Assembly: GCA_041650515.1 (NCBI GenBank)
Contig: JBAZLA010000002.1
Coordinates: forward strand, 103,659-167,658
Direction of reading: 5' to 3'
Source: Patescibacteria group bacterium
GTDB taxonomy: Bacteria; Patescibacteriota; Patescibacteriia; JACRDY01
DNA length: 64,000 bases
How positions within the stretch are numbered: the first letter of the stretch is position 1; each line of letters begins with the position of its first letter. This document shows, one piece after another, positions 1 through 64,000 of this stretch. The position numbers were made by a program, and so were the translations under genes. Under the pieces are notes generated by a model, which was given only the letters and a program-made list of their open reading frames with translations, searched no databases and was not told where the DNA came from.

Positions 1-598
1 ACCTAAAGTCCACATCATCCCCGATCAAGCCATTAATGCTTTTGCTACTGGCCGCGACCCTCAACATGCTTCAATTGCGGTCACTCAGGGAGCAATCGCC
101 AAACTAGAGAACGAAGAACTAGAGGGGGTCATCGCCCACGAACTTTCACATATCAAAAATTATGACATCCGCCTAATGATGATTATTATTGTTTTGGTTG
201 GCCTAGTCGGCATCCTGGCTAATTTTATGTGGCGCGGCCAAATGTTTGGCGGCCGACGATCCAATAGCGACAATAACCGCGGTGGCGGAATTTTGATACT
301 AGTTGGGCTAATTCTATTAATCCTCTCTCCAATCATTAGCCAACTAATTCAATTAGCAATTTCGCGCAAACGAGAATTTCTCGCTGACGCCTCTGGCGCG
401 CTACTAACCCGCTATCCTGAAGGCCTGGCCCGCGCTCTAGAAAAAATAAAAATGGAAAACTTGCCAGTAGCCCGCGCTTCCTCGGGTACGGCTCATCTAT
501 ATATCGCTAGTCCCTTAAAAGGTAAATTGCTAACCAAGCTTTTTGCCACTCACCCACCGATTGACGAACGAATCGCCACCCTAAGACAAATGGCTTAA
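1..598 (+). CDS. htpX: Zinc metalloprotease HtpX (peptidase M48), 5'-truncated by window edge
   Basis: Frame entering at nt 2 translates PKVHIIPDQAINAFATGRDP...GVIAHELSHIKNYD (HExxH) followed by hydrophobic segments and C-terminal THPPIDERIATL typical of HtpX; stop at 598. Confidence 0.85.
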   Translation, partial: PKVHIIPDQAINAFATGRDPQHASIAVTQGAIAKLENEELEGVIAHELSHIKNYDIRLMMIIIVLVGLVGILANFMWRGQMFGGRRSNSDNNRGGGILILVGLILLILSPIISQLIQLAISRKREFLADASGALLTRYPEGLARALEKIKMENLPVARASSGTAHLYIASPLKGKLLTKLFATHPPIDERIATLRQMA

Positions 599-614
599 TT
601 AAAATAAAAAAATT

Positions 615-1316
615 ATGGAGACAATCAACAACTCAACGCCAGGGATTAAACTAAATTCTCTCTACCAACTTTTTGGCGCTACTTGGACTGTTTTTACCAC
701 CCACTTAAAACCATTACTCCTGATTAGTCTGTTCACTATTAGCCCGGCTATTGCTAACCAAATTCTGCTATCGATCTTTGGTGAACAACCACCCAGACCG
801 ATCGGCCTGATTTCATCCATCTTGATTGTTTTGAGTATCGCCACTAGTATCTGGGGCTCGATTGCCTTAATCACTTTTTTGAAAGAAAATGGTCAACTCA
901 ATATCAGCGACGCTTTTAACAAAAACGCTAATCTTTTTTGGGCCTATCTTTGGTTGATGATTATTGTTAGTCTAATCGTTCTCGGCGGTTTTGTATTATT
1001 AATTATTCCTGGCATCATCTGGGCGATCTACTTTTGTCTGGCTTCCTACTCTCTGGTCTGTGAAGGTATCCGTGGTTATGCCGCGGCTAAAAGAAGCAAA
1101 CAACTAGTCAAAGGTTATTGGTGGGCTGTTTTTGGCCGATTGTTCCTGCTTGGGCTAACACTTATCGCGATCTTTTTTGTCTTTTCACCCTTTATTATTC
1201 TTGGTGAAATATTTTATTCAATATTTATCTTAATAATCTCAGTATTAATAACCCCATTCTCGACTATCTACAGCTACCAAATTTATCTCAATTTGAAAGC
1301 GATTAAAGGTAACTAA
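615..1316 (+). CDS. polytopic integral membrane protein, unknown function
   Basis: 233-aa ORF with 5-6 long hydrophobic segments; immediately precedes clpC; no recognisable motif. Confidence 0.55.
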   Translation: METINNSTPGIKLNSLYQLFGATWTVFTTHLKPLLLISLFTISPAIANQILLSIFGEQPPRPIGLISSILIVLSIATSIWGSIALITFLKENGQLNISDAFNKNANLFWAYLWLMIIVSLIVLGGFVLLIIPGIIWAIYFCLASYSLVCEGIRGYAAAKRSKQLVKGYWWAVFGRLFLLGLTLIAIFFVFSPFIILGEIFYSIFILIISVLITPFSTIYSYQIYLNLKAIKGN

Positions 1317-1321
1317 TCTTA

Positions 1322-3808
1322 ATGTCCAACCACTTAACCAGTAAATTTACCGACCGTTTTAAAATGGCTCTAATTGAAGCTCATAACTTAGCTTTGAGCT
1401 TGCAACATGTCAAAATTAATCCCGAGCATTTACTCCACTCTTTGGTCAATCAAAACGGCGCTCTTAGTGCTGAGATATTAAAAAAATTCCAACTCAAAAC
1501 TAGCCAAATTGAAACGATGATTATTGCCAAAAATAAACGAGATGATAACCATAATCTAGTACCGACTATTTCTCCTGAAACTAAAAAAATTATTCAAAAG
1601 TCAGCGCTACTCGCTAGCCGGCTTAGGCATAAATATATCGGCACCGAGCATCTTCTTTTTGCCTTACTCCAAAGCGAAGATAAAACTGTCAAAAATATTC
1701 TGACTCAAAATAACGTCAATCTCGAAAGCCTAAAACATCAGGTAGAAGTTATTCTAAAAAGTACTTCCAAATTTCTGGATATCACAGCCGGCTTTAATCA
1801 ATCGGCTAACGAAGCTGAAGACGAATTAGAAAAACTACTGATGGGTAGCCTCCCTAAAACCGTGGCTAGCTTGGACCTTTTTACTACCGATCTGACCGAT
1901 CTATCAATCCAACAAAAAATCGACCCGGTAATCGGCCGCGAAGATGAAATCGAGCGCCTGATCCAGATCCTCGGCCGGCGCACCAAAAATAATCCCGTAC
2001 TCTTGGGCGACCCAGGCGTTGGCAAAACCGCCATTGTTGAAGGCCTGGCCAAAAAAATCGTCCGTGGCCAAGTACCGGATATGTTAATCAATAAAAAAAT
2101 ATTAACCCTCGATCTGGGTCTGGTTTTAGCTGGCACAATGTATCGCGGCGAATTTGAACAACGACTAAAACAAATCATTGACGAAATTAAAAAAGATCCC
2201 GACATTATTATCTTTATTGATGAAATCCATACCCTCACTGGCGCTGGGGCCAGTGCTGGCTCGCTCGATGCCGCTAATATTCTAAAACCCGCCCTGAGCC
2301 GCGGCGATATTCGCTGCATTGGTGCCACGACTCTCGAAGAATACCGCAAACATATTGAGTCGGATCCAGCCCTAGAACGTCGTTTCCAACCAATTATTAT
2401 CGAAGAACCAAATAAAATAAAAACAGAAGAAATCCTGCGGGGAATCAAAGAAAACTACGAGAAATACCATCAAGTTATAATCACTGACGAAGCAATCACC
2501 GCGGCCGTCCGTCTATCGGCGCGCTATATTCAAAATCGCTTCTTGCCAGATAAAGCGATTGACCTAATCGACGAAGCGGCTGCCAAATTAAAAATTAAAA
2601 AGGCCAACACCGGTAATATCAAAAAAATCAAAAAAATTGAACAAGGTTTAGAACTCCTACATAAAAAAAAGAAAGATCTGATCTTAGCTGAAAATTTCTC
2701 CGAAGCTTTAGAAATAAAAGAAGAAGAAAACCGAGTCTACCAAGAATTGCAGCAGCTCCAGGCCGAGCTTCAAAAACAAAAGAAAAAAACTCTGGGTAAA
2801 ATCACCGACCAAGATATTGCCGTTGTTGTCTCTAAGATGACCGGCATTCCCCTAACCGAACTAATCACGACCGAAAAAGACAAAATTTTGAATTTAGAAA
2901 AATTACTAAAAGATAAAATTATTAGCCAAGATGAGGCGATCAGAGAATTAAGTGAATCAATCCAGCGCTCCAGGACTGGCGTTGCTAACCAACGTCGGCC
3001 GATCGGCTCTTTTATCTTTTTGGGACCATCGGGCGTTGGCAAAACTGAATTAGCTAAAGTGCTGGCACAGATTCTCTTCGAGGATCGCAACGCTTTAGTC
3101 AAAATTGACATGTCCGAATTTAAAGAAAGTTTTAATGTTTCCAAGCTGATCGGTTCGCCACCCGGCTATGTCGGCTATAAAGAGAGCGGCCAGCTGACCG
3201 AAGCAGTGCGCCGTCGACCTTACTCAGTGATTTTGTTTGATGAAATCGAAAAAGCTCATCCAGAAATATTTAACATCTTGCTCCAGGTGATGGAAGACGG
3301 TGAATTAACCGACGCCACCGGCAAAAAAATAAATTTTAGAAACACCATCATTATTATGACCTCAAATGTTGGACTAAAAGATTTTGTCCAACAACGCAAA
3401 ATCGGCTTTGATGCTATTGCCCAAAATGATGATCTTTATGAAGAAATGAAGGGCTACTTGGAAAAAAGCCTTGAGGACCAATTTCGTCCGGAATTTTTGA
3501 ATCGCGTTGACAAAATTATTGTTTTTAAACCGCTTGATCATAATAGTCTACAAAAAATCGTTAAACTCCAATTAGCTGAGCTTAATAATCGCCTCAGTGA
3601 GCAAAATCTCAAGGTTCAAGCTGATCAAAAAGTTGTTAGTTTACTGGCGAGCCGTAATTTTAGTCCCGCCCAAGGCGCTCGGGCCGTCCGCAAAAATCTA
3701 CAAGAGCTAGTTGAAGGCCCGATCTCGACTGCCCTACTTAAGAACAAATTCAAAAAAAATGCTATAATAAAACTAAGAACCCAAGCTAACAAAATTATCT
3801 TAAATTAG
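1322..3808 (+). CDS. clpC: ATP-dependent Clp protease ATP-binding subunit, ClpC-type class I AAA+ chaperone
   Basis: Two N-terminal Clp_N repeats; AAA1 Walker [16 protein letters not shown]; short middle domain (about 100 aa, ClpC-like rather than ClpB); AAA2 [15 protein letters not shown], sensor/arginine finger region, 828 aa. Confidence 0.9.
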
Positions 3809-3830
3809 CCATAAATTTTAATATTGACTT

Positions 3831-5057
3831 ATGGGCGAGGCCGCTCTAAAACTCGATCCCGAAGAAGATAAAGATGCTCTAGCTAAACAATACCAACGCG
3901 ATCTCAATAAAGAGCGTGGCGGTAAAGTTTTGAATATCCAAGTCAAAATAACTAAACGCTCGACCGACCAAAATACTCATAATACAGAAGGATATCAAGA
4001 AGAAGAAGAAAATGCTGATTCAATGCCTGATAATGTCACTGATTTAGCAGACTGGCGAGGCCGAAAACAACAACCAGCCAACGCGCCTCAACAACCAGCT
4101 GAATCATCCGATAATCAGTCCCCCCAGTCGGAAAAGCCAAACCCAGAATCACCCCAGGATCAACCTTCTCCAGGCGATCAATCTTCCCCGGAAAAGCCAA
4201 ACCCAGAATCAAAACCAGAACCCTCAGAAGAGCCGGAGCAAGAATCTCCTCAAAATCAACCGCCTCCAGGCAGTCAACCTGCTCCAGAAGAGCCAAACTC
4301 AAAACCAGAATCAGACAAAGAGAACAAAGAAGAGAAGCAAAAACCACCAGCAGAAGAAAGTGAACAAGTGACTAGTGCCGAGGAAGAAAAAGAAAAAGCT
4401 AGACAAGTAAGTACTGACCAAAAAAAATCTAGATCAAAGATCAAAGAAAAAGCCAGCCAAATAGCTCAAGAAGCTGGTAAGGTACTAAGGGCTATAACCG
4501 GTGAAGCCCTGCGCCAATCTTGGTTAAATCTTATTGACTCAATCGGTTTGACGCTACTCTATATTTGGTTTCACCATTTTATGTATTATTGTGGTGGCCC
4601 GTTCAAATGGGTGTTCATGCAGCCAGGCCAAGAATGGTTCGCTCAGCTTAAACAAGAATTGGGCTTAGGCGCCGCTGGCGCTGGCGCTGGCGCCACCACC
4701 GCTGGCAGCCAACCCAAAGTGGAAACAGCCACCAAAACCACCACGGAAACTAGCGGTAAAAGCAACGGCCAAAGTGGCGACCAGGGGGCTGAAGGTGGTG
4801 ATGAGAACGAAGATGCTGGTGACGGCGAAGAAGGCTCGGGTGAAAGTGGCGTTAGTGACGTAGCGGCCAAAGCTTTAGAATACACCGAAGTCGGCGCGGC
4901 CTGTTGTGTGGCCGTAATTATCGCGGGGCTATTGGCAATAATTGTTGTTTTTATTTATTACCTAGCTAACCCAGCAGCGGCCATATTAGATGCTATTAAT
5001 TTTAGTTTTTCAATAATCTCTGGTGGCGGTACTGCTGGCGCCAGTGGCAGTTACTAA
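3831..5057 (+). CDS. Pro/Glu/Ser/Gln-rich low-complexity protein with C-terminal hydrophobic segments
   Basis: Long ORF; repeated EKPNPES-like units, acidic disordered region, C-terminal TM-like stretches (AACCVAVIIAGLLAIIVVFIYY); start uncertain. Confidence 0.5.
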   Translation: MGEAALKLDPEEDKDALAKQYQRDLNKERGGKVLNIQVKITKRSTDQNTHNTEGYQEEEENADSMPDNVTDLADWRGRKQQPANAPQQPAESSDNQSPQSEKPNPESPQDQPSPGDQSSPEKPNPESKPEPSEEPEQESPQNQPPPGSQPAPEEPNSKPESDKENKEEKQKPPAEESEQVTSAEEEKEKARQVSTDQKKSRSKIKEKASQIAQEAGKVLRAITGEALRQSWLNLIDSIGLTLLYIWFHHFMYYCGGPFKWVFMQPGQEWFAQLKQELGLGAAGAGAGATTAGSQPKVETATKTTTETSGKSNGQSGDQGAEGGDENEDAGDGEEGSGESGVSDVAAKALEYTEVGAACCVAVIIAGLLAIIVVFIYYLANPAAAILDAINFSFSIISGGGTAGASGSY

Positions 5058-5085
5058 TAAATAATTATATAACTAAATTAAAAAT

Positions 5086-6324
5086 ATGAGTGAAAAAATT
5101 AAAAAAATCATCTACGCCGCCCTCTTTATACTACTAACCCTACTTTTGGGCTATTTCCTCTATCTTTTCTTTTTTAAAACTTCCGCCCCTACTCAAACGC
5201 CAACCAACTTAAATGCCTTAAATTATGCTGGCGGCCTGCCTCAGGCTGGGACTAATACTAATCAACCAACCTACATTAATACCAACGGCCAACTAGTGCC
5301 GGCCACTAATGTCAACGCTTCGGCGGCTGGCGTCTCATCGGTTGCCCGTGGCGGTTTGACCCAGGTTACCAGCCTAACTACTACTGCTGCCCAGGGTTTC
5401 ACTTTGGCTAAAGATGGATCAGGCGCGATATACTACAACCGAACCGAAGGTAAATTTTATAAAATCGGCGCCGATGGCCAAACGACTTTATTGACCGACA
5501 AAATCTTTCATGATGTCGAAGATATCTATTGGTCGCCAGACACGGAAAAAGCCGTCTTAGAATATCCCGATGGCTCTAATATTGTCTACGATTTTAAAAG
5601 TAAAAAACAGTACACCTTACCGAAGCACTGGGAAGACTTTAGTTTTTCACCCAAAAGCGACCAGTTGGTTTTTAAAAGCATGGCTCTAGACGAAGAAAAC
5701 CGTTGGCTAGCTATTTCCAAGCCAGATGGCTCGGGTGTCCAAGCATTAGAAACCCTGGGCGACAACGCCGACAAAGTCTATATTGACTGGTCGCCCAATA
5801 AACAGATCATTGCCACCAACACCGAATCCATTGATTTTGATCGCCAGTATCTTTATTTTGTTGGTACCCAGCATGAAAATTTCCGTAGTACAATTATCGA
5901 AGGCTGGGACTACCGCAGCGAGTGGTCCACTAACGGCGACCGACTACTCTATAGTGTCTGGAACCAAGATAGCGACCTTAAGCCCAATATTTGGATTGTG
6001 AACGGCTACGGCGAAAATATCGGCACCAACCGAACTAATCTAAACTTACAAACCTGGGCCGATAAATGCACCTTTTCGGATAACAGCACCGTCTACTGCG
6101 CCGTTCCCCAATATCTACCTCGTGGCGCTGGTATCGAACCAGACATTGCTGCCAGCACGCCGGATGACTTTTATAAAATTGACCTCAAAACCAACACCAA
6201 AAGCCTGATTGCCGTACCCGATGGCACCTATACTGCCAAAGATTTGTCGGTTAGTAGCGATGGCAAATATCTCTACTTTATTGACGGCGTGACTGGCCGG
6301 TTAAATAAAATAGGATTAAAATAA
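5086..6324 (+). CDS. N-terminally membrane-anchored PD40/TolB-type WD40-like beta-propeller protein
   Basis: N-terminal TM helix then repeated PD40-like blades (IYWSPDTEKAVLEYPDGS, FSFSPKSDQLVF, IDWSPNKQIIA, SVSSDGKYLYFID); first gene of a co-directional operon with the four paralogs. Confidence 0.6.
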   Translation: MSEKIKKIIYAALFILLTLLLGYFLYLFFFKTSAPTQTPTNLNALNYAGGLPQAGTNTNQPTYINTNGQLVPATNVNASAAGVSSVARGGLTQVTSLTTTAAQGFTLAKDGSGAIYYNRTEGKFYKIGADGQTTLLTDKIFHDVEDIYWSPDTEKAVLEYPDGSNIVYDFKSKKQYTLPKHWEDFSFSPKSDQLVFKSMALDEENRWLAISKPDGSGVQALETLGDNADKVYIDWSPNKQIIATNTESIDFDRQYLYFVGTQHENFRSTIIEGWDYRSEWSTNGDRLLYSVWNQDSDLKPNIWIVNGYGENIGTNRTNLNLQTWADKCTFSDNSTVYCAVPQYLPRGAGIEPDIAASTPDDFYKIDLKTNTKSLIAVPDGTYTAKDLSVSSDGKYLYFIDGVTGRLNKIGLK

Positions 6325-6330
6325 AAACCT

Positions 6331-7449
6331 ATGAAAAATTTGCCGCCACCGCGCGTCAAAATAATCTATTTAGTTCTGGGCGCGATAATCTTTGGCATAA
6401 CATTATTAGCCGCTCCAGCGCTCGCCGAATGGACCGAAGCTTCTTGTGTCCAATCCGGCGGCTGGTGGTATTCGGATAATTGCTGGGCTAATAACCCGAT
6501 GATTAATCTGGAGATACCTTTTGGCGGACTGCCCGCCAGCGGCCGTATTGGCATTGCTCAATATATCGGCGCGATTTATAAATTTGGCGTCACAACAGCC
6601 AGCGTCTTGGCAATTGTCATGATTATTATCGGCGGATTTATTTGGCTAACTTCAGCTGGCAGTCAGACCCGAATTACCCAGGCTAAAGGCTATATCGGTG
6701 GCGCTCTGATTGGTCTAGTGCTCGCGCTTGGCAGTTACACTATTTTAAGATTAGTTAATCCAGCTTTAACTGAATTTCGTCCGCTGCGAGTTTTATATTT
6801 AGAAGAAGAAAAGGTTGATTCCGGCGCTAACTTTTGTCCAGCCTCAACCGAAGATATGCCCTTATTTGATCTCAATAAAAAGAAACAAAAAGTTGGTGAT
6901 AAAGGCGAATGCGGGCAAGATTATAAAGTTGGCGATGCCGAAGCAACCGGCACCTGTCCGGGCTCTCACTGCAGCGGTGGCGGCATCTGCCTAATGGACG
7001 CCTCTAAAGATCCCAAAACCCTGCCTGACGGCCGTAAACAAGCAGTCATGGCTTGCCAATACCCAGAAGATGCTTGCAATAAAGTAGTTGATGAGAAAGT
7101 TGGTAATTTAAGCTTACCAACAAGTCAAGGTGCTTGTGATCAAATTAATAACCAAATAGCTTGGAGTGTTAGTAACCCTACCGGTACCTGCCATTGGGTC
7201 GATGAACCATATTCTGATGATGCTTGTTACTGGTGTCCTGAGGATAAAGAAAAGGTCGTAGCAGACGATTTAAAATCAGGAAAAACAAAATGTGAAGATT
7301 TGAGTGTTGGTCGATTCACTGGGACAAAAGAAGAAGATGCTTGCAATATAACAGTTTGTTCAAAGAGTTGCAGTGTTTATGTTGGCAGACCATTTTGGGA
7401 AGGAGTGACCGGCACTCTAGCGAGTGAAGCCCGCTCACTATGTAAATAG
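6331..7449 (+). CDS. Secreted Cys-rich protein with conserved two-helix hydrophobic hairpin (VirB2/TrbC-like topology), paralog 1; Cys-rich C-terminal domain of unknown function
   Basis: Signal peptide/TM (IIYLVLGAIIFGITLLAAPALA), Cys/Trp-rich N-domain, conserved block IAQYIGAIYKFGVTTASVLAIVMIIIGGFIWLTSAGSQTRITQAKGYIGGALIGLVLALGSYTILRLVNPALTEFRPL shared with the next three genes. Confidence 0.7.
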   Translation: MKNLPPPRVKIIYLVLGAIIFGITLLAAPALAEWTEASCVQSGGWWYSDNCWANNPMINLEIPFGGLPASGRIGIAQYIGAIYKFGVTTASVLAIVMIIIGGFIWLTSAGSQTRITQAKGYIGGALIGLVLALGSYTILRLVNPALTEFRPLRVLYLEEEKVDSGANFCPASTEDMPLFDLNKKKQKVGDKGECGQDYKVGDAEATGTCPGSHCSGGGICLMDASKDPKTLPDGRKQAVMACQYPEDACNKVVDEKVGNLSLPTSQGACDQINNQIAWSVSNPTGTCHWVDEPYSDDACYWCPEDKEKVVADDLKSGKTKCEDLSVGRFTGTKEEDACNITVCSKSCSVYVGRPFWEGVTGTLASEARSLCK

Positions 7450-7451
7450 AT

Positions 7452-8447
7452 ATGCTATCTAGAAATAAAAAGAAAAAATACACCGCTATTATCCTTGTTA
7501 TTTTTATTGGCTTATTTCTAGCCGCTAACCTTGTTTTAGCAACAGACGAAACTCCGCCCAAATGGACTAAGGACGGCTGTGACCAGGCTGGCGGCTGGTG
7601 GTTTGAAAGTAACTGTTGGGCTAATAACCCCACCATCAACCTGGCTGTACCTTTTGGTGGTCTAAAACCAAATACAACTATTGGCATCGCCCAATATATT
7701 GGTGCAATCTACCGTTTTGGCATCAGCGCGGCCAGTGTCTTGGCGATTGTGATGATTATTATCGGCGGGTTTATCTGGCTAACTTCAGCTGGTAATCCCA
7801 CGCGCGTCACCCAAGCTAAAGGCTACATCGGCGGCGCTCTAGTAGGTCTGGTACTAGCCCTCAGCAGTTATTCCATTCTCAGAACTATTAACCCAGCCCT
7901 AACTGAATTTAGGCCATTACACATTCTCTATGTCGGCGAAGCACCATTGGCGATTGCCACCTGCTGTGAAAAAGACGGCCAAATGAATATTATTTATGAG
8001 GCAAACCAAGAATGCCCCGAGGGTCAAAAAAAAGTCACTTGCCCGTGCAAAGAATTAGCCGCTAACGAATGCCAAGCTGGCATGGTAAAATCAACTAATT
8101 CTGATAAAATTAAAACTGGCTGTTACTCCACTGGCACTTGGATGAATATCGGCGGTGTTTATACTGCTGGCGGACTCCGAACTTGCGCCGAGATAGAATA
8201 CGGTGAAGATTGTTCCAACTTTGGCGGATTATTTGGCGGCCAGGCCTGCCGTAACTACGGCAAAACTTTTACTCACAAAGGTGGCACGGGCATCGTGCCG
8301 GACTATCCTGATCTCTTTAAAAATATCTGCACTTCTGATCCTTGCCAGATCGGCCCCTGTAAGTTTGTACAAACATCCAAAGATAAGGATGGCGTTCTTC
8401 AAAAACTAAACTGGTGTATTGGCGCCAATGAACAACCGCCAGAATAG
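7452..8447 (+). CDS. Paralog 2 of the hairpin family; Cys-rich C-terminal domain
   Basis: Start 3 nt after paralog 1 stop; near-identical N-domain motif GGWWFESNCWANNPTINL and conserved hairpin block IAQYIGAIYRFGISAASVLAIVMIIIGGFIWLTSAGNPTRVTQAKGYIGGALVGL...NPALTEFRPL; divergent Cys-rich C-terminus. Confidence 0.7.
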   Translation: MLSRNKKKKYTAIILVIFIGLFLAANLVLATDETPPKWTKDGCDQAGGWWFESNCWANNPTINLAVPFGGLKPNTTIGIAQYIGAIYRFGISAASVLAIVMIIIGGFIWLTSAGNPTRVTQAKGYIGGALVGLVLALSSYSILRTINPALTEFRPLHILYVGEAPLAIATCCEKDGQMNIIYEANQECPEGQKKVTCPCKELAANECQAGMVKSTNSDKIKTGCYSTGTWMNIGGVYTAGGLRTCAEIEYGEDCSNFGGLFGGQACRNYGKTFTHKGGTGIVPDYPDLFKNICTSDPCQIGPCKFVQTSKDKDGVLQKLNWCIGANEQPPE

Positions 8448-8476
8448 TCACCGGTAGCTACCAACTTAAAATAAAT

Positions 8477-9688
8477 ATGTTTATCAAAAAACAAAAAATA
8501 AAACTAAGCCTAGTCACTTTTATCGCTCTGGCTAGTATTTTTGTTTATTTAGCGCCAGCTCTAGCTCAAAGCGGCGAGAACTGTTGTGTTTGTACTGATT
8601 TTGGTGGTAAAGACGTAAAATACGCTCCGGGCGTACCTGATGCTAACGGTAAATGCGACCAACATATCACCTACTCTACTGAGTGCTACGGTGAGGGCTG
8701 CGCCACTACCCCGGATAAAGTTTGCTCAGTCAAAGGTGGCAGCTGCAAAAGCTGGCAAGCGGCCATTGATAAAGTCTCGGGTGAAGAAGCAGCCAAAAAA
8801 GAACTATTACCAGCGACTCCCCCAGTTTTGCAAGTTAATATCCCCGGCCTCACTTTTACCGGCGAAATCAAAGCCACCATGGAAGAAATGGGTCGACGTT
8901 ATTATAATATTCCCTGGCTAGCTGAATATATCGGCGCGGTTTACCGTTTTGGTGTTAGCGTGGCTAGCGTCCTAGCAATCGTTATGATAATTATTGGTGG
9001 CTTTATCTGGATGACCTCGGCTGGTAACCAGGCCCGGATCACCCAAGCTAAGGGTTATATTAGCGGCGCGCTGATTGGCCTCTGTATTGCTTTGGGTAGC
9101 TACGGCGTTTTAAAAGTGGTTAACCCGGCCTTGGTCAATCTCCGGCCACTTAAGATACTGATGATTGAGTTTGAAGACCTAACTGGCGTCTCCACCAATG
9201 ATGATACGGCAGCTGCTAACCTTAGCTTTTCTCCTTCTACGCCGACCGGCGATACTCAACTCCTAAAGTTAAATAATTATAAGGGTCGACCAATTATATT
9301 AGATAAATCAATCGCCAACACAGTTCAACAGATTTTACAACAATTGATTGATGGCGGTTTTCAGGTAAAAGATGCCTCTAGCCATCGCCCCAATCAAGCT
9401 GGTTTTTCTTGGCATAAGTCCGGACTAGCTATTGATATTAATCCAGCTGAAAATCCATGCCCATGTTGCTATACTGGCACAGACTATAAACAATGCTCCT
9501 CTGATAAGTGGAAACCGGGAGTGGGTGGTGCCGTGACTAAAGAAGTAGTGGATGCCTTTAAAGCGCAAGGTTTCTGCTGGGGGGGAGATTGGTGTCATTT
9601 TAAGGATTACATGCATTTTTCGAAACCATCAAATAGCGCCAGCAAAGAGTGCGGAAACGGCGGAAATGGTTGTCCTTATCAGTGGTAA
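8477..9688 (+). CDS. Paralog 3 of the hairpin family with C-terminal peptidase M15 (VanY/phage L-Ala-D-Glu peptidase-like) peptidoglycan hydrolase domain
   Basis: Signal peptide, CCVC Cys-rich N-domain, conserved hairpin block (EYIGAVYRFGVSVASVLAIVMIIIGGFIWMTSAGNQARITQAKGYISGAL), then SSHRPNQAGFSWHKSGLAIDIN ... GFCWGGDWCHFKDYMHF matching Zn-binding S-x-H...D and WGGxW...DxxHF motifs of M15 peptidases. Confidence 0.75.
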   Translation: MFIKKQKIKLSLVTFIALASIFVYLAPALAQSGENCCVCTDFGGKDVKYAPGVPDANGKCDQHITYSTECYGEGCATTPDKVCSVKGGSCKSWQAAIDKVSGEEAAKKELLPATPPVLQVNIPGLTFTGEIKATMEEMGRRYYNIPWLAEYIGAVYRFGVSVASVLAIVMIIIGGFIWMTSAGNQARITQAKGYISGALIGLCIALGSYGVLKVVNPALVNLRPLKILMIEFEDLTGVSTNDDTAAANLSFSPSTPTGDTQLLKLNNYKGRPIILDKSIANTVQQILQQLIDGGFQVKDASSHRPNQAGFSWHKSGLAIDINPAENPCPCCYTGTDYKQCSSDKWKPGVGGAVTKEVVDAFKAQGFCWGGDWCHFKDYMHFSKPSNSASKECGNGGNGCPYQW

Positions 9689-9698
9689 AAATATATCT

Positions 9699-10994
9699 AT
9701 GTTGAATAAATATTTAAAAATTGCGTTACTAACTATACTCTTTTGTTTAGCTCTAAGTCTCCAACCGGTTTTCGCCGGCGAGAGTTGCTGTGTTTGCAAC
9801 CCACTTAAAAATAAAGACAACCAAACTGCTAGTGGCGCGCCAACCGAGGGTAAATGCGACCAATATATTATTTATAGCACTCCAACTTGCCATGGCCAAT
9901 ATTGTCCACCTCAAGGACAACCAACTAATGAATGCCGAATTTTGGAATCTAGCTGCGCTAATGTTAGTAAAGCCATTTTAGAAAAAATCAACGGCCAAAA
10001 TAGCAAACAACCACTGCCTATTGAGGCACCCAATCTCCAAATCGCTATCCCCGGGCTAACTCTTACCCAACCAATCAGTGCTAAGGAAATGCCTAATACC
10101 GGTCGTTTATTCTATTCTATCCCCTGGATTGGCGAGTATATTGGGGCGATTTACCGCTTTGGGGTTAGCGCCGCCAGTATTTTAGCTATAGTGATGATTA
10201 TTATTGGCGGCTTTATCTGGCTCACTTCAGCCGGCAACCCGACCAAGATCACCCAAGCTAAGAGCTATATCAGCGGCGCCTTGCTCGGCTTAATGCTCGC
10301 TTTGGGTAGCTACACTATTCTAAGATTAGTTAATCCCTCGCTAGTCAATCTCAGCTCAATCAAAATTTTGATGATCGAATATGAACAAATGGAACAAGGT
10401 GGCCACGAATCGGATTATTTTCAAGTTAACTCTGGCGCCAAAGGTGCAGTTAGCGCCTATGATAGTGCTCCTTGTCCAACTAATGCTGAGGCGACTAACG
10501 GCTTTCAAGCCTTTATCACTGCTTACTATTCTCCGCCGCCCGGCGAAAAAGGTTTTTATAATAGTTTTGAATGTAACGTGGCGATGCAGTGCTCCTGCAC
10601 CCGCGATTCCAGTAAAACTTGCAGTCATAAATACGGCCCAGGTTGTCTGTTTAAAAAACCAGTAGAACAATTGATCCCTAATATCGACTACTGTACCAAA
10701 ACTGCCAGCGGTTCACCACCAACCTCCTGGGTCACTGTCGCCGCTGATGTTAAAAAGGGCACTGGCAAAGGCTGGGCGGATCATAAAGAATGTTGGAGTT
10801 TTGGCGACACTTTTGAAATTTATGACAGCGGCGGTAATAAAGTCGGCAATACGTGGGTGATTGGCGACCAAGGCTCAGCCATCAAAAGCCGCCACTTTGA
10901 TCTTTATGTCGGTACAGATTTATCCAAGGCTAGGAGCCTGGGTGGCGTTTATACAATCAAATTTACCAAGTGTACCAAATGTCCACTGCGTTAA
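9699..10994 (+). CDS. Paralog 4 of the hairpin family with C-terminal 3D-domain (MltA/YuiC-like) cell-wall hydrolase domain
   Basis: ORF track start 9552 overlaps paralog 3. ATG 9699 gives canonical signal peptide MLNKYLKIALLTILFCLALSLQPVFAGE; CCVC Cys-rich N-domain; conserved hairpin block; C-terminus AFITAYYSPP...CTKTASGSPPTSWVTVAADVKKG...WVIGDQGSAIKSRHFDLYVGTD matches TAY...ITASG...AVDP...DTGGAIKG.RIDLF pattern of 3D domains. Confidence 0.75.
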   Translation: MLNKYLKIALLTILFCLALSLQPVFAGESCCVCNPLKNKDNQTASGAPTEGKCDQYIIYSTPTCHGQYCPPQGQPTNECRILESSCANVSKAILEKINGQNSKQPLPIEAPNLQIAIPGLTLTQPISAKEMPNTGRLFYSIPWIGEYIGAIYRFGVSAASILAIVMIIIGGFIWLTSAGNPTKITQAKSYISGALLGLMLALGSYTILRLVNPSLVNLSSIKILMIEYEQMEQGGHESDYFQVNSGAKGAVSAYDSAPCPTNAEATNGFQAFITAYYSPPPGEKGFYNSFECNVAMQCSCTRDSSKTCSHKYGPGCLFKKPVEQLIPNIDYCTKTASGSPPTSWVTVAADVKKGTGKGWADHKECWSFGDTFEIYDSGGNKVGNTWVIGDQGSAIKSRHFDLYVGTDLSKARSLGGVYTIKFTKCTKCPLR

Positions 10995-11588
10995 ATGACT
11001 AACAAAATTCTCCAAACTTCTTTTTATAACCGACCAACACGTCAAGTTGCCCAGGATCTCCTGGGTAAAATTATTATCCGTCAAATCGGCCGCAAAAAAT
11101 ATTACGGCCTTATTACCGAAACTGAAGCTTATTGCGGGCCTCAGGACCAGGCCTCCCACGCTAGCAAAGGCCGCACCCCACGCACCGAGGTAATGTTTGG
11201 CCCAGCCGGCCACACCTATATCTATCTGATTTACGGTCTGTATCATTGTTTCAATATTGTCACCGAAAAAAAAGACTACCCAGCCGCGGTCCTGATCCGT
11301 GGCGCCCTCCCCTTACCAAAGGAATGGTTGGGTGGGGTTACTCTGCCCCTTTCCAAGAGGGAGATGGCCGAAGGCCAGAGGGGGTTAGCTAGTGGCCCAG
11401 GCAAACTCTGCCGTTATTTTAAAATTGATAAAACACTAAATAACCTCGATATTACTAAACCCAATAAACTTTGGCTGGTCGACAGCGGGCTAAAACCCCA
11501 AAGAATCATTCGCCGGCCTCGGGTCGGCGTTGATTACGCTGGTAAATACAAAGACAAAAAATGGCGGTTTATTACCCGATTTTCTTGA
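10995..11588 (+). CDS. mpg: DNA-3-methyladenine glycosylase (Mpg/AAG family)
   Basis: ATG overlaps TAA of upstream gene (taaATG); motifs GLITETEAYCGP, MFGPAGHTYIYLIYG, AVLIRGA, GPGKLC typical of Mpg family. Confidence 0.85.
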   Translation: MTNKILQTSFYNRPTRQVAQDLLGKIIIRQIGRKKYYGLITETEAYCGPQDQASHASKGRTPRTEVMFGPAGHTYIYLIYGLYHCFNIVTEKKDYPAAVLIRGALPLPKEWLGGVTLPLSKREMAEGQRGLASGPGKLCRYFKIDKTLNNLDITKPNKLWLVDSGLKPQRIIRRPRVGVDYAGKYKDKKWRFITRFS

Positions 11589-12168
11589 TACTATTTCTAT
11601 CTTCATCCCAATTTAAAGGATTATTGATAATATATTCGCTGATTTTTTGGTATTCTATTTGATTACGAATAATGTGTTCGTAATAATTTCGTTGCCATAA
11701 TCGTTGATCAAACGGCGACCAATTATTTTGTTTAACGTTTTTAATATATTCGTTGGTGGACATGGTTTTGAACCATTGCACCACCCGGGGTATTAATTGT
11801 TGGGAACGACGTAGGGGCAGACCCGGCGGTATTGGCAGACCTCTGTGTCTGCCCTGTTGGTTCGGGCAGACACAGAGGTCTGCCCCTACGTCGTCGATAA
11901 TTTCCACAATTCCATGAATATGATTTGGCATAACCACAAACACACCCAATCGAATGGTCAAAAATTTGTTCGGTAGTTTAGACCACCATTTTTGTGCCAT
12001 CCGACCCGCCGGATTTAAAATCATTCCCCCGTTTTCCACCCGACCGAATAAATAAACCATATTTTGGCTACAGATGGTAATGAAATATTGCCCCATTCCC
12101 GAATAATCATAATCGGGCAAGCGGATAGAACGACGGTGATGGTAATCGGGGTTATACATAGATAACAA
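11572..12168 (-). mobile_element. REP-associated tyrosine transposase (RAYT / IS200-like Y1 HuH transposase) gene with intragenic REP-like insertion
   Basis: HuH motif MPNHIHGIVEI and catalytic Tyr motif EYIINNP; about 30 extra residues (VGADLCVCPNQQGRHRGLPIPPGLPLRRS) between the two motifs are encoded by a GC-rich compound palindrome. Confidence 0.75.
11806..11894. repeat. GC-rich REP-like compound palindrome (BIME-like) inside the RAYT ORF
   Basis: Outer 18-bp perfect inverted arms acgacgtaggggcagacc / ggtctgcccctacgtcgt; inner units ggcagacctctgtgtctgccc and gggcagacacagaggtctgcccc are reverse complements of each other; GTAG/CTAC tetranucleotides flank the hairpins as in REP sequences. 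Confidence 0.8.
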
Positions 12169-12221
12169 AAGATAAGGCCTATCCTGACTCTATCATGGTG
12201 GACATTAAAGAAATCTAAAAT

Positions 12222-12245
12222 AAAAAAAGGGACGACGATCGTCCC
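12222..12245 (-). terminator. Rho-independent terminator candidate downstream of GC-rich island gene
   Basis: On minus strand GGGACGA-TCG-TCGTCCC (7-bp GC stem) followed by TTTTTTTATTTTAG; additional GC hairpins at 12275-12288 and 12300-12315. Confidence 0.5.
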
Positions 12246-12315
12246 CGACTAAGCTCGGACTAACCCACAAGGGTGGCTGGTCCCAGCCCAGTTAATTGTG
12301 CTGCTTGTAGGCAGC

Positions 12316-12681
12316 TTATTTTTTGGCTTTGGGCTTCTGGCGCGACTTGGGCCGACACCGGCTATTCAGCCAGTCGTCGAACGATCCGACGCTGGCAAAA
12401 TCCGCCTCGTTCGGCTTCTTGCCGTTGACGGCCATCAGATGACGCGCGGCCACCTGCATCACCCCGGTGCCTGACGGATGCCGGAAACGGGCTACCACAC
12501 CCGCTCCCTGCGAGTCGTGACCAAGGCCAATAATCTCCAGACGCTGCCCCAGGGCCGGCGCCAGATGGGCGATAGAGCCAATCGTGGCTCCGCCGCCAGC
12601 GCACGGGCTATTCCGGTTGATCTTGGCCACCACACCAGGATCAACCGATTCGAAAGTCACAGTAATGAATTCTCGACGCAT
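12316..12681 (-). CDS. Small basic protein of unknown function, GC-rich island gene B (paralog of 13047..13448)
   Basis: ORF track gives 12316..12765 but AGGAGG lies 8 nt upstream of ATG at 12681 (MRREFITVTF...); C-terminal basic tail KSRQKPKAKK; region is about 60% GC versus about 40% elsewhere. Confidence 0.55.
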   Translation of the reverse strand: MRREFITVTFESVDPGVVAKINRNSPCAGGGATIGSIAHLAPALGQRLEIIGLGHDSQGAGVVARFRHPSGTGVMQVAARHLMAVNGKKPNEADFASVGSFDDWLNSRCRPKSRQKPKAKK

Positions 12682-13046
12682 AGGGGCCCCTCCTACCAAA
12701 GATTGAGGCAATTGTTTAAAAAGAACCCACACCCCAGCCCGCCTCATTAGGCTAAGGTGATTCACTGATTATTTATTTAATTACCATATTTTCAGTCTTC
12801 AGTCAATAACAATATTCTAAATAAAACAAAATGGGGCAGACGCGTAGTCTTACCCCGGCGCAAGATCGTGGGCAGGCGGGCCTTTGAATCAGCGCAAATT
12901 TCCTCTTTTGGGTTTCCTTCCCCCCTTGTGTGACCGCGCCGCATTGCGGTCGAAGAATTCAACCCCCTTGAGGAAGACGATATCGCTTGGTCAGAAGAGA
13001 ACACAAGGTAGCTCATCTGGCGAAGCGACAAATGCAAAAGGACGTC

Positions 13047-13448
13047 TTACGACCGGCGACGAACTTTGCCGCTGCCGCCGGACTGCTTCTTCTTGCCGCT
13101 GCCGCCGTTGCAGTGGAGCAGAAGAAATTCGCCGAGAAACGTCTCGGCATCCGTCAGATGCTGCTCGGTCGGTTTGATCTTATCGGCGCTCATGACATGC
13201 TGCGCCATGACCTGCAGATCACCCGGATTGAGCCGGCCTTGCAGAGCCTCAGGCAGGGCGAATCGGATGATCGGTCTTCGCAACTTGGGGTGATCAGCGA
13301 TTTCCACCACCGTAAGCTCATGACCGATCAACTGACCGAGTCGTTCGTGGTGACGAGCCTTACTCGGTCGGCCATTCAACACGCATTCACTGTCGCCATT
13401 GAGACAAACAGTGAGCCCCTTCGGAACCTCAACAAACTGAAACTCCAT
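13047..13448 (-). CDS. Small basic protein of unknown function, GC-rich island gene A
   Basis: GAGGT 7 nt upstream of ATG; C-terminal Gly/Lys/Arg tail; segment LQVMAQHVMSADKIKPTEQHLTDAETF aligns with VMQVAARHLMAVNGKKPNEADFASVGSF of gene B; preferred over overlapping plus-strand ORF 12987..13451, which lacks an RBS. Confidence 0.55.
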   Translation of the reverse strand: MEFQFVEVPKGLTVCLNGDSECVLNGRPSKARHHERLGQLIGHELTVVEIADHPKLRRPIIRFALPEALQGRLNPGDLQVMAQHVMSADKIKPTEQHLTDAETFLGEFLLLHCNGGSGKKKQSGGSGKVRRRS

Positions 13449-13569
13449 TAGCGTTACCTCTTCTTTCAGGGCATAGGAGAATGAGCTTTTAGTTGGTCTT
13501 CCGCCTTAGACCTCTGTATAGCCCTAAACGCCAAGGATTCGCCCCGTTGATCCTGACGTAATTATTCGC

Positions 13570-13599
13570 ATTATAAACAAAAAGAATAGTTCTTGTCAA
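13570..13599 (-). promoter_or_regulatory. Perfect consensus sigma70 promoter TTGACA-N18-TATAAT reading into the GC-rich island genes
   Basis: Minus strand: TTGACA (13599..13594), 18-nt spacer, TATAAT (13575..13570), about 115 nt upstream of gene A start. Confidence 0.6.
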
Positions 13600-13613
13600 C
13601 TATCTTCTTAATT

Positions 13614-13715
13614 GTCATTGCGAGGCCCGACGTAAAGTCGGGCCGAAGCAATCTCATGATATATCCACCAGATTGCTTCGTCGCTCCGCCGGCTGGCGGA
13701 GCTCCTCGCAATGAC
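13614..13715. repeat. 102-bp nested compound palindrome (closing stem plus three internal hairpins, all perfect Watson-Crick)
   Basis: Outer gtcattgcgag/ctcgcaatgac (11 bp); hairpin 1 gcccgac-gtaaa-gtcgggc; hairpin 2 cgaagcaatc-17 nt-gattgcttcg; hairpin 3 gctccgcc-ggct-ggcggagc; linkers 0-2 nt. Confidence 0.8.
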
Positions 13716-13757
13716 GTGGTCAATAAATTTGCTTTATTGTTTTCTTGCTTTATTGAC

Positions 13758-15857
13758 CTATTCCCAATGCACTCGCTCGGCCATTTCCCTTACCTTATCT
13801 TTGAGTAAATAATATTTACTTAATTCTGGATCACTGTGGATAACTTTAGCTGCCCACTCACGCGCTTGCTTAATGGCTGCTAAATCAAACAAACTAGCTA
13901 GCCGTAAATTAGGCAAACCACTCTGCATGGTGCCTAGGGTCTCACCTGGCCCGCGAAATTCTAAATCTTTCTCGGCTAGTGCAAAACCATCCTGGCTAGC
14001 CACTAACGCCGCTAGACGCCTAGCGGTTATCTCACTAGCCGATTCGGTAAATAAAAAACAATAGGATTGGTGCTCTGATCGACCCACCCGACCGCGGAAT
14101 TGGTGCAACTGCGCTAAACCAAAACGCTCAGCCCCTTCGATCATCATCACCGTGGCATTAGGCACATCCATGCCCACTTCCACTACGGCCGTGGCGACCA
14201 AAACTTTAATTTTATTAACCAAAAAATCTTGTCGTACTCGCTCTTTCTCCGCCGATTTTAACCGACCATGCAAAATGCCAATCGCATGTTCTGGAAAAAT
14301 TTCTTTGTCTAGTTTAATAAATTCTTCTTCCGCCGACTTAACGCCTAATTTGTCTGACGGATCAATCAATGGACAGATCACAAAAGCCTGTCGACCAGCT
14401 TCAATCTGCTGCCTAATAAATTGATAAGCCGGCCGATACTTATTAGATTCAATAATTTTGGTGATAATTTTTTTACGACCCAGCGGCAATTCATCAATAA
14501 TTGATAAGTCTAAATCGCCATAGATAGTCAAAGCTAACGACCGCGGGATTGGGGTGGCGGTCATTGATAAAAAATGAGGCAATAAACCGCTATTACCCGC
14601 TCGTTCTTTAAGCGCCTGGCGCTGTTTAACACCAAAACGATGTTGTTCGTCAACGATCGCCAGAGCTAAGTTTTTAAATTCAATCTTTTCTTGGATCAAA
14701 GCGTGAGTGCCAATAATAACGTCAATTTTACCGGCTTTAAGCATCTTAATCACCTCTGAGTGCTTTTTATTTTCTGCTTCACCTAGCGAGCCAAAAAACA
14801 ACTTAACGCTACCCCGAGTTAATAAACCAATGTTAATATCCGCTCCGGACAAGAGTTTACTCACAGTTTGAAAATGCTGATTGGCTAGTATCTCGGTTGG
14901 GCAGAGCAAGGCGGCCTGATATTTGTTACTAACAACATTAAGCATCGCTAAAGTAGCCACCACGGTTTTACCCGAGCCAACATCACCTTCGAGCAGCCGA
15001 TTCATTGGCTGATTTTTTTGTAGATCCTTCAGAATCTCCCAAGCCGCTTTACGTTGAGCCGTCGTCAGTTTAAATGGTAAACTAGCGACAAAATTTTTAA
15101 TCACTCCCTCTTTAAATTCTAAGCTACTGGAGTGGCTTTTTTCTAGTTCGCGACGCGCGAGTTGGTTTTGCAGCTGAATAATAAAAAATTCGTCAAACTT
15201 AAGCCGACGCCGCGCCTGCTGCAGCCTGGCTTGGCTATCGGGAAAATGGATCTGCCTGATAGCCGCTATCAGGCCGGGAAATTTTAAAGCTAAAATAATC
15301 TCCGCCGGCAAATAATCCTTAATACTTTTTAATTGGGTCAAAACGATCTTAATCAGATAACGAATTTGTTTAGAAGTTATCCCCTTGGTCAAGGGATAAA
15401 CCGGTACCAGCCGAGCGGTATGCGTCGGCCCACTAGCGGCTTTAACCTTGGTAATCTTTTCATAGCTTGGCGAATGAAATAAAATTCCCTTATCAAAATC
15501 AACCTTACCAGCAATAAAAACCTCATCGTTCGGCTGTAAAATTTTACTCACAAAGGGTTGGCCGAACCAAATAACTTTTACTGAACCAGTAATATCAGTG
15601 ATAATCGCTTCGGTAACTATCCGTCGCGCTCGCCAAGAACGGAAATTTTTAATCAATTCTACTCTGCCACGAACGGTCGCCGTAACCCCCGGCGCCAAAT
15701 CCCGAATATCAACTACCTGACTAAAATCATCATAGCGAAACGGATAATAAAAAATGAGATCGGCTATCGTCTCAATTTCTAATTTTTTTAATTTTGGCGC
15801 TAATCTAGCGGCAATTTTATTAAGATAACTAACCGGCGTTTTTAAATTAATCAACAT
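13758..15857 (-). CDS. recG: ATP-dependent DNA helicase RecG
   Basis: 699 aa; N-terminal wedge/OB region, helicase motif I DVGSGKTVVA, DEQHRFGV (motif II), C-terminal helicase domain motifs; canonical RecG architecture. Confidence 0.9.
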   Translation of the reverse strand: MLINLKTPVSYLNKIAARLAPKLKKLEIETIADLIFYYPFRYDDFSQVVDIRDLAPGVTATVRGRVELIKNFRSWRARRIVTEAIITDITGSVKVIWFGQPFVSKILQPNDEVFIAGKVDFDKGILFHSPSYEKITKVKAASGPTHTARLVPVYPLTKGITSKQIRYLIKIVLTQLKSIKDYLPAEIILALKFPGLIAAIRQIHFPDSQARLQQARRRLKFDEFFIIQLQNQLARRELEKSHSSSLEFKEGVIKNFVASLPFKLTTAQRKAAWEILKDLQKNQPMNRLLEGDVGSGKTVVATLAMLNVVSNKYQAALLCPTEILANQHFQTVSKLLSGADINIGLLTRGSVKLFFGSLGEAENKKHSEVIKMLKAGKIDVIIGTHALIQEKIEFKNLALAIVDEQHRFGVKQRQALKERAGNSGLLPHFLSMTATPIPRSLALTIYGDLDLSIIDELPLGRKKIITKIIESNKYRPAYQFIRQQIEAGRQAFVICPLIDPSDKLGVKSAEEEFIKLDKEIFPEHAIGILHGRLKSAEKERVRQDFLVNKIKVLVATAVVEVGMDVPNATVMMIEGAERFGLAQLHQFRGRVGRSEHQSYCFLFTESASEITARRLAALVASQDGFALAEKDLEFRGPGETLGTMQSGLPNLRLASLFDLAAIKQAREWAAKVIHSDPELSKYYLLKDKVREMAERVHWE

Positions 15858-15865
15858 ATCTTATC

Positions 15866-15937
15866 CGCCCTCAGTAGGAATCGAACCTACATTACGAGAT
15901 CCGCAATCTCGCGTCCTATCCATTGAACGATGGGGGC
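15866..15937 (-). tRNA. tRNA-Arg (anticodon GCG as parsed)
   Basis: Minus-strand sequence GCCCCCATCGTTCAATGGATAGGACGCGAGATTGCGGATCTCGTAATGTAGGTTCGATTCCTACTGAGGGCG folds as cloverleaf: U8, A14, GG18-19, anticodon stem CGAGA/TCTCG, loop TTGCGGA (U33, G37), T-loop TTCGATT; 3' end abuts recG start. Confidence 0.7.
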
Positions 15938-16148
15938 TTAAACGAACTGGAAACTAAATTAGACTTCTGAAAACCAACTCCGATTTTATCCATTGTCACC
16001 CTCCGGGTGATCCGCCTTTGGCGGAAACGATGGGGGCTTAAACGAACTGGAAACTAAATTAGACTTCTGAAAACCAACTCCGATTTTATCCATTGTCACC
16101 CTCCGGGTGATCCGCCTTTGGCGGAAACGATGGGGGCTTAAACGAACT
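15926..16148. repeat. Tandem direct repeat, 100-bp unit x about 2.2, each copy containing the first 12 nt of tRNA-Arg plus 88 nt of its 5' flank
   Basis: Unit aacgatgggggcttaaacgaactggaaactaaattagacttctgaaaaccaactccgattttatccattgtcaccctccgggtgatccgcctttggcgga repeated identically at 15926 and 16026; third partial copy 16126-16148; unit contains hairpins tcaccc-tcc-gggtga and ccgcc-ttt-ggcgg. Confidence 0.85.
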
Positions 16149-16262
16149 AAACAAAATAAAGCAAAAAAATAGTCTCAGCTTCATTAGCTTTCCCGCCTAG
16201 ACTCGCGTCCGGCGAGGCTGGCCCAAGTATAGTAAAAAAGATAAATAAAATCAAGATTAAAG

Positions 16263-16751
16263 CTAAAGCTTAAGCAGTCGACTCATAGCATCAGAAAATG
16301 GCTCATTTTCTTTAGTCAGGTCCTCATTTAGATACTTAAGTAGAATCTGTCTAACCTTAACTGGGTTACGATCCTGAAGCGGAATCTGAACCCGAGGTAA
16401 TAATATACTGCCAAAACTAAAATACAAATTTTTAACAACCGGCGGCTCATAGATCAACCAAAAGTTTTGGATCTCCTTGTAATTATAAAATTTCTCACCA
16501 ACCATAATACCATCTTCAAATATTGAAAATTTAATTTCCTTAGCTTCATTTGAGCTACGTAAAAATAAAATGATAGCCGTAATCAGGACAATCAGCGCAA
16601 ACAAAAAATTAGCCACCAAAACTGAGTATAATAACAGTAAAGCCATAATAATAATAGCGCCAATATACCATCCCCGGCTCCTTTCATATTGCACAAACTC
16701 GGAAAAACTCCAAGTCATTAATTCCTGACCATAATCATTCTCTGTTGCCAT
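16263..16751 (-). CDS. Small membrane protein, unknown function
   Basis: 162-aa ORF with two adjacent TM helices (YIGAIIIMALLLLYSVLVANFLFALIVLITAIILFL); no recognisable motif. Confidence 0.5.
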   Translation of the reverse strand: MATENDYGQELMTWSFSEFVQYERSRGWYIGAIIIMALLLLYSVLVANFLFALIVLITAIILFLRSSNEAKEIKFSIFEDGIMVGEKFYNYKEIQNFWLIYEPPVVKNLYFSFGSILLPRVQIPLQDRNPVKVRQILLKYLNEDLTKENEPFSDAMSRLLKL

Positions 16752-16755
16752 ATAA

Positions 16756-16784
16756 TTGACAGTTATTGTTAAAAATATTATATT
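16756..16784 (+). promoter_or_regulatory. Near-consensus sigma70 promoter for the tRNA-Ser pair
   Basis: TTGACA (16756-16761), 17-nt spacer, TATATT (16779-16784); tRNA-Ser starts at 16805. Confidence 0.6.
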
Positions 16785-16804
16785 AAAGCAGTCTTTTACC
16801 CAAT

Positions 16805-16897
16805 GGAAGGATGGCCGAGTGGCTGAAGGCAGCGGTTTGCTAAACCGTTATAGGGGTTTTATAGCTCCTATCGAGGGTTCGAATCCCTCTCCTTCCG
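16805..16897 (+). tRNA. tRNA-Ser (anticodon GCT)
   Basis: GGAAGGATGGCCGAGTGG... long variable arm, anticodon loop TTGCTAA, T-arm GGTTCGAATCC; 93 nt. Confidence 0.85.
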
Positions 16898-16931
16898 AAT
16901 TGATTTAAATAAGCCTGGTCCGCACCAAGGC

Positions 16932-17021
16932 GGAGGGATGGCTGAGTGGTTGAAGGCGACGGTCTTGAAAACCGTTGTTCACTTTAGAAGTGAATCGTGG
17001 GTTCGAATCCCACTCCCTCCG
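16932..17021 (+). tRNA. tRNA-Ser (anticodon TGA)
   Basis: GGAGGGATGGCTGAGTGG... long variable arm, anticodon loop CTTGAAA, T-arm GGTTCGAATCC; 90 nt. Confidence 0.85.
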
Positions 17022-17066
17022 CTCTGGCGCGAGATCATAGCAAAATCGTTACCCACCTCAGACAAC

Positions 17067-17720
17067 TCAACCATGGGCCAAAACTAATCCTTCAACTCTT
17101 CTAACTCCGGCCTGTTTTAAGACTTTAGCAGCCTGATTAAGCGTTTGGCCAGTGGTCACTACATCATCCACTAAAATTATATTTTCAATCTTCCCTAGAC
17201 TCGTTTTATTAACAGTAAACGCATCCAAAATATTTACCTCTCGCTCGGCTTTATTCAGACTCATCTGTGGCCGAGTGTTTTTAGTTTTTAATAAAATATC
17301 AGTACGAACATCTAGATTAATAGCCTCGCTGGCTTGGCGTAAAATCAGCTCAACTTGGTTAAAATCCCGCCAACGATGACGAAAACGATGTAACGGAATC
17401 GGCACAAAAACCCACTGACTCGACCAACGACTGGCTGGTTCGACCAAAATCTTACCCAAAGGATAAGCCAAGTCACTGATAAACTGATATTTTAACAAAT
17501 GAATCGCTTGTCTAATGACCGGGTTACCATAATCGGCAGCAATGACAATTTGATCAAGATAATCGCCACTCAGGCTTGCTCGACCAGACCAACGTTTAAT
17601 TCTGGCTAAACACCGCGGACAAAGCCAATCCTGCCCCTCGGTTTGGCAATCTAAACAGTAGATAGGAAACAATAAATCCTGAAAAAATCGCCAATATTTT
17701 TTTAACTTTGGTTGATCCAT
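17067..17720 (-). CDS. comFC: ComF family competence protein (ComFC-like phosphoribosyltransferase)
   Basis: N-terminal zinc ribbon CLDC...CPRC, C-terminal PRTase-type motif ILVDDVVTTGQTL. Confidence 0.8.
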   Translation of the reverse strand: MDQPKLKKYWRFFQDLLFPIYCLDCQTEGQDWLCPRCLARIKRWSGRASLSGDYLDQIVIAADYGNPVIRQAIHLLKYQFISDLAYPLGKILVEPASRWSSQWVFVPIPLHRFRHRWRDFNQVELILRQASEAINLDVRTDILLKTKNTRPQMSLNKAEREVNILDAFTVNKTSLGKIENIILVDDVVTTGQTLNQAAKVLKQAGVRRVEGLVLAHG

Positions 17721-17759
17721 GCCTTAAGCATAACCAACCAATGATTAAAAAAATCTAAA

Positions 17760-18395
17760 CTATAATCGCGGTGTCTGCCATTCTATCCAGGATACTAACC
17801 AACTATCCCCTTGCTTGGAAAATTTTAATAAAAGATCTTGGTAGGTTATTTCCGGACCGGCCGCGCTCTGCGCTGTCTTGATCCGCTGAGTCGAAACAAC
17901 GACGGTCGCACTGTTGTCTGTTAGCTCTTGGATCTTGGTAGCCAAACCTTGAGTAGTTATACCCATCACCACCGAATCTTTATTTTTGGCTTTTTCTTGG
18001 GTAATATACTTTTCGCTCCACGTTTTGACCTCAGTGGTCATAAACAGCTGTAGATCGCGAATATTTTCATAGTTATTAGTGGTTGAATAACTACCAAAAC
18101 GCGAAGCAAAGTCAGTTGCCAGCCGCTCTAGATTAATCTCTGATTGTTGTTGTTCATCCAATACTGGAGCAGTGTCTTTAGTAATCGCCGCCGGCTGATT
18201 ATCAGCATTAATCACTAACCGATTGCCTGATTTGACGGACAAACTACCATTCATGCTATTGCCAGCCTGGTTAGCCAACTGTTCCGAATTTGGTACTGCC
18301 TCACTCCTCAAAACCACATACAAAATAATTCCTAGAACGATCACCAGAACGGCGATGCCCGCCAAAATTATTTTACCTCGGTTAGATATTATCAT
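17760..18395 (-). CDS. N-terminally anchored extracytoplasmic protein adjacent to VirB4; possible VirB8-like component
   Basis: Single N-terminal TM helix, about 180-aa soluble domain; position directly downstream of VirB4 as for VirB8/PrgL-like proteins; no sequence motif confirmed. Confidence 0.4.
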   Translation of the reverse strand: MIISNRGKIILAGIAVLVIVLGIILYVVLRSEAVPNSEQLANQAGNSMNGSLSVKSGNRLVINADNQPAAITKDTAPVLDEQQQSEINLERLATDFASRFGSYSTTNNYENIRDLQLFMTTEVKTWSEKYITQEKAKNKDSVVMGITTQGLATKIQELTDNSATVVVSTQRIKTAQSAAGPEITYQDLLLKFSKQGDSWLVSWIEWQTPRL

Positions 18396-18413
18396 ATTTT
18401 TATTAATAAATTA

Positions 18414-20291
18414 TTAATTTGGTGTTGCGGTTGCGCCGATAGATTGGTCTTCTCCAGTAGCCACCCGCTCATCAAACTCCTTTTTGGCAGCCTCAATCTC
18501 TAACAGCTGCCTTGGATCAGAAGTAATTAATTGATCCTCGGTATATGAGGCAACCACCTTAATCGCCGCATGACGGTTACCAGCAAAAAAGATACCCTCG
18601 CCGACGCCACATTCCAAAAGTAAATACTTTTCGCCCTCGGTAAGCAGAAAAGTTTTTTGAATATGATCAATGGATGATGGCGACTGTTTCATTAATATCT
18701 GCAAAGCTGAATTATTAACAATCGCTTGGCCATAAGGTGACAACAAAAAGTCATTAACATCCTGCGTAATAGTAGTCACCCCTAAATAATATTTACGACA
18801 ACGTTTTACCAGGGCAAAAATAAACCGCGCCGAATCTTCATTCTGCATCAACCACCAGCCTTCGTCAATAACCAAAATTCTTTTCTTGCGCTCAGAACGG
18901 ACGACATTCCAAATATAATTAACTAGATTATAAATAGCTAAAGGCCGCAGCTCGTCCTCTAGATCACGGACAGAAAAACAAACTAACTGATTATTAGTAT
19001 CAACATTAGTCGGACTATTAAACAAACCAGAAAAGGTACCCTCGGTAAACTTCTTAAACCGAGTGGCCATATCCGATCCGCCTTCCATACCCTCTAAAAT
19101 ATCAACCAAGTCTTGAATCAATGGCGGCTCGATGTCTTTAAGATTAGAATCAGCTGTAATGTCTTTTTTGGCATAGGTTTCCAATAGCGCCCGATCTAAA
19201 AGAGCGTCTTCTTTAGCGCTAATTTTGCCTAAAATTAGACGACACAGGCCTTTAATGGTAATAACGGCGCTGCGGATAATATCCTCCGTTTTAAAGTCTT
19301 TCTCCACTGGTCGCGGTAGGTCAAAAGGATTAACCTTGCTCTCAGAAGCGAGCGAAATATTAATATAAGTTCCGCCCACTGCGTCAGAGAGGTGTTTATA
19401 CTCTTTTTCTGGGTCAATAACAATAATATCCACCCCCAACATCAGACTCCTAAGTATCTCCAGTTTGATCGCGTAGCTCTTGCCAGCACCCGAGGTGGCA
19501 AAAACCACCATATTAGCATTCTGCAAACTAAATCGGTCGAACAAAATCAAACTGTTATTATGCCGGTTGATACCGTACATAATGCCATTGTCCGAGCTCA
19601 ACTCAAAAGAAATAAAAGGAAAGGACGAGGCACAGGGGGAGGTATTCATGTTGAAGGTAATTGCTAGTTCATCCAGACCCATTGGCAAAGTTGAATTGAA
19701 TCCTTGTTCGGCCTGATACAGAACTTGGCGAGAATAAACTAAACGCGAACCAAAAATATCTTCCATATCTTCGGTCAGCTCATCCAGCTCTTTCAAACTA
19801 TCGGCATAAATAGTGACATATAAAGCATATTGAAAAAAATGCTCAACACCTTGGGTTAAATCGTCACGCAGCTTCTCGATATCACGCAAAGCGGTTTCTT
19901 TGATCGGGTCACGAGGAGCACCCTTGTCGCGATCAGCAAAAATTTCTGCTTCTAGGTTACCCACTCTTTTTTTGAGCTGCTTGAGAATAAGCGCTGCCCT
20001 GACCGGATAAAAGAAGATCGAAACATCTAAAGGGTGGTTAAAGTTGATAATCGGCGAAAACCAACCAATAGTGATATAACGGGGATAGCTAATCACAAAC
20101 ATCGTCCGGACATATTTGGTGCCCAGAATAATATAGCTCGGCTTTACCTCTAAAGCAGCGGGAGCGATTAGATCAATAATCGAAATTTCGCCTTCGCGAT
20201 AACGACGCTCTTCTTCAATCACCTCCTTATTCAAAACGACCTGCGCCTGCTGTTCATTTTCTGGTTGTTTCTTTTTAAAAAATATCGACAT
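18414..20291 (-). CDS. virB4: VirB4/TrbE/PrgJ-family conjugative T4SS ATPase, C-terminal ATPase part
   Basis: Walker A VVFATSGAGKSYAI, Walker B ILVIDEGWWLMQ, typical VirB4 C-terminal domain; ATG in frame 3 nt after the TAA of the upstream ORF. Confidence 0.85.
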   Translation of the reverse strand: MSIFFKKKQPENEQQAQVVLNKEVIEEERRYREGEISIIDLIAPAALEVKPSYIILGTKYVRTMFVISYPRYITIGWFSPIINFNHPLDVSIFFYPVRAALILKQLKKRVGNLEAEIFADRDKGAPRDPIKETALRDIEKLRDDLTQGVEHFFQYALYVTIYADSLKELDELTEDMEDIFGSRLVYSRQVLYQAEQGFNSTLPMGLDELAITFNMNTSPCASSFPFISFELSSDNGIMYGINRHNNSLILFDRFSLQNANMVVFATSGAGKSYAIKLEILRSLMLGVDIIVIDPEKEYKHLSDAVGGTYINISLASESKVNPFDLPRPVEKDFKTEDIIRSAVITIKGLCRLILGKISAKEDALLDRALLETYAKKDITADSNLKDIEPPLIQDLVDILEGMEGGSDMATRFKKFTEGTFSGLFNSPTNVDTNNQLVCFSVRDLEDELRPLAIYNLVNYIWNVVRSERKKRILVIDEGWWLMQNEDSARFIFALVKRCRKYYLGVTTITQDVNDFLLSPYGQAIVNNSALQILMKQSPSSIDHIQKTFLLTEGEKYLLLECGVGEGIFFAGNRHAAIKVVASYTEDQLITSDPRQLLEIEAAKKEFDERVATGEDQSIGATATPN

Positions 20292-20294
20292 AGC

Positions 20295-20993
20295 TTATTC
20301 TTCAACTTTAATTTTATCAACCTCTATCATTTTTTCCGACTCCGATAACTGCGGGTTATAAGAATTATAATACAACTCAATCAAACTCTGGGTGTCGAGC
20401 GGCGTGGCTTGCAGGCCCATACTATTCAAACCGCCAATCACGTGACTAACCCGCTGATATAAATCTCGACGTCTCTGATTAAACCTTTCTTCGCCGAGTT
20501 TGATCAAACTCGTGGGAGTAAACAGCTCCAATAGCCTTGACCAAAAACCGCGTTGCTTGTCCGATAAGGGATTATAAGGCACAACAATATAAAACTTCTT
20601 AGTCATAATATCGCCAATTTTGACCAGTTCGGCCACAAAATTACGGTAGTCTTTAATCTGCATTTTTAGCAGTTCATTAATCTGTTCTTTCTCAAATTTT
20701 TTTAACCTATCTAAATAATCATCAATATCAAACCGACGCGACTGGATAACAATCTGAATAGGAAAATCAATTGAATTTAAAAAGCTCATATAAGCGGTAA
20801 CAATCGCTTGTTGCTCATCAGACGACTTAAGCGCAAAATTAATGCTAGCGACCATAACAACCGCTCGCAAAGTTCCATCTTTAAGCACCACGCAGTCATT
20901 ACGAACCTCGGCAATCGGTACGTACTTCTTGGTTGACGGAGTAGATTTGTTTGTTGCTCGCTTACTCTTCATAGATTGATTTATAAATACCAC
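20295..20993 (-). CDS. VirB4 N-terminal domain (CagE/TrbE/VirB N-domain) encoded as separate ORF
   Basis: PIAEVRNDCVVLKDGTLRAVVMVASINFALKSSDEQQAI matches N-terminal region of VirB4 proteins; 232 + 625 aa equals normal VirB4 length; same frame as the ATPase ORF, separated only by TAA-GCT. Confidence 0.65.
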   Translation of the reverse strand: MVFINQSMKSKRATNKSTPSTKKYVPIAEVRNDCVVLKDGTLRAVVMVASINFALKSSDEQQAIVTAYMSFLNSIDFPIQIVIQSRRFDIDDYLDRLKKFEKEQINELLKMQIKDYRNFVAELVKIGDIMTKKFYIVVPYNPLSDKQRGFWSRLLELFTPTSLIKLGEERFNQRRRDLYQRVSHVIGGLNSMGLQATPLDTQSLIELYYNSYNPQLSESEKMIEVDKIKVEE

Positions 20994-21399
20994 CAGTATT
21001 AACTACCAACGATAGCTCCTCCAGGTGTGAACTCGACATTAATTTTTTGGGCGCAATTTTTCTGACCGAACTAACCGCCACTGGACGCTGTAAAATTTCT
21101 CTAATCTCTTGATCGGTTAAACTTTTATCCCAAACTTTAAGCTTCGGTTTTTTAAATGTCTCGATAACATTAAGTAAAAAATAATGAAACGGTCGCCCAT
21201 TAATCTTAGCAAAAGCAATAGTGCCAAAGATAGCAAAAATCAACACCGTCGACACAACAAAAGTCCAAAAATCAAACAACTTATAACAAACAAAAATCAG
21301 CATCAAGGCAACAATACTAATAATAAACTGACGGACGGTAATCGGACCAAACACCCGCGGCTCAACCTCGATAAATTGGGGAACAAGAAACTGTTCCAT
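20962..21399 (-). CDS. PrgI/VirB3-like small membrane protein
   Basis: FGPITVRQFIISIVALMLIF followed by a second TM helix, matching the GLTxRQ + two-TM signature of PrgI-family VirB3 analogues; overlaps VirB4-N start. Confidence 0.6.
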   Translation of the reverse strand: MEQFLVPQFIEVEPRVFGPITVRQFIISIVALMLIFVCYKLFDFWTFVVSTVLIFAIFGTIAFAKINGRPFHYFLLNVIETFKKPKLKVWDKSLTDQEIREILQRPVAVSSVRKIAPKKLMSSSHLEELSLVVNTGGIYKSIYEE

Positions 21400-21418
21400 A
21401 ACAAATATTTAAAATGCC

Positions 21419-22675
21419 CTAATATTCTAACATTTTATTCAATTTAACTAAAGCCCGCCACTCGGCCGTGTCTAGGGTCGGTAGTCCTTGTTTTTGTCGA
21501 TTACTAATAATCGCTTCTACCGACACGCCCTGCTCCATGCTGTCTTTGCCTAATGATAAATAAGTCCGATAAACTTCACTTTGTTTCCAGGCTTCGATTC
21601 CCATGATCCGCTTAGAAAAAGAGTCAGCTTCTAACAAATCAATCTTTTCCCTGATCCTTATAATTGCTCGGTCTGGGTCTCGATCTAACTGCTTAAAATC
21701 AATCAATCTCAAGGTGCGTAACTCATCAACTGGTCCAATCAACCGAGTTGGAATTTTAACGTCGGTAATTTTTTCGCCTTTAGCCAAAGATACACCAACT
21801 GGTGGCTTAGACTGATTAACTGACGGTTCAACCTTTTGATCAGATTCGACTACTTTTTTAGGTCTTAACCAAGCCAAAAATTTTTTCTTGGTCGGCATAA
21901 TCTTTGACTTTTGAGGGGCAATAAACGGTTTAACCTCTTTAGAAATATATCGATCCGACTCAGCCTTTTTAACTGACATTTTATTCTCTGCCGCTTGGGG
22001 TTTAGCGGTCAAAATTTCGGTGACGCTTTTAACAATCGGCTTAGCCGCAGTAATAAGCGGCTTGGCAACTACCGGCTTAATATCAACAACTTTCGGCGCT
22101 GGGTTGAGTTGATTAATCGACGATACTGGCGGAATTTTGACCGACGATGGAACATTGGCTTTAGTTTTAATCACTACTGGTGGCGGAGGAGCGATCTCGT
22201 GGTCTAGCTCAGACTGAGAAAAAATATGCACTTGATCATTTGGTGAGCTACGCTCAATCTTTGGCAATACAGGGGCGGCTGATCGTTGGGTGGGTAAAAT
22301 AGCACCTTGTCCCCGACTATTAACGGTCGACTGTTTTCTAAATAGATTGATAATTTGATCAGCCACCTGACTAGTTAAACCCAAACCACCGACTGTTACC
22401 TCTTTAATTAAAACGTCTTTAGTCTGTAGATCGGTCCGAATACCCTTAGCACCAGCCAAAATAGCATTTTTAAAACGACGATCCAAAACTTCGTCCTCGA
22501 ATCGTAAATTAAGTTTTTGACTAATCTCGTTACTTAGACGTGAATATTGATCTTCAGGTTGATTAATCGAACTAACCAACGACCCAGCTTGGCTCCCCAA
22601 AACTTTGTAACCACCGGTTGATTCTTTAACTAGAATTTCGTCTTGGTCGGAAATGTTTTTTTGATTATTAATCAT
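21419..22675 (-). CDS. Hypothetical protein with central Pro/Lys/Val-rich region
   Basis: 418-aa ORF, no TM, PPPPVVIKTKANVPSSVKIPPVSS low-complexity centre, conserved-looking C-terminal domain; in T4SS-like cluster. Confidence 0.5.
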   Translation of the reverse strand: MINNQKNISDQDEILVKESTGGYKVLGSQAGSLVSSINQPEDQYSRLSNEISQKLNLRFEDEVLDRRFKNAILAGAKGIRTDLQTKDVLIKEVTVGGLGLTSQVADQIINLFRKQSTVNSRGQGAILPTQRSAAPVLPKIERSSPNDQVHIFSQSELDHEIAPPPPVVIKTKANVPSSVKIPPVSSINQLNPAPKVVDIKPVVAKPLITAAKPIVKSVTEILTAKPQAAENKMSVKKAESDRYISKEVKPFIAPQKSKIMPTKKKFLAWLRPKKVVESDQKVEPSVNQSKPPVGVSLAKGEKITDVKIPTRLIGPVDELRTLRLIDFKQLDRDPDRAIIRIREKIDLLEADSFSKRIMGIEAWKQSEVYRTYLSLGKDSMEQGVSVEAIISNRQKQGLPTLDTAEWRALVKLNKMLEY

Positions 22676-22713
22676 AGAAAAATCTTTTACCTAATAACCC
22701 TCGCGGGTTAGAT

Positions 22714-23895
22714 CTACTTTAAACCAGCTTGTTTTTTTAATATTTCAGCTTTATCAATTTTTTCCCAAGGGAAACAACCGTCTTTGGGCGCTCGGCCAAA
22801 ATGACCATAGGTAGCGGTTTTTTTATAAATCGGCCGTAATAAATCAAGACTGGTAATAATCCCCCGCGGCGTCAATTCAAAATTATTTTTTATCAATTCT
22901 AACAGTTTGGTCTCTTCCACTTTGCCAGTACCAAAGGTATTAACCATAATAGAAACTGGCTCAGGATAGCCAATAGCATAGGCTAGCTGAACTTCACAAC
23001 GATTCGCTAACCCCGCCGCTACTATATTCTTGGCAATGTAGCGCGCCATATAAGCACCAGAGCGATCTTGTTTGTTAGGGCCCTTACCCGAAAAACAACC
23101 ACCACCGTGCGCCCCAACCCCGCCATAAGTATCAACAATAATCTTACGACCAGTCAGGCCAGTATCGCCATGAGGACCACCAATGACAAAACGTCCGGTT
23201 TCGTTGATATAATAATGAGTCTGGTCATCAAGATATTTACCGCCGATCGGCTTAATCACTTTTTCAATAATTGACTCGCGTAGATCTTCCAGCTCAATTT
23301 CTGGATCATGCTGAGCGGCAATAACTACGGCCTCAATTCTGGTAGGTAAATTATCAACATACTCAACTGTTACTTGCGATTTACCATCCGGCCGTAAAAA
23401 GGGCAATTCACCATTATGACGCACTTCAGCTAGCTTTTTAGTCAACTGGTGAGCCAAAACGATCGGCAAGGGCATTAACTCTGGAGTTTCACTAGTAGCA
23501 TAACCAAACATCATTCCCTGATCCCCCGCTCCCATCTCTTGGTGTAAACCTCCGCCCACTTGCTCACCTTGAGCGATATCCGGGCTTTGTTCATGAATAA
23601 CATTAATTACGGCGCAGCTTTTATAATCAATGCCATAATCAGCATTGTCATAACCAATCTCTTTAAGCGTATCACGAACAATCGTCTGAATATCAACGTA
23701 AGTCTGAGTAGTCACCTCGCCGCCGACTAAAACCATGCCGGTCGTAGTAAAACATTCACAGCAACAATGACCCCCTGGGTCCTCTTTTAAAATCGCATCC
23801 AGCACAGCGTCAGAGATTTGATCGCAGATTTTGTCTGGATGCCCTTCGGTTACTGATTCTGATGTAAATAAATGTTTCCCACTCGGTCCCCGCAT
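22714..23895 (-). CDS. metK: S-adenosylmethionine synthetase
   Basis: [47 protein letters not shown] signature motifs. Confidence 0.92.
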
Positions 23896-23904
23896 AACTA
23901 ATAA

Positions 23905-23977
23905 TTATTTGTTATTTGTTATTTGTTATTTGATGGAGGTTAAAACTTTCAAATACCAGATACCAAATACCAAATAA
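23905..23977. repeat. Four tandem TTATTTG heptamers and, 17 nt away, four tandem CAAATA(C/A) heptamers (inverted orientation) in metK leader
   Basis: 23905-23932 (TTATTTG)x4; 23950-23977 CAAATAC CAGATAC CAAATAC CAAATAA; arms are imperfect reverse complements (about 25/29). Confidence 0.7.
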
Positions 23978-23979
23978 TT

Positions 23980-25272
23980 TTATCTCTTCCAACGAAACTC
24001 GCCAGCGCCCATGTCAAAATAAGCAATGTTGGTATAATTACTGTTGCCATTGCGTTTTAGAATATTGGCTAATTTTAGCCCAAAACGAGCCGCATTATGT
24101 TCGGATAGTTTCATCTTATCCATCAACACCCAAGCCAAAAAGCGTTGCAAATAAGCGGGCGACGCTGGTGAAAAATGAAAATGATTAGCTTCTTCCGTCT
24201 GGCTCTGGCTGGCCAAATATTGATCAAACAAATCATAAAAGCGATGATCCTCTTTTAAAATATCAACTAATTTGTTATTTGTCGCTAACAGCTGCAAGCT
24301 GGCCAAAACATCAGTCCCTTCTAGTCTCGCATCAACCGATCTTTTACTAACCAAAAGATAGAGCTGATCAATAATTTTGGCGCTATTATTTTGGGTGGTT
24401 GATTTAATCTGTTCCAAACGGTCATCAATCTGCTGCTGCTCGGCCGGGTCGCCTTGATATAAGCGGTATATTTCTTCATTGGAATAAATTTTGACCGGTT
24501 GAGCTTGTACCTTATTGACAGAACCTAAACCGCTGAGTGCGCCAAGGGTTGTTGGTAAAACGTGTTGCGGCGTAACAGTTTTGATCAAACCACCCTCCTG
24601 GTTGGCTGGATATTTAAATAAATCATAAATTTCCAAAACTTTTAACAATATTTTTTTATTCTCCACTGAGAGTGATCGAACATTGGCTGACGAATTAATA
24701 AAACTAGCCCGATCAAGCTCGGTCCGACGCGGTTTATTAATATCGGAAAAATTATCATAATCAATCAGCCAATTAGCTAATGTGGGTCTAATTTCACCAC
24801 CATCAACAGAAATCTTCTGACGGCCGATTTCTTCCTGGTTATTTTTAATATTCTTTAAAAGTTCCCGTGATAAAGAATAAAAATCTTCTCTAGATATAAC
24901 GTGAAAATCAAAATACATCTGCAATCTTTCTACAAAATCTACTCCCGAACTAATTGCCCTTGCCATTTTAGTACGGGCTATCTCCATCAATTCTTCTTTA
25001 CTAGAAATCGGCAAACGCAGAAAAATAAGATGATTAATTAGCGCCAGACATTTATCATACAAACCAAAATTATTTTGATCACGCTTTAATTCTAAAGACA
25101 GTTTTTCTAAATGATTCTTGACTCTTAAATTATCAGAAAACTCTGACTCATATTGCGGGTCGCCCATAATAGTATTGCTTAACCTCTCAAAAACGTCCGG
25201 ATCTTTTAGATCATCGGCTTTGAGCGCCAAAATTTCTTCCACCAAATAATTTTGATTATAATCAATCGCCAT
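23980..25272 (-). CDS. Hypothetical protein
   Basis: 430-aa ORF, no TM or motif recognised; between metK and VirB6-like gene. Confidence 0.5.
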   Translation of the reverse strand: MAIDYNQNYLVEEILALKADDLKDPDVFERLSNTIMGDPQYESEFSDNLRVKNHLEKLSLELKRDQNNFGLYDKCLALINHLIFLRLPISSKEELMEIARTKMARAISSGVDFVERLQMYFDFHVISREDFYSLSRELLKNIKNNQEEIGRQKISVDGGEIRPTLANWLIDYDNFSDINKPRRTELDRASFINSSANVRSLSVENKKILLKVLEIYDLFKYPANQEGGLIKTVTPQHVLPTTLGALSGLGSVNKVQAQPVKIYSNEEIYRLYQGDPAEQQQIDDRLEQIKSTTQNNSAKIIDQLYLLVSKRSVDARLEGTDVLASLQLLATNNKLVDILKEDHRFYDLFDQYLASQSQTEEANHFHFSPASPAYLQRFLAWVLMDKMKLSEHNAARFGLKLANILKRNGNSNYTNIAYFDMGAGEFRWKR

Positions 25273-25288
25273 AAATTAAATATCTCTA

Positions 25289-28285
25289 TTATTTACCCTT
25301 GCCAAAATATTTTCGGAATAAACTTGATAAAGAACCGTATAAATCAGTACCTTGTTTATTCTTAAGCGAAGCTATCTCCTGAGCCAAACGTTCGCCCTCG
25401 GCACTACCCATTTTTTTGGCCATATTCTCCATATTCTTAGCTAATTCTTGGGCTAATCGACTAGTCTGGGCGTTAGAGTCGCCTCCTTTTAGATCTTTAA
25501 TTGCGTCAGTTAATTTGCCGACATTTTCTTCCATTTTGGTTAATAATTCTCTGCTGCCTTCTGGATAGGTCTCTCTTGACCGAGGTTCTCTGGCTTCAGA
25601 TTTGGTTCCACCGGCTGTTTCTTCTTCATCTTCAGTAAACGGTCTATTAGTTGCTGGATTAATAATTCGACTTCCCGCCGGCTCGGGCTTACCACCTTCA
25701 GGAGTTTTATTACTACTTAATAATCCGCCTAAAACTTTACTAAACCGTTCAGCATCTCCATCACTAAATTTCCCACCTTTCAATATTGGCTCTAATTTAG
25801 CCTGTATATCTTTACTCCCAGTTCGGCCGAAATATTGATAATTTAAAACATCCATCAAAAGCTTTGGATTTTTCTTATGCTCAAGTTGTAACCTTCTGAG
25901 TGTTTCCCCTTTACTGCGGTAATTTCCATCGGGATCTGTCCCATCCATAATCTCACCGGTCTTACGATCAATCCAACCCGACTCATTCTCTGCAATACTA
26001 CCTTGACGTAAAACATGTCGCCCAAAACGGGTCTGACCGCGATGGAGTTCAGCGGAAAACTCTGGACCCAAATATTTATACATCGCCCGATTATACATGC
26101 TCCCGCCTTCGTAACCTCTAGTATCGATGGAGGAATCACCAGTTTCCTTATTATAAGCCCTATTGACAACATTATGAGAAGCAAAAGATTTTCTAAAAGT
26201 CGCTGTATCCATCTTGGCAGCGTTGCCCTGTACATCTTTTATTTTCGCTATATTATTTAGTAATAATGGCAAGCCGCTTTGAGAATCCTTAAGTACTGTT
26301 GACTGCTCCCAATGGCCAATTTTTCTGGCGGTTTGGGTCATAGTCTGCATCCGCCACAAACCGCGCTTTTCATCCTCAGAAGCATTTTGAGTATTATCGA
26401 TTTGTTTTTGCTTGACTTTAGCCCCATATTGTCCCCATAGTTCCTCCCGAGCAGCATCTTCAGCATCAACTCGGGTGTCATATTCCCCACTTTTAAATTT
26501 ATTCTCAATTAGTGCCTGTAAATCAACTTTATTTTCACTGAGCATATCCTCAAAAATCTTTTCCGGATCAAATTTTTCCCTACCCAAATCAAGTAATTTC
26601 ATATCCATAATCTTATAAGTCTCATCAGTACCCTTTAGGGCGTGATTATAATCATCAAAACCCCACGATTTAGCCGTTGCTTCTCTTTCTTCTGGGTTTA
26701 ATTTAGCCCATTTTTTAATAACAGCATCATAAACATCATCCTTATTGCCTTCCCGAGTAGCTAAACCTAAATGGCCAGATGTCCGGTCATAACCTTCCCG
26801 GGTTTTGTCTTGCATCGCCCGCAATACGCCCTCAACCATATTTTCCAGGTTAAGGTCGCCGCCTAATTCTTCTTCGGCTTTTTTCTCCGCGGCGGCCTGG
26901 ATCTTCAACTCAGTCATCTGCTCGATCGGCGGCATGGCTTTCTCTCCCACCATCGCCTTCTGCCACCATTTATTACCTCTACCTTCGGCACGCTGCTTGG
27001 ACTTTTCATACATTTCATCACCACGCTTGCCGACGCCTTTCCAAAAACTCGGCGTTAGAAAAGCCAACCGACTCTCACCCACGGACGAAGCAATACGCTG
27101 ACCGATTCTTTTAGATCCTAGAACCAAGCCGGCCAACGGCGCACCAGCTACCTTCGTTCCCAACCCCTGCGCCTTAGCCACAAAAGCCGAACCGAGTTTG
27201 CCACCAGCGACACCCAGCTGGCCAGTCATCGACATACCCGCTACCAGCATACCAATCGAAATAATAAATTTTCCCATAAAACCCCAGCTGCCGGCATCAG
27301 TCGAACCAGCCTGAGGCACTTGGTCACCACCCGTTATCGGCGTACTGGCATCGCCACCCGGACTTTTTAGATCAGCATCAATACTACCAAAAACCGCTAG
27401 CGATAACCAAATAAAGAAGGCTAGGATCGGGCCAGTAATAACATATTTAGTAAACTGCTGCGACCACTGCCGGGCATAACTCTGACCCGAGGGAAAAGAC
27501 ATCAGTAAGAAAAAGACTGGGGAAAGAATAATCAAGAACCAAAGCATAATCACCCGAAAAGCCAGAATAATCACCATAATAACCAGAATCGCCAACAAAA
27601 ACACCGAGTAAATTAAAGCCAAAAACATTGAACCGGCAATACCCGATGGTGTTAATTGAGCATCGGTGACGTTACCACTCACCGACTGGGTAAGAGCAGC
27701 GCTGGCGCCCGACATGCTTAATAGCTTAGTAATACCGGTGGCGTTAATAAAATTACCTGGCCCGACATCTTTAAAAGCATTAACAAAGGTCAACATCACC
27801 ACCTGGGAAGCATCAATGGCTAAGCCGCAAATCGTTTTGGAAAAATTAACCAAAATCGCCAGAATAATCATCTTGGGCAGTAAACGCTTATAATTATAGC
27901 TTTCGATTTTAAGAATCGTGGCAAAGGCAATGATCAGGAAAATCAAAACAAAAAACATATTAACCACATCACGAACCACCACCCAGCCGATTACGACCGC
28001 CCCGGAGCTGATAAAAGTATTATACTGAGCAATCCATAGTAGCACCCAAAAAACCACCATGATCAACCCACCGATCAGCGCCACGAAGATCATTAGAATC
28101 ATCGCTACCACCAAAGCCACTACTAAGCCCGGCACGCCGCTACTTTGCGCGCCAGCTGATGACATATTAAGCAAAACGGCTGACAAAACTACTGCCAACA
28201 CTATACCAGCTAGCCGATAACGACTCCCAAGTACCAATAATTTCTGAGTAAACCGATCAAATATTTTTTTGATTGAGTTGATCAT
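25289..28285 (-). CDS. VirB6/TrbL/PrgH-like polytopic membrane protein with about 600-aa hydrophilic C-terminal extension
   Basis: Seven or more TM helices in first about 380 aa, Gly/Ser-rich loop, long charged C-terminal domain; location between VirB4 and giant secreted protein. Confidence 0.5.
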   Translation of the reverse strand: MINSIKKIFDRFTQKLLVLGSRYRLAGIVLAVVLSAVLLNMSSAGAQSSGVPGLVVALVVAMILMIFVALIGGLIMVVFWVLLWIAQYNTFISSGAVVIGWVVVRDVVNMFFVLIFLIIAFATILKIESYNYKRLLPKMIILAILVNFSKTICGLAIDASQVVMLTFVNAFKDVGPGNFINATGITKLLSMSGASAALTQSVSGNVTDAQLTPSGIAGSMFLALIYSVFLLAILVIMVIILAFRVIMLWFLIILSPVFFLLMSFPSGQSYARQWSQQFTKYVITGPILAFFIWLSLAVFGSIDADLKSPGGDASTPITGGDQVPQAGSTDAGSWGFMGKFIISIGMLVAGMSMTGQLGVAGGKLGSAFVAKAQGLGTKVAGAPLAGLVLGSKRIGQRIASSVGESRLAFLTPSFWKGVGKRGDEMYEKSKQRAEGRGNKWWQKAMVGEKAMPPIEQMTELKIQAAAEKKAEEELGGDLNLENMVEGVLRAMQDKTREGYDRTSGHLGLATREGNKDDVYDAVIKKWAKLNPEEREATAKSWGFDDYNHALKGTDETYKIMDMKLLDLGREKFDPEKIFEDMLSENKVDLQALIENKFKSGEYDTRVDAEDAAREELWGQYGAKVKQKQIDNTQNASEDEKRGLWRMQTMTQTARKIGHWEQSTVLKDSQSGLPLLLNNIAKIKDVQGNAAKMDTATFRKSFASHNVVNRAYNKETGDSSIDTRGYEGGSMYNRAMYKYLGPEFSAELHRGQTRFGRHVLRQGSIAENESGWIDRKTGEIMDGTDPDGNYRSKGETLRRLQLEHKKNPKLLMDVLNYQYFGRTGSKDIQAKLEPILKGGKFSDGDAERFSKVLGGLLSSNKTPEGGKPEPAGSRIINPATNRPFTEDEEETAGGTKSEAREPRSRETYPEGSRELLTKMEENVGKLTDAIKDLKGGDSNAQTSRLAQELAKNMENMAKKMGSAEGERLAQEIASLKNKQGTDLYGSLSSLFRKYFGKGK

Positions 28286-28315
28286 CTGTAGATAAATTAA
28301 TTATCTTACTGCTGA

Positions 28316-31300
28316 TTAATAATCGGCTTTAATTACCGCAATCACACCGTTGTAGCTGGTCCAAACTTTATTCTGATCGATAAATGCTGACGCTGAACAA
28401 TTGTGTGTGCCAGAACCAGCGCCTAGCCAATAATCTTCGACACAAGCTTTGCCATTGCCGGGAGTTGTCGCCCCACAGTCAGCACCGCAGATTCCCCAGT
28501 TATCAATCACCTGCACCCGCGGCTTGTAAACGCAACAAGGATTATGATTTTCTGGCAGGTCCTCTAAACCAACAACATGCGCATAGCAGTCATCCCAATA
28601 ATAAAGAGCACCGTCATCAACTATACAATCCGGATTATAAATATAAAGATTATCAAACGACCAAGGTGAAGCAACACAAGCATCACCAGAACTACCAAAA
28701 TTGGTACCATCACAACTTGATCGATGATTTTGGTAAGAGTCACCTAGCTGTCCCAAACCCAAACTACCTAGGTCCGCTTCATAATCCTTACCGCCCCAAT
28801 CAATATTTATATATCGTAATGGCATCTGACTACCATTAGAGTTATAAGCATAGAAGGAAAGGCTGGCCCAATACTGGCCGTAGCCAACCTCTGGCTCTGC
28901 CGCGTCGCCTTGAAAATAATTAACCGAAATACTCCGAGCACTGTGCTCTTTCCAACCGCCGATCGTTTCATCAAAAACTGCGGCCCTAACCACTGGCGCC
29001 TGACCCATTGTCGCCCGATTATCCCAGCCATAGAGCGAGAATGTCGGCGCAAAAGCTATTCCACCGGATGTTGGAATACCTAGATAAGAAAAAGGAGAAC
29101 TCATGGCAAATAGCTTAGAAATTTTATCATCAATAATTGCCATACGACCAGTAGGCGATAATAAATCATTAGCAGTCATTATGCCAGGAGGATTAAGACC
29201 AAGACAATAAGCACCATCACCGCAATCAGCGGCCTCAGAACAATCACTATCACTATAGTAATCAAAACCGTCACCCCCAAAACAAGTTGCTTTACCACAA
29301 TAAACAAGTAACGGAACACCAGGACGTGGGTGACAACTATAAGGTGATCCCCCTTCTCGCTGATCTGCTCCTTCTGGCGCTCTCTGTATATACCATCCTC
29401 CCAGAGCAGCAACAGAATCTAAATCGGCTTTGCCAAAGGGTTCATTATTCTGAGGATAACGATATTCTAATGTAGGGACATCAAAATCTTCAAACTCTTT
29501 TAGGTAGTTGGTGTTGGCGGCATGAATATAAGTCGAATCAACCTCTTGCGTTACCTGCACAGCTATCTCGCAATATTCTTTAAAAACAAATACTGGATTA
29601 AGTGCGATAGCACCATTCCAACCATTAACCCCACCTTTAGACTCACAATCGTTTGCTGGCCCTCCCGCCCCATCTTTATGTTCAACCTTAATCTGAATAT
29701 ATTCCAAATCATCACCTGACCAATTAATAACAACTTCTAAGCAGATATTACTCTGCCTTGTCGGATTAGAAAATAAAACTTTTTCCATATTGGGCGCATA
29801 AAACCAATCACCATTGGGTAGGTAAACATAAGCTTGGTAAGCATACAGTGGTGATCCTCCCTCCGATACCGCTATGTTCCACCAAGCATCATAAGCAGAC
29901 GTGTTGTCATTATAATACTTATCGTCTGGTTTATAATAAATAACTCGATCTTCATAATCATTAAAGAAAACGATAGCTCCATCACCCTCGACACCAGTAA
30001 AAATATTTTGAGGTGTTGGTCTAACTGGACAACCAGCATCCCCTAAACAACCGATTTCATCTAAAATTAGAGCCTTCACTTCACTTTTTCTAATTTTTCG
30101 GCCGCTCGGTTTAAGAGTGTATTTATAACCACAATGAGTATCATAGCTAGTAGTTTCTGGAAAAACACTTAAAGCGTACTTATATTTACTCCAATCCCAA
30201 CCTGCATCGCCGTGATGGCCACTCTCACCTAAATACCTCTCATATCGACACTCGCTCCAAGAAACATCGCCAGAAGCATAGGAGATATTGTAAGGTGGAT
30301 CTTCCATCCAGGTATCACTTTCGGTCTTAGCCCACTGGTTGACATATGGAGCATTACCCTTTTCTTGCAAACAATAAAGTTGGTCTTCCGACGGTTGCCA
30401 ACCAGCGGCTGGAACACTATTAAAGACATCAGGCTCATTAGCCACCAAATCCAAGGGCATCCATAATAAGCAGGCTAATTTATTTGGATCAGCATTAACC
30501 GCTTTTCTTCTATCGCTTTGTAAACAATACCCTCGCCAACCAACATATAAATCTTGTCGACTAGGTTTGACACAAACATCATTATCTGAAGGTGTTGCCC
30601 CCACTGGGTTACCACCACTATCATAATAATTACCTTGATCCGGTGACAAATACCCAGGTTCATTGATTTCAGCCATACATTCTTGATCATTAGCACAAGA
30701 ATCACCAGCCGCCTTACCCGATGTTTCGTCGACTTCAGTACAATAATGATCACTATTTGTGTCTAGATCAAAATAAGCGGTGGGGCCAGAATCTCCCTGC
30801 CATTTTTCATAAAAACAGTCACAATCATTACCATCAATTTCAGAACAGAAATTAGATCCCGCAAAAGATGAATTACCTTTCAAAGTTTCGGTACCAGGGA
30901 AGGGCGAGGTAGTTTCTGGATAACCACGACAACTTTTAGTGGCTTTACCAATAACCAACCCACTAGAATTTTCACCCAAGCCCAAACTCTTCCCAGTATC
31001 AGAAAGATGGGTCAAATAATAATCACCAGAACTTTTATCGCACTTACCGCTCGAACAATCACTATTATTTATACAACTTTGATATGGCGATACAGTACAT
31101 TTACCGAATGGCACCTGCTGCAGGCTCCAAGTCGGATAGAGCCAAGGCACCGAGTAACCAGAATAATCATAACCAGCCCAACCCAGATCGCGCTCCGTAT
31201 ATTTATCTATACTCAGATTATCATAAGCGCTAAATCCCGGCTCAGCACTGATCGGCTTAGCACTAATACATTGTAGGGTCGAACTAGTTCCCTGATCGAA

Positions 31301-34300
31301 ATTTTGGAAGCGAGAACAAGCTGTTGTGGACATACATAGCTGACGATAAGACCCAGAATTAGCATCAAAAACATCAAACGATCGACTACAATCAACCCAT
31401 TCAGCGCAGACCCGGTCGCGCCGGACTTTTAAGATCTGGTTAGTATTGTTTTTATAAATTTTACTTATAGCCATCGGCGGACTACTGCCGGGTATCACCT
31501 CAAAATATTGACATTCAGTTGGCGTTGGCGTCATGCTACAATCGATCGGCCCAACCAACGAATTACTCTGGTTCTCACTACTAATATAAGTTGCATCGCT
31601 GCTCCATTCCACCGGCGGTAACCAATTGCCATCACCGTTTGCCTGAGCCGCGGCCCAATCAGTCTTGTTATAATCAGCAAACAAAACACAACCTTCTTTA
31701 AGCGAAACCTGGCCATTGCAGCTCTGGGTGTCCAAAGCATTATTGTCTAAATAATAATACTCATTATTACCTTGTTCGGCGCTGCCATTAGGATCAATAA
31801 ACTTAGTGCAGCTGCTATATTGCGACGGACACAGCTGGGCCCAATATTTCTGACTGCTGCTGGTCTGGTTGTCTTCGCCGCAGGTATAATTTACATAAGT
31901 ATTTGTCCCCGGATCCCAAACTTTTATCGGACAAATGACATCAGCGCCCTTCTGGTACCAACAAAATTCTTGCTGGCCGGTTAGCTGCCGATATTCACAA
32001 ACCTTATCGCGCGGATCTTTAAAATAGATTGGATTAAGATTACCGCCGCCGTTATATTCTTCACAGCCAAAACCATTAGTAGTACATAAATCAGTAGTAT
32101 ACCGAGTCGGCTGGTTGAGGAAATAAACTAAATTTTCCGAACCGCCTTGTTCGGTATTATAGTCAATAACCGTATCATCCTGAGCTAGCCGCGGGAGAGC
32201 AAACTTAGTGCAGCCCTTGCTCTGTGACTGGCAACTAAAGTCGGGGTTATTCACGGCGTAAATAAACTGGTCTCCAGTGACACTTACTTCATCCGCAGAG
32301 CCGTCGCTAGCGGCCATCATCCAACCTGGATAATCAGCATACTGTTCGGTCAGGGTTAAATTGTAACGACAAGTCCGCTCGCCAGCGTTAACCTGACAAG
32401 CCAGTACTTTAATCGTTGGAGCATAGGTCCCTGGTGTGTAAGTACAATCGCAAGTCGTGGCTGGCGGAGTCGGGATACAAGTATTAGCCGGCAGAGTACA
32501 AACTCGGCTAAAGTCTTGCTTAAACGGCGAGGGCGAATTGTAAGTATTAATCAGCGCTTCGCAGCCCACTACCCCCTCCGAACAGATCCGAGTAAACGAC
32601 TTGAGATATTGAACATTGGCATTGCTGTCTTGGTAGGCTTCGCAACCCAGCATGTACTGCGGCGCGGCGGCCCCGGAATGATTTTGGTCGCAGCTAGCCG
32701 GCGTGGACCACGAATTTTGGACCAAAAATTGAACATCGCGAACTTCTTCTAGCTGGACGTTGTCGACATAAAATTTCTTACCTTGCGCTGAGTAGAATAA
32801 TAGTTTGTCATTGGCATTAGTCCAATTAATAAACACCGGACCCAGACGATAGAATCGCCAATCAGTAGCTAGATCGTTTTGATAGCTAAAATAATTAGCT
32901 GGCTGATCTTCTGGCGAACCGACATTAATTCCCGAGAATCTAATTTTGAGAGTATTAGCCACCTGCTGATCTGATTTGGCCCAAACGGTCAGAATGTAAG
33001 CTCGGCCCGGTTGGACTTTATCAGTCATATCCCAAGCCAGACCCGCTGATCCTACTCCGCTGGTAAACGAATGGCCGCCGACCGTAAAAGCTTCTGACGA
33101 TAAAACGCCATAGTAACCAGCATAAGGGCCAATCGGATCGGGAATCCACTCATCCAAAAGGCTGCCTTCAAACCCTTCAAAACCCACTACAAAGCCACTG
33201 CCAGAAAAATTACCCCGATATTCCTGACAGCCCGACTGGCCACAAGGCACGCTATTAGCCGGGTTAGCCAGAAAAATACACTGATTATTATAACTAGTAA
33301 ATTCTAAACCACTGCCTGAGCACTGGCCAGGTAATAGATTATAGCAAATACCGTTTTGCCAAAAACCGCCCTGGCTGTTGCAAGAAGCTAAATTCAGGCC
33401 TTCGCACTGAGTAACAAAACCGCCAGACTTAGCACAATCCGAGATGCCGTACCAATTACTCATCCGATAATTATGACAATCCTGCGTACACAATACTGTA
33501 TCGGCGTATAAACGATATCTAATCTGACCCGTAGCCGAATAGAACTGACGACAGTTGGGGGTATTATACGGATCATAAAATGGATCACCCGGATTTTGAG
33601 CATAAATCGGCTCACAGCTAGCTGGATCACCAGGAACCGCTGGCACCCCAGGAATTGAATAAACCGGATTTCTGATCACGAACGGTGCGTCATGATCAGT
33701 GGCGCTTCTCTTTAATTGATAAAGTTTTAATTGATAGCCAGTTCGGTCGCTGCCTTCCCAAGTATAAAAAGCCGCGCAATCCTCATCAGCGCTACCCGGG
33801 TTAGGTTTCTGACAACGACGCAAAAATGAATAATTTTCCAAACTTTCACCGCCCGCTTCGGCGCTATCTAGATTAGTAAACTCTTCACAGCCAGAATCGT
33901 TAGCTGTACAGCTCTGAGCCGTTGGCGCCATAAAATATAAGGGCACCAGTTCTGACTGGAATCTAGAAGCCATGCGTTTATAAGTCCGATAGCCAACGCA
34001 TTCAGCCGGACAATAATCCTCAGGCTTAACAATACCCGGGACAATAATACCGCTAGCTAAAGCCGTATATTTTTGGCAGCCAACATCATCTGGACCGCAA
34101 CTTTTGGCATAATTGCTACATTCGGCTGGGTCGCTCGGCGTACCCGGACAATTAAGATAATCCGGCTTAATCTTGAGATAAGTCGTGTTAATTGCCCCAT
34201 AATCTTTATAGCCGGAATCGGTGTTAGCTTCTTCTAATTGAACAGCGTCAAATAAACAACCAGCCGTAGCGAGCCAAGTCGCCGGCTGAAAAGCCAGACC

Positions 34301-36625
34301 AATTGATTGATCCGAGACCGAACTTGGAAAAGTATAAGTAAAATAATAACTATTCCATTGCGTCCCGTCCCAAATACTAGGATCTTGAATTAGTTCACTC
34401 AACGCAATATATTCTGTCGTGCCGCTCAGTGGCCCAAAATGAACCTTGGTGCTATTCTGATCACAATTTTTGGCCGCAAAAGACAGAGTAAACGTCCGGC
34501 TGCCCAAGGCATAGCCGGTCGGAATAGTTTGGCTAATCAAGCCACCGCCAGTTGGTATTAATATTGATGTTTGGCCAACTAAAGCATCGGTGCTGGCCGA
34601 GGTTTTTAAAACAGTCGCGCTGGTCTTCCAGCCAGGAAAATAATTGGCTACAGAATTGACTGTCAAATAATCTTCAAAACTGCCATTTTTGACTAGATTA
34701 GTACCCGAGCTAGGATAAGTTTTAATCAATTCGGTACAACCGACATCATCGCTAGAACAAGCCTGAACATCGCGATCAAAATAAAACCGTGGTTCTTGGC
34801 CTAGCATATCAGCGCCCAACCACTGGCCAGCCGCGTTTTTGACCCCGGCGTACCATTTACAGCCTTTATTATTACTGTCGCAACCTTGATAGTTTAAACT
34901 GGTCTTAAGAAAACTAGCTTCCTGACCGTCGATTATTTTAACAAAACTCTGACAAGTGGCATAATTAGACGGACATTCATCACCATCAAACCACCAGATA
35001 TTCCGCTCGCGGGTGCAGTGCCCCCAAGCTTTACAACTGCCATCTTCGCTCTCCAAAACACAGTCCTGACTCTCGGCGCACCACTCTTCTCGCGTACCGC
35101 CGCCAATATTAATTGGACCCGGCACCCGAGCCGTACATTTTTGCTGCGGCGCTTTGAGCACCCAATTAGGATCAACTAGGCCGTAAAACTGAGAACTCGG
35201 GTTATTAAAGTCGCTAATTAAAGAATTTAAATTATAACTACTACCGCCAAAAGTCGATTTGCCGCCAATAAGTTCTGCCGCAAATTCCCAACCCGCTGGC
35301 ACAATTCGAGCTTTACGCAACCGCCGAATGGCACTCATCGAGTAGCCCTCTTCTGGTCCAGGCTCATTAGCGCCCTGCGGCGAGGAATAACCAAATGACC
35401 AATTACCATTCAATAAATCTTGATCAATCGCCTCTTGGACAGTCAGTTTATTATAAATCGCATCAGCAAAATCTTGATTAATCGTACAATTATTAAAACC
35501 AGGATTTTCTGCTGGACAAGCCACAAATTCGGCCACGATATCATACTCGCCGCCGATTTTAACTTTGGTTTGTAATAAGTCGGCAAAACTGCTGTCAGCT
35601 GACTCGGCAATATAAGTGCCATAAGGTGTACCGCCGCCGCCGCTACCGCCATCCGGCCGGGTGAGCTCGGTACAAAAATCAAAACCGTTACCTGGGATAT
35701 CGCAAACATCTTTAACTCCCCACAGACCTTGCAGCCATTTACTCATTAGCTCGGCGACTAAAGTATTTAAAAATTGATCAACAAAAGGAATTAATAACGA
35801 GCCGGTCATAATCGCGCCTATTTCACTAAGGCCCGCCTTGGTAAAGGGATCTTCTATCAACCCCTTCTCAACGTATTTTTTGACAGCATCGCGCGAACTC
35901 TTTTTGTAGCCACTTAGCGGATCCACCACATCATGAAAATCAGCATTAAGCTTAAGCGGGTCAAACTCGGTTTTGACTTTTTCATTTTTGACTCTTTCCA
36001 ACTCCCAAGTGCTGGAAATAAAAGCGCCGGCATCACTCTGGGTGGGTGAAAAAGAAGCTTGCGCTCGTAGCAAAATCTCGCCGCTCTGAAATTCAGCGCC
36101 CAGCTTATTCCAATTATCTTGAATCTCCCGCCAGTTACAAATCGGCGTTGGCTCTTGTGATTCAAACAAGGCAATCCCCAACATAAAACGAATATTGGGG
36201 TTGGGATTACACAGAATACTGGCATCGCCAAAAAAGTTTTCCGAAAAAGAACCAATAAACTCGCCAGCGGCCGACTCCGACGCGTCCAGCAGAATTGCTT
36301 TTTGGGTTCGCCATTCAGTCAGCGACTGCAGACCATTCTTGCCTTCGGCGACCGCCTTAGCTAGGCTGACCGCCAATTTACGCGAGAGCATCTGGCCGGA
36401 GCGAATAATTGAATAGCGTAACGAAGCCAAAATTTCATCCCAAATGGTGGTTTTAATCTCTTTTTTGACTATTATCCCTTCCAGAGTCGGATAAGAAGTT
36501 ACCTCAACCGGGGCAGCCTCAACCCTTTGCGGCATTAAAAAAGCAGGAACCGCCACGCCAAACAAAAAAGCTATCAAAACCAAGCCGGTAATTATCTTTC
36601 TCTGTTTCCCGCTTTTACTTAACAT
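28316..36625 (-). CDS. Giant (2769 aa) secreted Cys/Trp/Tyr/Asn-rich surface protein
   Basis: N-terminal signal anchor ITGLVLIAFLFGVAVPAFLMPQRVEA; uninterrupted 8.3-kb ORF, hundreds of Cys in CxxC/CxC contexts; no enzymatic motif recognised. Confidence 0.7.
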   Translation of the reverse strand: MLSKSGKQRKIITGLVLIAFLFGVAVPAFLMPQRVEAAPVEVTSYPTLEGIIVKKEIKTTIWDEILASLRYSIIRSGQMLSRKLAVSLAKAVAEGKNGLQSLTEWRTQKAILLDASESAAGEFIGSFSENFFGDASILCNPNPNIRFMLGIALFESQEPTPICNWREIQDNWNKLGAEFQSGEILLRAQASFSPTQSDAGAFISSTWELERVKNEKVKTEFDPLKLNADFHDVVDPLSGYKKSSRDAVKKYVEKGLIEDPFTKAGLSEIGAIMTGSLLIPFVDQFLNTLVAELMSKWLQGLWGVKDVCDIPGNGFDFCTELTRPDGGSGGGGTPYGTYIAESADSSFADLLQTKVKIGGEYDIVAEFVACPAENPGFNNCTINQDFADAIYNKLTVQEAIDQDLLNGNWSFGYSSPQGANEPGPEEGYSMSAIRRLRKARIVPAGWEFAAELIGGKSTFGGSSYNLNSLISDFNNPSSQFYGLVDPNWVLKAPQQKCTARVPGPINIGGGTREEWCAESQDCVLESEDGSCKAWGHCTRERNIWWFDGDECPSNYATCQSFVKIIDGQEASFLKTSLNYQGCDSNNKGCKWYAGVKNAAGQWLGADMLGQEPRFYFDRDVQACSSDDVGCTELIKTYPSSGTNLVKNGSFEDYLTVNSVANYFPGWKTSATVLKTSASTDALVGQTSILIPTGGGLISQTIPTGYALGSRTFTLSFAAKNCDQNSTKVHFGPLSGTTEYIALSELIQDPSIWDGTQWNSYYFTYTFPSSVSDQSIGLAFQPATWLATAGCLFDAVQLEEANTDSGYKDYGAINTTYLKIKPDYLNCPGTPSDPAECSNYAKSCGPDDVGCQKYTALASGIIVPGIVKPEDYCPAECVGYRTYKRMASRFQSELVPLYFMAPTAQSCTANDSGCEEFTNLDSAEAGGESLENYSFLRRCQKPNPGSADEDCAAFYTWEGSDRTGYQLKLYQLKRSATDHDAPFVIRNPVYSIPGVPAVPGDPASCEPIYAQNPGDPFYDPYNTPNCRQFYSATGQIRYRLYADTVLCTQDCHNYRMSNWYGISDCAKSGGFVTQCEGLNLASCNSQGGFWQNGICYNLLPGQCSGSGLEFTSYNNQCIFLANPANSVPCGQSGCQEYRGNFSGSGFVVGFEGFEGSLLDEWIPDPIGPYAGYYGVLSSEAFTVGGHSFTSGVGSAGLAWDMTDKVQPGRAYILTVWAKSDQQVANTLKIRFSGINVGSPEDQPANYFSYQNDLATDWRFYRLGPVFINWTNANDKLLFYSAQGKKFYVDNVQLEEVRDVQFLVQNSWSTPASCDQNHSGAAAPQYMLGCEAYQDSNANVQYLKSFTRICSEGVVGCEALINTYNSPSPFKQDFSRVCTLPANTCIPTPPATTCDCTYTPGTYAPTIKVLACQVNAGERTCRYNLTLTEQYADYPGWMMAASDGSADEVSVTGDQFIYAVNNPDFSCQSQSKGCTKFALPRLAQDDTVIDYNTEQGGSENLVYFLNQPTRYTTDLCTTNGFGCEEYNGGGNLNPIYFKDPRDKVCEYRQLTGQQEFCWYQKGADVICPIKVWDPGTNTYVNYTCGEDNQTSSSQKYWAQLCPSQYSSCTKFIDPNGSAEQGNNEYYYLDNNALDTQSCNGQVSLKEGCVLFADYNKTDWAAAQANGDGNWLPPVEWSSDATYISSENQSNSLVGPIDCSMTPTPTECQYFEVIPGSSPPMAISKIYKNNTNQILKVRRDRVCAEWVDCSRSFDVFDANSGSYRQLCMSTTACSRFQNFDQGTSSTLQCISAKPISAEPGFSAYDNLSIDKYTERDLGWAGYDYSGYSVPWLYPTWSLQQVPFGKCTVSPYQSCINNSDCSSGKCDKSSGDYYLTHLSDTGKSLGLGENSSGLVIGKATKSCRGYPETTSPFPGTETLKGNSSFAGSNFCSEIDGNDCDCFYEKWQGDSGPTAYFDLDTNSDHYCTEVDETSGKAAGDSCANDQECMAEINEPGYLSPDQGNYYDSGGNPVGATPSDNDVCVKPSRQDLYVGWRGYCLQSDRRKAVNADPNKLACLLWMPLDLVANEPDVFNSVPAAGWQPSEDQLYCLQEKGNAPYVNQWAKTESDTWMEDPPYNISYASGDVSWSECRYERYLGESGHHGDAGWDWSKYKYALSVFPETTSYDTHCGYKYTLKPSGRKIRKSEVKALILDEIGCLGDAGCPVRPTPQNIFTGVEGDGAIVFFNDYEDRVIYYKPDDKYYNDNTSAYDAWWNIAVSEGGSPLYAYQAYVYLPNGDWFYAPNMEKVLFSNPTRQSNICLEVVINWSGDDLEYIQIKVEHKDGAGGPANDCESKGGVNGWNGAIALNPVFVFKEYCEIAVQVTQEVDSTYIHAANTNYLKEFEDFDVPTLEYRYPQNNEPFGKADLDSVAALGGWYIQRAPEGADQREGGSPYSCHPRPGVPLLVYCGKATCFGGDGFDYYSDSDCSEAADCGDGAYCLGLNPPGIMTANDLLSPTGRMAIIDDKISKLFAMSSPFSYLGIPTSGGIAFAPTFSLYGWDNRATMGQAPVVRAAVFDETIGGWKEHSARSISVNYFQGDAAEPEVGYGQYWASLSFYAYNSNGSQMPLRYINIDWGGKDYEADLGSLGLGQLGDSYQNHRSSCDGTNFGSSGDACVASPWSFDNLYIYNPDCIVDDGALYYWDDCYAHVVGLEDLPENHNPCCVYKPRVQVIDNWGICGADCGATTPGNGKACVEDYWLGAGSGTHNCSASAFIDQNKVWTSYNGVIAVIKADY

Positions 36626-36674
36626 ATTTATTTTACTTAATTATAAAATAAATCTTAAAAATAGACAAAAACTA

Positions 36675-37727
36675 TTAGCTCTTACCACCCAGAGCACCCA
36701 ACAGCATATCCTTTAGAGTGGCTTCATTATATTTATCCAAAATACCTTGGCTAAAACCAGCATTTTTGAGCAGGGTTTTAACTTCTTCGGGCGACATTTT
36801 CTGAATCTCTTCATAAAGCTGCGGATTAGTCACTGTACCACTCGTTGTCTGACTTTTAGTCCCATTCTGACTAATGGACTGCTTATACATTGCTAATAGC
36901 TCGGCATCAGTAAACTGACTTAATACTTCAGCGGAGACACCAGCCGCTTTGAGCGCGTCTTTAAGCTGGGCCGAGGTAATACTATTAGGATCAACATTAG
37001 TCAGATCCGCTGTTGTGCCAGACGCACTAGCGCCGGTAGTAGTGGTGCCGCTAGCGTCGGTGGTCGTCCCCTCGGTCTGAGCTAAAGCGGTTTGATAGAG
37101 CTGCAATAACTCGGCATCACTAACCTGGCTAAGAGCCGACTCGGAAATACCAGAATCAATTAGAATTTTTCTAATATCCTCAATAGTCTGCGGTGTTTCG
37201 ACATCTTCGTAATCAGTAATAACGTCGCTGCTCAAACCCACTCCAGTCGATTGCAACGTGGCGGCCGCGGCCGTACCATAACAATCCCGGCCTTCATAGC
37301 ACACTGGATCAGTACCCTGAGCCAATTCTTGACTATCGTTAAGACCGTCGGAATCGCTATCTTCTAAATAGGGACTGGTTTGATAAACATACAGCTCATC
37401 AAAATCAGACACCCCGTCACCATCGGTATCTTTATTCTGCAGCGCCAGTAGGTCGTCTGCTTCATTTAAATTAATATTCAATGTTTCTCCACTGCTAGCC
37501 AGCTCAAAAGGTAAATTGATATGACGCGAAAACTGCCAGCTACCTAGGCCGACAGCAATAAAAGTAATAGAAAGCATCAAAATAAATAGACTCTTTTCAC
37601 TTCGAGTCAACTTTTTATTTTTGTTTTCCAAAACCGGGATTTGATCCTCAAAATCATTGGGCCAATTTTCCTGGTTTTTAGGCATAAGCCAATATTTAAA
37701 ATTTTTGAAATCGATTACTAATTTCAA
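36675..37727 (-). CDS. Membrane-anchored protein with thrombospondin-type-3-like Ca-binding motifs and repeated helical SxxxLSQxxDAELLxxY units
   Basis: TM FILMLSITFIAVGLGSW; DTDGDGVSDFDE and DSDSDGLNDSQE motifs; three helical repeats; Thr/Ser/Gly-rich linker. Confidence 0.55.
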   Translation of the reverse strand: MKLVIDFKNFKYWLMPKNQENWPNDFEDQIPVLENKNKKLTRSEKSLFILMLSITFIAVGLGSWQFSRHINLPFELASSGETLNINLNEADDLLALQNKDTDGDGVSDFDELYVYQTSPYLEDSDSDGLNDSQELAQGTDPVCYEGRDCYGTAAAATLQSTGVGLSSDVITDYEDVETPQTIEDIRKILIDSGISESALSQVSDAELLQLYQTALAQTEGTTTDASGTTTTGASASGTTADLTNVDPNSITSAQLKDALKAAGVSAEVLSQFTDAELLAMYKQSISQNGTKSQTTSGTVTNPQLYEEIQKMSPEEVKTLLKNAGFSQGILDKYNEATLKDMLLGALGGKS

Positions 37728-37782
37728 GCTCCAAAACTCACTGATTACTTTAACACTATTATATAAAGAATAAACTATCTTG

Positions 37783-38619
37783 TCAAAAAATAGTGCTTAA
37801 TTTTAGCCAATCACCTACCCCCAGATCCTGCGCTCGAATCAGTGGGTCTAATTTTGCCTTAACTAAGCCATTTTTTACCTCAGCGGAGCTTAATTTGAGA
37901 CCGGCCACCAGGTTATTCTGGAGCTGTTTTCGACGGCTGGCAAAACCAATTTTAGCTAATTGCCAGAATCGCTTTTCTATTTGCGGAGTAAACTGCCAAA
38001 TCTGGTCGATCTGACTAATTTTTAAAATCGCCGAATCCACTGCCGGTTCTGGATAAAAACTCTGACGGCTGACCACTGACACAATCTCCGGCTGGCCATA
38101 TAATTGCACGGCCAAAGCCACTAAACTCAGCTGCCCCGGCAAAGCCGTCACCCGCTCGGCCACTTCTTTTTGCACCATCAAAACCATCTGCTGCGGCTTG
38201 GGCGTATAACTGAGAAATTTTCGCAAAATCTGAGCGGTAATATTGTATGGTAGATTGGCTACTACCTTATAAGGCTGACCTAAGTCCTGGGCTAAATCCG
38301 AATTTTTGATTTTTAAAATATCACCAGCTAGAATTTGCAAATTCTGGCAATCTTTTAAATTATTTTCTAAAACTTTGACCAGTTGCCGATCTAACTCGAC
38401 CGCCAAAACATTTTTAGCCCTTTTAACTAATTCTTGAGTTAGAACACCCAGCCCCGGTCCGATTTCTAAAACTAAATCCTCACTATCCAGATCCGCGGCC
38501 GCTATTATTTTGTCTAAAACTTCCTGGTCAATTAAAAAATTCTGACCCTTCTCTTTGGTGGGCCAAATCCGGTAACGGGTTAATAATTGATTAATTGTTG
38601 CCAAATCAGTTAAATCCAT
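37783..38619 (-). CDS. rsmA: 16S rRNA (adenine1518/1519-N6)-dimethyltransferase
   Basis: GQNFLID, LEIGPGLGVLTQEL SAM-binding motif, NLPYNI motif. Confidence 0.9.
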   Translation of the reverse strand: MDLTDLATINQLLTRYRIWPTKEKGQNFLIDQEVLDKIIAAADLDSEDLVLEIGPGLGVLTQELVKRAKNVLAVELDRQLVKVLENNLKDCQNLQILAGDILKIKNSDLAQDLGQPYKVVANLPYNITAQILRKFLSYTPKPQQMVLMVQKEVAERVTALPGQLSLVALAVQLYGQPEIVSVVSRQSFYPEPAVDSAILKISQIDQIWQFTPQIEKRFWQLAKIGFASRRKQLQNNLVAGLKLSSAEVKNGLVKAKLDPLIRAQDLGVGDWLKLSTIF

Positions 38620-38666
38620 AAATAAATCAAAAGTTAAAAATCAAAAGGCAAAAGTTAAATTCAAAA

Positions 38667-39278
38667 TTAAAAATTAATAACTTTTGACTTATGATTCACA
38701 ATTTTGACTTTTGAATTTTGACTTTTGAATTTAATCGGGCCAACTCGCAGCACTTCGACTCGACCACGGACAACTTTAACCAAAGTTGAAGGTTTAACTC
38801 GTTTCAGCGTGCCGCTAGCCAAAATTAAATCTGGCTGTTGTTTTTGGTGACTAAATTCTTTAATTATTTTTTTTACTTGATAAATATTATTGCGGCCGGT
38901 GATGTTAGCTGAAGTGGCAATCAACGGCCGACCAACCCGACGAGCTAACAACTGCGCCACCCCATTTTGGGGCACCCGAATAGCAAACCGACTGCTGACT
39001 ACCACCGACAACGGTCCGGGCCAATGTTTCTCAGCTAAACTCTCGGCGGTTGGATCTAATTTAAAAAACTTTTTTACTTGGGCCAAATTAGCGGCCACTA
39101 GGGTAAATTTTTTATCTTGGCGTTTTTTAATTTTTAAAATTCGTTTAGTTACTGCCGGGGAATCAAAAATACCGCCCAAACCATAAGCCGTGTCGGTAGG
39201 ATAAAAAATCACCCCACCGGATTTCAAAATTTTCACCGCTTGCTCAATCCCCTTTTTATTGGCTTTAACCACTAACAT
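38667..39278 (-). CDS. tsaC: L-threonylcarbamoyladenylate synthase (YrdC/TsaC)
   Basis: GGVIFYPTDTAYGLG, SANITG motifs of YrdC/Sua5 fold; C-terminal KSQNSKVK repeats encoded by ttttgac tandem repeats. Confidence 0.85.
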   Translation of the reverse strand: MLVVKANKKGIEQAVKILKSGGVIFYPTDTAYGLGGIFDSPAVTKRILKIKKRQDKKFTLVAANLAQVKKFFKLDPTAESLAEKHWPGPLSVVVSSRFAIRVPQNGVAQLLARRVGRPLIATSANITGRNNIYQVKKIIKEFSHQKQQPDLILASGTLKRVKPSTLVKVVRGRVEVLRVGPIKFKSQNSKVKIVNHKSKVINF

Positions 39279-39280
39279 AA

Positions 39281-39345
39281 TTACAAATTAATAATTACGA
39301 ATTACAAATTAAAATTTAATATTTACCAATTCGTAATTCGTAATT
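39281..39345. repeat. AT-rich inverted repeat built from tandem heptamers between epimerase and tsaC
   Basis: taattacgaattacaaatt ... 17-nt loop ... aattcgtaattcgtaattt (18/19 complementary); similar looser symmetry at 38626-38728 spanning tsaC stop. Confidence 0.6.
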
Positions 39346-39346
39346 T

Positions 39347-40270
39347 TTAATTATTTTTAAACCAATCAACCGTCAACTTAATTCCCTGATCTAAATTAAC
39401 TCTTGGCTGCCAGCCTAGCTCTCGGCTAATTTTGGCAAAACTTAAACAACTCCGTCGCTGTTCCCCCACTTTAGCTGGACCATGAACCTCTTTGATTTTA
39501 ACATTTAAAGCCTGACTAACTTTAGCAAAAATCTGGTTAACACTAGTTTGCTTAGCCGCCCCCACATTATAAATACCAATTTTTTTACTCTTCAAAGCCA
39601 AAAGATTGGCCCTAACGACGTCACCAACATAGACATAATCGCGAGTCTGTAAACCATTGCCATTAATAATCGGCTGCTGACGCTGTAAAATTTTATTAAT
39701 AAAAATTGCCACCACCCCGGCTTCACCCAGGGCATTTTGGCGCGGGCCATAAACATTGCCATAACGCAAGACGGTATAGGCTAAACCAAAAATCTGCTGA
39801 TAATAATTAAGATAATGCTCTACCGTTAACTTATTCAGGCCATACGGCGCTAGCGGCCAGGTGGGCTGGTTTTCTTTGGTTGGCAATTTATTTAACGGTA
39901 AATCGCCATAGATCGCGCCACCCGTAGAAGCAAAAATTATCTTTTTAACTCTGAACTGACGACAGTTTTCTAATACATTTAGCGAACCCAAAATATTAGT
40001 CTTGGCATCCCAAACCGGATCATCAACTGACTTACGCAAGTCAATCTGCGCCGCGAGGTGAAAAACAATGGCTGGTTTTTCTTTTTTAAAAATCTGACCC
40101 AGCTTTTTGTCCTGAATATCTAGCCTATAAAATTTAGCTTTAGAATTTATAAACTCCCTCCGACCGGTCGACAAATTATCCACCACGACAACTCGGTGCT
40201 GCTGTTTAATTAAGGCATCAACAATATGAGAGCCAATAAATCCCGCACCGCCAGTAACTAAAATTTTCAT
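39347..40270 (-). CDS. NAD-dependent sugar epimerase (UDP-glucose 4-epimerase-like SDR)
   Basis: MKILVTGGAGFIGSH Rossmann motif, YxxxK catalytic region (YGLNKLTVEHY). Confidence 0.8.
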   Translation of the reverse strand: MKILVTGGAGFIGSHIVDALIKQQHRVVVVDNLSTGRREFINSKAKFYRLDIQDKKLGQIFKKEKPAIVFHLAAQIDLRKSVDDPVWDAKTNILGSLNVLENCRQFRVKKIIFASTGGAIYGDLPLNKLPTKENQPTWPLAPYGLNKLTVEHYLNYYQQIFGLAYTVLRYGNVYGPRQNALGEAGVVAIFINKILQRQQPIINGNGLQTRDYVYVGDVVRANLLALKSKKIGIYNVGAAKQTSVNQIFAKVSQALNVKIKEVHGPAKVGEQRRSCLSFAKISRELGWQPRVNLDQGIKLTVDWFKNN

Positions 40271-40286
40271 ATTATTATAGTTAATT

Positions 40287-41391
40287 CTAACTTTTCTTTA
40301 GCCACTTCAAATATGCCTCAATTAAAGGTTGCAGCTCACCGTCCAAAACTTGATCAACATCAGTAGTTTCATATTCACTCCGGTGATCTTTAACCAGTTG
40401 ATAAGGATGAATAACGTACGACCGAGTCTGATTACCCCAGGCCGCTTCAGTGAATTCGCCGCGGAGACGCTGTTTTTCTTCTTCCTTTTCCGCTTGATAA
40501 TATTGATACAACTTGGATTTTAAAATTTTTAGAGCCGTTTCTTTATTCTGATGCTGGCTACGCTCGTTCTGGCAAGCGACAGTAATGCGCGTGGGTAAAT
40601 GAACAATCCGCACCGCCGAGTCAGTGGTGTTGACCGATTGACCGCCGTGACCCGAGGCGCGAAAAACATCAATTCGCAAATCTTCGTCTCTAATTTGAAC
40701 TTCTTTGGCTTCTTCCAACTCAGGAATAACTTCAATCAGAGCAAAAGAAGTATGCCGCATTTTTTCAGCGTCAAACGGCGAAATCCGCACCAAACGATGA
40801 ACACCGTTCTCCGATTTTAAATAGCCATAAGCATAGCGACCGACTACTTCCAAAAAAACGCTTTTGATCCCCGCCTCACCGCCACGCGATTCATCTAAAA
40901 TATTGACTCTAAATTTTTTACTTTCGCAAAAACGTAAAATCATCCGCAATAGCATCTCGGCCCAATCTTGAGCATCAACCCCACCGGCGCCGGCGTGGAT
41001 AGCCACCACAGCGTTATTCTGATCGTATGGCTGATTGAATAAAACAAAAAATTCTAATTCCGCAAACTGCCCAGCCAGATCAGCTAATTTTTGCTCTGCT
41101 TCCGGCCGCAAGCTGACACTTTGATCGGCGCTATCCAAACTAGCGATAGACAATAGATCATCAGTTTCTTGCTTTATTTTTTCCCATTGGCTAACTTGCT
41201 CCTGGAGTTGCGCTAAATTCTGGGTGACTGCCCTCGCCTGATCTTGGTCAACCCAAAAATCAGGCTGACTAGCTTTTGTCTCTAGATCAACAATCTGTTT
41301 TTTTACTTGGTCAAGGTCAAAGTAACCTCCAAGTGTTGAGGATTTTACTTTGCAAATCCTCAATCTGATCAATTAGTTCTTTCTCCTTCAT
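40287..41391 (-). CDS. prfB: Peptide chain release factor 2 with programmed +1 ribosomal frameshift
   Basis: True start ATG 41391: MKEKELIDQIEDLQSKILNTWRLL then CTT TGA C (41322..41316) preceded by internal SD GGAGG; +1 shift continues DLDQVKKQIV... (the frame the ORF track reports from TTG 41372); SPF and GGQ motifs present. Confidence 0.85.
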
Positions 41392-41437
41392 AAAAATTAT
41401 TCTTTAAGACTGATTAAACCGCCGACCGACTAAAAAA

Positions 41438-41689
41438 TCATAATCCCGGTATTATTTTTCTTAATTCATTTGGCGCCTCTAACATACTATTATATTGCGC
41501 CCAAAAATCTTTAAAATAAGGCGGCAGATAAATTATTGCCAAAATAATCGGCGCCACAATCAACAAAATCTTAACCACCCCGATAATCTGGAAATACAGA
41601 ATATAATTATTAACCTTACGAACTTGTTTTTCCAAGGCCGTAATCCTAATGGAAATATCGGCTAATTGTTTTGTGGTTTCTTCTTCCAT
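41438..41689 (-). CDS. Small membrane protein, unknown function
   Basis: 83 aa, N-terminal coiled region, one TM helix (VVKILLIVAPIILAIIYL). Confidence 0.45.
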   Translation of the reverse strand: MEEETTKQLADISIRITALEKQVRKVNNYILYFQIIGVVKILLIVAPIILAIIYLPPYFKDFWAQYNSMLEAPNELRKIIPGL

Positions 41690-41705
41690 AAAGTTATCTT
41701 TATTT

Positions 41706-44700
41706 TTAACTTAAATTTGCGCTCTCCCCTTCTAGCTCAATCTTCTCTCGGATCACGGGCTCAGCTTGGCTAGCTAGATTAAGGTGGGCTGATTGGTATT
41801 TTTGATAACCAGGCTTAGAAGCGGTTAAATAGTATTCACCCTTAGAAACCAGGAAACAATATTGGCCCAAAGAGTTGGTAATCTCCGTACCCAGGAGTTT
41901 GTTGTACTGGGTGTCAAAAACGCGGATGATCGTATTCTTAATTGGTTTCTGACTCGCCCGATCACGAGTTTGACCAGGGTTAGAAAACATTATTGGCTTA
42001 ATCATTAAACGGTGAAATAGGACAAACAGGATAAGATGGACTACCAATAGACTAATCATTAGTCTAGTTGGGTAAATAATCACCGAGAGTAAAGAAAGAA
42101 CTGGACCTAAATAAGCAACGGCGTGTTGAAATTTTTTAAACCGGTGCTGGTGTAAAATAGCCAAATCGGACTGCTCCGGCAGATTGGGATCCAGAGGGAT
42201 ATTAAAATTAATAATATTACTCTCAGGCGTGGTCGTAATTGATTCGGCGTGATAAAGATTGACATAGACTTCATCTTCTTCTTTACCTTGAGTAAATTTA
42301 GAAGGATAGATAAAATTTGGCTTGGTCACAGTTAAATAATAATTGGTACCCGGTTCGGTAACAAAATAATAACGACCCAAACGATCAGTCACCTTGGTAC
42401 CCATTAGTTGGCCCATAAATTCGGGGTGAGCCAAATCTTTTTTGTATAACCGGACGATCGCTAGATCAACTGGTTGTTTGGAAAGCGAATTATAAACTAC
42501 GCCCCAGGTTTTTCGACGTTTACGGAATAAGAAAAATAGCGGCTCAGTAAAAAGATAAGGCAAATAAGGCAAAAAGCCGATAACCGAGGCAGCAGCCAGA
42601 ACATTGACGACCGACAAAGTGATAATAACCGGAGCGGCAATTCTTCGGGTGTCTCTTTCGACAACGGGGTTATTCAAGACTTTAGTCTGTAACACTCTAA
42701 TCGGCATTGAATTGATGATCTGTTTAATACCTGGGGCTTCCTTAATCTGCTGAGCGAAAGTAGCCAAAAATGATTCACCGGTTTGCCCAGCTATATTGAT
42801 ATTTAATAAACCATCAAATCGACAAAGATTCGAACAGCCATCGTCGTCGATTAAATTGCCATCATCGCATTGTTCACCCGATTCTAGAATATGATTGCCA
42901 CAAATCGGATTAGAAGTAATTAATTGTAGCTGACAGCTAACCGTGCAAGTATAGCCACTAGCTACACCATCAGTACCATCGCACTCCTCACTGCCTTCTC
43001 GGCGATTATCACCACAAACGGCTTGACCAGGTGGTATGATGCCCTCCAACTGACAAGCAGCCGAACAACCATCGCCGTTGTTCAGATTACCATCGTCGCA
43101 CTCTTCGCCTGATTCTAGATTACTATTACCACAAAATGGAGTAGAGGTGATCGGTTGTAGCTGACAAGCAACAGTACAGGTGTAGCCACTGATCACGCCA
43201 TCAGTGCCGTCGCACTCTTCGCCTGATTCCAGGATATTATTACCGCAGAATGGCGTCGAAGTGATCTTTTGAAGCTGACAACTGGCCGTGCAAGTATAAT
43301 CACTAACTAGACCATCAGCACCATCGCACTCCTCACTGCCTTCTTTAATATTATTGCCACAGACTGGAATATCGGTTTCATCATTATCACCAGCGGATGA
43401 GCAACCAGGGTCAGCCGGATAATCAATCTTGGTATCGCCATCATTATCAAGACCATCGGCACACTGGGCTGTGGGTGGTGGAGTAACAGTATCGGTTTCG
43501 TCGTTATCACCAGCGGATGAGCAACCTGGATCAGCCGGATAATCAATCTTGGTATCGCCATCATTATCAAGACCATCAGCGCATTCCGCGGGAGCCGTAC
43601 CAGACTCGGAATCATCATCCCAACTATTACAATCTGGATCAGCTAAGTCGCCAATACCGTAATCACGGTAGCCATCGCCATCATTATCCACCCCATCATT
43701 ACATTGATAACTGCCAATGATGGTAAAACTAAGCGGGGCCGAAGCGCTAGAGATCAGGCTGGTGATGGGATTCTGAACTTGAGCGATAATAGTATGAATA
43801 CCAGTTGGTAAAATAAGTGAACCAGAAAAGCTCCAGCTAGGACCAACAATTGGACCAAAACCAAAAACAAAAGGGTCGGAATAAATCGTCAAAAGAATAT
43901 TATGGCTACCATCGTCTTTAAGGCCATTAGCGCTAAAATCAACTCGCCGATAGTCTAAAGAATTATCATCATTACCAATACTGGCAACTTGATCTAAGTA
44001 GTGGCCATAACCAGTGTCGTAATAGCCAGGGGCTAAAGCAAGAATATTAATTATGGAAAAACCTGAAACCACGGGTGGGTTTAAGATTGAATCAGTCTCA
44101 ATATCATCCCAGCTCCCTTCACAACCCGGGTCAGCTAGGTCGATTTTACCATCTAAATCATTATCCAGACCATCGGCGCACTGGGATAATTCAGTACTAT
44201 CACTAGCCATCGAACAGCCGGGGTCAGCCGGATAATCAATCCGACCATCGCCATCATTATCCACCCCGTCTGAACATTGAGGTAAAGTGACCGGGTTAGT
44301 TTCATCATCATCAATGACACTACTGCAACCCGGGTCAGCCAAATCAATCTGACCATCTAAATCATTATCTAGACCGTCGGAACACTGATAAACTGGCGGC
44401 GGGGTAGAATCGTTCTCGTCATTATCCGTGGGGCTGCTACAACCAGGATCAGTGAGGTCAATCTTGCCATCACTATCATTGTCTATTTCATCGGAACATT
44501 GATAAATCGGGGGTACAATGATCGGGGCATTATATTCGTCCCCATCATTACCATCAACACAGCCTGGATCAGCTGGGTAGTCAACTAAGCCATCGCCATC
44601 ATTATCCACGCCGTCAGCACAAACGGGATGATGCCCACCACCTGAAGTAATTGCAAAAGATCCATCACTAAAATCAACCACGTTAGCATCAGGATAATCA

Positions 44701-47700
44701 GCCACCGCCCACCAGACAGTATCACTTTCTGCTTCAGCTGGGATGGTCCAGGTGTAGCTGCCGGTGTTGGGCGCACCAGTACCAGGGTCAGCGATAAAAT
44801 ATGGTTCATCATCACCAGAGCAATCAGCCGTAAAACAATAGACCAAATAAACACTGTCTGGTGAATCATCTCCTTCGGTAGTCCATTGAAAATCAACTTC
44901 ATCGCCAACAGTTAATGTTTCTTCACCGTTGGGGGAGGTGATGGTAAAGCTATAATCATAATCAACAACGTTGATACTAAACGCCGATGACTCAGCATAA
45001 TAGGTGCAGGTAGCTGCTCCATCAACACAAAGACGAATTTTATAATTATCGCTCGGCCCTATCCCCCCGGGTAAGACAGCTGACCACTCGCCGTCATTAT
45101 CCTGCTCCTGAGCTAGGGTGGTAGAATCAACAAAATCATTATTACTAATAATAATTGACAAACCGTCCGGACCAGCGCCAACCCAAGTAACATCAAAAGC
45201 ATCACCTGATTGGTATTCTTGTCCCTCGGTCGGCGAAGTAATAGCCAAAGAGTGGCTAATCACCGTGATACTGCTATCCGACATGTCATAATCGGAAATA
45301 GGAGCTGGATAATTAGCTACGGCCCATTGGAAGTCATCACTAATGGCCTCAACCGGCACCTGCCAAGTATAACTGCCGTCATCGGGTGTACCTTCGGTGA
45401 GAGTATCGTCCATCCAGTTGGGGTCGTCGCCCCAGTCAGCGCCACTAGTTACCCAAGCTAGGGAGACATCTCCAAAACTACCGTCACTGTTCCATTGAAA
45501 AATAACACTTTGTCCGACATAAAGAGTTTCCCCACCATTAGGCGAAGTAATGGTGAACTCATCATCTCCACCGTCGCTATTAAAAGAAAAAGTGCCTGAC
45601 TCGGCGTAATAGACGCAAGTGGCGGCATTATCAATACAGAGTCTAATCTGGACGTTGTCACTAGTGGGGCTACCTGGACCTAGTGGAACATCATAGGAAC
45701 CATCGTTGGGTGTGCTCGCAGTTATTACATAATTTTCATCATCTATTACCGCGACTACTCCAATATTATCTGGCCCGTTACCAGTCCAGGTGATAGGCAG
45801 AGTATCCCCAGTATTGAAATTTTGTCCCTCGGTGGGCGAAGTGATAACTAAAGAATGATTAGCCACGATTATATCAGTATCCGACATATCAAAATCAACA
45901 AATGGCGCTGGCCACTGCAGGACTCCCCATTGGAAGTCATTACTCACGGCTCCAGCTGGCACCTGCCAAGTGTAATGGCCGTCATTGGGTGTCCCCTCGG
46001 CTATATAATCCGGGGCACCCCAACCAGCACCAAAATGGGCTACCCAGCCTAGAGCAACATTTTCATAATCAGTACCACCACTCCATTGCAAATCTATACT
46101 CTCTCCAACATAAAGAGTCTCGCCACCGTTAGGATCAGTCACAGTAAAGTCCACGTCGCCGGGGGTAATAGTAAAAGTATGTTCGGGATAAGCACAAACT
46201 GTTCGAGGGGTATTACAAACACGGACCAGATGATTACCGCCAGGGTCATTAGGTATAGTCCAAGAATAACTGTTGGGGCTGATGGCATTAGCCCAAACGT
46301 CAATAATAATTGTGTAAGTGGCAAACCAATCGTCCGAGTAATCTAGGGCCACCTGATCTGGATAGCCCACCCCTAAATTAGTCCAGGTAATATCTTGGCT
46401 ACTACCAACTTGATACTCTTCGTCGCTTTCACCGCCTGGCTCAGCTATTTCAAATCCCCAGGTTTCATAAGTTAATAAAGCGCCTTTAAACGCTGGCGTA
46501 ATAGTGCTATCCGTTGTCAGCAGATAGGTAGCCAAATGTAACTCTGGTCCAGCGTCAGTGGCATTAATACAAAGACCGTTGTCAATGGTCACTGGGCTAT
46601 AAGGCAGGCCATCGGCTTCACCAGTACCTATAGAATAACCAATAGTGGTGTCAACTGGTTCAAAAATATTCTCTTCGGTTAATTGAGCACAATAAATTGT
46701 ATCATCCGTGCCATCCACTTCTCGGGAGATAGCTGCATAAGTGGTACCACTATCAGTCGGGAAATTGCCCCGCCGCCAGGAGATATAATTCGTTCCGCCG
46801 TGATTACCCTCAATTAAATCCATCAAGCCGTCGTTGTTAAAGTCAGCACTAGCTGTGTTGGTAGTGTTGCCGTTACTACCGGCAATCATTGAGGTAAAAT
46901 GACCAGTACCGTTGTTAATATAAAGATGATTTTGTAACTCCGTTGCACCAACGTAGACATCAACATCGCCATCACCATCAATATCACTCACGCTGGTGCA
47001 GCCGGCCCATTCAGCCGCCCCACCTAAGGCATCTTCTTGAGTAAAATTGCCCGTACCATCGTTACGAAAAATATATCGACCATAATGAATTAAATCTAGG
47101 TCGCCATCACCATCAATGTCAGCGGAAATAATATCGGTATGCAAAGTGTCAGCCAGCGTCTCTTGGGTAAAAGTTGGTTCTGATCCGTCGCCATTATTCC
47201 ACCAGAGATAAAGGTGCCAACCGCCCAGATTATATGAGTAAGTGATAACATCAACGTCGCCGTCCTGATCATAGTCACCGCTAGTCATATCATGACTAAT
47301 ATTATCATGAAACCGGTCATATTCCGTAAAGTTGCCCGTGCCGTCATTAAGCCACATTTTATCTTGATAGTCGCCATCATCACGGTCGCCCCGGCAAGGC
47401 ATCAAGACATCAATAGTGCCGTCATCGTTAATATCAGTAGTAATGATTCGATAAGCATTACAAGTGCTAAACTCTAGTGTTTCGGTAAAATTACCCGCGC
47501 CATCATTCAGATAAAGAATGTTTTCATTGGGGTCACCAGGCGGTGCGCCGCCTTCATCAGTATGGCTGACGATTAAATCTTGGTCACCATCCCCATCAAC
47601 ATCAGCCGCGGCTGAGGCGATACAAAAAGGATAGCCCAAACTAAAATCAACGCTACTGGTAGTAAATGTTTCATCCTGATTATTAAGATAGAGATTTTGG

Positions 47701-50700
47701 CTGCCATTATTACAGAGGAAAAAATCTTGCCAACCATCATCGTTAAAGTCGGCGATAGTAATATCGTAGTTGGTATCGCCGCCAAGGCCACCTTGTTCGT
47801 AGTCAACCACATTGGAAAGATTAAAACTCAGACGAGTAGTCGAGATAATACCGGGGCTAGTAGTTAGAACATCCACATCGCCGTCCTGATTAAAATCAGC
47901 AAAATAGGCTTGGCTGGTCACCGGAAAACCTAAGGTAAGACTAGCATCAAGTAAGGTAAAACTACTAGCAAGACCTAGGCCTTTATAATTAGAATAAAAA
48001 TAAAAATTATTATTATCGCCGATCAAAAGATCAATACTTTCATCACCAGTATAGTCAGCGGCGGCAATTGTGGCAGCCGACAGCACAGTATGAATCAAAC
48101 TCGCCGGCGAAAAAGTGCCATCATTCTTGCCCAAATAAGTGTAAACTGCGTTGGAATCGTTGACTACTACATCTAGATCACCGTCACCATCCAGATCGGC
48201 CAGTAGAATATCTTGGGTGTTGCCAGTACCCAGGGCATTAGTCTCAATAAAATCATCATCCAAGGCAGTAGAGTTATTGATATAAATATGATTCTGTGGG
48301 CTAGCCCCATCATCACTACAGCCGACCACGACATCTAACCAGCCATCATCATTCATGTCGCCCAAAGCTAACCCTTGAATATAATCGTCATCATTTAGTG
48401 AAGTTGGGGAACCAAAAGTACCATTGCCATCAGCATTGTTGGAGATGACATATAAACCGCCGTCCGAACAACTAGCCACGAGGTCTAAATAACCGTCGTT
48501 ATTTAAATCCCCCACTTCTACTTGATCCTCAATACAACCCAAGTCAAAAGTATCGCCGGCAGTATAGCCATCATCGCCATTATTCTTAAGAAAAACTTGG
48601 TTTTCCAAAAGCCAATCATCACTATTGAGCGCAATTAAGTCAATATCGCCATCATTATCAAAATCGCCATAGCCAATATCTGAGGTGCCACCACATTGGC
48701 CAGGGTTACCAATGCCTTCGCCCGAATCAGGAAAACCACCATCGCCGTCATTACGAAAAATTTCGCAGCCACCTTGCTTGGCTAAAATTACATCAGTGTC
48801 TTGGTCTAGATCAGCGTCTAGTAGCACGGCCCGATTAACAATATCTGAACCGAATTCTTCTAAACTATTTTGAAAATAAGCCCCACCGCTCTCAGTCAAA
48901 GTACCGGGTAGACGGTAAAGATTATTTTTTAAATCAAAATTAGTCCCTAGACCGGTGGTGCCGCCGCCCGGGTACCAGTTGTTAGCCGTACTTTGAAGCG
49001 GCTGGTCGCCCGAAGTGGTCAAAAGTCTGGTTTCGCTATAGTCAGAATATTTGCCGGTCTTATCAACGGCGCGAACCCGCCACCAATAATTATTATTCGA
49101 GTTCAAAGTTAAATTGTCTGGCAAGGTAAAAGAAGCCGTTTCGTCGCTGTCGTAATAATTACTCTGTGACCAACCAGCTGGGTCTTTGGTTTGATCAAAA
49201 GTCAGGGTCGAGATGTAAAACTGTTGGTAGTTATTAGTGATTTCCAGAATATATTTAATACCATCGCCAGCATCAGTGCTGCTAAATTCAAAAGTGGGGT
49301 TGAGTGACACGCCGGTGGCCGAGTTGTCTGGTGAAATTAAAGTTGGGGTGCTGGGCGGTGCGCCATAGGTATACTCAATACTCAAACCACTCAGGCTGGG
49401 GGTAACTGTACCATCGGTGGTAATCAAGATTGCCCGCCAGCGCAGATCAGAGCCACTGTGAGTAAAGGTATGAACTTCTCCGGGCGTAGCCGCTTCCCAG
49501 TTACTGCCGCCGTCAGCGGATAAATAATAAGTGATGTCGGTATTAATTGGTTTATCTTCGTCAGTCAGGGTCAGGAGGGCAGCAGCAATAGTTTCATCAG
49601 TAGTATCAATAGTAATTGACTGGGCCAAACTGTTGGCGAAATATTGATTGCTATCATTCTTCTTGGTTAGGCTAACTTTATAGGGAGTGCCTAATCTGGC
49701 AAAACCAACATAATAATTATCAAGGTCATCCAGCAGTCCAACAGTAGCATAGTCGCTAGCTTCATATTCAAGTGTAATATTTTCATCGCCGGCGGTGGCG
49801 TCGTCACTTTGCACCCAGTTAGCGCCATTCCAGTGGGTAAAACAAACACTACCATAGCTGCTACCGCCGCTCCGGCCCATAAAAATCACCCAGGGGTTAT
49901 CTCCAGAGTCGAGATCTAAATTGGCAAAGTAACTACTGATAGCCGCAGGAACACAATTACTGTCCAAAGTGTCATAATCAGCTACCCCACCCATGCCAGT
50001 CCAGCTAGCTCCATCCCAGTGGGTAAAATAGACATGACCATTTTCTTGGGCAATAACATAAGGATAGTCATTAGTATCTAACTTTAATTGATGTTGTTGA
50101 ACCGAACCAGCCACTGCCAGGGCCGGTTCGTCACCAGCCACCTCGGCCATACTTTCCCACTCCGCTCCGTCCCATTTAGTAAAATAAACATCCTCAGTAT
50201 CGTCCTCATCAATAGTTTGAATCCAAGAAACAAAGGGATAGCCATTACTATCTACTTCTAAATGGGGAGCGGAAATAAAGTTAACATAAGTTGTGTTTAG
50301 ACCGTCATACCAATTTGGTCCAGCTGCCTCCATAGTTGTCCAGCTGCCCGTGACCGTGTCCCAACGACGGAAGATTGGATTAACATCGCAAGTAGCAGCG
50401 ATATATGGTATATCATTGTAGAGCTCAAGAGTGATGCCGTCGCATTCAACCATGCCGCCGGGTTTTAAAGTGTCATAGCCTGGGTCATCACCAGGCATCA
50501 TTGCCCATTCGGAACCATCCCAGCGAGCATGATAGATTTCTTGGTCACCATCAACATCATCAGTCCAAACCACATGGGGTTTGCCAGTCGAATCAATTTG
50601 TAGAGAATCTTCATTAGTTAAGACGACAGATCTATCAATAAATTCAGTAATATGATCCGGGTTATCGCCTGTTAAACCATCCCAAGAAGCATCAACCGAA

Positions 50701-51269
50701 TCCCAATAAACAAAAAAGGCATTAGATTCATGCTCTCCATATAGCGAGGTATCATTCCAATAGATGTAAGGGATGTCATTGATCCCATCATTATATATTT
50801 TTAAATAAGGACGGCCGTAAGTAGCAGCACCATGACCAGTCACTTCTTCCGGGTCTGCCCCGCCCATACCTACCCAATCATCCACGCCATTCCAACGGGC
50901 AAAATAAATACCCGCATCGGGTTGAACCCACACCACCCAAGGGTTGCCATCACTGTCTAGGGCCACGTCATAAGGACCAATATGGTTTTCAGCTGGATTA
51001 CTGATAGTGTCATAACCGCCCACCGTGCCAACCATACCTGACCAGTAGCTTTCCGGAGCTTGTATCATGCCAGCATCAGTATCCCAGTTGACCGTAGAGT
51101 TAGCGTCTCGATAGTCCGTAGTTGAAAAATCTTCACTAAAAGTTGAAGAGCCGCTACCCAAAGTATCGAGCGGCCAGTAGCTCAAACTGCAAGTTAAGAT
51201 CAAACCAAAAATAACCAGTGGAGTTATTAACCATTTGTTTTTCTGCGCTCTTTTAATTATTTTAGCCAT
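41706..51269 (-). CDS. Giant (3187 aa) surface protein: FG-GAP/VCBS-type repeats, three about 100-aa beta-sandwich repeats, DNDxDG Cys-rich repeats, five Myxococcus-type cysteine-rich repeats, C-terminal TM helices with CarboxypepD_reg-like domains
   Basis: Signal anchor; repeated DxDGDGDxD calcium-binding FG-GAP motifs; TSPNGGETLYVG...W repeats x3; CADGVDNDGDGxxDYPADPGC x8; CGNxxxExGEECDDGN...DGCSxxCQLE x5; YNSLSKQPVDLAIVRLY / VTKPNF carboxypeptidase-regulatory-like domains. Confidence 0.75.
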   Translation of the reverse strand: MAKIIKRAQKNKWLITPLVIFGLILTCSLSYWPLDTLGSGSSTFSEDFSTTDYRDANSTVNWDTDAGMIQAPESYWSGMVGTVGGYDTISNPAENHIGPYDVALDSDGNPWVVWVQPDAGIYFARWNGVDDWVGMGGADPEEVTGHGAATYGRPYLKIYNDGINDIPYIYWNDTSLYGEHESNAFFVYWDSVDASWDGLTGDNPDHITEFIDRSVVLTNEDSLQIDSTGKPHVVWTDDVDGDQEIYHARWDGSEWAMMPGDDPGYDTLKPGGMVECDGITLELYNDIPYIAATCDVNPIFRRWDTVTGSWTTMEAAGPNWYDGLNTTYVNFISAPHLEVDSNGYPFVSWIQTIDEDDTEDVYFTKWDGAEWESMAEVAGDEPALAVAGSVQQHQLKLDTNDYPYVIAQENGHVYFTHWDGASWTGMGGVADYDTLDSNCVPAAISSYFANLDLDSGDNPWVIFMGRSGGSSYGSVCFTHWNGANWVQSDDATAGDENITLEYEASDYATVGLLDDLDNYYVGFARLGTPYKVSLTKKNDSNQYFANSLAQSITIDTTDETIAAALLTLTDEDKPINTDITYYLSADGGSNWEAATPGEVHTFTHSGSDLRWRAILITTDGTVTPSLSGLSIEYTYGAPPSTPTLISPDNSATGVSLNPTFEFSSTDAGDGIKYILEITNNYQQFYISTLTFDQTKDPAGWSQSNYYDSDETASFTLPDNLTLNSNNNYWWRVRAVDKTGKYSDYSETRLLTTSGDQPLQSTANNWYPGGGTTGLGTNFDLKNNLYRLPGTLTESGGAYFQNSLEEFGSDIVNRAVLLDADLDQDTDVILAKQGGCEIFRNDGDGGFPDSGEGIGNPGQCGGTSDIGYGDFDNDGDIDLIALNSDDWLLENQVFLKNNGDDGYTAGDTFDLGCIEDQVEVGDLNNDGYLDLVASCSDGGLYVISNNADGNGTFGSPTSLNDDDYIQGLALGDMNDDGWLDVVVGCSDDGASPQNHIYINNSTALDDDFIETNALGTGNTQDILLADLDGDGDLDVVVNDSNAVYTYLGKNDGTFSPASLIHTVLSAATIAAADYTGDESIDLLIGDNNNFYFYSNYKGLGLASSFTLLDASLTLGFPVTSQAYFADFNQDGDVDVLTTSPGIISTTRLSFNLSNVVDYEQGGLGGDTNYDITIADFNDDGWQDFFLCNNGSQNLYLNNQDETFTTSSVDFSLGYPFCIASAAADVDGDGDQDLIVSHTDEGGAPPGDPNENILYLNDGAGNFTETLEFSTCNAYRIITTDINDDGTIDVLMPCRGDRDDGDYQDKMWLNDGTGNFTEYDRFHDNISHDMTSGDYDQDGDVDVITYSYNLGGWHLYLWWNNGDGSEPTFTQETLADTLHTDIISADIDGDGDLDLIHYGRYIFRNDGTGNFTQEDALGGAAEWAGCTSVSDIDGDGDVDVYVGATELQNHLYINNGTGHFTSMIAGSNGNTTNTASADFNNDGLMDLIEGNHGGTNYISWRRGNFPTDSGTTYAAISREVDGTDDTIYCAQLTEENIFEPVDTTIGYSIGTGEADGLPYSPVTIDNGLCINATDAGPELHLATYLLTTDSTITPAFKGALLTYETWGFEIAEPGGESDEEYQVGSSQDITWTNLGVGYPDQVALDYSDDWFATYTIIIDVWANAISPNSYSWTIPNDPGGNHLVRVCNTPRTVCAYPEHTFTITPGDVDFTVTDPNGGETLYVGESIDLQWSGGTDYENVALGWVAHFGAGWGAPDYIAEGTPNDGHYTWQVPAGAVSNDFQWGVLQWPAPFVDFDMSDTDIIVANHSLVITSPTEGQNFNTGDTLPITWTGNGPDNIGVVAVIDDENYVITASTPNDGSYDVPLGPGSPTSDNVQIRLCIDNAATCVYYAESGTFSFNSDGGDDEFTITSPNGGETLYVGQSVIFQWNSDGSFGDVSLAWVTSGADWGDDPNWMDDTLTEGTPDDGSYTWQVPVEAISDDFQWAVANYPAPISDYDMSDSSITVISHSLAITSPTEGQEYQSGDAFDVTWVGAGPDGLSIIISNNDFVDSTTLAQEQDNDGEWSAVLPGGIGPSDNYKIRLCVDGAATCTYYAESSAFSINVVDYDYSFTITSPNGEETLTVGDEVDFQWTTEGDDSPDSVYLVYCFTADCSGDDEPYFIADPGTGAPNTGSYTWTIPAEAESDTVWWAVADYPDANVVDFSDGSFAITSGGGHHPVCADGVDNDGDGLVDYPADPGCVDGNDGDEYNAPIIVPPIYQCSDEIDNDSDGKIDLTDPGCSSPTDNDENDSTPPPVYQCSDGLDNDLDGQIDLADPGCSSVIDDDETNPVTLPQCSDGVDNDGDGRIDYPADPGCSMASDSTELSQCADGLDNDLDGKIDLADPGCEGSWDDIETDSILNPPVVSGFSIINILALAPGYYDTGYGHYLDQVASIGNDDNSLDYRRVDFSANGLKDDGSHNILLTIYSDPFVFGFGPIVGPSWSFSGSLILPTGIHTIIAQVQNPITSLISSASAPLSFTIIGSYQCNDGVDNDGDGYRDYGIGDLADPDCNSWDDDSESGTAPAECADGLDNDGDTKIDYPADPGCSSAGDNDETDTVTPPPTAQCADGLDNDGDTKIDYPADPGCSSAGDNDETDIPVCGNNIKEGSEECDGADGLVSDYTCTASCQLQKITSTPFCGNNILESGEECDGTDGVISGYTCTVACQLQPITSTPFCGNSNLESGEECDDGNLNNGDGCSAACQLEGIIPPGQAVCGDNRREGSEECDGTDGVASGYTCTVSCQLQLITSNPICGNHILESGEQCDDGNLIDDDGCSNLCRFDGLLNINIAGQTGESFLATFAQQIKEAPGIKQIINSMPIRVLQTKVLNNPVVERDTRRIAAPVIITLSVVNVLAAASVIGFLPYLPYLFTEPLFFLFRKRRKTWGVVYNSLSKQPVDLAIVRLYKKDLAHPEFMGQLMGTKVTDRLGRYYFVTEPGTNYYLTVTKPNFIYPSKFTQGKEEDEVYVNLYHAESITTTPESNIINFNIPLDPNLPEQSDLAILHQHRFKKFQHAVAYLGPVLSLLSVIIYPTRLMISLLVVHLILFVLFHRLMIKPIMFSNPGQTRDRASQKPIKNTIIRVFDTQYNKLLGTEITNSLGQYCFLVSKGEYYLTASKPGYQKYQSAHLNLASQAEPVIREKIELEGESANLS

Positions 51270-51331
51270 GACTAATTAAAAAATATATAACAAAATAAAT
51301 TCGCTACTAACCAACTTTAGTAATTGCTTAT

Positions 51332-51340
51332 ATTATAACA
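51332..51340 (-). promoter_or_regulatory. Extended -10 promoter element TGTTATAAT upstream of the giant gene
   Basis: Minus-strand TGnTATAAT about 60 nt upstream of ATG at 51269; no clear -35. Confidence 0.4.
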
Positions 51341-51395
51341 TAAAAAGAGCCAAAAAATAACTCCTGACTCTTTCGGCTGTGGAAAAGAAATTGGT

Positions 51396-52619
51396 TTAAA
51401 TTAAGCCAAAAATTGACTCTAAATACTTACCCAAACCCAAGTCTGTTTTAGGCTCCAAATTTAGCGGTTGCTGGCTTGCTGAACTAATCACTTTTTGTAG
51501 ATCGCCACTATCTCCAGCAGTAAAAAGAAAACCATTAACTCCGTCTTGAATCATCTCTCCAATTCCCCCGATCGCCGCGCCAATCACCGGCAAACCGTAA
51601 CTTAGACTTTCACTAATCACTCGAGGCGAATTTTCATAACACAACGACGGCACGACCAAAAAATCAGCACCGAGCAATTTATCAGCTAATCCTTGGTGAT
51701 TAACCCAGCCACTAATCTTGAACCGAGGATTATTTCGCGTTAACTCTTTAACCTCATCCAGCGCTGTGCCATCACCAACAATATCTAGCTGCCAATCCTT
51801 ACCATCGGCTGATCCCAGACCTTTCAAAGTTTCAATCAAAAAAATGATGCCCTTAGCTTTTTGTATTTGACCGACATAAAGTAACCGCCAGCCGCTCCCC
51901 TGTTTTGGCGGTCTAATGATAACGGCTGGTAAATTGGGCAACGGGTTAGTCAAAACTATTTTTTTGGCTTTGGTAAAAAATTCTCTCTGTTGATAAAAAT
52001 CTAATAGCCATTTTGATGGTGATATAATCACCGACACCGAATTAAACAACCGCCGACAAACCAACTGATAAATTTTATTTAACCAACTGTCAGCTCGTTT
52101 TTCGTCGCCCTTGATTAATAAACCAGACGGCACCGCCAATTGAACATCATGCACGGTCTGAAAATATTTTTTAATCCCCGATTTTTTAATAGCTAACGGG
52201 ATTAAGTAGCCTAAACCTTTTAAATTATGCCCCAAAACTAAATCCGGTTGTTCATTCCTTAAAATTTCCTTAATTACAAAATAACTATGCCAGTTAAAAA
52301 TATCAATCAAATGCCACGGATAACGTAGCCACTTGGGCTGACGGTTAATATTAATAAAAGAAAATAAATTTAACGGATAGAAACGATAAACCTTGATCTC
52401 ATTGACGACTTCAATTTGGGGTTTTAAAGATTGCCGACCCCGCCACGGACCATTGGTAATGACAAAAACATCGTGGTTAAGGTTTTTTAAACCAGCCACA
52501 ATTGTTTCGGTCACCCGCTCAGCGCCACCCCGATTATATGGCGAGTATAAACTATTGAGAACGGCTATCTTCATAAATGGCGATAAACTTCGTCGATTCT
52601 TTTGGCGATGCTTTGCCAA
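51396..52619 (-). CDS. Glycosyltransferase family 4 (GT-B fold)
   Basis: C-terminal GT1/GT4 motif region (EGxxxxxxEAxxxGxPVI-like: ENSPRVISESLSYGLPVIGAAIGGIGEMI). Confidence 0.75.
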   Translation of the reverse strand: MAKHRQKNRRSLSPFMKIAVLNSLYSPYNRGGAERVTETIVAGLKNLNHDVFVITNGPWRGRQSLKPQIEVVNEIKVYRFYPLNLFSFININRQPKWLRYPWHLIDIFNWHSYFVIKEILRNEQPDLVLGHNLKGLGYLIPLAIKKSGIKKYFQTVHDVQLAVPSGLLIKGDEKRADSWLNKIYQLVCRRLFNSVSVIISPSKWLLDFYQQREFFTKAKKIVLTNPLPNLPAVIIRPPKQGSGWRLLYVGQIQKAKGIIFLIETLKGLGSADGKDWQLDIVGDGTALDEVKELTRNNPRFKISGWVNHQGLADKLLGADFLVVPSLCYENSPRVISESLSYGLPVIGAAIGGIGEMIQDGVNGFLFTAGDSGDLQKVISSASQQPLNLEPKTDLGLGKYLESIFGLI

Positions 52620-53710
52620 TTATATCTTTCTTTAACTTTAGCCAAACCCGCTTGACCAAAACGATCAGCCAACTCGGGATTATCTAAAATTTTCATAATT
52701 TTCTCTTTTAGATCTTCAACGTTTTGGGGCTCGGTTAACAGACCATTAACACCATCATCAACCACGCTGCGTACACCAGCCAAATTAGAAGCAATCACCG
52801 GCTTGCCGCAAGCCATCGCCTCCACTAGCACTAAACCAAAAGCTTCGGACTTATCAATTGATGGCAGAACAAACAGGTCGCTGAGATTATAATGTTTAAC
52901 CAAATCTTCATCATTCACATAACCAACAAAATTAACTTGATCACGGATATTAAAATCAACGGCGAGCTGCTCATAATCTTTCTTTAAATTACCTCGCCCA
53001 ACAACTAATAATTTGATATTCTGATCCTTAATTTGACTCAACACTTCAAGTAAAAAACTCAGACCCTTAAAATAGTGGGCTGAATCAAGCGCCGCCACGA
53101 ATAAAATCACTTTTTGTTCAGTAGTGATCTGATATTTTTCTAATAAATTTTTATCTTTGGCAGCTGGCTTAAATTGCTTTAGATCTACTCCCAGCGGAAT
53201 TTCGATAAATTTATCAGGATATTTATTAGCTAATTCTTTGATATTTGAACTTTGGATATAATCCGAAGAAGTAACTATCACTTTATCAGCCACCTTGATT
53301 ATTTGTGGTAATAAATATCGGCCATGCCAATAAAAATATCTTGCCAACAGTCCCTGGCCAACAACATCCATATGATAAGTCAGAACTAGCTTGGTATTCT
53401 TGGGTCGCAGTTTTTTCAGCCAATAGAGCGGCCAAGCCGTGCCAAAAAAAGGGCAATGGAGATGAATAATATCAAAATGGCGTAACTGCCATAATAATTG
53501 AGGCAAATAAGCCGCCTGGCCATGACTTAGCCAAGGCACAAAACTCTTGAGCTGAAAATTCATATAGGGCATCTCCCGCTCTTTATAGTGTGGCACCACG
53601 ACCGTAATCTTATGACCTAATTTAGCCAATTCTAAACTATAATGGAGGGCCACGTTGCCCATTCCACCTTTATAGGGCGGAAAACTGCAAACCACTTGAG
53701 CGATTTTCAT
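52571..53710 (-). CDS. Glycosyltransferase family 4
   Basis: N-terminal GGMGNVALHYSLELAKLGH, C-terminal EAFGLVLVEAMACGKPVIAS motif. Confidence 0.8.
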   Translation of the reverse strand: MKIAQVVCSFPPYKGGMGNVALHYSLELAKLGHKITVVVPHYKEREMPYMNFQLKSFVPWLSHGQAAYLPQLLWQLRHFDIIHLHCPFFGTAWPLYWLKKLRPKNTKLVLTYHMDVVGQGLLARYFYWHGRYLLPQIIKVADKVIVTSSDYIQSSNIKELANKYPDKFIEIPLGVDLKQFKPAAKDKNLLEKYQITTEQKVILFVAALDSAHYFKGLSFLLEVLSQIKDQNIKLLVVGRGNLKKDYEQLAVDFNIRDQVNFVGYVNDEDLVKHYNLSDLFVLPSIDKSEAFGLVLVEAMACGKPVIASNLAGVRSVVDDGVNGLLTEPQNVEDLKEKIMKILDNPELADRFGQAGLAKVKERYNWQSIAKRIDEVYRHL

Positions 53711-53719
53711 AAAGTTAAC

Positions 53720-54841
53720 TTACCAAAAAATCAGCCTTCTGACTACTTGCCAATATAGATTAAATATCGGATTAGCCACTTTAAGCGCTAAATTATTAAC
53801 CTCTTGAAATTTAATTTCCCCGGTTAAATATTTTACTATCTCCCTATCTTTAACCTGCCGCAGCTGAGAGATTTTCTTTTTGCGCCTAATTAAATATGAC
53901 CAGCTGCTCGGCTTTAAGAACCAACCATATACTCGCATTTTCTCAATCAAAAACCCTCGAAGTAAAGCAAAAAATAGCAAACCCAATTCCATTATTATTA
54001 AAGCTGGTAAAATTAAAATTCCAGTTGCTAGTTTATAATTAGTTAACAAACAAATAAACCGGTTATGTTCCATCCAATAATACTGCTGAATACTTTTACT
54101 AAATTGGTACTTGTGGTAAACCACCGATAACGGCGCCAAGTAAATTTGATAACCAGCCAAACGCAGCCGCCAGCTTAGATCTAAGTCATCATGATACATC
54201 CAAAATTCTTCATCAAACAAGCCAACTTTATCTAAGGCTTCTTTTTTAAGCAAGACCGCCGCGCCGGAGAAATAAGTAATTTCGCTAGCCATCGGCTCGC
54301 CTCGCTTTCGCTCCGGCGAAGCGGACCATCGGCTCCTGCCCTGAGCGAAGCCGAAGGGATCGGCCATCGGCCATTTTTGATAACCACCAGCTGAATAACC
54401 AAAACCTAAATAATGCAAACTATTACCCACACTATTAATTTTCTCCTTCTCTGGCCAAAGCATCAACCGTGATTGAATCGCTCCCCAATTTGGCGCTTGG
54501 TCAGCAGTTCTAGTTAATTCGCTTAGCCAATTTTCTTCGACTACTGTATCCAAATTTAACAAAACGAAATATTCAAAACCTTGGGTGATTGCTCTTTTAA
54601 TACCATCGTTATTGCCCTTGCACCAACCGTCATTTTCTTTATTAGTGATCACCTCGGCCTCCGGCGCATTAGTGGCTAAATAGTTCACTGTCTTGGCGGT
54701 GGCCTCATTATCAACGATAAAAATTTTGGAAGTACCAATAAAATCTTGTCGCCGCAAGCTAGCTAAACAATCTGCCAAATATTGCTCAGCGTAATCACGG
54801 TAATTAACCAGAATAATTGCAACCTTATTTATCATAATCAA
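53720..54841 (-). CDS. Glycosyltransferase family 2 with in-frame GC-rich repeat insertion
   Basis: N-terminal VAIILVNYRD, DNEATA, DxD-like region; central PMADPFGFAQGRSRWSASPERKRGEPMAS encoded by GC-rich tandem repeat. Confidence 0.75.
   Translation of the reverse strand: MIMINKVAIILVNYRDYAEQYLADCLASLRRQDFIGTSKIFIVDNEATAKTVNYLATNAPEAEVITNKENDGWCKGNNDGIKRAITQGFEYFVLLNLDTVVEENWLSELTRTADQAPNWGAIQSRLMLWPEKEKINSVGNSLHYLGFGYSAGGYQKWPMADPFGFAQGRSRWSASPERKRGEPMASEITYFSGAAVLLKKEALDKVGLFDEEFWMYHDDLDLSWRLRLAGYQIYLAPLSVVYHKYQFSKSIQQYYWMEHNRFICLLTNYKLATGILILPALIIMELGLLFFALLRGFLIEKMRVYGWFLKPSSWSYLIRRKKKISQLRQVKDREIVKYLTGEIKFQEVNNLALKVANPIFNLYWQVVRRLIFW
54289..54374. repeat. GC-rich tandem repeat (about 37-bp unit x 2.3) inserted in-frame in GT2 gene
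   Basis: ccatcggctcgcctcgctttcgctccggcgaagcgga / ccatcggctcctgccctgagcgaagccgaagggatcgg / ccatcggccat; about 65% GC inside a 38% GC gene. Confidence 0.7.
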
Positions 54842-54850
54842 AAAAAGGAG

Positions 54851-55231
54851 TTATTCCAATTTGTTTTCTTGCCCTTCGACTCCGCTTAGGGCAGGTTTTA
54901 TTGCTTTCTTGTTTTCTTGATCAAGCGCCACATGACGAGTAATTTTAGTTATCTGATGCTCAAGCCGCTCTAGCCGAACCAAGATTCTAAAAACCAAATA
55001 AAACAAAGCTAAAACTGAAATATAAACCAATAGATCAGCGCCCCGGCTCACCCCAACTTGAGCCGCCAAGAGATCAGTTGTCTGGGGCAAAACTACCGCC
55101 ACGCCAACTAATAACCAAAAGACTAACCAAGTTATCAACTCTTTGACCGTGATCTCTCGACGATAGAAACGGCTGATCACTCGATAAACAACGAACAGGA
55201 TAAAAACGATGAGAAATAATTTAATCAACAT
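54851..55231 (-). CDS. DUF2304-like small membrane protein (glycosyltransferase-associated)
   Basis: Three TM helices plus C-terminal coiled tail; conserved position beside GT2 in such clusters. Confidence 0.55.
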   Translation of the reverse strand: MLIKLFLIVFILFVVYRVISRFYRREITVKELITWLVFWLLVGVAVVLPQTTDLLAAQVGVSRGADLLVYISVLALFYLVFRILVRLERLEHQITKITRHVALDQENKKAIKPALSGVEGQENKLE

Positions 55232-55232
55232 A

Positions 55233-55892
55233 TTATTTTAATATCTTCTTAAGAATTAAATCTTTTAAAATTTTCCAGCCGGCCCCAAACCCTTGGCCAT
55301 ACCGATGGTAAATAATATCCACCGGCACTTCTTGATACCGCAGCCGATTTTTTCTCACCTGGGCCAAAATCTCCGAAGCATGAGCCATCTCATCATGAGT
55401 AATATTAATCAGTCGGGCGGCCTTAGCCGATAGCGCTCGCAGACCATTATGAGCATCAGACAACTTAACACCAGTAAATAACCAATTAAACAAAATCGCC
55501 GGTTTAAGAATCAACCATTTTTTAGTCCAAGGTACTCGGCTATTACCCAAAAAGCGTGAACCAAAAACTATATCGGCTCTACCTTCGACAATCGGTTCTA
55601 TTAATCTAGCGATTTCCGCTACTTGATGCTGACCATCCGCATCAAAATGAATAATAATATCAGCACCATTTTTTAAAGCGTACTCATCACCAGTCTGCAG
55701 TGCCGCCCCTTGGCCACGATTAATCAAATGGTTTAAAACCACCAATCCCCGGCCGGCAGCAACTTGAGTGGTATTATCTACCGAACCGTCATCGACAACT
55801 ACTACATTTTGATATTGATTTTTGAGTTGATCTAAACTATTGCCTAGTCGTGATTCTTCATTCCAAGCCGGCACAACAACAAAAATTTTCAT
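55233..55892 (-). CDS. Glycosyltransferase family 2 (polyprenyl-phosphate sugar transferase-like)
   Basis: KIFVVVPAWNEE, VVVDDGSVDNT, HFDADGQH (DxD) motifs. Confidence 0.85.
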   Translation of the reverse strand: MKIFVVVPAWNEESRLGNSLDQLKNQYQNVVVVDDGSVDNTTQVAAGRGLVVLNHLINRGQGAALQTGDEYALKNGADIIIHFDADGQHQVAEIARLIEPIVEGRADIVFGSRFLGNSRVPWTKKWLILKPAILFNWLFTGVKLSDAHNGLRALSAKAARLINITHDEMAHASEILAQVRKNRLRYQEVPVDIIYHRYGQGFGAGWKILKDLILKKILK

Positions 55893-55896
55893 AAAT

Positions 55897-56925
55897 TTAT
55901 TTCTGGTCTGATTGAAAGTCAGCTCGTTCTAGAGTCAGCAACCCTTTATGAGCTTTAGTATAATCAATCGTCTTTTGTAAACCATCTTCTAACCTAACCA
56001 CCGGCAGCCAGCCCAATTTTTCCTTAGCCAAGGTGATATCCGGCAAACCCAACGGAGTCATAAAAAGTAATGGATCTTTAAAAACAATCTGGGATTTTGA
56101 CCCGGTCATCTTAATAATCGATTGAGCAATATCATAGAGCCGATAATCTTCTTCTGAACCAAGATTAATCGGGCCGCTTTCCTCAGACTCCATTAATTTG
56201 ATAGCGCCATCTAAGATATCAGAAATATAACAAAGTGAACGTGAAAAAGTCTGATCACCATAAATTACTAAATCTCTATTTTCCAGAGCATCAACAATAA
56301 AATCAGGCAACATCTGGCCATCAAAAAGTTTCATCCGCGGCCCATAAGCAGTAAAAATCCGCGCAATCTTGGCATCTAGGTTATAAACCTGACGATAGGT
56401 CGCCACAATCGCTTCGGCAAATCGCTTACCTTCATCATAACAGGCGCGGGGCGACAGGAAATCGACTTGCCCAAGATAGTCTTCTCTAAACTGAGAACCA
56501 TCAACTGGCCGTGGGCCATAAACCACCGAAGAAGAAAAATGTAGAAACCTGGCCTTAAATTTTAAGGCTATCTCTAGAGCATTCTTAGTACCAATGGCAT
56601 TGGTATCGACAGTTTGAATTTTGTATTTCTCAAAATCCTTAGCCGACGTTGGGCAAGCTAAGTTATAAACTTGAGCAATACCGCGGGCCTTAATTTTGAA
56701 TTTTCGCAATTCGGGTAACGACTCTAAATCAATCGGCTGGCTAATATCATGCTTAATAAATTCAAAATTAGGGTTCCGAAGTAAATGGTCAATGTTCTCT
56801 TGAGCTCCAGAAATAAAATCGTCCAAAGCAATCACGTGGTGATGCTCGACTAAATAATCGCAGAGATGAGAGCCCATAAAACCAGCTCCGCCAATTACCA
56901 AAATATTTTTTCGCTCGATAACCAT
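55897..56925 (-). CDS. NAD-dependent epimerase/dehydratase (UDP-glucuronate decarboxylase-like)
   Basis: ILVIGGAGFMGSHL Rossmann motif; YDEGKR catalytic YxxxK. Confidence 0.8.
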   Translation of the reverse strand: MVIERKNILVIGGAGFMGSHLCDYLVEHHHVIALDDFISGAQENIDHLLRNPNFEFIKHDISQPIDLESLPELRKFKIKARGIAQVYNLACPTSAKDFEKYKIQTVDTNAIGTKNALEIALKFKARFLHFSSSVVYGPRPVDGSQFREDYLGQVDFLSPRACYDEGKRFAEAIVATYRQVYNLDAKIARIFTAYGPRMKLFDGQMLPDFIVDALENRDLVIYGDQTFSRSLCYISDILDGAIKLMESEESGPINLGSEEDYRLYDIAQSIIKMTGSKSQIVFKDPLLFMTPLGLPDITLAKEKLGWLPVVRLEDGLQKTIDYTKAHKGLLTLERADFQSDQK

Positions 56926-56993
56926 ATCCTTTTTAAAATTAAGAATTAAAAACTAAGAATTAACAACTAGCTTCTTGACACCACTATAAGTTA

Positions 56994-57419
56994 TTAATTC
57001 TTAATTATTAATCGTTTGAATGTCCAATAACGGTGCACCAAAAAGCTCCAAGCTAAAGAAATTGCAATGCCCACCATTTTAGCTAATAGATCATAGAATC
57101 CGAAGTGTTCAACCAAAATATACAAGGTTGATTCCACAATTGCCAAAGCCACCAAACTAACTACCAAAAACTTGCCATACTGACGGTAAAATCTTCCCGG
57201 TTCACGATTTTCAAAGGTCCAAAATTTGTTAACCCAGAAACTAAAAAAATTAGCAACTAAGAAAGATATAATGTTAGCGACCAGGTAATTTTTGGCCCAA
57301 AATGGCCAAATTCTAGTTAAACTGATATACACTGAAAAATCAACCCCTGTATTAAGTAAACCAATTAGACAGAATTTGGTCAATTGTTTGAAAGTACTAG
57401 TATTGATCAGGCTATTCAT
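56994..57419 (-). CDS. GtrA-family membrane protein
   Basis: KFCLIGLLNTGVDFSVY GtrA signature, 4 TM helices, 141 aa. Confidence 0.75.
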   Translation of the reverse strand: MNSLINTSTFKQLTKFCLIGLLNTGVDFSVYISLTRIWPFWAKNYLVANIISFLVANFFSFWVNKFWTFENREPGRFYRQYGKFLVVSLVALAIVESTLYILVEHFGFYDLLAKMVGIAISLAWSFLVHRYWTFKRLIIKN

Positions 57420-57421
57420 CT

Positions 57422-59512
57422 CTATTCAATTATAGCTAATTTTAGACCAAAATTATAGCTGGGACCAAAAACGGAAAACTCTTTCTCAACTTGACCTAGA
57501 TAATCGAAAATCTTAACTGCTCGTCCAGTCCGTCGCTGACTTAAAACTAGATCTGCCCAACCATCTTTATCATAATCACCAACGGCCAAATTAGCGCCGC
57601 CTAAAAACTGCTGATCGTAAGCCAAAAATTCTTTTTTTAGATTACCAGCGTTATCAAAAATCTTTACCCAAGGAGCTGATTGACCAGCCGGAACAGTAAC
57701 AATTTCCACCCGCTGATTAGCATCAACGTCACCGGCCGCAATTTTGACTCCGCCCAAAAAACTTCGATCATAGGCAAAAAACTGAGCCAAGACTTTACCG
57801 GTGGCATCAAAAATCCGAACATGCGGTCCACCACCAATATTAGCCGCGGTAATTATTTCTTTACTGCCATCTAGGTTAATATCACCAACCGCGAGGTTAA
57901 CGCCACTAGTCATTTTTTTATCATAGGCCAAAAATTCTTTTTTTAGATTACCAGCGTTATCAAAAATCTTCACCCAGGGCGCCAAGTCGCTAGCTGGAGC
58001 GGTAACAATTTCTACCCGCTGATCAGCATCAACATCACCGGCAACCACATTTACTCCGCCCAAAAAATTTCGATCATAGGCAAAAAACTGAGCTAAGACT
58101 TTGCCATTAACATCAAAAATCCGAACATGCGGTCCACCACCAATATTAGCCGCGGTAATGATTTCTTTGACACCATCAAGGTTGACATCGCCGACCGCTA
58201 AGTTAACCCCGCCACGAAAAGATTGCTGATAAGCCAAAAATTCTTTTTCTAGGACACCGCTTTGATTATAAACCTGGACCATTGGTTCATAACCGGTCGT
58301 CGGGGCAACGATCAATTTACTATCTAGACTAAAAGTAGGTTGACTATTAACTAACGGCGGCTGGACAACCGTCTCTTTTCTATTCTTATTATATTCAATC
58401 GCCGCCCAAACCGCTTTACCAACATTTAACCGACCAGCACCAATTCGCCCATTTTTAAAAACCGGGTTAAGTTGATCAATATTATCAGTGTTATCAGTTA
58501 GTAAATCAAGAACTTCTGTCGGGGTAAATTCTTTATTTATTGACTTGAGTAAGGCCGCCGCACCTGAAACCAGTGGCGCCGCTAATGAGGTCCCCTCCCA
58601 ACCACCACCATAGTATTGATTAAAATCTTTATTATTAGGTATATAAATCTGAGTCGAATAGATCTCTTGACCAGGGGCGGATAGGTCTAAGCACTTTGAA
58701 CCATAATTAGAAAATGTTGATCGATAGTCTCGTTCATCGGTCGATCCGACACCAACCACCATCTTTTTGCCAGCTAAAGTTTTATAACAGACCGGATAAA
58801 ACGGCGTAACATCCAGATCTAAACCACCGGCCAACGGCGCATTGCCAGAAGCAGCAACCACAACTACACCAGCCCGATGAGCTCGTTCGATGGCCGCCTG
58901 CAGATCAGAATAAGGAAAATTGCCTTGAAAACTCAAATTTAAAACATCAGCACCATTGTTAATCGCATAATCAATAGCCTCAACTGTCGGACCGATTGAA
59001 GCCATTCCATTATTATCCAAAACCTTTAAAGACATTATCTTGCTCTTCCAGGTCACGCCAGTTATCCCCCAGAGATTATCACCTTGGGCGGCGATCAAAC
59101 CAGCAATCAGCGTACCATGGTTTGCCCCTTCAAAAGAATAATCCTTGGAAAAATCAACCCAAGGCTGGTTGTTCTTATCAACAAAGTTCCAACCGTAAAT
59201 GTCATCGGCATAACCATTATTATCATTATCAATACCATCGCCATCAACCTCATCATAATTAATCCAAATATTACCGCTGAGATCAGGGTGATCAATATCA
59301 ACACCCGTATCCAAAACGGCCACAATCACCTCTTCTGAACCAACTGTATAGTCCCAAGCTTGCGGTAAATTGATCTTCTCAACGTACCACTGCAAAAAAT
59401 AATCAGGATCGTTGGGTCTCAGCGCTGCCGCCGGGGACAAAAAAATAACCAAATTAAAAGTAATAATTAAAAAAGAGATTAAAAACTGGCTTTTTCTCTT
59501 GCTAAAACGCAT
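57422..59512 (-). CDS. Secreted subtilisin-like serine protease (S8) with five C-terminal FG-GAP-type repeats
   Basis: Signal peptide; catalytic D (VAVLDTGVD), H (NHGTLIAG), S (GTSLAAPLVSGAAALL); C-terminal repeats AVGDVNLDGVKEIITAANIGGGPHVRIFD x5. Confidence 0.85.
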   Translation of the reverse strand: MRFSKRKSQFLISFLIITFNLVIFLSPAAALRPNDPDYFLQWYVEKINLPQAWDYTVGSEEVIVAVLDTGVDIDHPDLSGNIWINYDEVDGDGIDNDNNGYADDIYGWNFVDKNNQPWVDFSKDYSFEGANHGTLIAGLIAAQGDNLWGITGVTWKSKIMSLKVLDNNGMASIGPTVEAIDYAINNGADVLNLSFQGNFPYSDLQAAIERAHRAGVVVVAASGNAPLAGGLDLDVTPFYPVCYKTLAGKKMVVGVGSTDERDYRSTFSNYGSKCLDLSAPGQEIYSTQIYIPNNKDFNQYYGGGWEGTSLAAPLVSGAAALLKSINKEFTPTEVLDLLTDNTDNIDQLNPVFKNGRIGAGRLNVGKAVWAAIEYNKNRKETVVQPPLVNSQPTFSLDSKLIVAPTTGYEPMVQVYNQSGVLEKEFLAYQQSFRGGVNLAVGDVNLDGVKEIITAANIGGGPHVRIFDVNGKVLAQFFAYDRNFLGGVNVVAGDVDADQRVEIVTAPASDLAPWVKIFDNAGNLKKEFLAYDKKMTSGVNLAVGDINLDGSKEIITAANIGGGPHVRIFDATGKVLAQFFAYDRSFLGGVKIAAGDVDANQRVEIVTVPAGQSAPWVKIFDNAGNLKKEFLAYDQQFLGGANLAVGDYDKDGWADLVLSQRRTGRAVKIFDYLGQVEKEFSVFGPSYNFGLKLAIIE

Positions 59513-59588
59513 CGATTCATTTTTAAGATTAATGACTCTATTTTACACTAAATAGAGTCAAAAGTAAACCAGATTTTACTTAAAAAAA

Positions 59589-59610
59589 ACCCGACTCTGA
59601 CGAATCGGGT
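59589..59610 (-). terminator. Rho-independent terminator of proC
   Basis: Minus strand ACCCGA-ttcgtcagag-TCGGGT followed by TTTTTTTT, 7 nt after proC stop. Confidence 0.5.
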
Positions 59611-59616
59611 AGATCC

Positions 59617-60444
59617 TTAAGCACCAAGAAGCTGGGCTTTATCAAAAGCCGCTTTGATGCCTTCTTTGAGGCAAGCGGCCAAGCCGCGACGGTCAAAGAC
59701 ATAAAGGGCCTCAACCGTTGTTCCGCCGGGCGAGGTGACTTCATCACGAAGCTGGGCCAAATGTTTTTCCGGCGCCAATTCAGCTAGTGCCAAAGCGCCT
59801 TTGAAAGTTTGGATCACCAACTCGCGCACCCGGCTCCAGGGAAAGCCGAGCATGACTGCCCCATCGATGACTGATTCAACGATTTGGCAGACATAGGCTG
59901 GTCCGGAACCGAAGACGGCAGTGGCAACATCAATCAGCTTTTCCTTCTGGACTTCGCACTCTTTGCCCCACAAAGCAAAGATTTGGCGCGCCAATTTAAG
60001 CTGTTCTTGGGTCACCTCGGCTGAACGCAACCAAACCGTCACGCCCTGACCGATTCGCGCTGGCGTATTAGGCATTGAACGGATGATCCGTTGATGCTCA
60101 AAACCAGCTTGCAGCGACTGCAATTTAATACCGGCCGCGATAGAGATCACTAAAGTTTCCGCCGAAATCCGGCCCCGCAGTTGTGGGTAGAGATCAGGCA
60201 CGTTTTGCGGCTTAACAGCTACGATGATCACTTGAACCGTTGCCAGATACTCGCGGCTGCCCACCACCACCTCGACTTTGGGCAAAAAGATATTGGCTAG
60301 CGCCTGCTGCTGTTTGCGGTTTTTAACCGCCAAAATCACCCGACCAGCCCAGCCGTTCTGGGACAAAATTTGGGTAATCGCTTTGCCCATATTGCCGCCG
60401 CCGATGATCAGAACATTAATCGCTGACTGTTTTTTGGAAGCCAT
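59617..60444 (-). CDS. proC: Pyrroline-5-carboxylate reductase
   Basis: INVLIIGGGNMGKAI NADP-binding motif, full-length P5CR fold motifs (VKPQ, GSGPAY); strong SD AAGGAG; GC content visibly higher (about 52%) than neighbours. Confidence 0.85.
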   Translation of the reverse strand: MASKKQSAINVLIIGGGNMGKAITQILSQNGWAGRVILAVKNRKQQQALANIFLPKVEVVVGSREYLATVQVIIVAVKPQNVPDLYPQLRGRISAETLVISIAAGIKLQSLQAGFEHQRIIRSMPNTPARIGQGVTVWLRSAEVTQEQLKLARQIFALWGKECEVQKEKLIDVATAVFGSGPAYVCQIVESVIDGAVMLGFPWSRVRELVIQTFKGALALAELAPEKHLAQLRDEVTSPGGTTVEALYVFDRRGLAACLKEGIKAAFDKAQLLGA

Positions 60445-60479
60445 GGCCTCTCTCCTTTGGTTGGTGTTAAGGAACGAAA

Positions 60480-60501
60480 AATCAGCCTTGATTGGCTGAT
60501 T
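60480..60501. promoter_or_regulatory. Perfect 8-bp inverted repeat AATCAGCC-ttgatt-GGCTGATT upstream of proC (operator candidate)
   Basis: 36-57 nt upstream of proC start; followed by direct repeat GCTGATT GCTGATC. Confidence 0.35.
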
Positions 60502-60635
60502 GCTGATCCTTATTCACCAAAAAGGGAAAAATTAAATATAAGACCAACCAACAGCCAACCAAGTTAGCTTAGGTGGTCGAGTCAAAAAATTATTTTTTAA
60601 ATAAATTAAAATCATAAATTAATAAATTAAAAAAC

Positions 60636-60663
60636 CGGCTATTCCAGAGCCGGCTACCCAAAA
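60636..60663 (-). terminator. Rho-independent terminator candidate downstream of flavodoxin gene
   Basis: Minus strand AGCCGG-ctggaat-CCGGCT... wait stem ccggct/agccgg with 7-nt loop followed by TTTTTAATTT. Confidence 0.4.
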
Positions 60664-60746
60664 TCTAAACTGACACCATTAGGTGCTTTGGGTAACCGTT
60701 AATTTTGGGGGTAATATTTGTCTCATACTCTTTAGATAATAGCAAA

Positions 60747-61241
60747 CTAAGTGGAACTAGTCAATAAATCAATCTCTCTGGCCCACTGGCTAACTTTTCG
60801 GGTCGCTGACTCAACACCTTCCTTCAACGGCTCATCAAAATCAATCTGACCGAGGATAATATTACCAACCAGCCGTTTTTTAAGATTTTCTAATGTTTTC
60901 CGCGGACTACCGCCGTGGCAACACCAAAGAGCAATCTTTTTATTTTCTAACTTAATCTGCGCCAAAAAACTGCTTACCACCGGCGAATAAGTATAAGACC
61001 AAACCGGCGTACCCAAAAATATTAAATCATAATCTAGCGGATTCTTGTCTAATGGCAACAACTCTGGCTTTTCCTTTAAAACCACCTGCTTGCCGCCCCA
61101 AAAATATTTTAGAAAACCTTCTTGAGCGATCTCTTTTTTGGGCTTTAATTTTAAAACATCAGCCCCAATACAGGTAGCAATAGTTTGGGCAATAAAACGA
61201 GTATTGCCGGTCAAAGAATAAAAAACAACTATTTTTTTCAT
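60747..61241 (-). CDS. Flavodoxin-family protein
   Basis: KIVVFYSLTGNTRFIAQ FMN-binding T/SxTGxT motif, about 160 aa. Confidence 0.75.
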   Translation of the reverse strand: MKKIVVFYSLTGNTRFIAQTIATCIGADVLKLKPKKEIAQEGFLKYFWGGKQVVLKEKPELLPLDKNPLDYDLIFLGTPVWSYTYSPVVSSFLAQIKLENKKIALWCCHGGSPRKTLENLKKRLVGNIILGQIDFDEPLKEGVESATRKVSQWAREIDLLTSST

Positions 61242-61252
61242 TTATCGATATT

Positions 61253-61681
61253 TTACTGAGTAGACTGACTAGTTGGACACTCACCCGTCAAATATCCCCA
61301 ATTAATATAGGTCGCGCTGCCCACACTACGCTGGCCAGTCGGGCCATAGAACTGACACAGAAAACAAGGATTATTATAAGTTAAATTAGTAATCATTTCT
61401 TGACCGCTCGATGAAATAATCTTGTAATAATTACAGACTAACTCTTGGGGCAAAGTACTACAGTCCAAAAATCGACCCTGCGTATCGGGCGTAACATACT
61501 GGGGATTACAAGCATTCAAACTGCCTAAAGTACCTAGATCTAGCTCTAGACCTAGAGACTGATTAATATCATTGGTAATCACTGGCCCGGGATTATTAGC
61601 CACAGAATTGCGCCAAAGCCAAAAAACAAAAACCGCCGCTAGAATCAAGATCACTACAATGATAACTAAACGTTTTTCCAT
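61253..61681 (-). CDS. Small secreted Cys-containing protein, unknown function
   Basis: N-terminal signal anchor IIVVILILAAVFVFWLW; 8 Cys; no motif. Confidence 0.45.
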   Translation of the reverse strand: MEKRLVIIVVILILAAVFVFWLWRNSVANNPGPVITNDINQSLGLELDLGTLGSLNACNPQYVTPDTQGRFLDCSTLPQELVCNYYKIISSSGQEMITNLTYNNPCFLCQFYGPTGQRSVGSATYINWGYLTGECPTSQSTQ

Positions 61682-61740
61682 ATATTTTGATATTAATCTA
61701 AGTTTATTATAGCACTTCTAGCCTAAATAATGCCAATTCC

Positions 61741-62115
61741 CTACTTATCTATCCCGGTTATTCTGCTACAAATTGCCTCAATATCCGAAACAACTCCCAT
61801 CGTATTTTTAAAAACTTCTCTGGCGGTATATCTTCTAACAACCAAACCTAAACTACACAAATATTTTTCTCGTTCTCTGTCTTTTTTATAAACCACTGGG
61901 TCATCGTGATACTGACCGTCAACTTCGATCACCAGTTTTAATTCTGGGCAATAAAAATCAACCACGTAATTGCCGATCCCTTGCTGTCTTCTAAATTTAT
62001 ATCCTAGCTGCCGATTGTTTATCTTATACCACAATTTGTTCTCGACTTTAGTGGAACTGTGACGTAGTTTAGAACGTAAATTTTTAAATTTTTTTCTATT
62101 AAATGTCTGACCCAT
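61741..62115 (-). CDS. DUF559 (Vsr-like endonuclease fold) domain protein
   Basis: NRQLGYKFRRQQGIGNYVVDFYCPELKLVIEVDG...HDD...RREREKYLCSLGLVVRRYTAREV matches DUF559 consensus. Confidence 0.75.
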   Translation of the reverse strand: MGQTFNRKKFKNLRSKLRHSSTKVENKLWYKINNRQLGYKFRRQQGIGNYVVDFYCPELKLVIEVDGQYHDDPVVYKKDREREKYLCSLGLVVRRYTAREVFKNTMGVVSDIEAICSRITGIDK

Positions 62116-62128
62116 AACTTAGATATTC

Positions 62129-62220
62129 ATCTCCAGCACCCCACCCTGTCCCTCCCCTTAGCAGGGGAGAATGCGTCTCCTCCCCTGCTAAGGGGAGGGA
62201 CAGGGTGGGGTGCTGGAGAT
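62129..62220. repeat. 92-bp perfect GC-rich palindrome (41-bp arms, 10-nt spacer)
   Basis: atctccagcaccccaccctgtccctccccttagcaggggag / aatgcgtctc / ctcccctgctaaggggagggacagggtggggtgctggagat; arms are exact reverse complements; 14 nt upstream of DUF559 start. Confidence 0.9.
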
Positions 62221-62281
62221 CGTTTTGAAAATACAAAAATAGAGTCTATCTCAACTCTACTATCTTAAAGATTAAATTTTT

Positions 62282-63094
62282 CTAAAGTTTCACCACCTGG
62301 CGCTGCCGTTTGGTGAATTGAATATATTCGCTGTAGCCGACTGCCTTAGCCAGAGCCAAGGCTTGGTCAAAATATCGCCCAATCCGATCTGGGCTGTGCG
62401 CATCCGAGCCAAAAGTAATCGGCACCCCGGCTTTAAATAGCGCAATTAAAAATCCTTTACTCGGATAAATCTCCTGACACGGCGCTTCCAACCCGCTGGA
62501 ATTAATCTCAACCACTACCCCGGTTTCTTTAAACACTTTAGCGGTTTGGTTAAATACGTCAGTCAAATCACCCTTGGGTTTGGGCGCATATTTTTTAATC
62601 AAATCCGGATGAGCCATAATATCAAACAGCCCGGTCCGCGCTGCGTCTTGCAGTAATTGGTGATAAGTTTGAAACAATTTATCCGGATCCAAGAGAGCAA
62701 TTTTATCCCGTTCATAATAATAATGCCCGTTATCAAGATAATTTTTCTCATCATCGCACTGCCAATTACCAATATAGTGAATCGCGCCCAAAATATAATC
62801 CAGCTCAGACAAATATGGCTCGAGTATTTTCACCACTTGGGAATGATAATCGGGCAAATAATCCACTTCCATCCCCCATTTGATACTGAGCTTGCTTGTT
62901 TGTCTAGTTTGTTTAACTTTTTCCAAAATCTGCGATATCTCGCTAGCTTTACCCGACCACTCTGGCTCATCAAAAGAAAAATGATCAGAAAACCCAATTT
63001 CCGTCATTCCTTTTTCTTTAGCTCCGACCACCATTTCAAGGTGACTATTGTAACCATCGGAAAAAGTGGTGTGCATGTGATAATCAGCAAGCAT
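62282..63094 (-). CDS. PHP-family histidinol-phosphatase-like protein
   Basis: MLADYHMHTTFSDG PHP motif, further His/Asp metal ligands (GFSDH, HPD, GSDAH). Confidence 0.75.
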   Translation of the reverse strand: MLADYHMHTTFSDGYNSHLEMVVGAKEKGMTEIGFSDHFSFDEPEWSGKASEISQILEKVKQTRQTSKLSIKWGMEVDYLPDYHSQVVKILEPYLSELDYILGAIHYIGNWQCDDEKNYLDNGHYYYERDKIALLDPDKLFQTYHQLLQDAARTGLFDIMAHPDLIKKYAPKPKGDLTDVFNQTAKVFKETGVVVEINSSGLEAPCQEIYPSKGFLIALFKAGVPITFGSDAHSPDRIGRYFDQALALAKAVGYSEYIQFTKRQRQVVKL

Positions 63095-63104
63095 ACTTAT
63101 TTTT

Positions 63105-63530
63105 TTAAACTACACTTCGACAATTTTTGCTCCCACATTTGCATTTCATACCTTTAATAGTACTATATTCTTGAAAATAATTTCCGGTTATTTCTTCGCC
63201 TTTTCTAATCTTTTTAACTGCCACATCGCAAAAATTCTTAACATGCGTATTGGGATCACAAGAATGATTAATAAATCTTTCTGGCGACCGCAAAATAGCA
63301 TATTTACCACGACCCAAACAAATTGTGTGCTCTTTTTGCCAAGTTGAGAGATTATTTCTTTGTTGCTTAGAAACTATCCTATTTAAATTCCATCGTAAAA
63401 TCACTTCCCCCTTTTTGTACTCTCGCGCGGCAAATACTCCTCGCCCACTAATTTTTGATTTTTTAACTATCACATCAGACATATTTTTTCTTAACTCAAG
63501 TCCCTGGTTAATCACCATCTGCCCTCTCAC
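63105..63530 (-). CDS. SET-domain protein (putative protein-lysine methyltransferase)
   Basis: GRGVFAAREYKKGEVI, RFINHSCDPN, GEEITGNY and post-SET CKCGSKNC; true start may be the internal MSDVIV (63482). Confidence 0.7.
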   Translation of the reverse strand: MRGQMVINQGLELRKNMSDVIVKKSKISGRGVFAAREYKKGEVILRWNLNRIVSKQQRNNLSTWQKEHTICLGRGKYAILRSPERFINHSCDPNTHVKNFCDVAVKKIRKGEEITGNYFQEYSTIKGMKCKCGSKNCRSVV

Positions 63531-63928
63531 TATTTTGAAATATATTTTTTCTTTATCTCCCTAGCTAAACCATGAATAACTCCAAACATTAAACCCCAAA
63601 ACAATGGCGCGACCACTAAACCTACTATAGCAAAACTATAAGCTACCGCCGCCCTTCCCATCCCTATAATACCAAACAAACGTGCTACCGGCACAAATAT
63701 AATAAGGGGAGGGCCAAATATCACCCAACCATAAATATGATCTATGGCATCGGGATCTCCACCTGTAAGCATAACAATAACCAAAGGAAGGATATATCCC
63801 AAGGTGAATGCACCCCTTGATATCCATTTTGATTTGATCCTATTTACCCCATAAAGAGACAAAATAAAAACAGTTACTGGCACGGTTAGCATCTCAAAAA
63901 TCGCAATCGGCCAATAGATATCGTCCAA
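63530..63928 (-). CDS. Membrane protein, unknown function
   Basis: 132 aa with 4 hydrophobic helices; overlaps SET gene start by 1 nt. Confidence 0.45.
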   Translation of the reverse strand: MDDIYWPIAIFEMLTVPVTVFILSLYGVNRIKSKWISRGAFTLGYILPLVIVMLTGGDPDAIDHIYGWVIFGPPLIIFVPVARLFGIIGMGRAAVAYSFAIVGLVVAPLFWGLMFGVIHGLAREIKKKYISK

Positions 63929-64000
63929 CCAAGATCCCCGTTCAGGAAAATAAAAATAGGTTGCAAACGGCAGAGCAAAAAGTAAAATTTGGATAATGCC

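Follow-up and report, generated by a model that had tools for sequence, protein, structure and literature searches.

Patescibacteria encode VirB2-like pilins of the PF18895 family in tandem arrays, described by Quinonero-Coronel et al. (2025, PMC12102498), and the pilins of S. epibionticum are essential (Wang et al., 2023, PMC10633639). The described pilins are ~100-185 aa in length and have no extra domain, and identity within an array averages 25%, with a maximum of 54%. The essential T4SS locus of S. epibionticum contains separate genes for a lysozyme-like protein, an M15-fold protein, and six short pilins (PMC10633639 Tables S1, S2); the M15-fold and lysozyme-like proteins adjoin virB4 and are themselves essential (PMC10633639). 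VirB1-type hydrolases, compared here through VirB1, PrgK of pCF10, TraG of pIP501, and SEML1_0006/0007 of S. epibionticum, have extracytoplasmic peptidoglycan-cleaving domains (lytic transglycosylase, peptidase) and are encoded with a T4SS. The known proteins of this type are soluble, or are anchored by a lipid or by one N-terminal TM segment, and are not fused to pilins. Flagellinolysins are enzymatic flagellins whose assembly into active filaments has been demonstrated (Eckhard et al., 2017, PMC5595980). Their conserved polymerisation core and outward variable region with an acquired enzyme offer a precedent for a subunit that is also an enzyme. In the T4SS-associated, bacteria-killing X-Tfe/X-Tfi system of Xanthomonas, several peptidoglycan-hydrolase families are built on one constant module. 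X-Tfes carry a C-terminal XVIPCD signal that is recognised by VirD4, and their immunity genes lie adjacent.

The window analysed here is a stretch of 64,000 nucleotides from an ultrasmall bacterium of the Patescibacteria/CPR. It contains four co-directional ORFs on the + strand, P1 to P4, each of which joins a pilin core to a different Cys-rich C-terminal domain, or head:

6331..7449, + strand: P1, an ORF of 372 aa, identical to deposited P0036 (NCBI name 'pilin')
6553..6768, + strand: P1 pilin hairpin block, 72 aa
7452..8447, + strand: P2, an ORF of 331 aa, identical to P0037 (NCBI name 'pilin')
7686..7901, + strand: P2 pilin hairpin block, 72 aa
8477..9688, + strand: P3, an ORF of 403 aa, identical to P0034 (NCBI name 'M15 family metallopeptidase')
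8918..9133, + strand: P3 pilin hairpin block, 72 aa
9395..9622, + strand: P3 predicted M15 catalytic domain (aa 307-382, PF13539 Peptidase_M15_4, E 4.3e-19)
9699..10994, + strand: P4, 431 aa, product identical to deposited P0035
10128..10343, + strand: P4 pilin hairpin block, 72 aa
10386..10991, + strand: P4 head, a Cys-rich 3D (MltA/YuiC-type) putative lytic transglycosylase (PF06725)
10836..10934, + strand: P4 3D Pfam core (aa 380-412)

The genes are separated by 2, 29, and 10 nt, and the stop codon of P4 directly abuts the ATG of mpg at 10995, so that the compact arrangement of four consecutive genes running up to mpg is as originally predicted. The mechanical ORF of P4 begins at 9552, and the ATG at 9699 yields a normal signal peptide. 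All four proteins follow the common plan that had been read from the letters: a signal peptide, a Cys-rich N-domain, a hairpin, and a C-terminal domain unlike the others. Each contains three hydrophobic segments, the signal peptide and two TM helices, and the loop joining the helices has two K/R and no D/E residues. In P1, the signal peptide spans ~aa 1-32, with the cleavage site placed by eye from an AxA motif, and is followed by a small one-disulfide N-domain; the N-domain of P3 contains 8 Cys, and that of P4 is of the same type. The proposed division into two N-domain subtypes holds, with 60% identity over 30 aa between P1 and P2 (GGWW..NCWANNP) and 42% over 106 aa between P3 and P4 (CCVC..GKCDQ). 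The Cys counts of the N- and C-domains are always even (2+16 in P1, 2+14 in P2, 8+8 in P3, and 8+10 in P4).

Pairwise identity of the hairpin blocks is 74-83% over 72 aa and 75-84% over the 67-aa core, and 47 of 101 columns in the P1-P4 alignment are invariant. Third codon positions of the block are 38-53% identical, with synonymous sites close to saturation; the block has therefore been kept by protein-level selection rather than by recent DNA copying. As single sequences, all four proteins match PF18895 T4SS_pilin at E-values of about 1.6e-5 to 4.4e-3 (P1 4.4e-3; P2 1.6e-5, 25.4 bits; P3 1.2e-4; P4 2e-4), scores that fall under the Pfam gathering cut-off. A profile of the block recovers PF18895 pilins of 116-174 aa with E-values down to 1e-21, and among the 146 closest relatives 125 have a PF18895 match, at E-values reaching 1e-51. 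Some relatives also match PF04956 TrbC/VirB2, as the S. epibionticum pilins likewise do (PMC10633639 Table S2). The hairpin is homologous to that of the described Patescibacterial pilins, including the GGxxWxTSxGN and INPxL motifs, and the head starts exactly where a short pilin ends, past INPxL. AF2 models the P1 hairpin as helices 75-107 and 112-142 (pLDDT 77-90) and that of P4 as helices 142-175 and 181-211 (pLDDT 85-93). The profile searches are unambiguous, and by sequence the block is assigned to the Patescibacterial VirB2-like pilin domain (PF18895). The VirB2/TrbC-like hairpin of the original prediction thus stands; it was to fall if the block matched an unrelated characterised family, and none was matched. 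P1-P4 matched no holin family in Pfam, and the holin-like alternative is therefore unsupported.

The array resembles the described Patescibacterial arrays in its signal peptides, its tandem genes, its linkage to virB4/prgI/virB6, and its host group. Unlike the described pilins, P1-P4 add an N-domain of 25-100 aa and a head of 167-212 aa, two of the heads being predicted enzymes; unlike the described arrays, their hairpins are 74-84% identical, and the array, preceded by a propeller gene, is 6.8 kb away from the T4SS genes.

The four heads cannot be aligned with one another. The P1 head, with 16 Cys and no assigned function, is one of a family of recurring heads in which 14 Cys are invariant, and P1 has a full-length ortholog at a related locus, L019 (32% over 367 aa). 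The P2 head is a 14-Cys orphan: neither the 150 closest family members nor the PDB offer a relative, and comparison with the P1-type head by hhalign (probability 0.1) shows the two to be unrelated. Among solved structures, the M15 domain of P3 is closest to the L-alanyl-D-glutamate endolysins LysB4 (6akv, E 1.7e-6) and Ply500 (2vo9, E 2e-6), and its zinc motifs are intact (SxHxxGxAxD as SWHKSGLAID, DxxH as DYMH); an ortholog in L019 bears the same head (36% over 305 aa). The P3 head is thus a predicted M15 peptidase nearest to L-Ala-D-Glu endolysins. AF2 modelling did not succeed for any head. The C-terminal domains thus bear out the predicted set of two unrecognised Cys-rich domains, an M15 peptidase, and a 3D/MltA-type domain, with a qualification for the last: the single-sequence match of P4 to PF06725 3D (E 6.7e-4, 20.3 bits) is under the Pfam cut-off of 23.8 bits, but family-level evidence supports a YuiC/MltA-like 3D domain. 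Four relatives match 3D with E-values down to 4e-6, a profile of five P4-type heads finds YuiC (4wli/4wlk/4wjt) at E 0.004-0.005 and MltA at E 1.1, and three Asp (AAD, xDxG, HFD) are invariant in P4-type heads.

In an exhaustive search with the block, 34,102 representatives reached E<=1e-3. Among the 150 closest cluster representatives, 133 bear a head of 100 aa or more, and clustering by sequence divides 140 heads into 69 groups, which upholds the predicted modular variability; homologs do not share one fixed C-terminal domain. Among the relatives' heads are SLT (15), M15_4 (6), 3D, M23, and C39_2 (4 each), Amidase_2, NlpC/P60, and phage lysozyme (3 each), plus VanY, glucosaminidase, and SLT_3, although recognisable hydrolases are a minority. 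Two to six hairpins occur in a single chain in 16 of the 150. The pilin-head architecture is thus widespread in Patescibacteria/CPR. No description of it turned up in the papers searched, and head-bearing or hydrolase-fused pilins were not found mentioned in PMC12102498 or PMC10633639. The earlier remark that no described family is known to make such a fusion agrees with the papers covered, but the family is large, sits in databases unremarked, and is not unique to this genome.

Hairpin identity is 61-95% within arrays made up of head-bearing genes only, versus 45% between loci, and hairpins group by genome even when their heads are orthologous. This pattern indicates that the hairpins evolve in concert inside a genome, which, together with the multi-hairpin chains, is a hint of co-assembly.

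Upstream of the array, three genes occupy the same strand:

1322..3808, + strand: ClpB/ClpC-type AAA+ chaperone, the upstream synteny anchor
3831..5057, + strand: low-complexity protein, acidic and rich in Pro, with hydrophobic helices at its C-terminus, encoded between ClpB and the propeller
5086..6324, + strand: membrane-anchored beta-propeller-like protein of 412 aa, directly upstream of P1

The order ClpB, propeller, DsbA in some cases, fusions, and recG defines a syntenic slot that is kept chromosomally across several candidate genera. Propeller homologs (35-56% identical) lie just upstream of the fusions at nine related loci, and a low-complexity ORF fills the ClpB-propeller interval at two (L004, L009), conserved in position and not in sequence. 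A propeller gene does head the array as predicted, but its naming as PD40 is less secure, as the product has no Pfam match at E<=0.01 and the precomputed PD40/Tricorn matches of its homologs are no more than faint. A DsbA gene is immediately upstream of fusion genes in 15 loci. The heads at this slot vary (CysA, CysB, M15, and 3D in the window; CysA, M15, and SLT-like in L019; C39-like in L009; SLT in L016), as does the number of fusions, from 1 to 4 across genomes. At L014, a fusion directly follows mraZ, rsmH, PBP, and ftsA (the dcw/FtsA cell-division cluster).

A T4SS-like apparatus had been noted 7 kb away. The nearest T4SS gene is 6.8 kb from the array end and VirB4 is 7.4 kb from it, but both are on the opposite strand, and mpg, an IS200-like gene, recG, tRNAs, and comF lie between:

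17760..18395, - strand: VirB8-like candidate, TM plus globular domain, downstream of VirB4; a homolog follows VirB4 in L016
18414..20291, - strand: VirB4-like T4SS ATPase (PF19044 TraG P-loop, E 1e-26)
20295..20993, - strand: TraC-like/TrsD-like protein, whose L016 homolog carries PF26593 TraC-like
20962..21399, - strand: PrgI/VirB3 (PF12666 PrgI, E 2e-7)
25289..28285, - strand: extended VirB6/TrbL-like T4SS membrane protein of 998 aa (PF04610, E 4e-4)

We infer that the product of 17760-18395 is VirB8-like. The VirB4 shares 67% identity with its L016 counterpart and 52% with the one in L020, and homologs of the TraC-like, PrgI, and VirB6/TrbL-like proteins are present in L016, L020, L029, and L037. 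ABY1 T4SS loci typically contain comF, recG, and radA (PMC12102498), all of which are in this window. In L016, the T4SS operon runs straight on into fusion genes in one co-directional series (VirB6L, x, PrgI, TraC-like, VirB4, VirB8-like candidate, x, fusion, propeller, DsbA, pilin-SLT fusion), and at L029 VirB4 is followed, after 1.4 kb, by a fusion of 384 aa. At three other loci (L027, L034, L038), short pilins stand alongside head-bearing ones in the arrays; the whole 64-kb window and L016 have no detectable short pilin. In most related loci, no T4SS genes were found within the flanks covered (<=10 kb per side, often less).

This T4SS-linked context makes the VirB2/VirB1 chimera, one of the ideas originally offered, the best-supported reading. 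P1-P4 are probably head-bearing VirB2-like pilins of the Patescibacterial (ABY1-type) T4SS, acting as pilin-anchored ectoenzymes that supply wall-opening activity. Compared with VirB1-type hydrolases, their anchor is a pilin hairpin and the predicted catalytic families differ among paralogs; wall enzymes and pilins are separate in S. epibionticum and fused here.

It is rather unlikely that the proteins are housekeeping autolysins that remodel the producer's own wall for growth, division, and turnover, with the pilin-derived hairpin as an anchor only, keeping the enzymes from being lost by a monoderm cell, and with no role in a T4SS. The conserved chromosomal setting, in which ClpB, DsbA, and a TolB-like propeller recur, the fusion after ftsA in L014, the enzymes facing the producer's own wall without immunity genes, and the lack of T4SS genes in the fetched flanks of most loci are all compatible with it. 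However, rapid head turnover and a copy number of 1 to 4 at one slot would be uncommon among housekeeping enzymes, recognisable hydrolases make up less than half of the heads, the T4SS operon runs on into fusions in L016 and has one nearby in L029, some arrays include ordinary short pilins, and concerted hairpin evolution is unexpected among independent anchors.

We regard as improbable the idea of polymorphic anti-host or anti-competitor effectors, in which, as for the Xanthomonas X-Tfe, the hairpin would be a trafficking module and the heads T4SS-delivered toxins. The likeness extends to a constant module joined to strongly varying heads, among them many peptidoglycan hydrolases, to a T4SS close by, and to the epibiotic habit of Patescibacteria, for whose T4SS effector delivery has been suggested (PMC11665869). 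The resemblance to polymorphic effectors seen originally stops at immunity: the array has no immunity-like small ORFs, its gaps being 2-29 nt. The constant module, Sec-exported as a membrane hairpin in P1-P4, is homologous to a structural pilin and not to a known secretion signal. The cleavable Sec signal, together with two TM helices and the association with DsbA, speaks for a protein that stays in the membrane or at the surface and against a cytoplasmic substrate passed to a coupling protein, and Pfam named no VirD4-type coupling protein among the larger ORFs of the T4SS cluster, several of which had no match.

Class II holins can have a two-TM hairpin, and the closest solved relatives of the P3 head are phage endolysins, but a prophage remnant with a holin-like hairpin fused to endolysin domains is effectively refuted by clear homology to PF18895 pilins, synteny over several candidate genera, a cleavable N-terminal signal with an extracytoplasmic N-domain, and the absence of holin family matches and of phage genes nearby.

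If P1-P4 are head-bearing pilins, each protein would be exported by Sec, lose its signal peptide, and reside in the membrane as a two-helix hairpin with the short basic loop in the cytoplasm. The N-domain and head would both be extracellular, stabilised by disulfides. The hairpin would be the constant module for anchoring and for association with other copies or short pilins, and the heads interchangeable working ends: P3 presumably an L-Ala-D-Glu-type M15 peptidoglycan peptidase, P4 a YuiC/MltA-type lytic transglycosylase, and P1 and P2 disulfide-rich domains that may serve in binding. We infer catalytic activity for the predicted enzymes. Together the heads would provide, in fused form, the VirB1-like wall opening that other T4SSs encode separately, breaching the producer's wall, a host wall, or both, at the T4SS or a contact site. 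The hairpin could possibly also pull the protein into a pilus, the most conjectural of these steps. Flagellinolysins differ in belonging to a flagellum and not a T4SS pilus and in having a protease inserted mid-chain, and for P1-P4 filament assembly is hypothesis only. A head of 17-22 kDa on every subunit might clash sterically with a VirB2-type helical filament, and the hairpin may be a membrane anchor and nothing more. Head-bearing pilins may nonetheless explain how the essential T4SS of CPR bacteria crosses cell walls.

The array of four head-bearing pilin-domain genes, P1 to P4, lies on the plus strand, and both the tight co-directional packing (gaps of 2, 29 and 10 nt) and the position of a methylpurine-DNA glycosylase gene (mpg) directly at its end, where ATG 10995 abuts the P4 stop codon (gap 0 nt), are as originally predicted. 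The mechanical ORF of P4 begins at 9552, and the ATG at 9699 yields a canonical signal peptide and the exact publicly deposited 431-aa protein.

Genes of the array and their shared 72-aa blocks
6331-7449, plus strand: P1
7452-8447, plus strand: P2, 2 nt after P1
8477-9688, plus strand: P3, 29 nt after P2
9699-10994, plus strand: P4 (431 aa), 10 nt after P3
6553-6768, plus strand: block of P1
7686-7901, plus strand: block of P2
8918-9133, plus strand: block of P3
10128-10343, plus strand: block of P4

With lengths of 331-431 aa and additional N- and C-terminal domains, the four proteins are not the small single-domain pilins of about 100-185 aa. The common block had been described as nearly invariant over 70 aa; a shared block is present and spans 72 aa, while its pairwise identity is 74-83% (75-84% over a 67-aa core), and P1-P4 agree in 47 of 101 aligned columns. 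Third codon positions in the block are 38-53% identical, and the same codon is used at a fraction of 0.33-0.54 of the identical residues, which indicates that the block is kept by selection on the protein; recent DNA copying or gene conversion was ruled out by this low codon identity. The expected division of the N-domains into two types, paralogs 1-2 and 3-4, was borne out (P1/P2 60% identical over 30 aa, P3/P4 42% over 106 aa), as was a different C-terminal domain, or head, on each paralog, since the four heads cannot be aligned with one another.

Hydropathy and charge analysis of P1-P4 revealed an N-terminal hydrophobic signal with an AxA-type site, the cleavage positions being read by eye from AxA motifs only, followed by two hydrophobic helices. 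The loop between the helices (TSAGxxxRITQAKGY) carries two K/R and zero acidic residues, and Cys counts are even in both the N- and C-domains (2+16, 2+14, 8+8 and 8+10 in P1 to P4). Signal, basic loop and even Cys numbers together are characteristic of a hairpin whose N- and C-terminal ectodomains both lie outside and are disulfide-bonded. AlphaFold2 models of full-length P1 and P4, built from shallow alignments, contain confident helical hairpins (pLDDT 77-93) and heads to which no fold can be assigned (pLDDT 30-67).

The hairpin is demonstrably homologous, on sequence grounds, to bona fide pilins of the Patescibacterial VirB2-like family PF18895 (T4SS_pilin). Matches of P1, P2, P3 and P4 to PF18895 (17.5, 25.4, 22.5 and 21.8 bits) lie below the Pfam gathering score of 26.6 bits yet are significant (E 1.6e-5 to 4.4e-3), and a profile of the four blocks, run against a 5.8-billion-protein collection, finds ordinary 116-174-aa PF18895 pilins at E 1.5e-21 to 1e-7. 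PF18895 is matched by 125 of the 146 nearest relatives, at E down to 1e-51. The block aligns with short pilins column by column through the GGxxWxTSAGN, AK, LxGL and INPxL motifs, and the heads begin exactly where short pilins end, a few residues past INPxL. The predicted VirB2/TrbC-like character thus stands through PF18895, while the Pfam scan gave P1-P4 no direct match at E<=0.01 to PF04956 (TrbC/VirB2) or to holin families. An indirect link to PF04956 exists, as P0026 and one close relative match both families, and so do the short pilins SEML1_0018 and SEML1_0019 of Southlakia epibionticum (PMC10633639 Table S2). The NCBIfam scan returned a weak match of P4 to the Mbov_0395 pilin-like conjugal transfer family and nothing else; NCBI names P1 and P2 'pilin', P3 'M15 family metallopeptidase' and P4 'hypothetical protein'. 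Searching the PDB with the pilin profile A3 turned up no solved pilin, and Foldseek with the P1 model gave no PDB match at E<=0.001; its ranking has the A. pernix conjugation pilus (8dfu) in 25th place with probability 0.54, which does not count as evidence. We know of no Patescibacterial pilin for which polymerization into an extracellular T4SS pilus has been shown.

Two of the four heads resemble wall-cleaving enzymes. As foreseen for one paralog, the P3 head is a predicted M15 peptidase of the VanY or L-Ala-D-Glu endolysin type: it matches PF13539 (Peptidase_M15_4) at 69.3 bits against a cut-off of 25 (E 4.3e-19), its zinc-binding motifs are intact (SxHxxGxAxD as SWHKSGLAID, DxxH as DYMH), and the nearest solved structures are those of LysB4 and Ply500, two phage L-alanyl-D-glutamate endolysins (E about 2e-6). 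The P4 head is a probable lytic transglycosylase of the YuiC/MltA type. Its own match to PF06725 (3D) is weak and sub-threshold (20.3 bits against a cut-off of 23.8, E 6.7e-4); for four relatives with this type of head, however, the 3D match reaches E 4e-6. A profile built from five such heads retrieves Bacillus subtilis YuiC (E 0.004) and, at E 1.1, MltA; all five keep the three Asp that define the double-psi barrel. The P1 head is one of a recurrent family that accounts for 11 of 140 heads and has 14 invariant Cys; Pfam holds no relative of it, and a PDB profile search was empty. The P2 head is an orphan among the 140 heads clustered; its assignment as a divergent P1-type head was ruled out by hhalign. 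PDB sequence searches with P1 and P2 gave no match.

An initial impression that such fusions are rare, gained from one word-indexed search that found short pilins only (searches of this kind being too insensitive for heads), was overturned by an exhaustive HMM search over 1.84 billion cluster representatives. It matched 34,102 proteins (E<=1e-3), of which 7,416 reach E<=1e-10. Of the 150 best matches, 133 extend C-terminally by 100 aa or more (median 182 aa, 4.7% Cys). Among the 146 nearest relatives, the majority of heads have no Pfam match; the remainder include SLT (15), Peptidase_M15_4 (6), 3D, M23 and Peptidase_C39_2 (4 each), Amidase_2, NlpC/P60 and phage lysozyme (3 each), together with VanY, glucosaminidase, SLT_3 and a metallophosphoesterase. 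All-against-all BLASTP resolved 140 heads into 69 clusters, so that homologs do not carry one fixed head, and the modular variability originally proposed extends to these relatives.

Two to six hairpins occur within one chain in 16 of the 150 best matches, for example three in P0033 (609 aa), four in P0039 and P0040, and six in P0059 (555 aa), and some of these tandem-hairpin polypeptides end in a head. Such covalently linked repeats suggest that hairpins may pack side by side. Very large heads are found at locus L040, where a head-bearing gene at 7382-9565 encodes a head of 727 aa and its neighbor at 9689-13948, which runs off the contig, one of at least 1419 aa with 87 Cys. Other arrays combine short pilins with head-bearing, Cys-rich forms extended N- or C-terminally (L027 7394-11142, 6 genes; L034 6845-14023, 12 genes; L038 8804-14692, 9 genes), indicating a continuum from plain to head-bearing pilins.

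Genomic context was sampled from about 40 loci. The window order runs from ClpB through an acidic TM protein and a TM-anchored propeller to the fusions, with recG beyond them on the opposite strand. It is found again in Magasanikbacteria, Buchananbacteria and other Patescibacteria, and propeller homologs of 35-56% identity occur at nine loci (L004, L009, L010, L011, L016, L019, L021, L022 and L035). At this slot the heads differ from genome to genome.

Heads at the ClpB/propeller/recG slot
window: P1-type, orphan, M15, 3D
L019: P1-type, M15, SLT-like
L009: C39-like
L016: SLT

In a second syntenic class, ordered SecG, DsbA, fusions and UvrA, the fusion copy number is 1, 2 or 3. In 15 loci the first fusion gene directly follows, and often overlaps, a DsbA-family gene, an arrangement that fits disulfide-rich extracytoplasmic heads; DsbA is absent from that position in the window and L019, and none is detectable across the 64 kb of the window. 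The protein between ClpB and the propeller is a Pro/Glu/Gln-rich low-complexity sequence in the window (3831-5057, plus strand), with counterparts at L004 5416-6741 and L009 6891-7823; these proteins end in hydrophobic helices and have no detectable sequence similarity between genomes. Patescibacteria-type pilin-fusion genes are also carried by L001 and L009, labeled 'uncultured Gammaproteobacteria', and by L017 (proteins P0188 and P0189), labeled 'Candidatus Baltobacteraceae'. L009 additionally exhibits the synteny of ClpB, propeller, DsbA, fusion, radA and recG, and the three labels are probably binning or classification errors. Downstream of the array, a GC-rich stretch at 12200-13500 (0.51, against 0.41-0.46 in its flanks) contains two unannotated minus-strand ORFs (12316-12765 and 13047-13448) and adjoins a weak IS200/Y1-transposase-like ORF (11572-12168); it is possibly a small acquired insert. 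An Rfam scan of 11500-13800 found nothing credible, and a promoter and terminator scan performed, for promoters, no better than on shuffled sequence and gave no information on operon limits.

The hairpins are homogenized within genomes. Their identity averages 74% within loci (18 pairs) and 45% between loci (417 pairs), with within-locus values of 76% in the window, 78% in L019, 91% in L003, 95% in L017, 66% in L006, 68% in L007 and 61% in L016; L022 gives 70%, and the two hairpins of L040 are 92% identical. Arrays of short or mixed pilins are far more divergent (40-46% core identity), and pilin arrays have been reported to average 25% identity (PMC12102498). P1 and its full-length ortholog in L019 share a head, whereas their hairpins are just 57-58% identical and the P1 hairpin is 79-84% identical to those of its own-genome paralogs; P3 and the M15 ortholog in L019 follow the same pattern. 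Residues common to all paralogs distinguish the window (YIGA, IIIGGFIW[LM]TSAG[NS], TQAK[GS]Y) from L019 (YMK[GT], IMIGGV[LI]WMTAGG[NS]QE, G[KR][KT]Y). Codon identity at identical hairpin residues is 0.47 within genomes, only slightly above the 0.39 between them, which argues for selection for mutual compatibility or for old conversion rather than recent conversion. Homogenized cores with free heads are expected if the hairpins must fit each other or one common partner, and the combination provides a clean natural example of module-level concerted evolution.

The predicted proximity of a T4SS-like apparatus, about 7 kb away, was confirmed: virB4 lies 7.4 kb, or roughly ten ORFs, from the array end, within the ±20-CDS distance used as a neighborhood criterion in a recent survey (PMC12102498). 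The T4SS genes of the window are flanked by comF and recG, an arrangement typical of class ABY1 (PMC12102498).

T4SS genes of the window
25289-28285, minus strand: VirB6-like protein
20962-21399, minus strand: PrgI/VirB3
20295-20993, minus strand: TraC/TrsD-like protein
18414-20291, minus strand: VirB4
17760-18395, minus strand: VirB8-like candidate

No other hairpin-bearing ORF of at least 40 aa occurs anywhere in the window, which leaves the four fusions as the sole VirB2-like genes of its 64 kb. In L016, T4SS and fusion genes are co-directional and contiguous, in the order giant protein, VirB6-like, x, PrgI, TraC-like, VirB4, VirB8-like candidate, x, fusion, propeller, DsbA, pilin-SLT fusion, RadA; its VirB4 is 67% identical to that of the window, and no short pilin was detected at this locus. 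A 384-aa head-bearing form lies 1.4 kb past VirB4 in L029. In contrast, the short pilin P0012 occupies a canonical cluster (PrgI, x, VirB4, x, pilin) beside dnaA. Many other fusion loci have no T4SS gene in the available flanks, which cover up to 10 kb on each side and often less; linkage to the T4SS is therefore real but not universal.

Several further features of these clusters were observed. The L016 VirB4 homolog is split into two overlapping ORFs (6971-8419 and 8416-8688), by a frameshift or by an assembly error, in a T4SS operon that is intact in other respects. A 2769-aa ORF with a weak CBM_4_9 match (28316-36625, minus strand) adjoins the VirB6-like gene of the window, and L016 has a 3062-aa gene in the homologous position. 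A second giant ORF (41706-51269, minus strand; 3187 aa), with nine FG-GAP repeats and Kre9/KNH, DUF4215, SdrD_B and CarboxypepD_reg domains, probably encodes an adhesin. The S-adenosylmethionine synthetase gene metK (22714-23895, minus strand) is located inside the T4SS cluster, with the PrgI-side genes on one side of it and the VirB6-like gene on the other.

The T4SS locus of S. epibionticum is essential and encodes its components separately (PMC10633639 Tables S1 and S2). Besides VirB4, PrgI, an NTF2-like protein, VirB6 and six short PF18895 pilins, it specifies a 643-aa protein that combines two lysozyme-like domains with a Cys-proteinase domain, and a 1113-aa protein whose C-terminal end has a Hedgehog/DD-peptidase (M15) fold (PMC10633639). 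In the window, by contrast, wall-cleaving domains of these kinds are joined to the pilin module in single proteins, and parts that are fused in one lineage and separate in another are suggested to work together. VirB1 is missing from most genomes with VirB2 homologs, and pilus biogenesis was considered apparently independent of it (2025 survey, PMC12102498). The wall-cleaving heads found fused to pilin-like proteins (SLT, 3D, M15, M23, amidase, NlpC/P60 and lysozyme) suggest an alternative explanation for the missing VirB1 in many lineages.

These observations favor, with reasonable though far from complete confidence, a mechanism in which pilin-anchored heads act at the T4SS or a contact site. 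The proteins would be exported by Sec, with the signal peptide cleaved, the hairpin inserted, and both ectodomains outside and oxidatively folded. The hairpin would serve as the common anchor and assembly module of the T4SS pilin family, and the heads would cut peptidoglycan at the T4SS or contact site, P3 as a peptidase and P4 as a lytic transglycosylase, while those of P1 and P2 would have other functions, perhaps binding. Incorporation into a filament is a doubtful further step. The subunits of F-type pili have both termini on the outside, and short fusions to the C-terminus are tolerated there. Enzymatic flagellins provide a precedent for an enzyme-carrying filament subunit (PMC5595980). 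In its fullest form, which we regard as rather unlikely, Patescibacteria would build enzymatically active conjugative-type pili, VirB2-like heteropolymers with a shaft of matched hairpins and swappable outward heads that drill the host wall. The heads would then comprise peptidoglycan hydrolases of many catalytic families and disulfide-rich binding modules.

Alternatively, the proteins might be housekeeping autolysins held at the membrane. This explanation, which we consider unlikely, is favored by the cell-division context of L014 (Kuenenbacteria), where a 538-aa pilin-domain fusion with 28 Cys (10001-11617) comes after a mraZ, rsmH, PBP and ftsA cluster and a HEPN/nucleotidyltransferase pair, and T4SS genes are absent up to a distance of 10 kb. 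Secreted polymorphic effectors are quite improbable. The resemblance originally drawn to such systems holds for a constant trafficking module with variable heads and fails for cognate immunity genes, as no immunity gene and no small ORF lies between the genes (gaps 2, 29, 10 and 0 nt), and the Sec signal and TM features also argue against it. Remnants of phage lysis are highly improbable, and a holin-like hairpin and a prophage origin were rejected, because no Pfam holin family matched P1-P4 at E<=0.01, a signal peptide is present and phage context is absent.

PF18895, pilin arrays and the database label 'pilin' for two of the four proteins are already known. A limited literature search found no description of head-bearing or hydrolase-fused VirB2-like pilins, of their DsbA and propeller partners, or of head swapping at a syntenic slot and hairpin homogenization. 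The T4SS belongs to the few systems whose essentiality for the epibiotic life of Patescibacteria has been demonstrated, and one review calls its role 'completely unknown' (PMC11665869). The pilin-anchored heads yield concrete targets, namely defined heads for enzymology, a DsbA partner and a propeller partner, and a testable model for how an ultrasmall monoderm could breach two cell walls. If enzymatically active pili were indeed built, they would account for the essentiality of the T4SS and pilins to epibiotic growth, for the general lack of stand-alone VirB1 homologs, and for hairpins that are homogenized within a genome while heads diversify; heads carried on a filament would constitute the first enzyme-bearing T4SS pilus.

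What the first reader, a model, noticed from the sequence alone, without database searches (positions are those of the whole stretch)
9270..9688. Paralog 3 carries a bona fide M15-type peptidoglycan peptidase domain
The C-terminal 130 aa contain SSHRPNQAGFSWHKSGLAIDIN and GFCWGGDWCHFKDYMHFS. These reproduce the H-x6-D ... WGGxW ... DxxH zinc-binding signature of VanY / phage L-alanoyl-D-glutamate endopeptidases (M15C). The domain is placed extracellularly after the hairpin and is additionally Cys-rich (CPCCYTGTDYKQC), which suggests disulfide stabilisation outside the cell.
Basis: partly seen in the sequence, partly recalled or inferred. Interest (0 to 1): 0.6.

Follow-up and report, generated by a model that had tools for sequence, protein, structure and literature searches.

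The report
Cell-wall peptidase fused to a pilin
The gene at 8477-9688 of this ultrasmall (Patescibacteria) bacterium joins a secretion-system pilin-type membrane hairpin to a genuine zinc cell-wall-cutting peptidase of the phage-endolysin type. The enzyme itself is ordinary and already annotated, but carrying it on a pilin is a recurrent design that I did not find described.

Summary
ORF 8477..9688 (+, 403 aa) ends in a Peptidase_M15_4 domain (69.3 bits against a cutoff of 25). It has the full LAS catalytic set: R304, H313-x6-D320, WGGDW and D377-x2-H380. All of these except R304 are invariant in 41 fused and 19 unfused relatives. They align with the zinc ligands of the endolysins LysB4 and Ply500. 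A domain model (pLDDT 81) matches only LAS enzymes and phage M15C lysins.

NCBI already names the protein an M15 family metallopeptidase, so the domain call is not new. The context is more interesting. The peptidase sits on the outside end of a VirB2-like pilin hairpin. It is gene 3 in a tandem array of four such pilins, in a conserved locus 9-17 kb from virB4, prgI/virB3 and virB6 homologues. At least 46 relatives have the same hairpin-then-M15 order. Other hairpin proteins carry SLT, amidase, 3D, M23, NlpC/P60 or VanY domains.

The cysteine count in the outer domain is even in 43 of 46 fusions, which supports disulfides.

Most likely role (inferred): a tethered wall-opening enzyme for the type IV secretion apparatus. 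Whether it cuts the cell's own wall or a host's wall is unresolved.

The parts
8477..9688 (+). Whole CDS, 403 aa plus stop: signal peptide, Cys-rich N-ectodomain, VirB2-like hairpin, linker, M15_4 peptidase, Cys tail
   Evidence: ORF list. Identical to an NCBI protein named 'M15 family metallopeptidase [Patescibacteria group bacterium]'.
8477..8566 (+). Predicted Sec signal peptide, aa 1-30 (MFIKKQKIK...LAPALA | QSGEN)
   Evidence: Hydrophobic segment at aa 7-33 and helix 2-24 in the model. The A-x-A cleavage site is read by eye and was not tested with a predictor.
8567..8914 (+). N-terminal ectodomain, aa 31-146, with 8 Cys (36, 37, 39, 60, 70, 75, 83, 90). Ends in the conserved PxLxVxIPG...IPW segment just before the hairpin
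   Evidence: Cys positions. Model confidence is low for aa 29-93. P116, P123 and Y151 are nearly invariant in 150 relatives.
8915..9121 (+). VirB2/TrbC-like pilin hairpin, aa 147-215: two long hydrophobic helices joined by the basic loop TSAGNQARITQAKGY
   Evidence: T4SS_pilin PF18895 scores 22.5 bits (below the gathering score of 26.6), with a match at aa 150-206. Helices 147-179 and 185-215 have pLDDT above 90. 95 of 111 relatives match PF18895, best E 1e-27. The core is 73-84% identical among the four paralogs despite synonymous divergence.
9182..9253 (+). Flexible linker, aa 236-259
   Evidence: pLDDT below 50 for aa 241-257. Poorly aligned among homologues.
9254..9631 (+). LAS-type zinc peptidase domain (Pfam Peptidase_M15_4; MEROPS M15C-like), aa 260-385
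9386..9388 (+). R304, the conserved Arg. Probable counterpart of LysB4 Arg50, which binds the substrate carboxylate or oxyanion
   Evidence: Nearly invariant. Arg50 contacts the sulfate in LysB4. The equivalence is ambiguous because LysB4 has an extra flap in this region.
9407..9436 (+). S311-W-H313-K-S-G316-L-A318-I-D320: the SxHxxGxAxD motif holding zinc ligands 1 and 2
   Evidence: H313 and D320 are invariant in 41 fused and 19 unfused relatives. They align to LysB4 His80/Asp87.
9458..9496 (+). Cys-rich insertion CPCCYTGTDYKQC, aa 328-340, in a lower-confidence loop
   Evidence: C328 and C331 are shared with P0002, P0040 and P0087. C330 and C340 occur only in the window protein and P0002, appearing together as a pair.
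9578..9616 (+). W368-G-G-D-W...D377-Y-M-H380: the catalytic Asp and zinc ligand 3
   Evidence: W368, G369, D377 and H380 are invariant; G370 is invariant in the fusions and in 18 of 19 unfused relatives. They align to LysB4 Asp129/His132.
9632..9685 (+). C-terminal tail with C392 and C399 (ECGNGGNGCPYQW)
   Evidence: Shared with P0002 and with the phage-borne P0040 and P0087.
6331..7449 (+). Paralog 1: same hairpin, with a Cys-rich C-terminal domain that matches no known family
7452..8447 (+). Paralog 2: same hairpin, with a Cys-rich C-terminal domain that matches no known family
9699..10994 (+). Paralog 4: same N-domain and hairpin as paralog 3 (54% identity over aa 9-237), with a C-terminal domain that weakly matches 3D (MltA/RlpA-like)
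   Evidence: 3D PF06725 scores 20.3 bits (below the gathering score of 23.8), E 7e-4. Also.
18414..20291 (-). VirB4-like T4SS ATPase
   Evidence: P-loop_TraG 94 bits, plus AAA_10 and DUF87.
20962..21399 (-). PrgI/VirB3-like protein
   Evidence: PF12666 scores 31.8 bits.
25289..28285 (-). VirB6/TrbL-like polytopic membrane protein
   Evidence: PF04610 scores 27.4 bits.

Best explanation
The gene encodes a Sec-exported membrane protein. After signal-peptide cleavage it is held in the cytoplasmic membrane by a VirB2-like two-helix pilin hairpin. Both its Cys-rich N-terminal domain and its C-terminal domain lie outside the cell.

The C-terminal domain is a catalytically competent LAS-type (M15_4/M15C) zinc metallopeptidase. 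H313, D320 and H380 hold the zinc. D377 and a zinc-bound water carry out hydrolysis, and R304 helps bind the substrate. The domain cuts peptidoglycan stem peptides. The L-Ala-D-Glu bond is most likely, by analogy with its closest solved relatives. Disulfides probably stabilise the domain.

The protein is one of four tandem pilin paralogs in a conserved T4SS-linked locus. Paralog 4 probably carries a glycan-cleaving (3D) domain. Together I infer that they supply the local wall-opening (VirB1-like) activity at the site where the type IV secretion or pilus apparatus crosses the wall.

Shown: the domain identity, the conservation of catalytic residues, the architecture, and the recurrence and synteny of the fusion. 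Inferred: the topology, the disulfides, the bond specificity and the link to T4SS function.
For: Domain identity:
- Pfam M15_4 scores 69.3 bits against a cutoff of 25.
- PDB sequence and profile hits to Ply500 and LysB4 reach E 6e-12.
- Ligand mapping follows PMC6354061.
- H313, D320, W368-G369, D377 and H380 are invariant in 60 relatives, and G370 in 59.
- The domain model has pLDDT 81 and pTM 0.80. Its top 26 PDB matches are all LAS or hedgehog-fold enzymes. It has 8 phage M15C or endolysin matches at E <= 1e-3, with TM 0.54-0.62.
- It matches PHROG endolysin families.

Topology:
- A signal-like segment and two hydrophobic helices with a basic loop.

Disulfides:
- There are 8 Cys in each ectodomain.
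- The Cys count is even in 43 of 46 fusions, with values of 4, 6, 8, 10 and 14.
- A DsbA-like gene lies next to the array in L087.

Recurrent architecture:
- 46 proteins have the order hairpin then M15.
- Other hairpin proteins carry VanY, SLT, Peptidase_M15, Amidase_2, 3D, M23, NlpC/P60, glucosaminidase or CHAP domains.

T4SS link:
- virB4, prgI and virB6 homologues lie in the window.
- The same locus order is found in three other genomes. One of them pairs pilin-SLT with pilin-M15.
- Pfam found no separate VirB1-type hydrolase among the ORFs next to virB4.
- A published survey notes that most Patescibacteria with VirB2-like pilins lack VirB1. It also notes that ABY1 T4SS loci include recG and comF, as this window does (PMC12102498).

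Constraint on the hairpin:
- Strong purifying selection on the hairpin suggests it is more than a passive anchor.
Against: - No experiment exists for any member of this fusion family.
- The pilin array is 9 kb from virB4, on the opposite strand, and is separated from it by recG, tRNAs and comF. It is co-transcribed instead with clpB-like and M48 genes. The T4SS link therefore rests on neighbourhood and homology only.
- Paralog 3's own PF18895 score is below the gathering threshold.
- At 403 aa with two ectodomains, the protein is far larger than any characterised VirB2.
- The closest solved relatives lack the Cys-rich insertion and have a flap that this domain lacks, so the substrate cleft and bond specificity may differ.
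- PDB fold matches are only moderate (best E 2.4e-3, TM 0.44).
- Zinc-site geometry could not be measured.
Confidence: 0.55

Rival explanations
1. Host-directed weapon. The hairpins polymerise into a VirB2-type pilus whose outer surface displays the C-terminal enzymes. The M15 peptidase then cuts the wall of the bacterial host the epibiont attaches to. This is analogous to virion-associated lysins on phage tails.
For: - The hairpin core is under strong purifying selection among paralogs, while the ectodomains differ completely. This is as expected if subunits co-assemble.
- The set of fused wall hydrolases is very diverse and interchangeable. Array size varies between syntenic genomes: 4 here, 2 in L001 and 3 in L087.
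- The window has no plain short pilin, so any pilus would have to be built from decorated subunits.
- The same M15 domain is embedded in tape-measure proteins of Rhizobium phages, which breach walls from outside.
- Cultivated Patescibacteria are epibionts whose T4SS and pilin arrays are essential (PMC10633639; PMC12102498).
Against: - No T4SS pilus has been visualised in Patescibacteria, according to the papers read.
- No immunity gene is evident.
- Packing two ectodomains (about 115 and 170 aa) on every subunit of a VirB2-type filament may be sterically difficult (my inference).
- The tether places the enzyme right next to the cell's own wall.
- The lifestyle of this particular organism is unknown.
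Confidence: 0.2
2. Housekeeping autolysin or stem-peptide-trimming carboxypeptidase. The hairpin is only a membrane anchor, and the enzyme remodels the cell's own wall during growth and division, unrelated to the T4SS.
For: - Pfam names M15_4 a D-Ala-D-Ala carboxypeptidase family.
- Profile hits include the LdcB/YodJ-type L,D-carboxypeptidases (4ox3; 4jid).
- The gene lies in a conserved chromosomal operon with housekeeping-like envelope and proteostasis genes: M48, ClpB-like and a beta-propeller protein.
- Unfused M15_4 domains are common in Bacillota and Actinomycetota genomes.
Against: - This does not explain why the anchor is a T4SS-pilin homologue conserved at 73-84% identity among paralogs.
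- It does not explain why so many different wall hydrolases use the same carrier.
- The closest relatives by sequence are lytic endopeptidases of phages rather than carboxypeptidases.
Confidence: 0.17
3. Pro-protein carrier. As with the C-terminal processing of TrbC/VirB2 propilins, the C-terminal domain is cleaved off after the conserved N216-P217-x-L219 segment. The peptidase is then released as a soluble secreted enzyme, leaving a mature short pilin.
For: - N216, P217 and L219, immediately after helix 2, are nearly invariant in 150 relatives, whereas the following linker is not.
- C-terminal trimming of TrbC and VirB2 propilins is established (my own knowledge, not checked here).
- No short pilin gene exists in the window.
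Against: - No protease gene of the TraF type was seen in the window.
- The conserved segment may simply be the end of the membrane helix.
- There are no proteomic data.
Confidence: 0.06
4. A captured phage endolysin remnant, or a non-catalytic wall-binding module with no enzymatic role.
For: - The nearest non-pilin relatives (P0040 and P0087, 42-44% identity, same six Cys) lie in phage-like contigs.
- An IS200-like Y1 transposase gene lies 1.9 kb downstream.
Against: - Every catalytic residue is intact and invariant across 41 fusions.
- The fusion is syntenic in at least four genomes, so it is a stable and selected chromosomal gene.
Confidence: 0.02

Closest known systems
Phage L-alanoyl-D-glutamate endopeptidase endolysins of the M15C / Peptidase_M15_4 type: Ply500 (PDB 2VO9), LysB4 (PDB 6AKV), Bacillus phage SP-15 endolysin, PlyA006
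   Same: - The same Pfam family.
- The SxHxxGxAxD and WGGDW...DxxH motifs, aligned residue for residue to the zinc ligands and catalytic Asp.
- Best sequence, profile and fold matches.
   Different: - Those enzymes are soluble and have a C-terminal wall-binding domain. They are encoded in phage lysis cassettes.
- This one is C-terminal to a membrane hairpin and has no wall-binding domain.
- It lacks the alpha3-alpha4 flap of LysB4.
- It has a Cys-rich insertion plus a Cys tail (8 Cys).
- It is a conserved chromosomal gene.
Uncharacterised phage-borne 172-173-aa M15_4 proteins P0040 and P0087, each with an N-terminal hydrophobic segment (probable exported endolysins)
   Same: - 42-44% identity across the domain.
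- Six of the eight Cys and the ECxxxxCPY tail are conserved.
- Closer to the window domain than any pilin-fused relative except P0002.
   Different: - Stand-alone proteins with a single N-terminal hydrophobic segment instead of a pilin hairpin.
- Encoded in contigs with capsid (SU10_MCP), Rep_O, ERF and YopX genes.
VirB2/TrbC-like pilin arrays of Patescibacteria T4SS (PF18895; Quinonero-Coronel et al. 2025, PMC12102498; Wang et al. 2023, PMC10633639)
   Same: - A tandem array of VirB2-like hairpin genes.
- An ABY1-type locus with recG, comF-like, virB4, prgI and virB6 genes.
   Different: - The published descriptions treat these genes as pilins. The passages retrieved by term searches for M15, peptidase, fused, additional domain and C-terminal do not mention enzymatic C-terminal domains.
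- Here every array member is 331-431 aa with large ectodomains.
- The paralog cores are far more similar (73-84%) than the reported 25% average whole-protein identity within arrays.
VirB1-type T4SS peptidoglycan hydrolases of Gram-positive systems (TraG of pIP501, PrgK of pCF10: SLT plus CHAP)
   Same: - Wall-cleaving enzymes encoded with a T4SS.
- They combine a glycan-cleaving activity and a peptide-cleaving activity. Here this would be the 3D candidate in paralog 4 (or SLT in L087) together with M15 in paralog 3.
   Different: - The catalytic families differ (M15 rather than CHAP).
- The activities are split over separate pilin-fused proteins.
- The role in T4SS assembly is inferred, not shown.
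Virion-associated lysins: M15 domains inside tail tape-measure proteins of Rhizobium phages (RHEph10, B1VFA)
   Same: A related M15 domain (25-28% identity over 75-83% of the query) is built into a structural, filament-associated protein that has to cross a cell wall.
   Different: The carrier is a phage tail protein rather than a pilin, and the relationship is only at domain level.

Membership tests
Peptidase_M15_4 (PF13539) / LAS zinc peptidases, MEROPS M15C | Profile HMM score above the curated gathering threshold | tested here: met
   69.3 bits (E 4.3e-19) against a cutoff of 25. The domain alone scores 72 bits.
Peptidase_M15_4 (PF13539) / LAS zinc peptidases, MEROPS M15C | SxHxxGxAxD motif providing the first His and the Asp zinc ligands | tested here: met
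   S311-W-H313-K-S-G316-L-A318-I-D320. H313 and D320 are invariant in 60 relatives. They align to LysB4 His80/Asp87.
Peptidase_M15_4 (PF13539) / LAS zinc peptidases, MEROPS M15C | C-terminal DxxH: catalytic Asp and third zinc ligand | tested here: met
   D377-Y-M-H380, invariant. Aligned to FKDYPHF of LysB4 (Asp129/His132) and of Ply500.
Peptidase_M15_4 (PF13539) / LAS zinc peptidases, MEROPS M15C | Conserved Arg upstream of the His motif (LysB4 Arg50) | tested here: inconclusive
   R304 is nearly invariant. Its equivalence to Arg50 is uncertain because LysB4 has about 21 extra residues between the two positions.
Peptidase_M15_4 (PF13539) / LAS zinc peptidases, MEROPS M15C | LAS / hedgehog-type fold | tested here: met
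   The domain model has pLDDT 81 and pTM 0.80. PDB top 26 matches are all LAS or hedgehog folds, best LysB4 with probability 0.99, E 2.4e-3 and TM 0.44. BFVD gave 8 hits at E <= 1e-3, probability 1.0 and TM 0.54-0.62. The scores are moderate rather than strong.
Peptidase_M15_4 (PF13539) / LAS zinc peptidases, MEROPS M15C | The three ligands converge on one zinc site in 3D | not testable with these tools
Peptidase_M15_4 (PF13539) / LAS zinc peptidases, MEROPS M15C | Zinc-dependent cleavage of peptidoglycan stem peptides, and which bond is cut | not testable with these tools
   This needs biochemistry. The nearest solved relatives are L-Ala-D-Glu endopeptidases, and carboxypeptidases are more distant (4ox3 at E 1.7e-3).
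VanY (PF02557) D,D-carboxypeptidase | Profile HMM score above the gathering threshold | tested here: not met
   12.8-16.1 bits against a cutoff of 25, covering the His-motif region only.
T4SS VirB2/TrbC-like pilin (PF18895 T4SS_pilin) | Profile HMM score above the gathering threshold | tested here: inconclusive
   22.5 bits against 26.6 for this protein. However, 95 of 111 hairpin relatives match at E <= 1e-3 (best 1e-27). The source's precomputed Pfam list gives PF18895 for the fused homologues.
T4SS VirB2/TrbC-like pilin (PF18895 T4SS_pilin) | Signal peptide followed by a two-helix hydrophobic hairpin with a short basic loop | tested here: met
   Hydropathy segments at aa 7-33, 151-184 and 194-220. 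Helices 147-179 and 185-215 have pLDDT above 90. The loop is AGNQARITQAKGY.
T4SS VirB2/TrbC-like pilin (PF18895 T4SS_pilin) | Encoded with T4SS core genes (virB4, virB3, virB6) | tested here: met
   virB4-like 18414-20291, prgI-like 20962-21399 and virB6-like 25289-28285. They lie 9-17 kb away on the other strand. The same arrangement is seen in L001.
T4SS VirB2/TrbC-like pilin (PF18895 T4SS_pilin) | Small mature subunit (roughly 70-120 aa) that polymerises into a pilus | tested here: not met
   The size criterion is not met: 403 aa, with about 115-aa N-terminal and about 170-aa C-terminal ectodomains. Polymerisation itself cannot be tested here.
VirB1-like T4SS wall hydrolase | SLT/lysozyme-like or CHAP catalytic domain | tested here: not met
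   The catalytic domain is M15_4. The resemblance is functional only.
Phage endolysin | Encoded in a phage lysis cassette or prophage | tested here: not met
   The gene is chromosomal and syntenic in four genomes, lying between the clpB-like gene and recG. Only the unfused relatives P0040 and P0087 are phage-borne.

The most novel reading that the evidence does not exclude
In Patescibacteria the VirB2-like pilin hairpin is a modular carrier for a whole arsenal of peptidoglycan hydrolases: M15_4, VanY, VanX-type M15, SLT, 3D, amidase_2, M23, NlpC/P60, CHAP and glucosaminidase. The T4SS-associated filament built from such subunits would then be an enzymatically armed pilus that digests its way through the wall of the host bacterium. 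It would be a cell-borne counterpart of phage tail lysins, and a concrete mechanism for how wall-less-metabolism epibionts gain access to host cytoplasm. This would also explain why these genomes mostly lack a separate VirB1.
Probability: 0.2. Interest if true: 0.8.

Novelty: new variant of a known kind. Interest (0 to 1): 0.45.

Why it matters
Cultivated Patescibacteria (CPR) depend on other bacteria. Their T4SS and its pilin arrays are essential for epibiotic growth in the one genetically tractable species, yet what the system does is unknown (PMC10633639, PMC12857230).

A published survey remarked that most of these genomes have VirB2-like pilins but no VirB1 wall hydrolase (PMC12102498). 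This window offers a simple and testable answer. The wall hydrolases are fused to the pilins themselves: a peptide-cutting M15 in one paralog, and a probable glycan-cutting domain in its neighbour. The design recurs in dozens of sequence clusters with many different hydrolase families.

If the enzymes act on the host wall, this would be a direct molecular handle on how epibionts breach their hosts. If they act on the producer's own wall, it is still an unusual solution for assembling a secretion machine.

The peptidase domain taken alone is routine, and automatic pipelines already annotate it.

Tried and rejected
- A fold search with the full-length model returned only helical-hairpin look-alikes (histidine kinases, AcrA, ATP synthase c). 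The long hairpin dominates the match. It was repeated with the domain alone.
- A second word-indexed homologue search, using only the domain, found 6 candidates and 1 hit. It was too insensitive for a census, but it gave P0040.
- NCBIfam has no model that matches the domain.
It was of no use for CPR synteny, apart from one Saccharibacteria locus (L007) that spans both hairpin and M15. Synteny was obtained instead from exact-protein look-ups.
- A PDB sequence search with paralog 4's C-terminal domain gave only chance kinase matches, so its 3D assignment remains weak.
- VanY-type glycopeptide resistance was considered and rejected. The VanY score is sub-threshold, and no van genes were seen among the scanned ORFs.
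- Recent duplication or gene conversion was considered as the reason for hairpin similarity, and rejected because synonymous sites have diverged.
- A Cys4 structural zinc site was considered instead of disulfides. It is less likely because Cys counts of 6, 10 and 14 are common, but it is not excluded.
- Literature searches and term searches within five of the papers they returned found no description of pilin-hydrolase fusions. The library holds open-access papers only.
Full report

Yes. ORF 8477..9688 on the + strand encodes 403 aa. Both quoted peptides are present, at aa 301-322 and aa 365-382.

Pfam gives Peptidase_M15_4 (PF13539) at 69.3 bits (E 4.3e-19) against a gathering score of 25, matching aa 307-382. 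The excised domain scores 72 bits. VanY is only a sub-threshold echo (12.8-16 bits), and NCBIfam has no matching model.

The motif is a perfect LAS signature: S311-x-H313-x-x-G316-x-A318-x-D320, then W368-G-G-D-W, then D377-x-x-H380. The His inside 'SSHRPN' (H303) is not the ligand. The conserved residue there is R304.

**2. Is the domain a bona fide, probably active peptidase?**

- *Sequence matches to solved structures.* A sequence search of the PDB finds the endolysins LysB4 (6akv) and Ply500 (2vo9). A profile built from 30 homologues raises these to E 5e-10 and 6e-12.
- *Ligand mapping.* In those alignments H313/D320 fall on the SNHNYGVAVD motif and D377/H380 on FKDYPHF. The LysB4 structure paper assigns zinc coordination to His80, Asp87 and His132, with Asp129 holding the catalytic water and Arg50 contacting a bound sulfate (PMC6354061). 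The chain numbering offsets are consistent with H313=His80, D320=Asp87, D377=Asp129 and H380=His132.
- *Conservation.* In my alignment of 41 pilin-fused and 19 unfused relatives, H313, D320, W368, G369, D377 and H380 are invariant. G370 is invariant in the fusions and in 18 of 19 unfused relatives.
- *Fold.* An AlphaFold model of aa 255-403 has pLDDT 81 and pTM 0.80. In the PDB its first 26 Foldseek matches are all LAS or hedgehog-fold proteins: LysB4, LdcB, RB49 peptidase, MepA, VanXYc, VanX, ChiX, VanY and hedgehog. The scores are moderate, however (best E 2.4e-3, probability 0.99, TM 0.44).
- *Viral models.* Against viral models, 8 matches reach E <= 1e-3 with probability 1.0 and TM 0.54-0.62. 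All eight are phage proteins, and the five that carry a name are M15C proteins, 'D-Ala-D-Ala carboxypeptidases' or an endolysin.
- *Phage families.* PHROGs places the domain in endolysin families. tblastn against phage genomes finds the Bacillus phage SP-15 L-alanoyl-D-glutamate peptidase (37%) and PlyA006. It also finds M15 domains inside tape-measure proteins of Rhizobium phages.

**3. What carries the domain?**

The protein has five parts:
- a signal-peptide-like start, aa 1-30;
- a Cys-rich N-terminal region with 8 Cys;
- two long hydrophobic helices (aa 147-179 and 185-215, pLDDT above 90) joined by a basic loop;
- a disordered linker (aa 236-259; pLDDT below 50 for aa 241-257);
- the peptidase.

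The hairpin matches T4SS_pilin PF18895 at 22.5 bits, just under the 26.6 cutoff. However, 95 of 111 relatives match PF18895, down to E 1e-27.

With a cleaved signal peptide and a positive loop inside the cell, both ectodomains are outside. It remains an inference.

**4. The neighbourhood**

Four tandem genes share this hairpin: 6331-7449, 7452-8447, 8477-9688 and 9699-10994. They are the only hairpin ORFs in the window, and there is only one M15 domain.

The 75-aa hairpin core is 73-84% identical between paralogs. Only 36-57% of identical residues use the same codon, so the similarity reflects purifying selection rather than recent duplication. Outside the core the proteins differ completely.

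Paralog 4 shares the N-domain and hairpin with paralog 3 (54% identity). It ends instead in a domain with a weak 3D (MltA/RlpA-like) match of 20.3 bits against a cutoff of 23.8.

The array follows M48, UPF0259-like and ClpB-like genes and two unknown genes on the same strand. On the opposite strand lie recG, a ComF-like phosphoribosyltransferase, a VirB4-like ATPase (18414-20291), a PrgI/VirB3-like gene (20962-21399) and a VirB6/TrbL-like gene (25289-28285). This is the ABY1-class Patescibacteria T4SS locus type described in PMC12102498.

The exact protein is in NCBI as 'MAG: M15 family metallopeptidase [Patescibacteria group bacterium]' on a 243.5-kb contig.

**5. Relatives**

An exhaustive phmmer search of 1.84 billion representatives gives 18,327 hits at E <= 1e-3, mostly through the hairpin. 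Among the 181 proteins collected, 46 have both the hairpin and M15, always in that order.

Of 111 hairpin proteins without M15_4, many carry other wall hydrolases:

| Domain | Proteins |
|---|---|
| VanY | 10 |
| SLT | 8 |
| Peptidase_M15 | 7 |
| Amidase_2 | 5 |
| 3D | 5 |
| Peptidase_C39_2 | 4 |
| M23 | 3 |
| NlpC/P60 | 2 |
| Glucosaminidase | 1 |
| CHAP | 1 |

Synteny is conserved in three other genomes:
- A Candidatus Falkowbacteria genome (L001) has M48, UPF0259, ClpB, two unknowns, a pilin, pilin-M15, a Y1 transposase, recG and virB4 in the same order.
- L087 has LemA, M48, ClpB, two unknowns, a DsbA-like gene, pilin-SLT, pilin-M15 and a pilin.
- L089 has the propeller-like gene, two unannotated genes flanking pilin-M15, and recG.

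So the fusion is a stable chromosomal gene of this lineage. A peptide-cutting enzyme and a glycan-cutting enzyme recur side by side.

The nearest relatives of the window's M15 domain, after P0002 (61%), are two unfused 172-173-aa proteins (P0040 and P0087, 42-44%). They have an N-terminal hydrophobic segment, the same six Cys and the same ECxxxxCPY tail. Both sit in phage-like contigs with a capsid gene, Rep_O, ERF and YopX. Phages and pilin fusions have therefore exchanged this Cys-rich M15 subtype. The direction of exchange is unknown.

**6. Cysteines**

The protein has 17 Cys: 8 in the N-ectodomain, 1 in helix 2 and 8 in the peptidase region. That is 4.2%, against 1.6% in 18 other window proteins.

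Across relatives, the C-terminal ectodomain has an even number of Cys in 43 of 46 pilin-M15 fusions (values 4, 6, 8, 10, 14), and in 125 of 155 hairpin proteins. By my arithmetic, 43 or more even counts out of 46 would occur with probability about 2e-10 at even odds. Because the sequences are related, this figure overstates the significance. C330 and C340 appear together, and only in the window protein and P0002.

Parity, the paired gain of cysteines and the DsbA-like neighbour in L087 together favour disulfides. A Cys-based metal site is not excluded.

**7. Mechanism and rivals**

*Shown:* a catalytically intact LAS/M15_4 domain, its position after a pilin-type hairpin, and the recurrence and synteny of the fusion near T4SS genes.

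*Inferred:* zinc-dependent cleavage of stem peptides outside the membrane, most likely at L-Ala-D-Glu by analogy with the nearest solved relatives.

My preferred reading (confidence about 0.55) is a tethered, VirB1-like wall-opening enzyme for the T4SS/pilus apparatus. Three points support it:
- Pfam finds no separate VirB1-type hydrolase among the scanned T4SS-cluster ORFs.
- The literature notes that most Patescibacteria with VirB2-like pilins lack VirB1.
- A glycan-cleaving partner sits next door.

The rivals are:
- display on a polymerised pilus to attack a host wall (0.2), which is the most novel reading;
- a housekeeping autolysin or carboxypeptidase with the hairpin as a plain anchor (0.17);
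- a pro-protein that is cleaved after the conserved NPxL segment to release the enzyme (0.06);
- an inactive captured endolysin (0.02).

**8. Novelty**

The M15 call itself is already in public annotation. Tandem VirB2-like pilin arrays in Patescibacteria are published (PMC12102498, PMC10633639, PMC12857230). The papers I could search do not mention enzymatic domains on these pilins. That library covers open-access papers only, so absence there is not proof.

I rate it a new variant of a known kind. The enzyme is standard, but it sits in an unusual, recurrent and functionally suggestive architecture. Interest is moderate, and it comes from the pilin-hydrolase design rather than from the domain.

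Noticed in passing
window 9699-10994 (+): Paralog 4 shares the N-domain and hairpin with paralog 3 (54% identity over aa 9-237). It ends in a domain with a sub-threshold 3D (MltA/RlpA-like) match of 20.3 bits against 23.8. Five other hairpin proteins match 3D, down to E 4e-6. A PDB sequence search gave only chance hits. If real, the array pairs a peptide-cutting and a glycan-cutting enzyme.
   Followed up: partly
window 6331-7449 and 7452-8447 (+): Paralogs 1 and 2 have C-terminal ectodomains of 160-200 aa with 14-16 Cys each and no Pfam match. Two relatives of the hairpin family match the Dickkopf N-terminal Cys-rich region. Their function is unknown.
   Followed up: no
window 8822-8929 (+), aa 116-151 of paralog 3: A segment just before the hairpin (P-x-L-x-V-x-I-P-G ... 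I-P-W-x-A-E-Y) is nearly invariant in 150 relatives (P116, P123, Y151), although the rest of the N-domain is not. N216-P217-x-L219 after helix 2 is equally conserved. These could be processing or assembly signals. They remain unexplained.
   Followed up: no
window 176-6324 (+), with L001, L087 and L089: A conserved gene order precedes the pilin array in four genomes: (LemA), M48 peptidase, (UPF0259-like), ClpB/ClpC-like AAA+ ATPase, an unknown low-complexity acidic/proline-rich protein with a C-terminal hydrophobic region (3831-5057), and a beta-propeller-like protein (5086-6324; faint Tricorn_N/PD40 hits in relatives). The gaps between genes are short, which suggests one operon with the pilins.
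   Followed up: partly
L087 7974-8651: A DsbA/Thioredoxin_4 gene lies directly upstream of the pilin-SLT and pilin-M15 genes in one relative. Another DsbA-like gene lies near a pilin in L002. No DsbA-like gene was found among the ORFs scanned in this window.
   Followed up: partly
window 28316-36625 (-) and 41706-51269 (-): There are two giant ORFs of 2769 and 3187 aa. The first lies immediately beyond the VirB6-like gene and has only a weak CBM_4_9 match. The second was not scanned. They are possibly large surface proteins associated with the T4SS locus.
   Followed up: partly
window 11572-12168 (-), and L001 11047-11745: An IS200-like Y1 transposase-family gene (23.8 bits, at threshold) sits right after the array and the MPG glycosylase gene. 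A counterpart occupies the same position in the Falkowbacteria genome. This suggests a domesticated or REP-associated element rather than an active insertion.
   Followed up: no
phage records H7-H11: M15_4-like domains related to this one are embedded in the tail tape-measure proteins of several Rhizobium phages (RHEph10, B1VFA, RHph_Y2_11/17). This is another case of the domain riding on a structural protein that must cross a wall.
   Followed up: no
L004 8001-9360 and L005 8001-8519: The closest unfused relatives (P0040, P0087) are phage-borne, have an N-terminal hydrophobic segment and keep six of the Cys. In L004 an M23 peptidase gene follows directly. The hosts of these phages are unknown. 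If they infect Patescibacteria, the Cys-rich M15 subtype would be tuned to the wall of Patescibacteria themselves.
   Followed up: partly
window 15866-17022: Three tRNA genes (Arg-GCG on the minus strand; Ser-GCT and Ser-TGA on the plus strand) lie between recG and the comF-like gene, inside the stretch that separates the pilin array from virB4.
   Followed up: no

Follow-up and report, generated by a model that had tools for sequence, protein, structure and literature searches.

What does a pilin-like protein do with a putative cell-wall enzyme at its C-terminus, and does the DNA-repair gene that begins right after its stop codon serve the same function? Both questions are raised by a locus of an ultrasmall bacterium (Patescibacteria, CPR), in which four tandem paralogs occupy positions 6331–10994 of the window, the 64,000-nucleotide stretch of DNA analyzed here. 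Paralog 4, the last gene of this array, is followed immediately by mpg. The features discussed below are collected in Table 1.

Table 1. Features of the pilin-like array, of mpg and of nearby type IV secretion (T4SS) genes, by position in the window.
Feature	Positions	Strand	Remarks
Paralog 1	6331–7449	+	Same scaffold; Cys-rich C-terminal region
Paralog 2	7452–8447	+	Same scaffold; Cys-rich C-terminal region
Paralog 3	8477–9688	+	Same scaffold; C-terminal Peptidase_M15_4 (E 4e-19)
Paralog 4, coding sequence	9699–10994	+	431 aa plus stop; four parts
Paralog 4, predicted Sec signal peptide	9699–9779	+	aa 1–27, MLNKYLKIALLTILFCLALSLQPVFAG
Paralog 4, Cys-rich N-terminal extracytoplasmic segment	9780–10000	+	8 Cys at aa 30–86
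Paralog 4, two-helix transmembrane hairpin (VirB2/T4SS_pilin-like scaffold)	10125–10331	+	aa 143–211
Paralog 4, C-terminal 3D domain (MltA/YuiC-type double-psi beta-barrel)	10440–10991	+	aa 248–431, about 180 aa
T274-A-Y276	10518–10526	+	YuiC T91/Y93; T in 84/86, Y in 86/86
Cys-rich insert between TAYY and TASG	10536–10718	+	aa 280–340; from family alignments
D390 codon	10866–10868	+	MltA D297, YuiC D151; 84/86
D401 codon	10899–10901	+	Catalytic Asp, MltA D308, YuiC D162; 86/86
TAA/ATG junction, paralog 4 stop to mpg start	10992–10997	+	0-nt spacer
mpg, DNA-3-methyladenine (methylpurine) glycosylase	10995–11588	+	197 aa
GC-rich terminator-like hairpin with U-rich tail, inside mpg 5' region	11047–11068	+	
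VirB4/TraG-type T4SS ATPase	18414–20291	-	P-loop_TraG E 1e-26, plus AAA_10, DUF87
PrgI/VirB3-like T4SS component	20962–21399	-	PF12666 E 2e-7
Large membrane protein, weak TrbL/VirB6 match	25289–28285	-	PF04610 E 4e-4, under cut-off

Paralog 4 is deposited at NCBI as a 'hypothetical protein' (MFA5076183.1), whose length of 431 residues is obtained from the ATG at 9699; this ATG is the true start, and the one at 9552 in the raw ORF list is not. From N- to C-terminus, the protein has a signal peptide, a region rich in Cys, a two-helix hairpin resembling VirB2/T4SS_pilin and a 3D domain. Its hydropathic segments (residues 1–28, 147–180 and 190–211) follow the signal peptide plus hairpin pattern of T4SS_pilin. 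The first hydropathy peak is accompanied by a model helix at residues 2–19, and the cleavage site of the signal peptide was placed by eye. The hairpin helices (143–176 and 181–211) are modeled with a pLDDT of about 95, and the Cys-rich N-terminal segment, which paralogs 3 and 4 have in common, with low confidence. The pilin profile PF18895 matches paralog 4 with an E-value of 2e-4, and the four paralogs of the window score 21.8 (paralog 4), 22.5, 25.4 and 17.5 bits, all under the cut-off of 26.6. Close orthologues pass this cut-off, for example that of locus L001, with 35 bits and an identity of 52% in this region, and the profile matches 79 of the 86 members of the pilin-3D family, with a best E-value of 1.5e-14. 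By this predicted topology, the signal peptide would be cleaved, the hairpin would enter the membrane, and the parts on either side of it, the N-terminal segment rich in Cys and the domain at the C-terminus, would end up outside the cell.

An earlier note on this DNA had proposed that paralog 4 ends in a 3D (MltA/YuiC-like) domain. Profile, hhalign and structure comparisons agree with this proposal, and the catalytic residues are intact. The motifs are located as it had claimed, within the ORF that ends at 10994: ITAYY (residues 273–277, nt 10515–10529), TASG, VAAD (which includes D350), GDQGSAIK (D390) and HFDLY (D401). A search with PF06725, which the note had suggested as a check, did find a match (E 6.7e-4), but a sub-threshold one, at 20.3 bits against the curated cut-off of 23.8. 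Such a score for the single sequence would be in keeping with a chance motif match in an unrelated Cys-rich domain, as would a phmmer search of the C-terminal 206 residues alone against the PDB, which returned just chance matches to FGFR kinase (E 0.24 or worse). This explanation is highly improbable, since all tests at the level of profiles and structures indicate 3D/MltA. Searched against the PDB, a profile built from 28 family sequences identifies YuiC (E 1.5e-5) and MltA (E 0.028), with nothing else below E = 1. PF06725 is matched individually by 80 of the 86 family members. Canonical 3D proteins, too, are among the matches of the family profile, 43 out of 44 being PF06725 (E down to 9e-22), and hhalign of the family with these 44 gives 99.6% (E 1e-23). 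The AlphaFold model of the domain (pLDDT 88.3, pTM 0.85) has its best Foldseek matches among MltA structures (E 6e-5); MltA from five species, LtgG, PA4485 and YuiC are at the top of the list, and other double-psi barrels come after them. Since the shared barrel makes up only about 100 of the 184 residues, the TM-scores reach a modest value of about 0.3 for the query. The PDB profile search, Foldseek and hhalign effectively rule out a chance match. The 3D homology of the C-terminal domain is secure, and the domain is divergent.

YuiC, one of the stationary-phase survival (Sps) proteins of Firmicutes (PDB 4WLI, 4WJT, 4WLK; PF06725), is the best sequence match in the PDB. YuiC and the paralog 4 domain are both minimal 3D double-psi barrels without the inserted domain of MltA, and they share the motif order TAY...TASG...AAD...DxGxxIKG.R.D. 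YuiC proteins are small and secreted, or carry LysM, G5 or SH3b modules, whereas the paralog 4 domain sits on a VirB2-like membrane hairpin. Unlike YuiC, it contains a ~55-residue insert with six cysteines as well as further conserved cysteines, and many members of its family have lost the first Asp. The top structural match is MltA, the membrane-bound lytic murein transglycosylase A (E. coli 2AE0/2PI8 and orthologues), whose D261, D297 and D308 align to D350, D390 and D401. MltA is membrane-tethered and extracytoplasmic, as paralog 4 is predicted to be; however, MltA is an outer-membrane lipoprotein of diderms, whereas paralog 4 would use a helical-hairpin anchor in a monoderm-type CPR cell. 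In MltA, a second domain inserted in the barrel also supplies half of the substrate groove, and paralog 4 has no such domain.

Residue roles were assigned from HMMER alignments and the published study of YuiC (PMC4499186), in which T91 orients the catalytic Asp and D151 binds sugar at the -2 site. The YuiC residues T91/Y93, D151 and D162 correspond to T274/Y276, D390 and D401. All three Asp residues of the 3D triad (D350, D390 and D401) are present in paralog 4; the first of these name-giving residues, D350, is kept in just 47 of the 86 family members. Its absence from 45% of the family would fit a different reading, in which the barrel binds peptidoglycan or another carbohydrate without catalysis, as do the double-psi barrels of expansin, kiwellin and barwin, and tethers or targets the pilin-like protein instead of cutting the wall. 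Kiwellin, expansin and barwin-like proteins are found among the weaker Foldseek matches, some of them across the full domain, and the Cys-rich insert is without counterpart in MltA or YuiC. However, the equivalent of the catalytic Asp, D401, is invariant, T274, Y276 and D390 are conserved in at least 97% of the sequences, the closest matches in both sequence and fold are the enzymes YuiC and MltA, and sister genes carry clear hydrolase domains on the same scaffold. We therefore consider a purely binding role unlikely and favor an enzymatic one.

The Cys-rich insert of paralog 4 has cysteines at positions 292, 298, 300, 308, 316 and 332, with 292, 298, 300 and 332 invariant across the 86 sequences. 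These cysteines probably form disulfides, a view supported by four loci (L005, L007, L008 and L015) in which a DsbA-like gene immediately precedes the pilin-3D gene. The 3D variant with the multi-cysteine insert is specific to Patescibacteria. Clustered at 50% identity, it yields 94 clusters or more, and in almost all of them it is fused to the pilin scaffold. Family members were taken from an exhaustive search of representatives; a word-indexed homologue search gave few matches (two with the domain, three with the domain profile and one with the pilin region). In five members (P0013, P0030, P0035, P0067 and P0080), the 3D domain is followed by a further C-terminal extension, in which H...D and HxH endings were noticed by eye. 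An M15-like peptidase in this place would have linked 3D and M15 in one polypeptide. Such an assignment is unsupported, the extensions showing no similarity to the M15_4 domain of paralog 3, no Pfam match and no PDB profile match.

The earlier note had also claimed that two different cell-wall hydrolases are attached to one scaffold in adjacent genes, and paralog 3, which is 54% identical to paralog 4 over 227 residues, bears this out with its Peptidase_M15_4 domain. At least two of the four array proteins of the window (331–431 aa) have a peptidoglycan hydrolase domain; the C-terminal regions of paralogs 1 and 2 gave no Pfam match. The scaffold is modular, and array members carry M15, Amidase_2, NlpC/P60, M23 or 3D domains. 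Amidase_2 is found in L001, NlpC/P60 and M23 in L009, and three 3D domains plus Amidase_2 in the array of L002, a frequency of hydrolase heads that is inflated because the loci were chosen for having a 3D domain. As a result of this modularity, a single array could attack glycan strands as well as peptide stems or cross-links. A globular head of ~200 residues on each subunit might not suit a homopolymer pilus. The architecture of paralog 4 is one of known parts in a new combination, and its novelty is modest.

About 7.4 kb separate the array from the VirB4-like gene, beyond which lie the PrgI/VirB3-like gene and that of the large membrane protein (Table 1). Patescibacteria T4SS loci have been described as containing tandem, divergent VirB2-like genes of the PF18895 type within about 20 genes of virB4 (PMC10633639, PMC12102498). 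These arrays comprise 2–11 genes and are essential in S. epibionticum (Wang et al. 2023, PMC10633639; Quinonero-Coronel et al. 2025, PMC12102498). The window array, with its four tandem genes near a VirB4-like gene, resembles them. In passages of these two papers that deal with the arrays, the proteins are treated as pilin subunits and enzymatic C-terminal domains go unmentioned (PMC10633639, PMC12102498). The T4SS-associated peptidoglycan hydrolases VirB1, TraG(pIP501) and PrgK are believed to make a local opening in the wall for the secretion machine (PMC12102498). They and paralog 4 are alike in that wall cutting, predicted in the case of paralog 4, is encoded with a T4SS. They differ in that VirB1, TraG(pIP501) and PrgK are separate proteins with SLT/lysozyme-like and CHAP folds, whereas the putative hydrolase of the window is a 3D barrel (with M15, Amidase_2, P60 and M23 among its sisters) fused to a pilin-like scaffold. 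Bdellovibrio bacteriovorus is described as secreting an MltA-like lytic transglycosylase (PMC10127604). This 3D/MltA-type enzyme, from a bacterium living off another, serves as a precedent for an enzyme that attacks the wall of a host or prey; as described there, it is a soluble protein of a diderm predator, without a pilin scaffold, and its relevance to CPR is by analogy only.

The identity of the downstream gene is clear. Mpg matches PF02245 with an E-value of 3.8e-60 (202.8 bits, cut-off 27; profile positions 1–177 of 181) and TIGR00567 with 172.2 bits (cut-off 116.35). The stop codon of paralog 4 was thought to overlap the mpg start; in fact, TAA (10992–10994) abuts ATG (10995–10997), with neither spacer nor overlap. 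A consensus scan found no promoter-like or terminator-like site between the two genes, the ATG at 10995 is the sole usable start of mpg, and the 30 nt upstream of it contain no Shine-Dalgarno-like motif. In view of these features, mpg is probably co-transcribed with paralog 4, and translation by termination-reinitiation is plausible. A terminator-like hairpin about 55 nt into mpg could limit read-through, and most transcripts might then stop before mpg is expressed. The junction is not distinctive, because Shine-Dalgarno motifs are nearly absent from the genes of the window and spacers of 0–30 nt are usual: the ten genes that lie on one strand between 176 and 11588 are separated by 16, 5, 22, 28, 6, 2, 29, 10 and 0 nt.

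Synteny was compared across 15 informative loci, consisting of the window and 14 fetched loci found with a three-sequence alignment. The 'odd functional pairing' of wall enzyme and mpg suggested by the earlier note occurs in a single clade: only in three of the 15 loci does mpg come after the pilin-3D gene, namely in the window, L001 and L010, which form the closest clade, and the junction is also tight in L001 and L010. In nine more distant loci (one duplicating another), the next DNA-repair gene is radA, which lies directly next in seven and after one intervening gene in two near-identical loci. In three loci, a further pilin gene comes next. Within the window, radA and dsbA were searched for and not found. 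A DNA-repair gene comes after the pilin-3D gene in 12 of the 15 loci, recG lies convergently downstream in most, and the junctions are tight, the extremes being an overlap of 11 nt and a distance of about 60 nt. This pattern could be taken to mean that the adjacency is functional, with the pilin array and T4SS taking up or transferring DNA, mpg, radA and recG being co-expressed in order to process the DNA that comes in, and the coupling to mpg being regulatory; a role in DNA uptake has been speculated for the Patescibacteria T4SS (review, PMC11665869). We regard this as very improbable. Genes for clpB/C-like, beta-propeller and DsbA-like proteins occur in the same block, which fits an inherited housekeeping synteny; mpg and radA, with unrelated activities, swap in the same slot; no repair gene lies downstream of the arrays in L002, L009 and L014; and tiny spacers are normal for unrelated genes of the window. 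In view of the synteny across loci, we reject the idea that wall enzyme and mpg are specifically linked in function. The adjacency looks like genome compaction in one clade rather than shared function, and mpg is a separate housekeeping DNA-repair gene packed onto the last stop codon of the array. The junction has little significance beyond operon compaction where Shine-Dalgarno motifs are largely missing.

Taken as a whole, the locus is best explained by a surface-exposed, pilin-anchored 3D lytic transglycosylase in a T4SS-linked array, with mpg as a packed neighbor, a reading to which we assign a probability of about 0.75. The 3D domain is most likely a lytic transglycosylase that cuts peptidoglycan in its glycan backbone, a chemistry suggested by its YuiC and MltA relatives; the predicted products are 1,6-anhydro-MurNAc ends. 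The predicted site of action is the cell surface beside the VirB4/PrgI/VirB6-type secretion machine, and the substrate may be the cell's own wall or that of a host.

Paralog 4 and many of its relatives are labelled 'hypothetical' because they fall just under the Pfam 3D cut-off, and a family-specific profile would mend the annotation of these pilin-3D proteins. Many array members are predicted to be membrane-anchored wall hydrolases of varied bond specificities, which points to wall breaching, of the cell itself or of a host, as one job of the array. Those with hydrolase heads are candidates for the missing VirB1 activity. We tentatively suggest, as a possibility still open to considerable doubt, that the 'pilin arrays' of Patescibacteria are not simple pilus subunits but form a modular toolkit, with a VirB2-like hairpin as the common carrier and a set of peptidoglycan-degrading heads that can be exchanged on it. 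Such heads would include 3D lytic transglycosylase, M15, M23, NlpC/P60 and Amidase_2 domains, displayed at the membrane or along the T4SS pilus, where they might stand in for VirB1, which is largely missing, or breach the host wall in epibiotic attachment. For the sole genetically tractable Patescibacterium, both the T4SS and the pilin array are essential, and recent reviews still call the role of the T4SS 'completely unknown' (PMC11665869, PMC12857230). If the suggestion is true, it would give these essential, unexplained arrays a concrete function.

The gene of paralog 4, the last of four tandem pilin-like genes, starts at the ATG at 9699 (the start at 9552 in a mechanical ORF list is wrong) and encodes a protein of 431 residues. 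The exact sequence is deposited at NCBI as MFA5076183.1, titled 'MAG: hypothetical protein WC480_02065 [Patescibacteria group bacterium]'. The contig is 243.5 kb long, and the neighbors of the gene are annotated as 'M15 family metallopeptidase' and 'DNA-3-methyladenine glycosylase'. The motifs quoted in the earlier note as those of a C-terminal 3D domain (the MltA/YuiC-type double-psi β-barrel, Pfam PF06725) are located where it placed them, within the ORF ending at 10994.

PF06725 does match residues 380–412 of paralog 4 (E = 6.7e-4), yet the score of 20.3 bits does not reach the curated cut-off of 23.8 and is borderline, and a single-sequence phmmer search of the domain against the PDB returned chance matches only. 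Because these tests were borderline or empty, the family was gathered by running a profile exhaustively against 1.84 billion cluster representatives; 316 proteins reached E ≤ 1e-3, and 94 of them E ≤ 1e-10. Strong matches are proteins of 300–520 residues that carry this domain at the C-terminus; when 86 full-length members were scanned individually, 80 matched PF06725 and 79 matched T4SS_pilin (PF18895), a VirB2-like hairpin. The weaker matches are short canonical 3D proteins (PF06725 in 43 of 44, E down to 9e-22), and a profile-profile comparison of the family with the canonical 3D set gave a probability of 99.6% (E = 1e-23). Against the PDB, a 28-sequence domain profile found just B. subtilis YuiC (1.5e-5) and E. 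coli MltA (0.028) at E < 1. A domain-only AlphaFold model (pLDDT 88.3, pTM 0.85) retrieved with Foldseek the MltA enzymes of several species at the top (E = 6e-5 upward), followed by LtgG, PA4485 and YuiC (probability 0.99), and then by kiwellin, expansin and barwin barrels; the full-length model gave the same ranking. Together, the family scans and the profile and fold comparisons show that the domain is a genuine, divergent 3D/MltA-type barrel, and the original assignment was correct though sub-threshold in Pfam.

HMMER alignments place D350, D390 and D401 opposite D261, D297 and D308 of MltA. The catalytic carboxylate is YuiC D162 (MltA D308), oriented by T91, and the sugar at the −2 site is bound by YuiC D151 (MltA D297); an alternative proposed mechanism implicates YuiC Y93 and D151 (PMC4499186). 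T274 and D390 are each conserved in 84 of the 86 family members, Y276 and D401 in all 86, and the first aspartate, D350, in only 47. This conserved catalytic set is the main argument that paralog 4 is likely an active lytic transglycosylase.

An insert of ∼55 residues with a conserved cysteine pattern separates the TAYY strand from the TASG motif. Four of its cysteines (292, 298, 300 and 332) never vary, C308 hardly varies, and a 'PC' column lines up by eye with C316 of the window protein; cysteines 259, 365 and 425 are conserved outside the insert. A DsbA/Thioredoxin_4 gene is found directly upstream of the pilin-3D gene in four related loci (see table), as would fit disulfide formation in a secreted domain. 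In the window, and likewise in L001 and L010, which are most closely related to it, that position is taken by additional pilin paralogs and holds no such gene. Since the 3D domain is predicted to be extracytoplasmic and a DsbA gene adjoins in four loci, disulfide bonding would be the most economical reading of this cysteine-rich domain.

Features of paralog 4, its surroundings in the window and the DsbA genes of related loci
Feature	Location	Strand	Remark
Paralog 4, hydrophobic signal peptide	aa 1–27
Paralog 4, eight-Cys segment	aa 30–86		low model confidence
Paralog 4, two long hydrophobic helices	aa 143–176, 181–211		pLDDT about 95
Paralog 4, short linker	between hairpin helices and C-terminal domain
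Paralog 4, C-terminal domain	aa ∼250–425		well predicted, pLDDT about 90
Paralog 1	6331–7449	+
Paralog 2	7452–8447	+
Paralog 3	8477–9688	+
Paralog 4	9699–10994	+
Two ORFs in higher-GC segment	12316–12765, 13047–13448	−	no Pfam match
VirB4/TraG-type ATPase	18414–20291		about 7.4 kb from array
PrgI/VirB3-like protein	20962–21399
Large protein	25289–28285		weak TrbL/VirB6 match
DsbA/Thioredoxin_4, L005	8553–9194
DsbA/Thioredoxin_4, L007	2638–3279
DsbA/Thioredoxin_4, L008	8582–9238
DsbA/Thioredoxin_4, L015	∼1294–1926

The four paralogs are 50–71% identical in the hairpin region and fall into two pairs of greater similarity (1 with 2, 66%; 3 with 4, 54% over 227 residues, including the N-terminal Cys-rich part). 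Since paralog 3 ends in Peptidase_M15_4 (Pfam, E = 4e-19), beside the 3D domain of paralog 4, the proposal that two cell-wall hydrolase chemistries share one scaffold is borne out. This arrangement is general beyond the window. L001 encodes pilin-Amidase_2 and then pilin-3D; L009 (Ca. Buchananbacteria) has pilin-NlpC/P60, pilin-3D and pilin-M23 consecutively; and the order in L002 (Ca. Parcubacteria) is pilin-3D, pilin-unknown, pilin-3D, pilin-3D, pilin-Amidase_2. The VirB2-like anchor is thus common to five families of peptidoglycan-cleaving domains in the window and these three loci, which were chosen for containing a 3D domain, so that the frequencies of hydrolase heads are biased.

Paralogs 1 and 2 share the hairpin and carry Cys-rich C-terminal regions (18 and 16 cysteines in total) that match neither Pfam nor NCBIfam and may be further unrecognized 'heads'. 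Within the pilin-3D family, P0095 has a GDSL lipase as a third C-terminal module. Five other members (P0013, P0035, P0030, P0067 and P0080) have C-terminal extensions of ∼115–145 residues ending in H...D and HxH motifs; these resemble LAS metallopeptidases by eye, with no Pfam or PDB profile support.

The next gene, mpg (10995–11588), is unambiguous (PF02245, E = 4e-60; TIGR00567 above cut-off). Its start was said to overlap the stop of paralog 4; the codons adjoin without overlap, TAA at 10992–10994 directly abutting ATG at 10995–10997. There is no alternative start codon ahead of the conserved FYNRPTR motif and no Shine-Dalgarno-like sequence upstream, and a consensus scan revealed neither a promoter-like site on the + strand of 9475–11425 nor anything terminator-like between paralog 4 and mpg. 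Given these features, co-transcription and termination-reinitiation appear plausible. From 176 to 11588, ten genes on the same strand follow one another at spacings of 16, 5, 22, 28, 6, 2, 29, 10 and 0 nt. In nearly all window genes the leader is A/T-rich and lacks a Shine-Dalgarno motif, and same-strand spacers are mostly of 0–30 nt, which suggests that initiation in this organism is largely independent of Shine-Dalgarno pairing. The junction is unexceptional within the window, and the proposed coupling to mpg reduces to ordinary operon compaction, seen in a single clade.

Nineteen related loci were compared, nine from genomes and ten metagenomic, one of the latter duplicating a genome locus (L008 = L018). 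Only in the window and in L001 and L010, both about 47% identical to it in the 3D domain, does mpg come directly after the pilin-3D gene. The two relatives have tight junctions as well: the L001 junction consists of TAA, a 10-nt spacer and a probable TTG start, and in L010 a GTG and the stop region share 11 nt. In more distant relatives, the next gene is radA (L003–L008 and L015; zinc ribbon, AAA_25 and Lon_C matches), or radA comes after one intervening gene (L012, L013); in L002, L009 and L014 another pilin gene is next. A search of the 64-kb window, of which 10995–15857 was set against these loci, turned up no radA. The conserved order is clpB/C-like, beta-propeller, (DsbA), pilin-3D, radA or mpg, then recG, which is convergent in most loci. 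Because radA or a pilin gene stands there in other loci, mpg fills, in one clade, a slot of a conserved housekeeping neighborhood, and the 'odd functional pairing' is confined to that clade. The 19 loci gave no evidence of a functional link between mpg and the wall enzyme; the array could be linked functionally to DNA-repair genes in general, but shared ancestry is the simpler explanation of their adjacency.

L001 (CAYINJ010000002.1) is labeled 'uncultured Gammaproteobacteria bacterium', yet it is syntenic with the window (identities: clp 57%, recG 50%, mpg 51%), and the label probably reflects mistaken binning or taxonomy. In the window, an IS200-like Y1 transposase/RAYT-type ORF (11572–12168, −) lies between mpg and recG, overlapping the 3′ end of mpg by 17 nt, beside a segment of higher GC content (51–55% vs about 40–47% in most of the surrounding sequence). 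Because nothing separates mpg from recG in L001, 11572–13450 looks like an insertion.

A terminator-like element within mpg would complicate the claim of a single transcript. A GC-rich hairpin with a U-rich stretch (11047–11068, +; −14.7 kcal/mol, z = −4.4) is located about 55 nt inside the gene, and it recurs in L001 (∼10625–10645, z = −2.3) and, at the same codon positions, in L010 (∼6580–6598, z = −3.6), so that every locus bearing mpg has one. Compensatory base changes keep the stem in L010 despite different encoded residues. The hairpin may simply follow from the conserved A-x-x-x-L-G motif, or it may act as a partial terminator or a stabilizer that limits how far transcription from the pilin array reads into a glycosylase gene, which could be harmful. 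Hairpins of high stability (down to −22 kcal/mol) are also present at the radA 5′ regions of L004, L007 and L008, ∼45–50 nt after the pilin-3D stop and over the Cys-x-x-Cys zinc-ribbon codons. These may reflect the protein motif or may be an RNA feature common downstream of the array.

The array and the T4SS genes of the window match published Patescibacteria T4SS loci with VirB2-like arrays (PMC12102498, PMC10633639, PMC12857230). Hydrolase-fused pilins are not mentioned in the available parts of the published accounts or in a supplementary table, within limited literature coverage. Downstream of the T4SS genes come two giant ORFs (28316–36625 and 41706–51269, both −; 2769 and 3187 residues), of which the first has a weak CBM_4_9 match only. 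Beyond what the earlier note described, some members of the VirB2-like 'pilin' arrays that Patescibacteria carry near T4SS genes are predicted to be peptidoglycan hydrolases anchored in the membrane. Their heads are interchangeable, and the family is sizeable, the 3D type alone accounting for 94 or more clusters at 50% identity; it is a new architectural variant of known components. The hydrolase-headed pilins suggest a testable role for the arrays.
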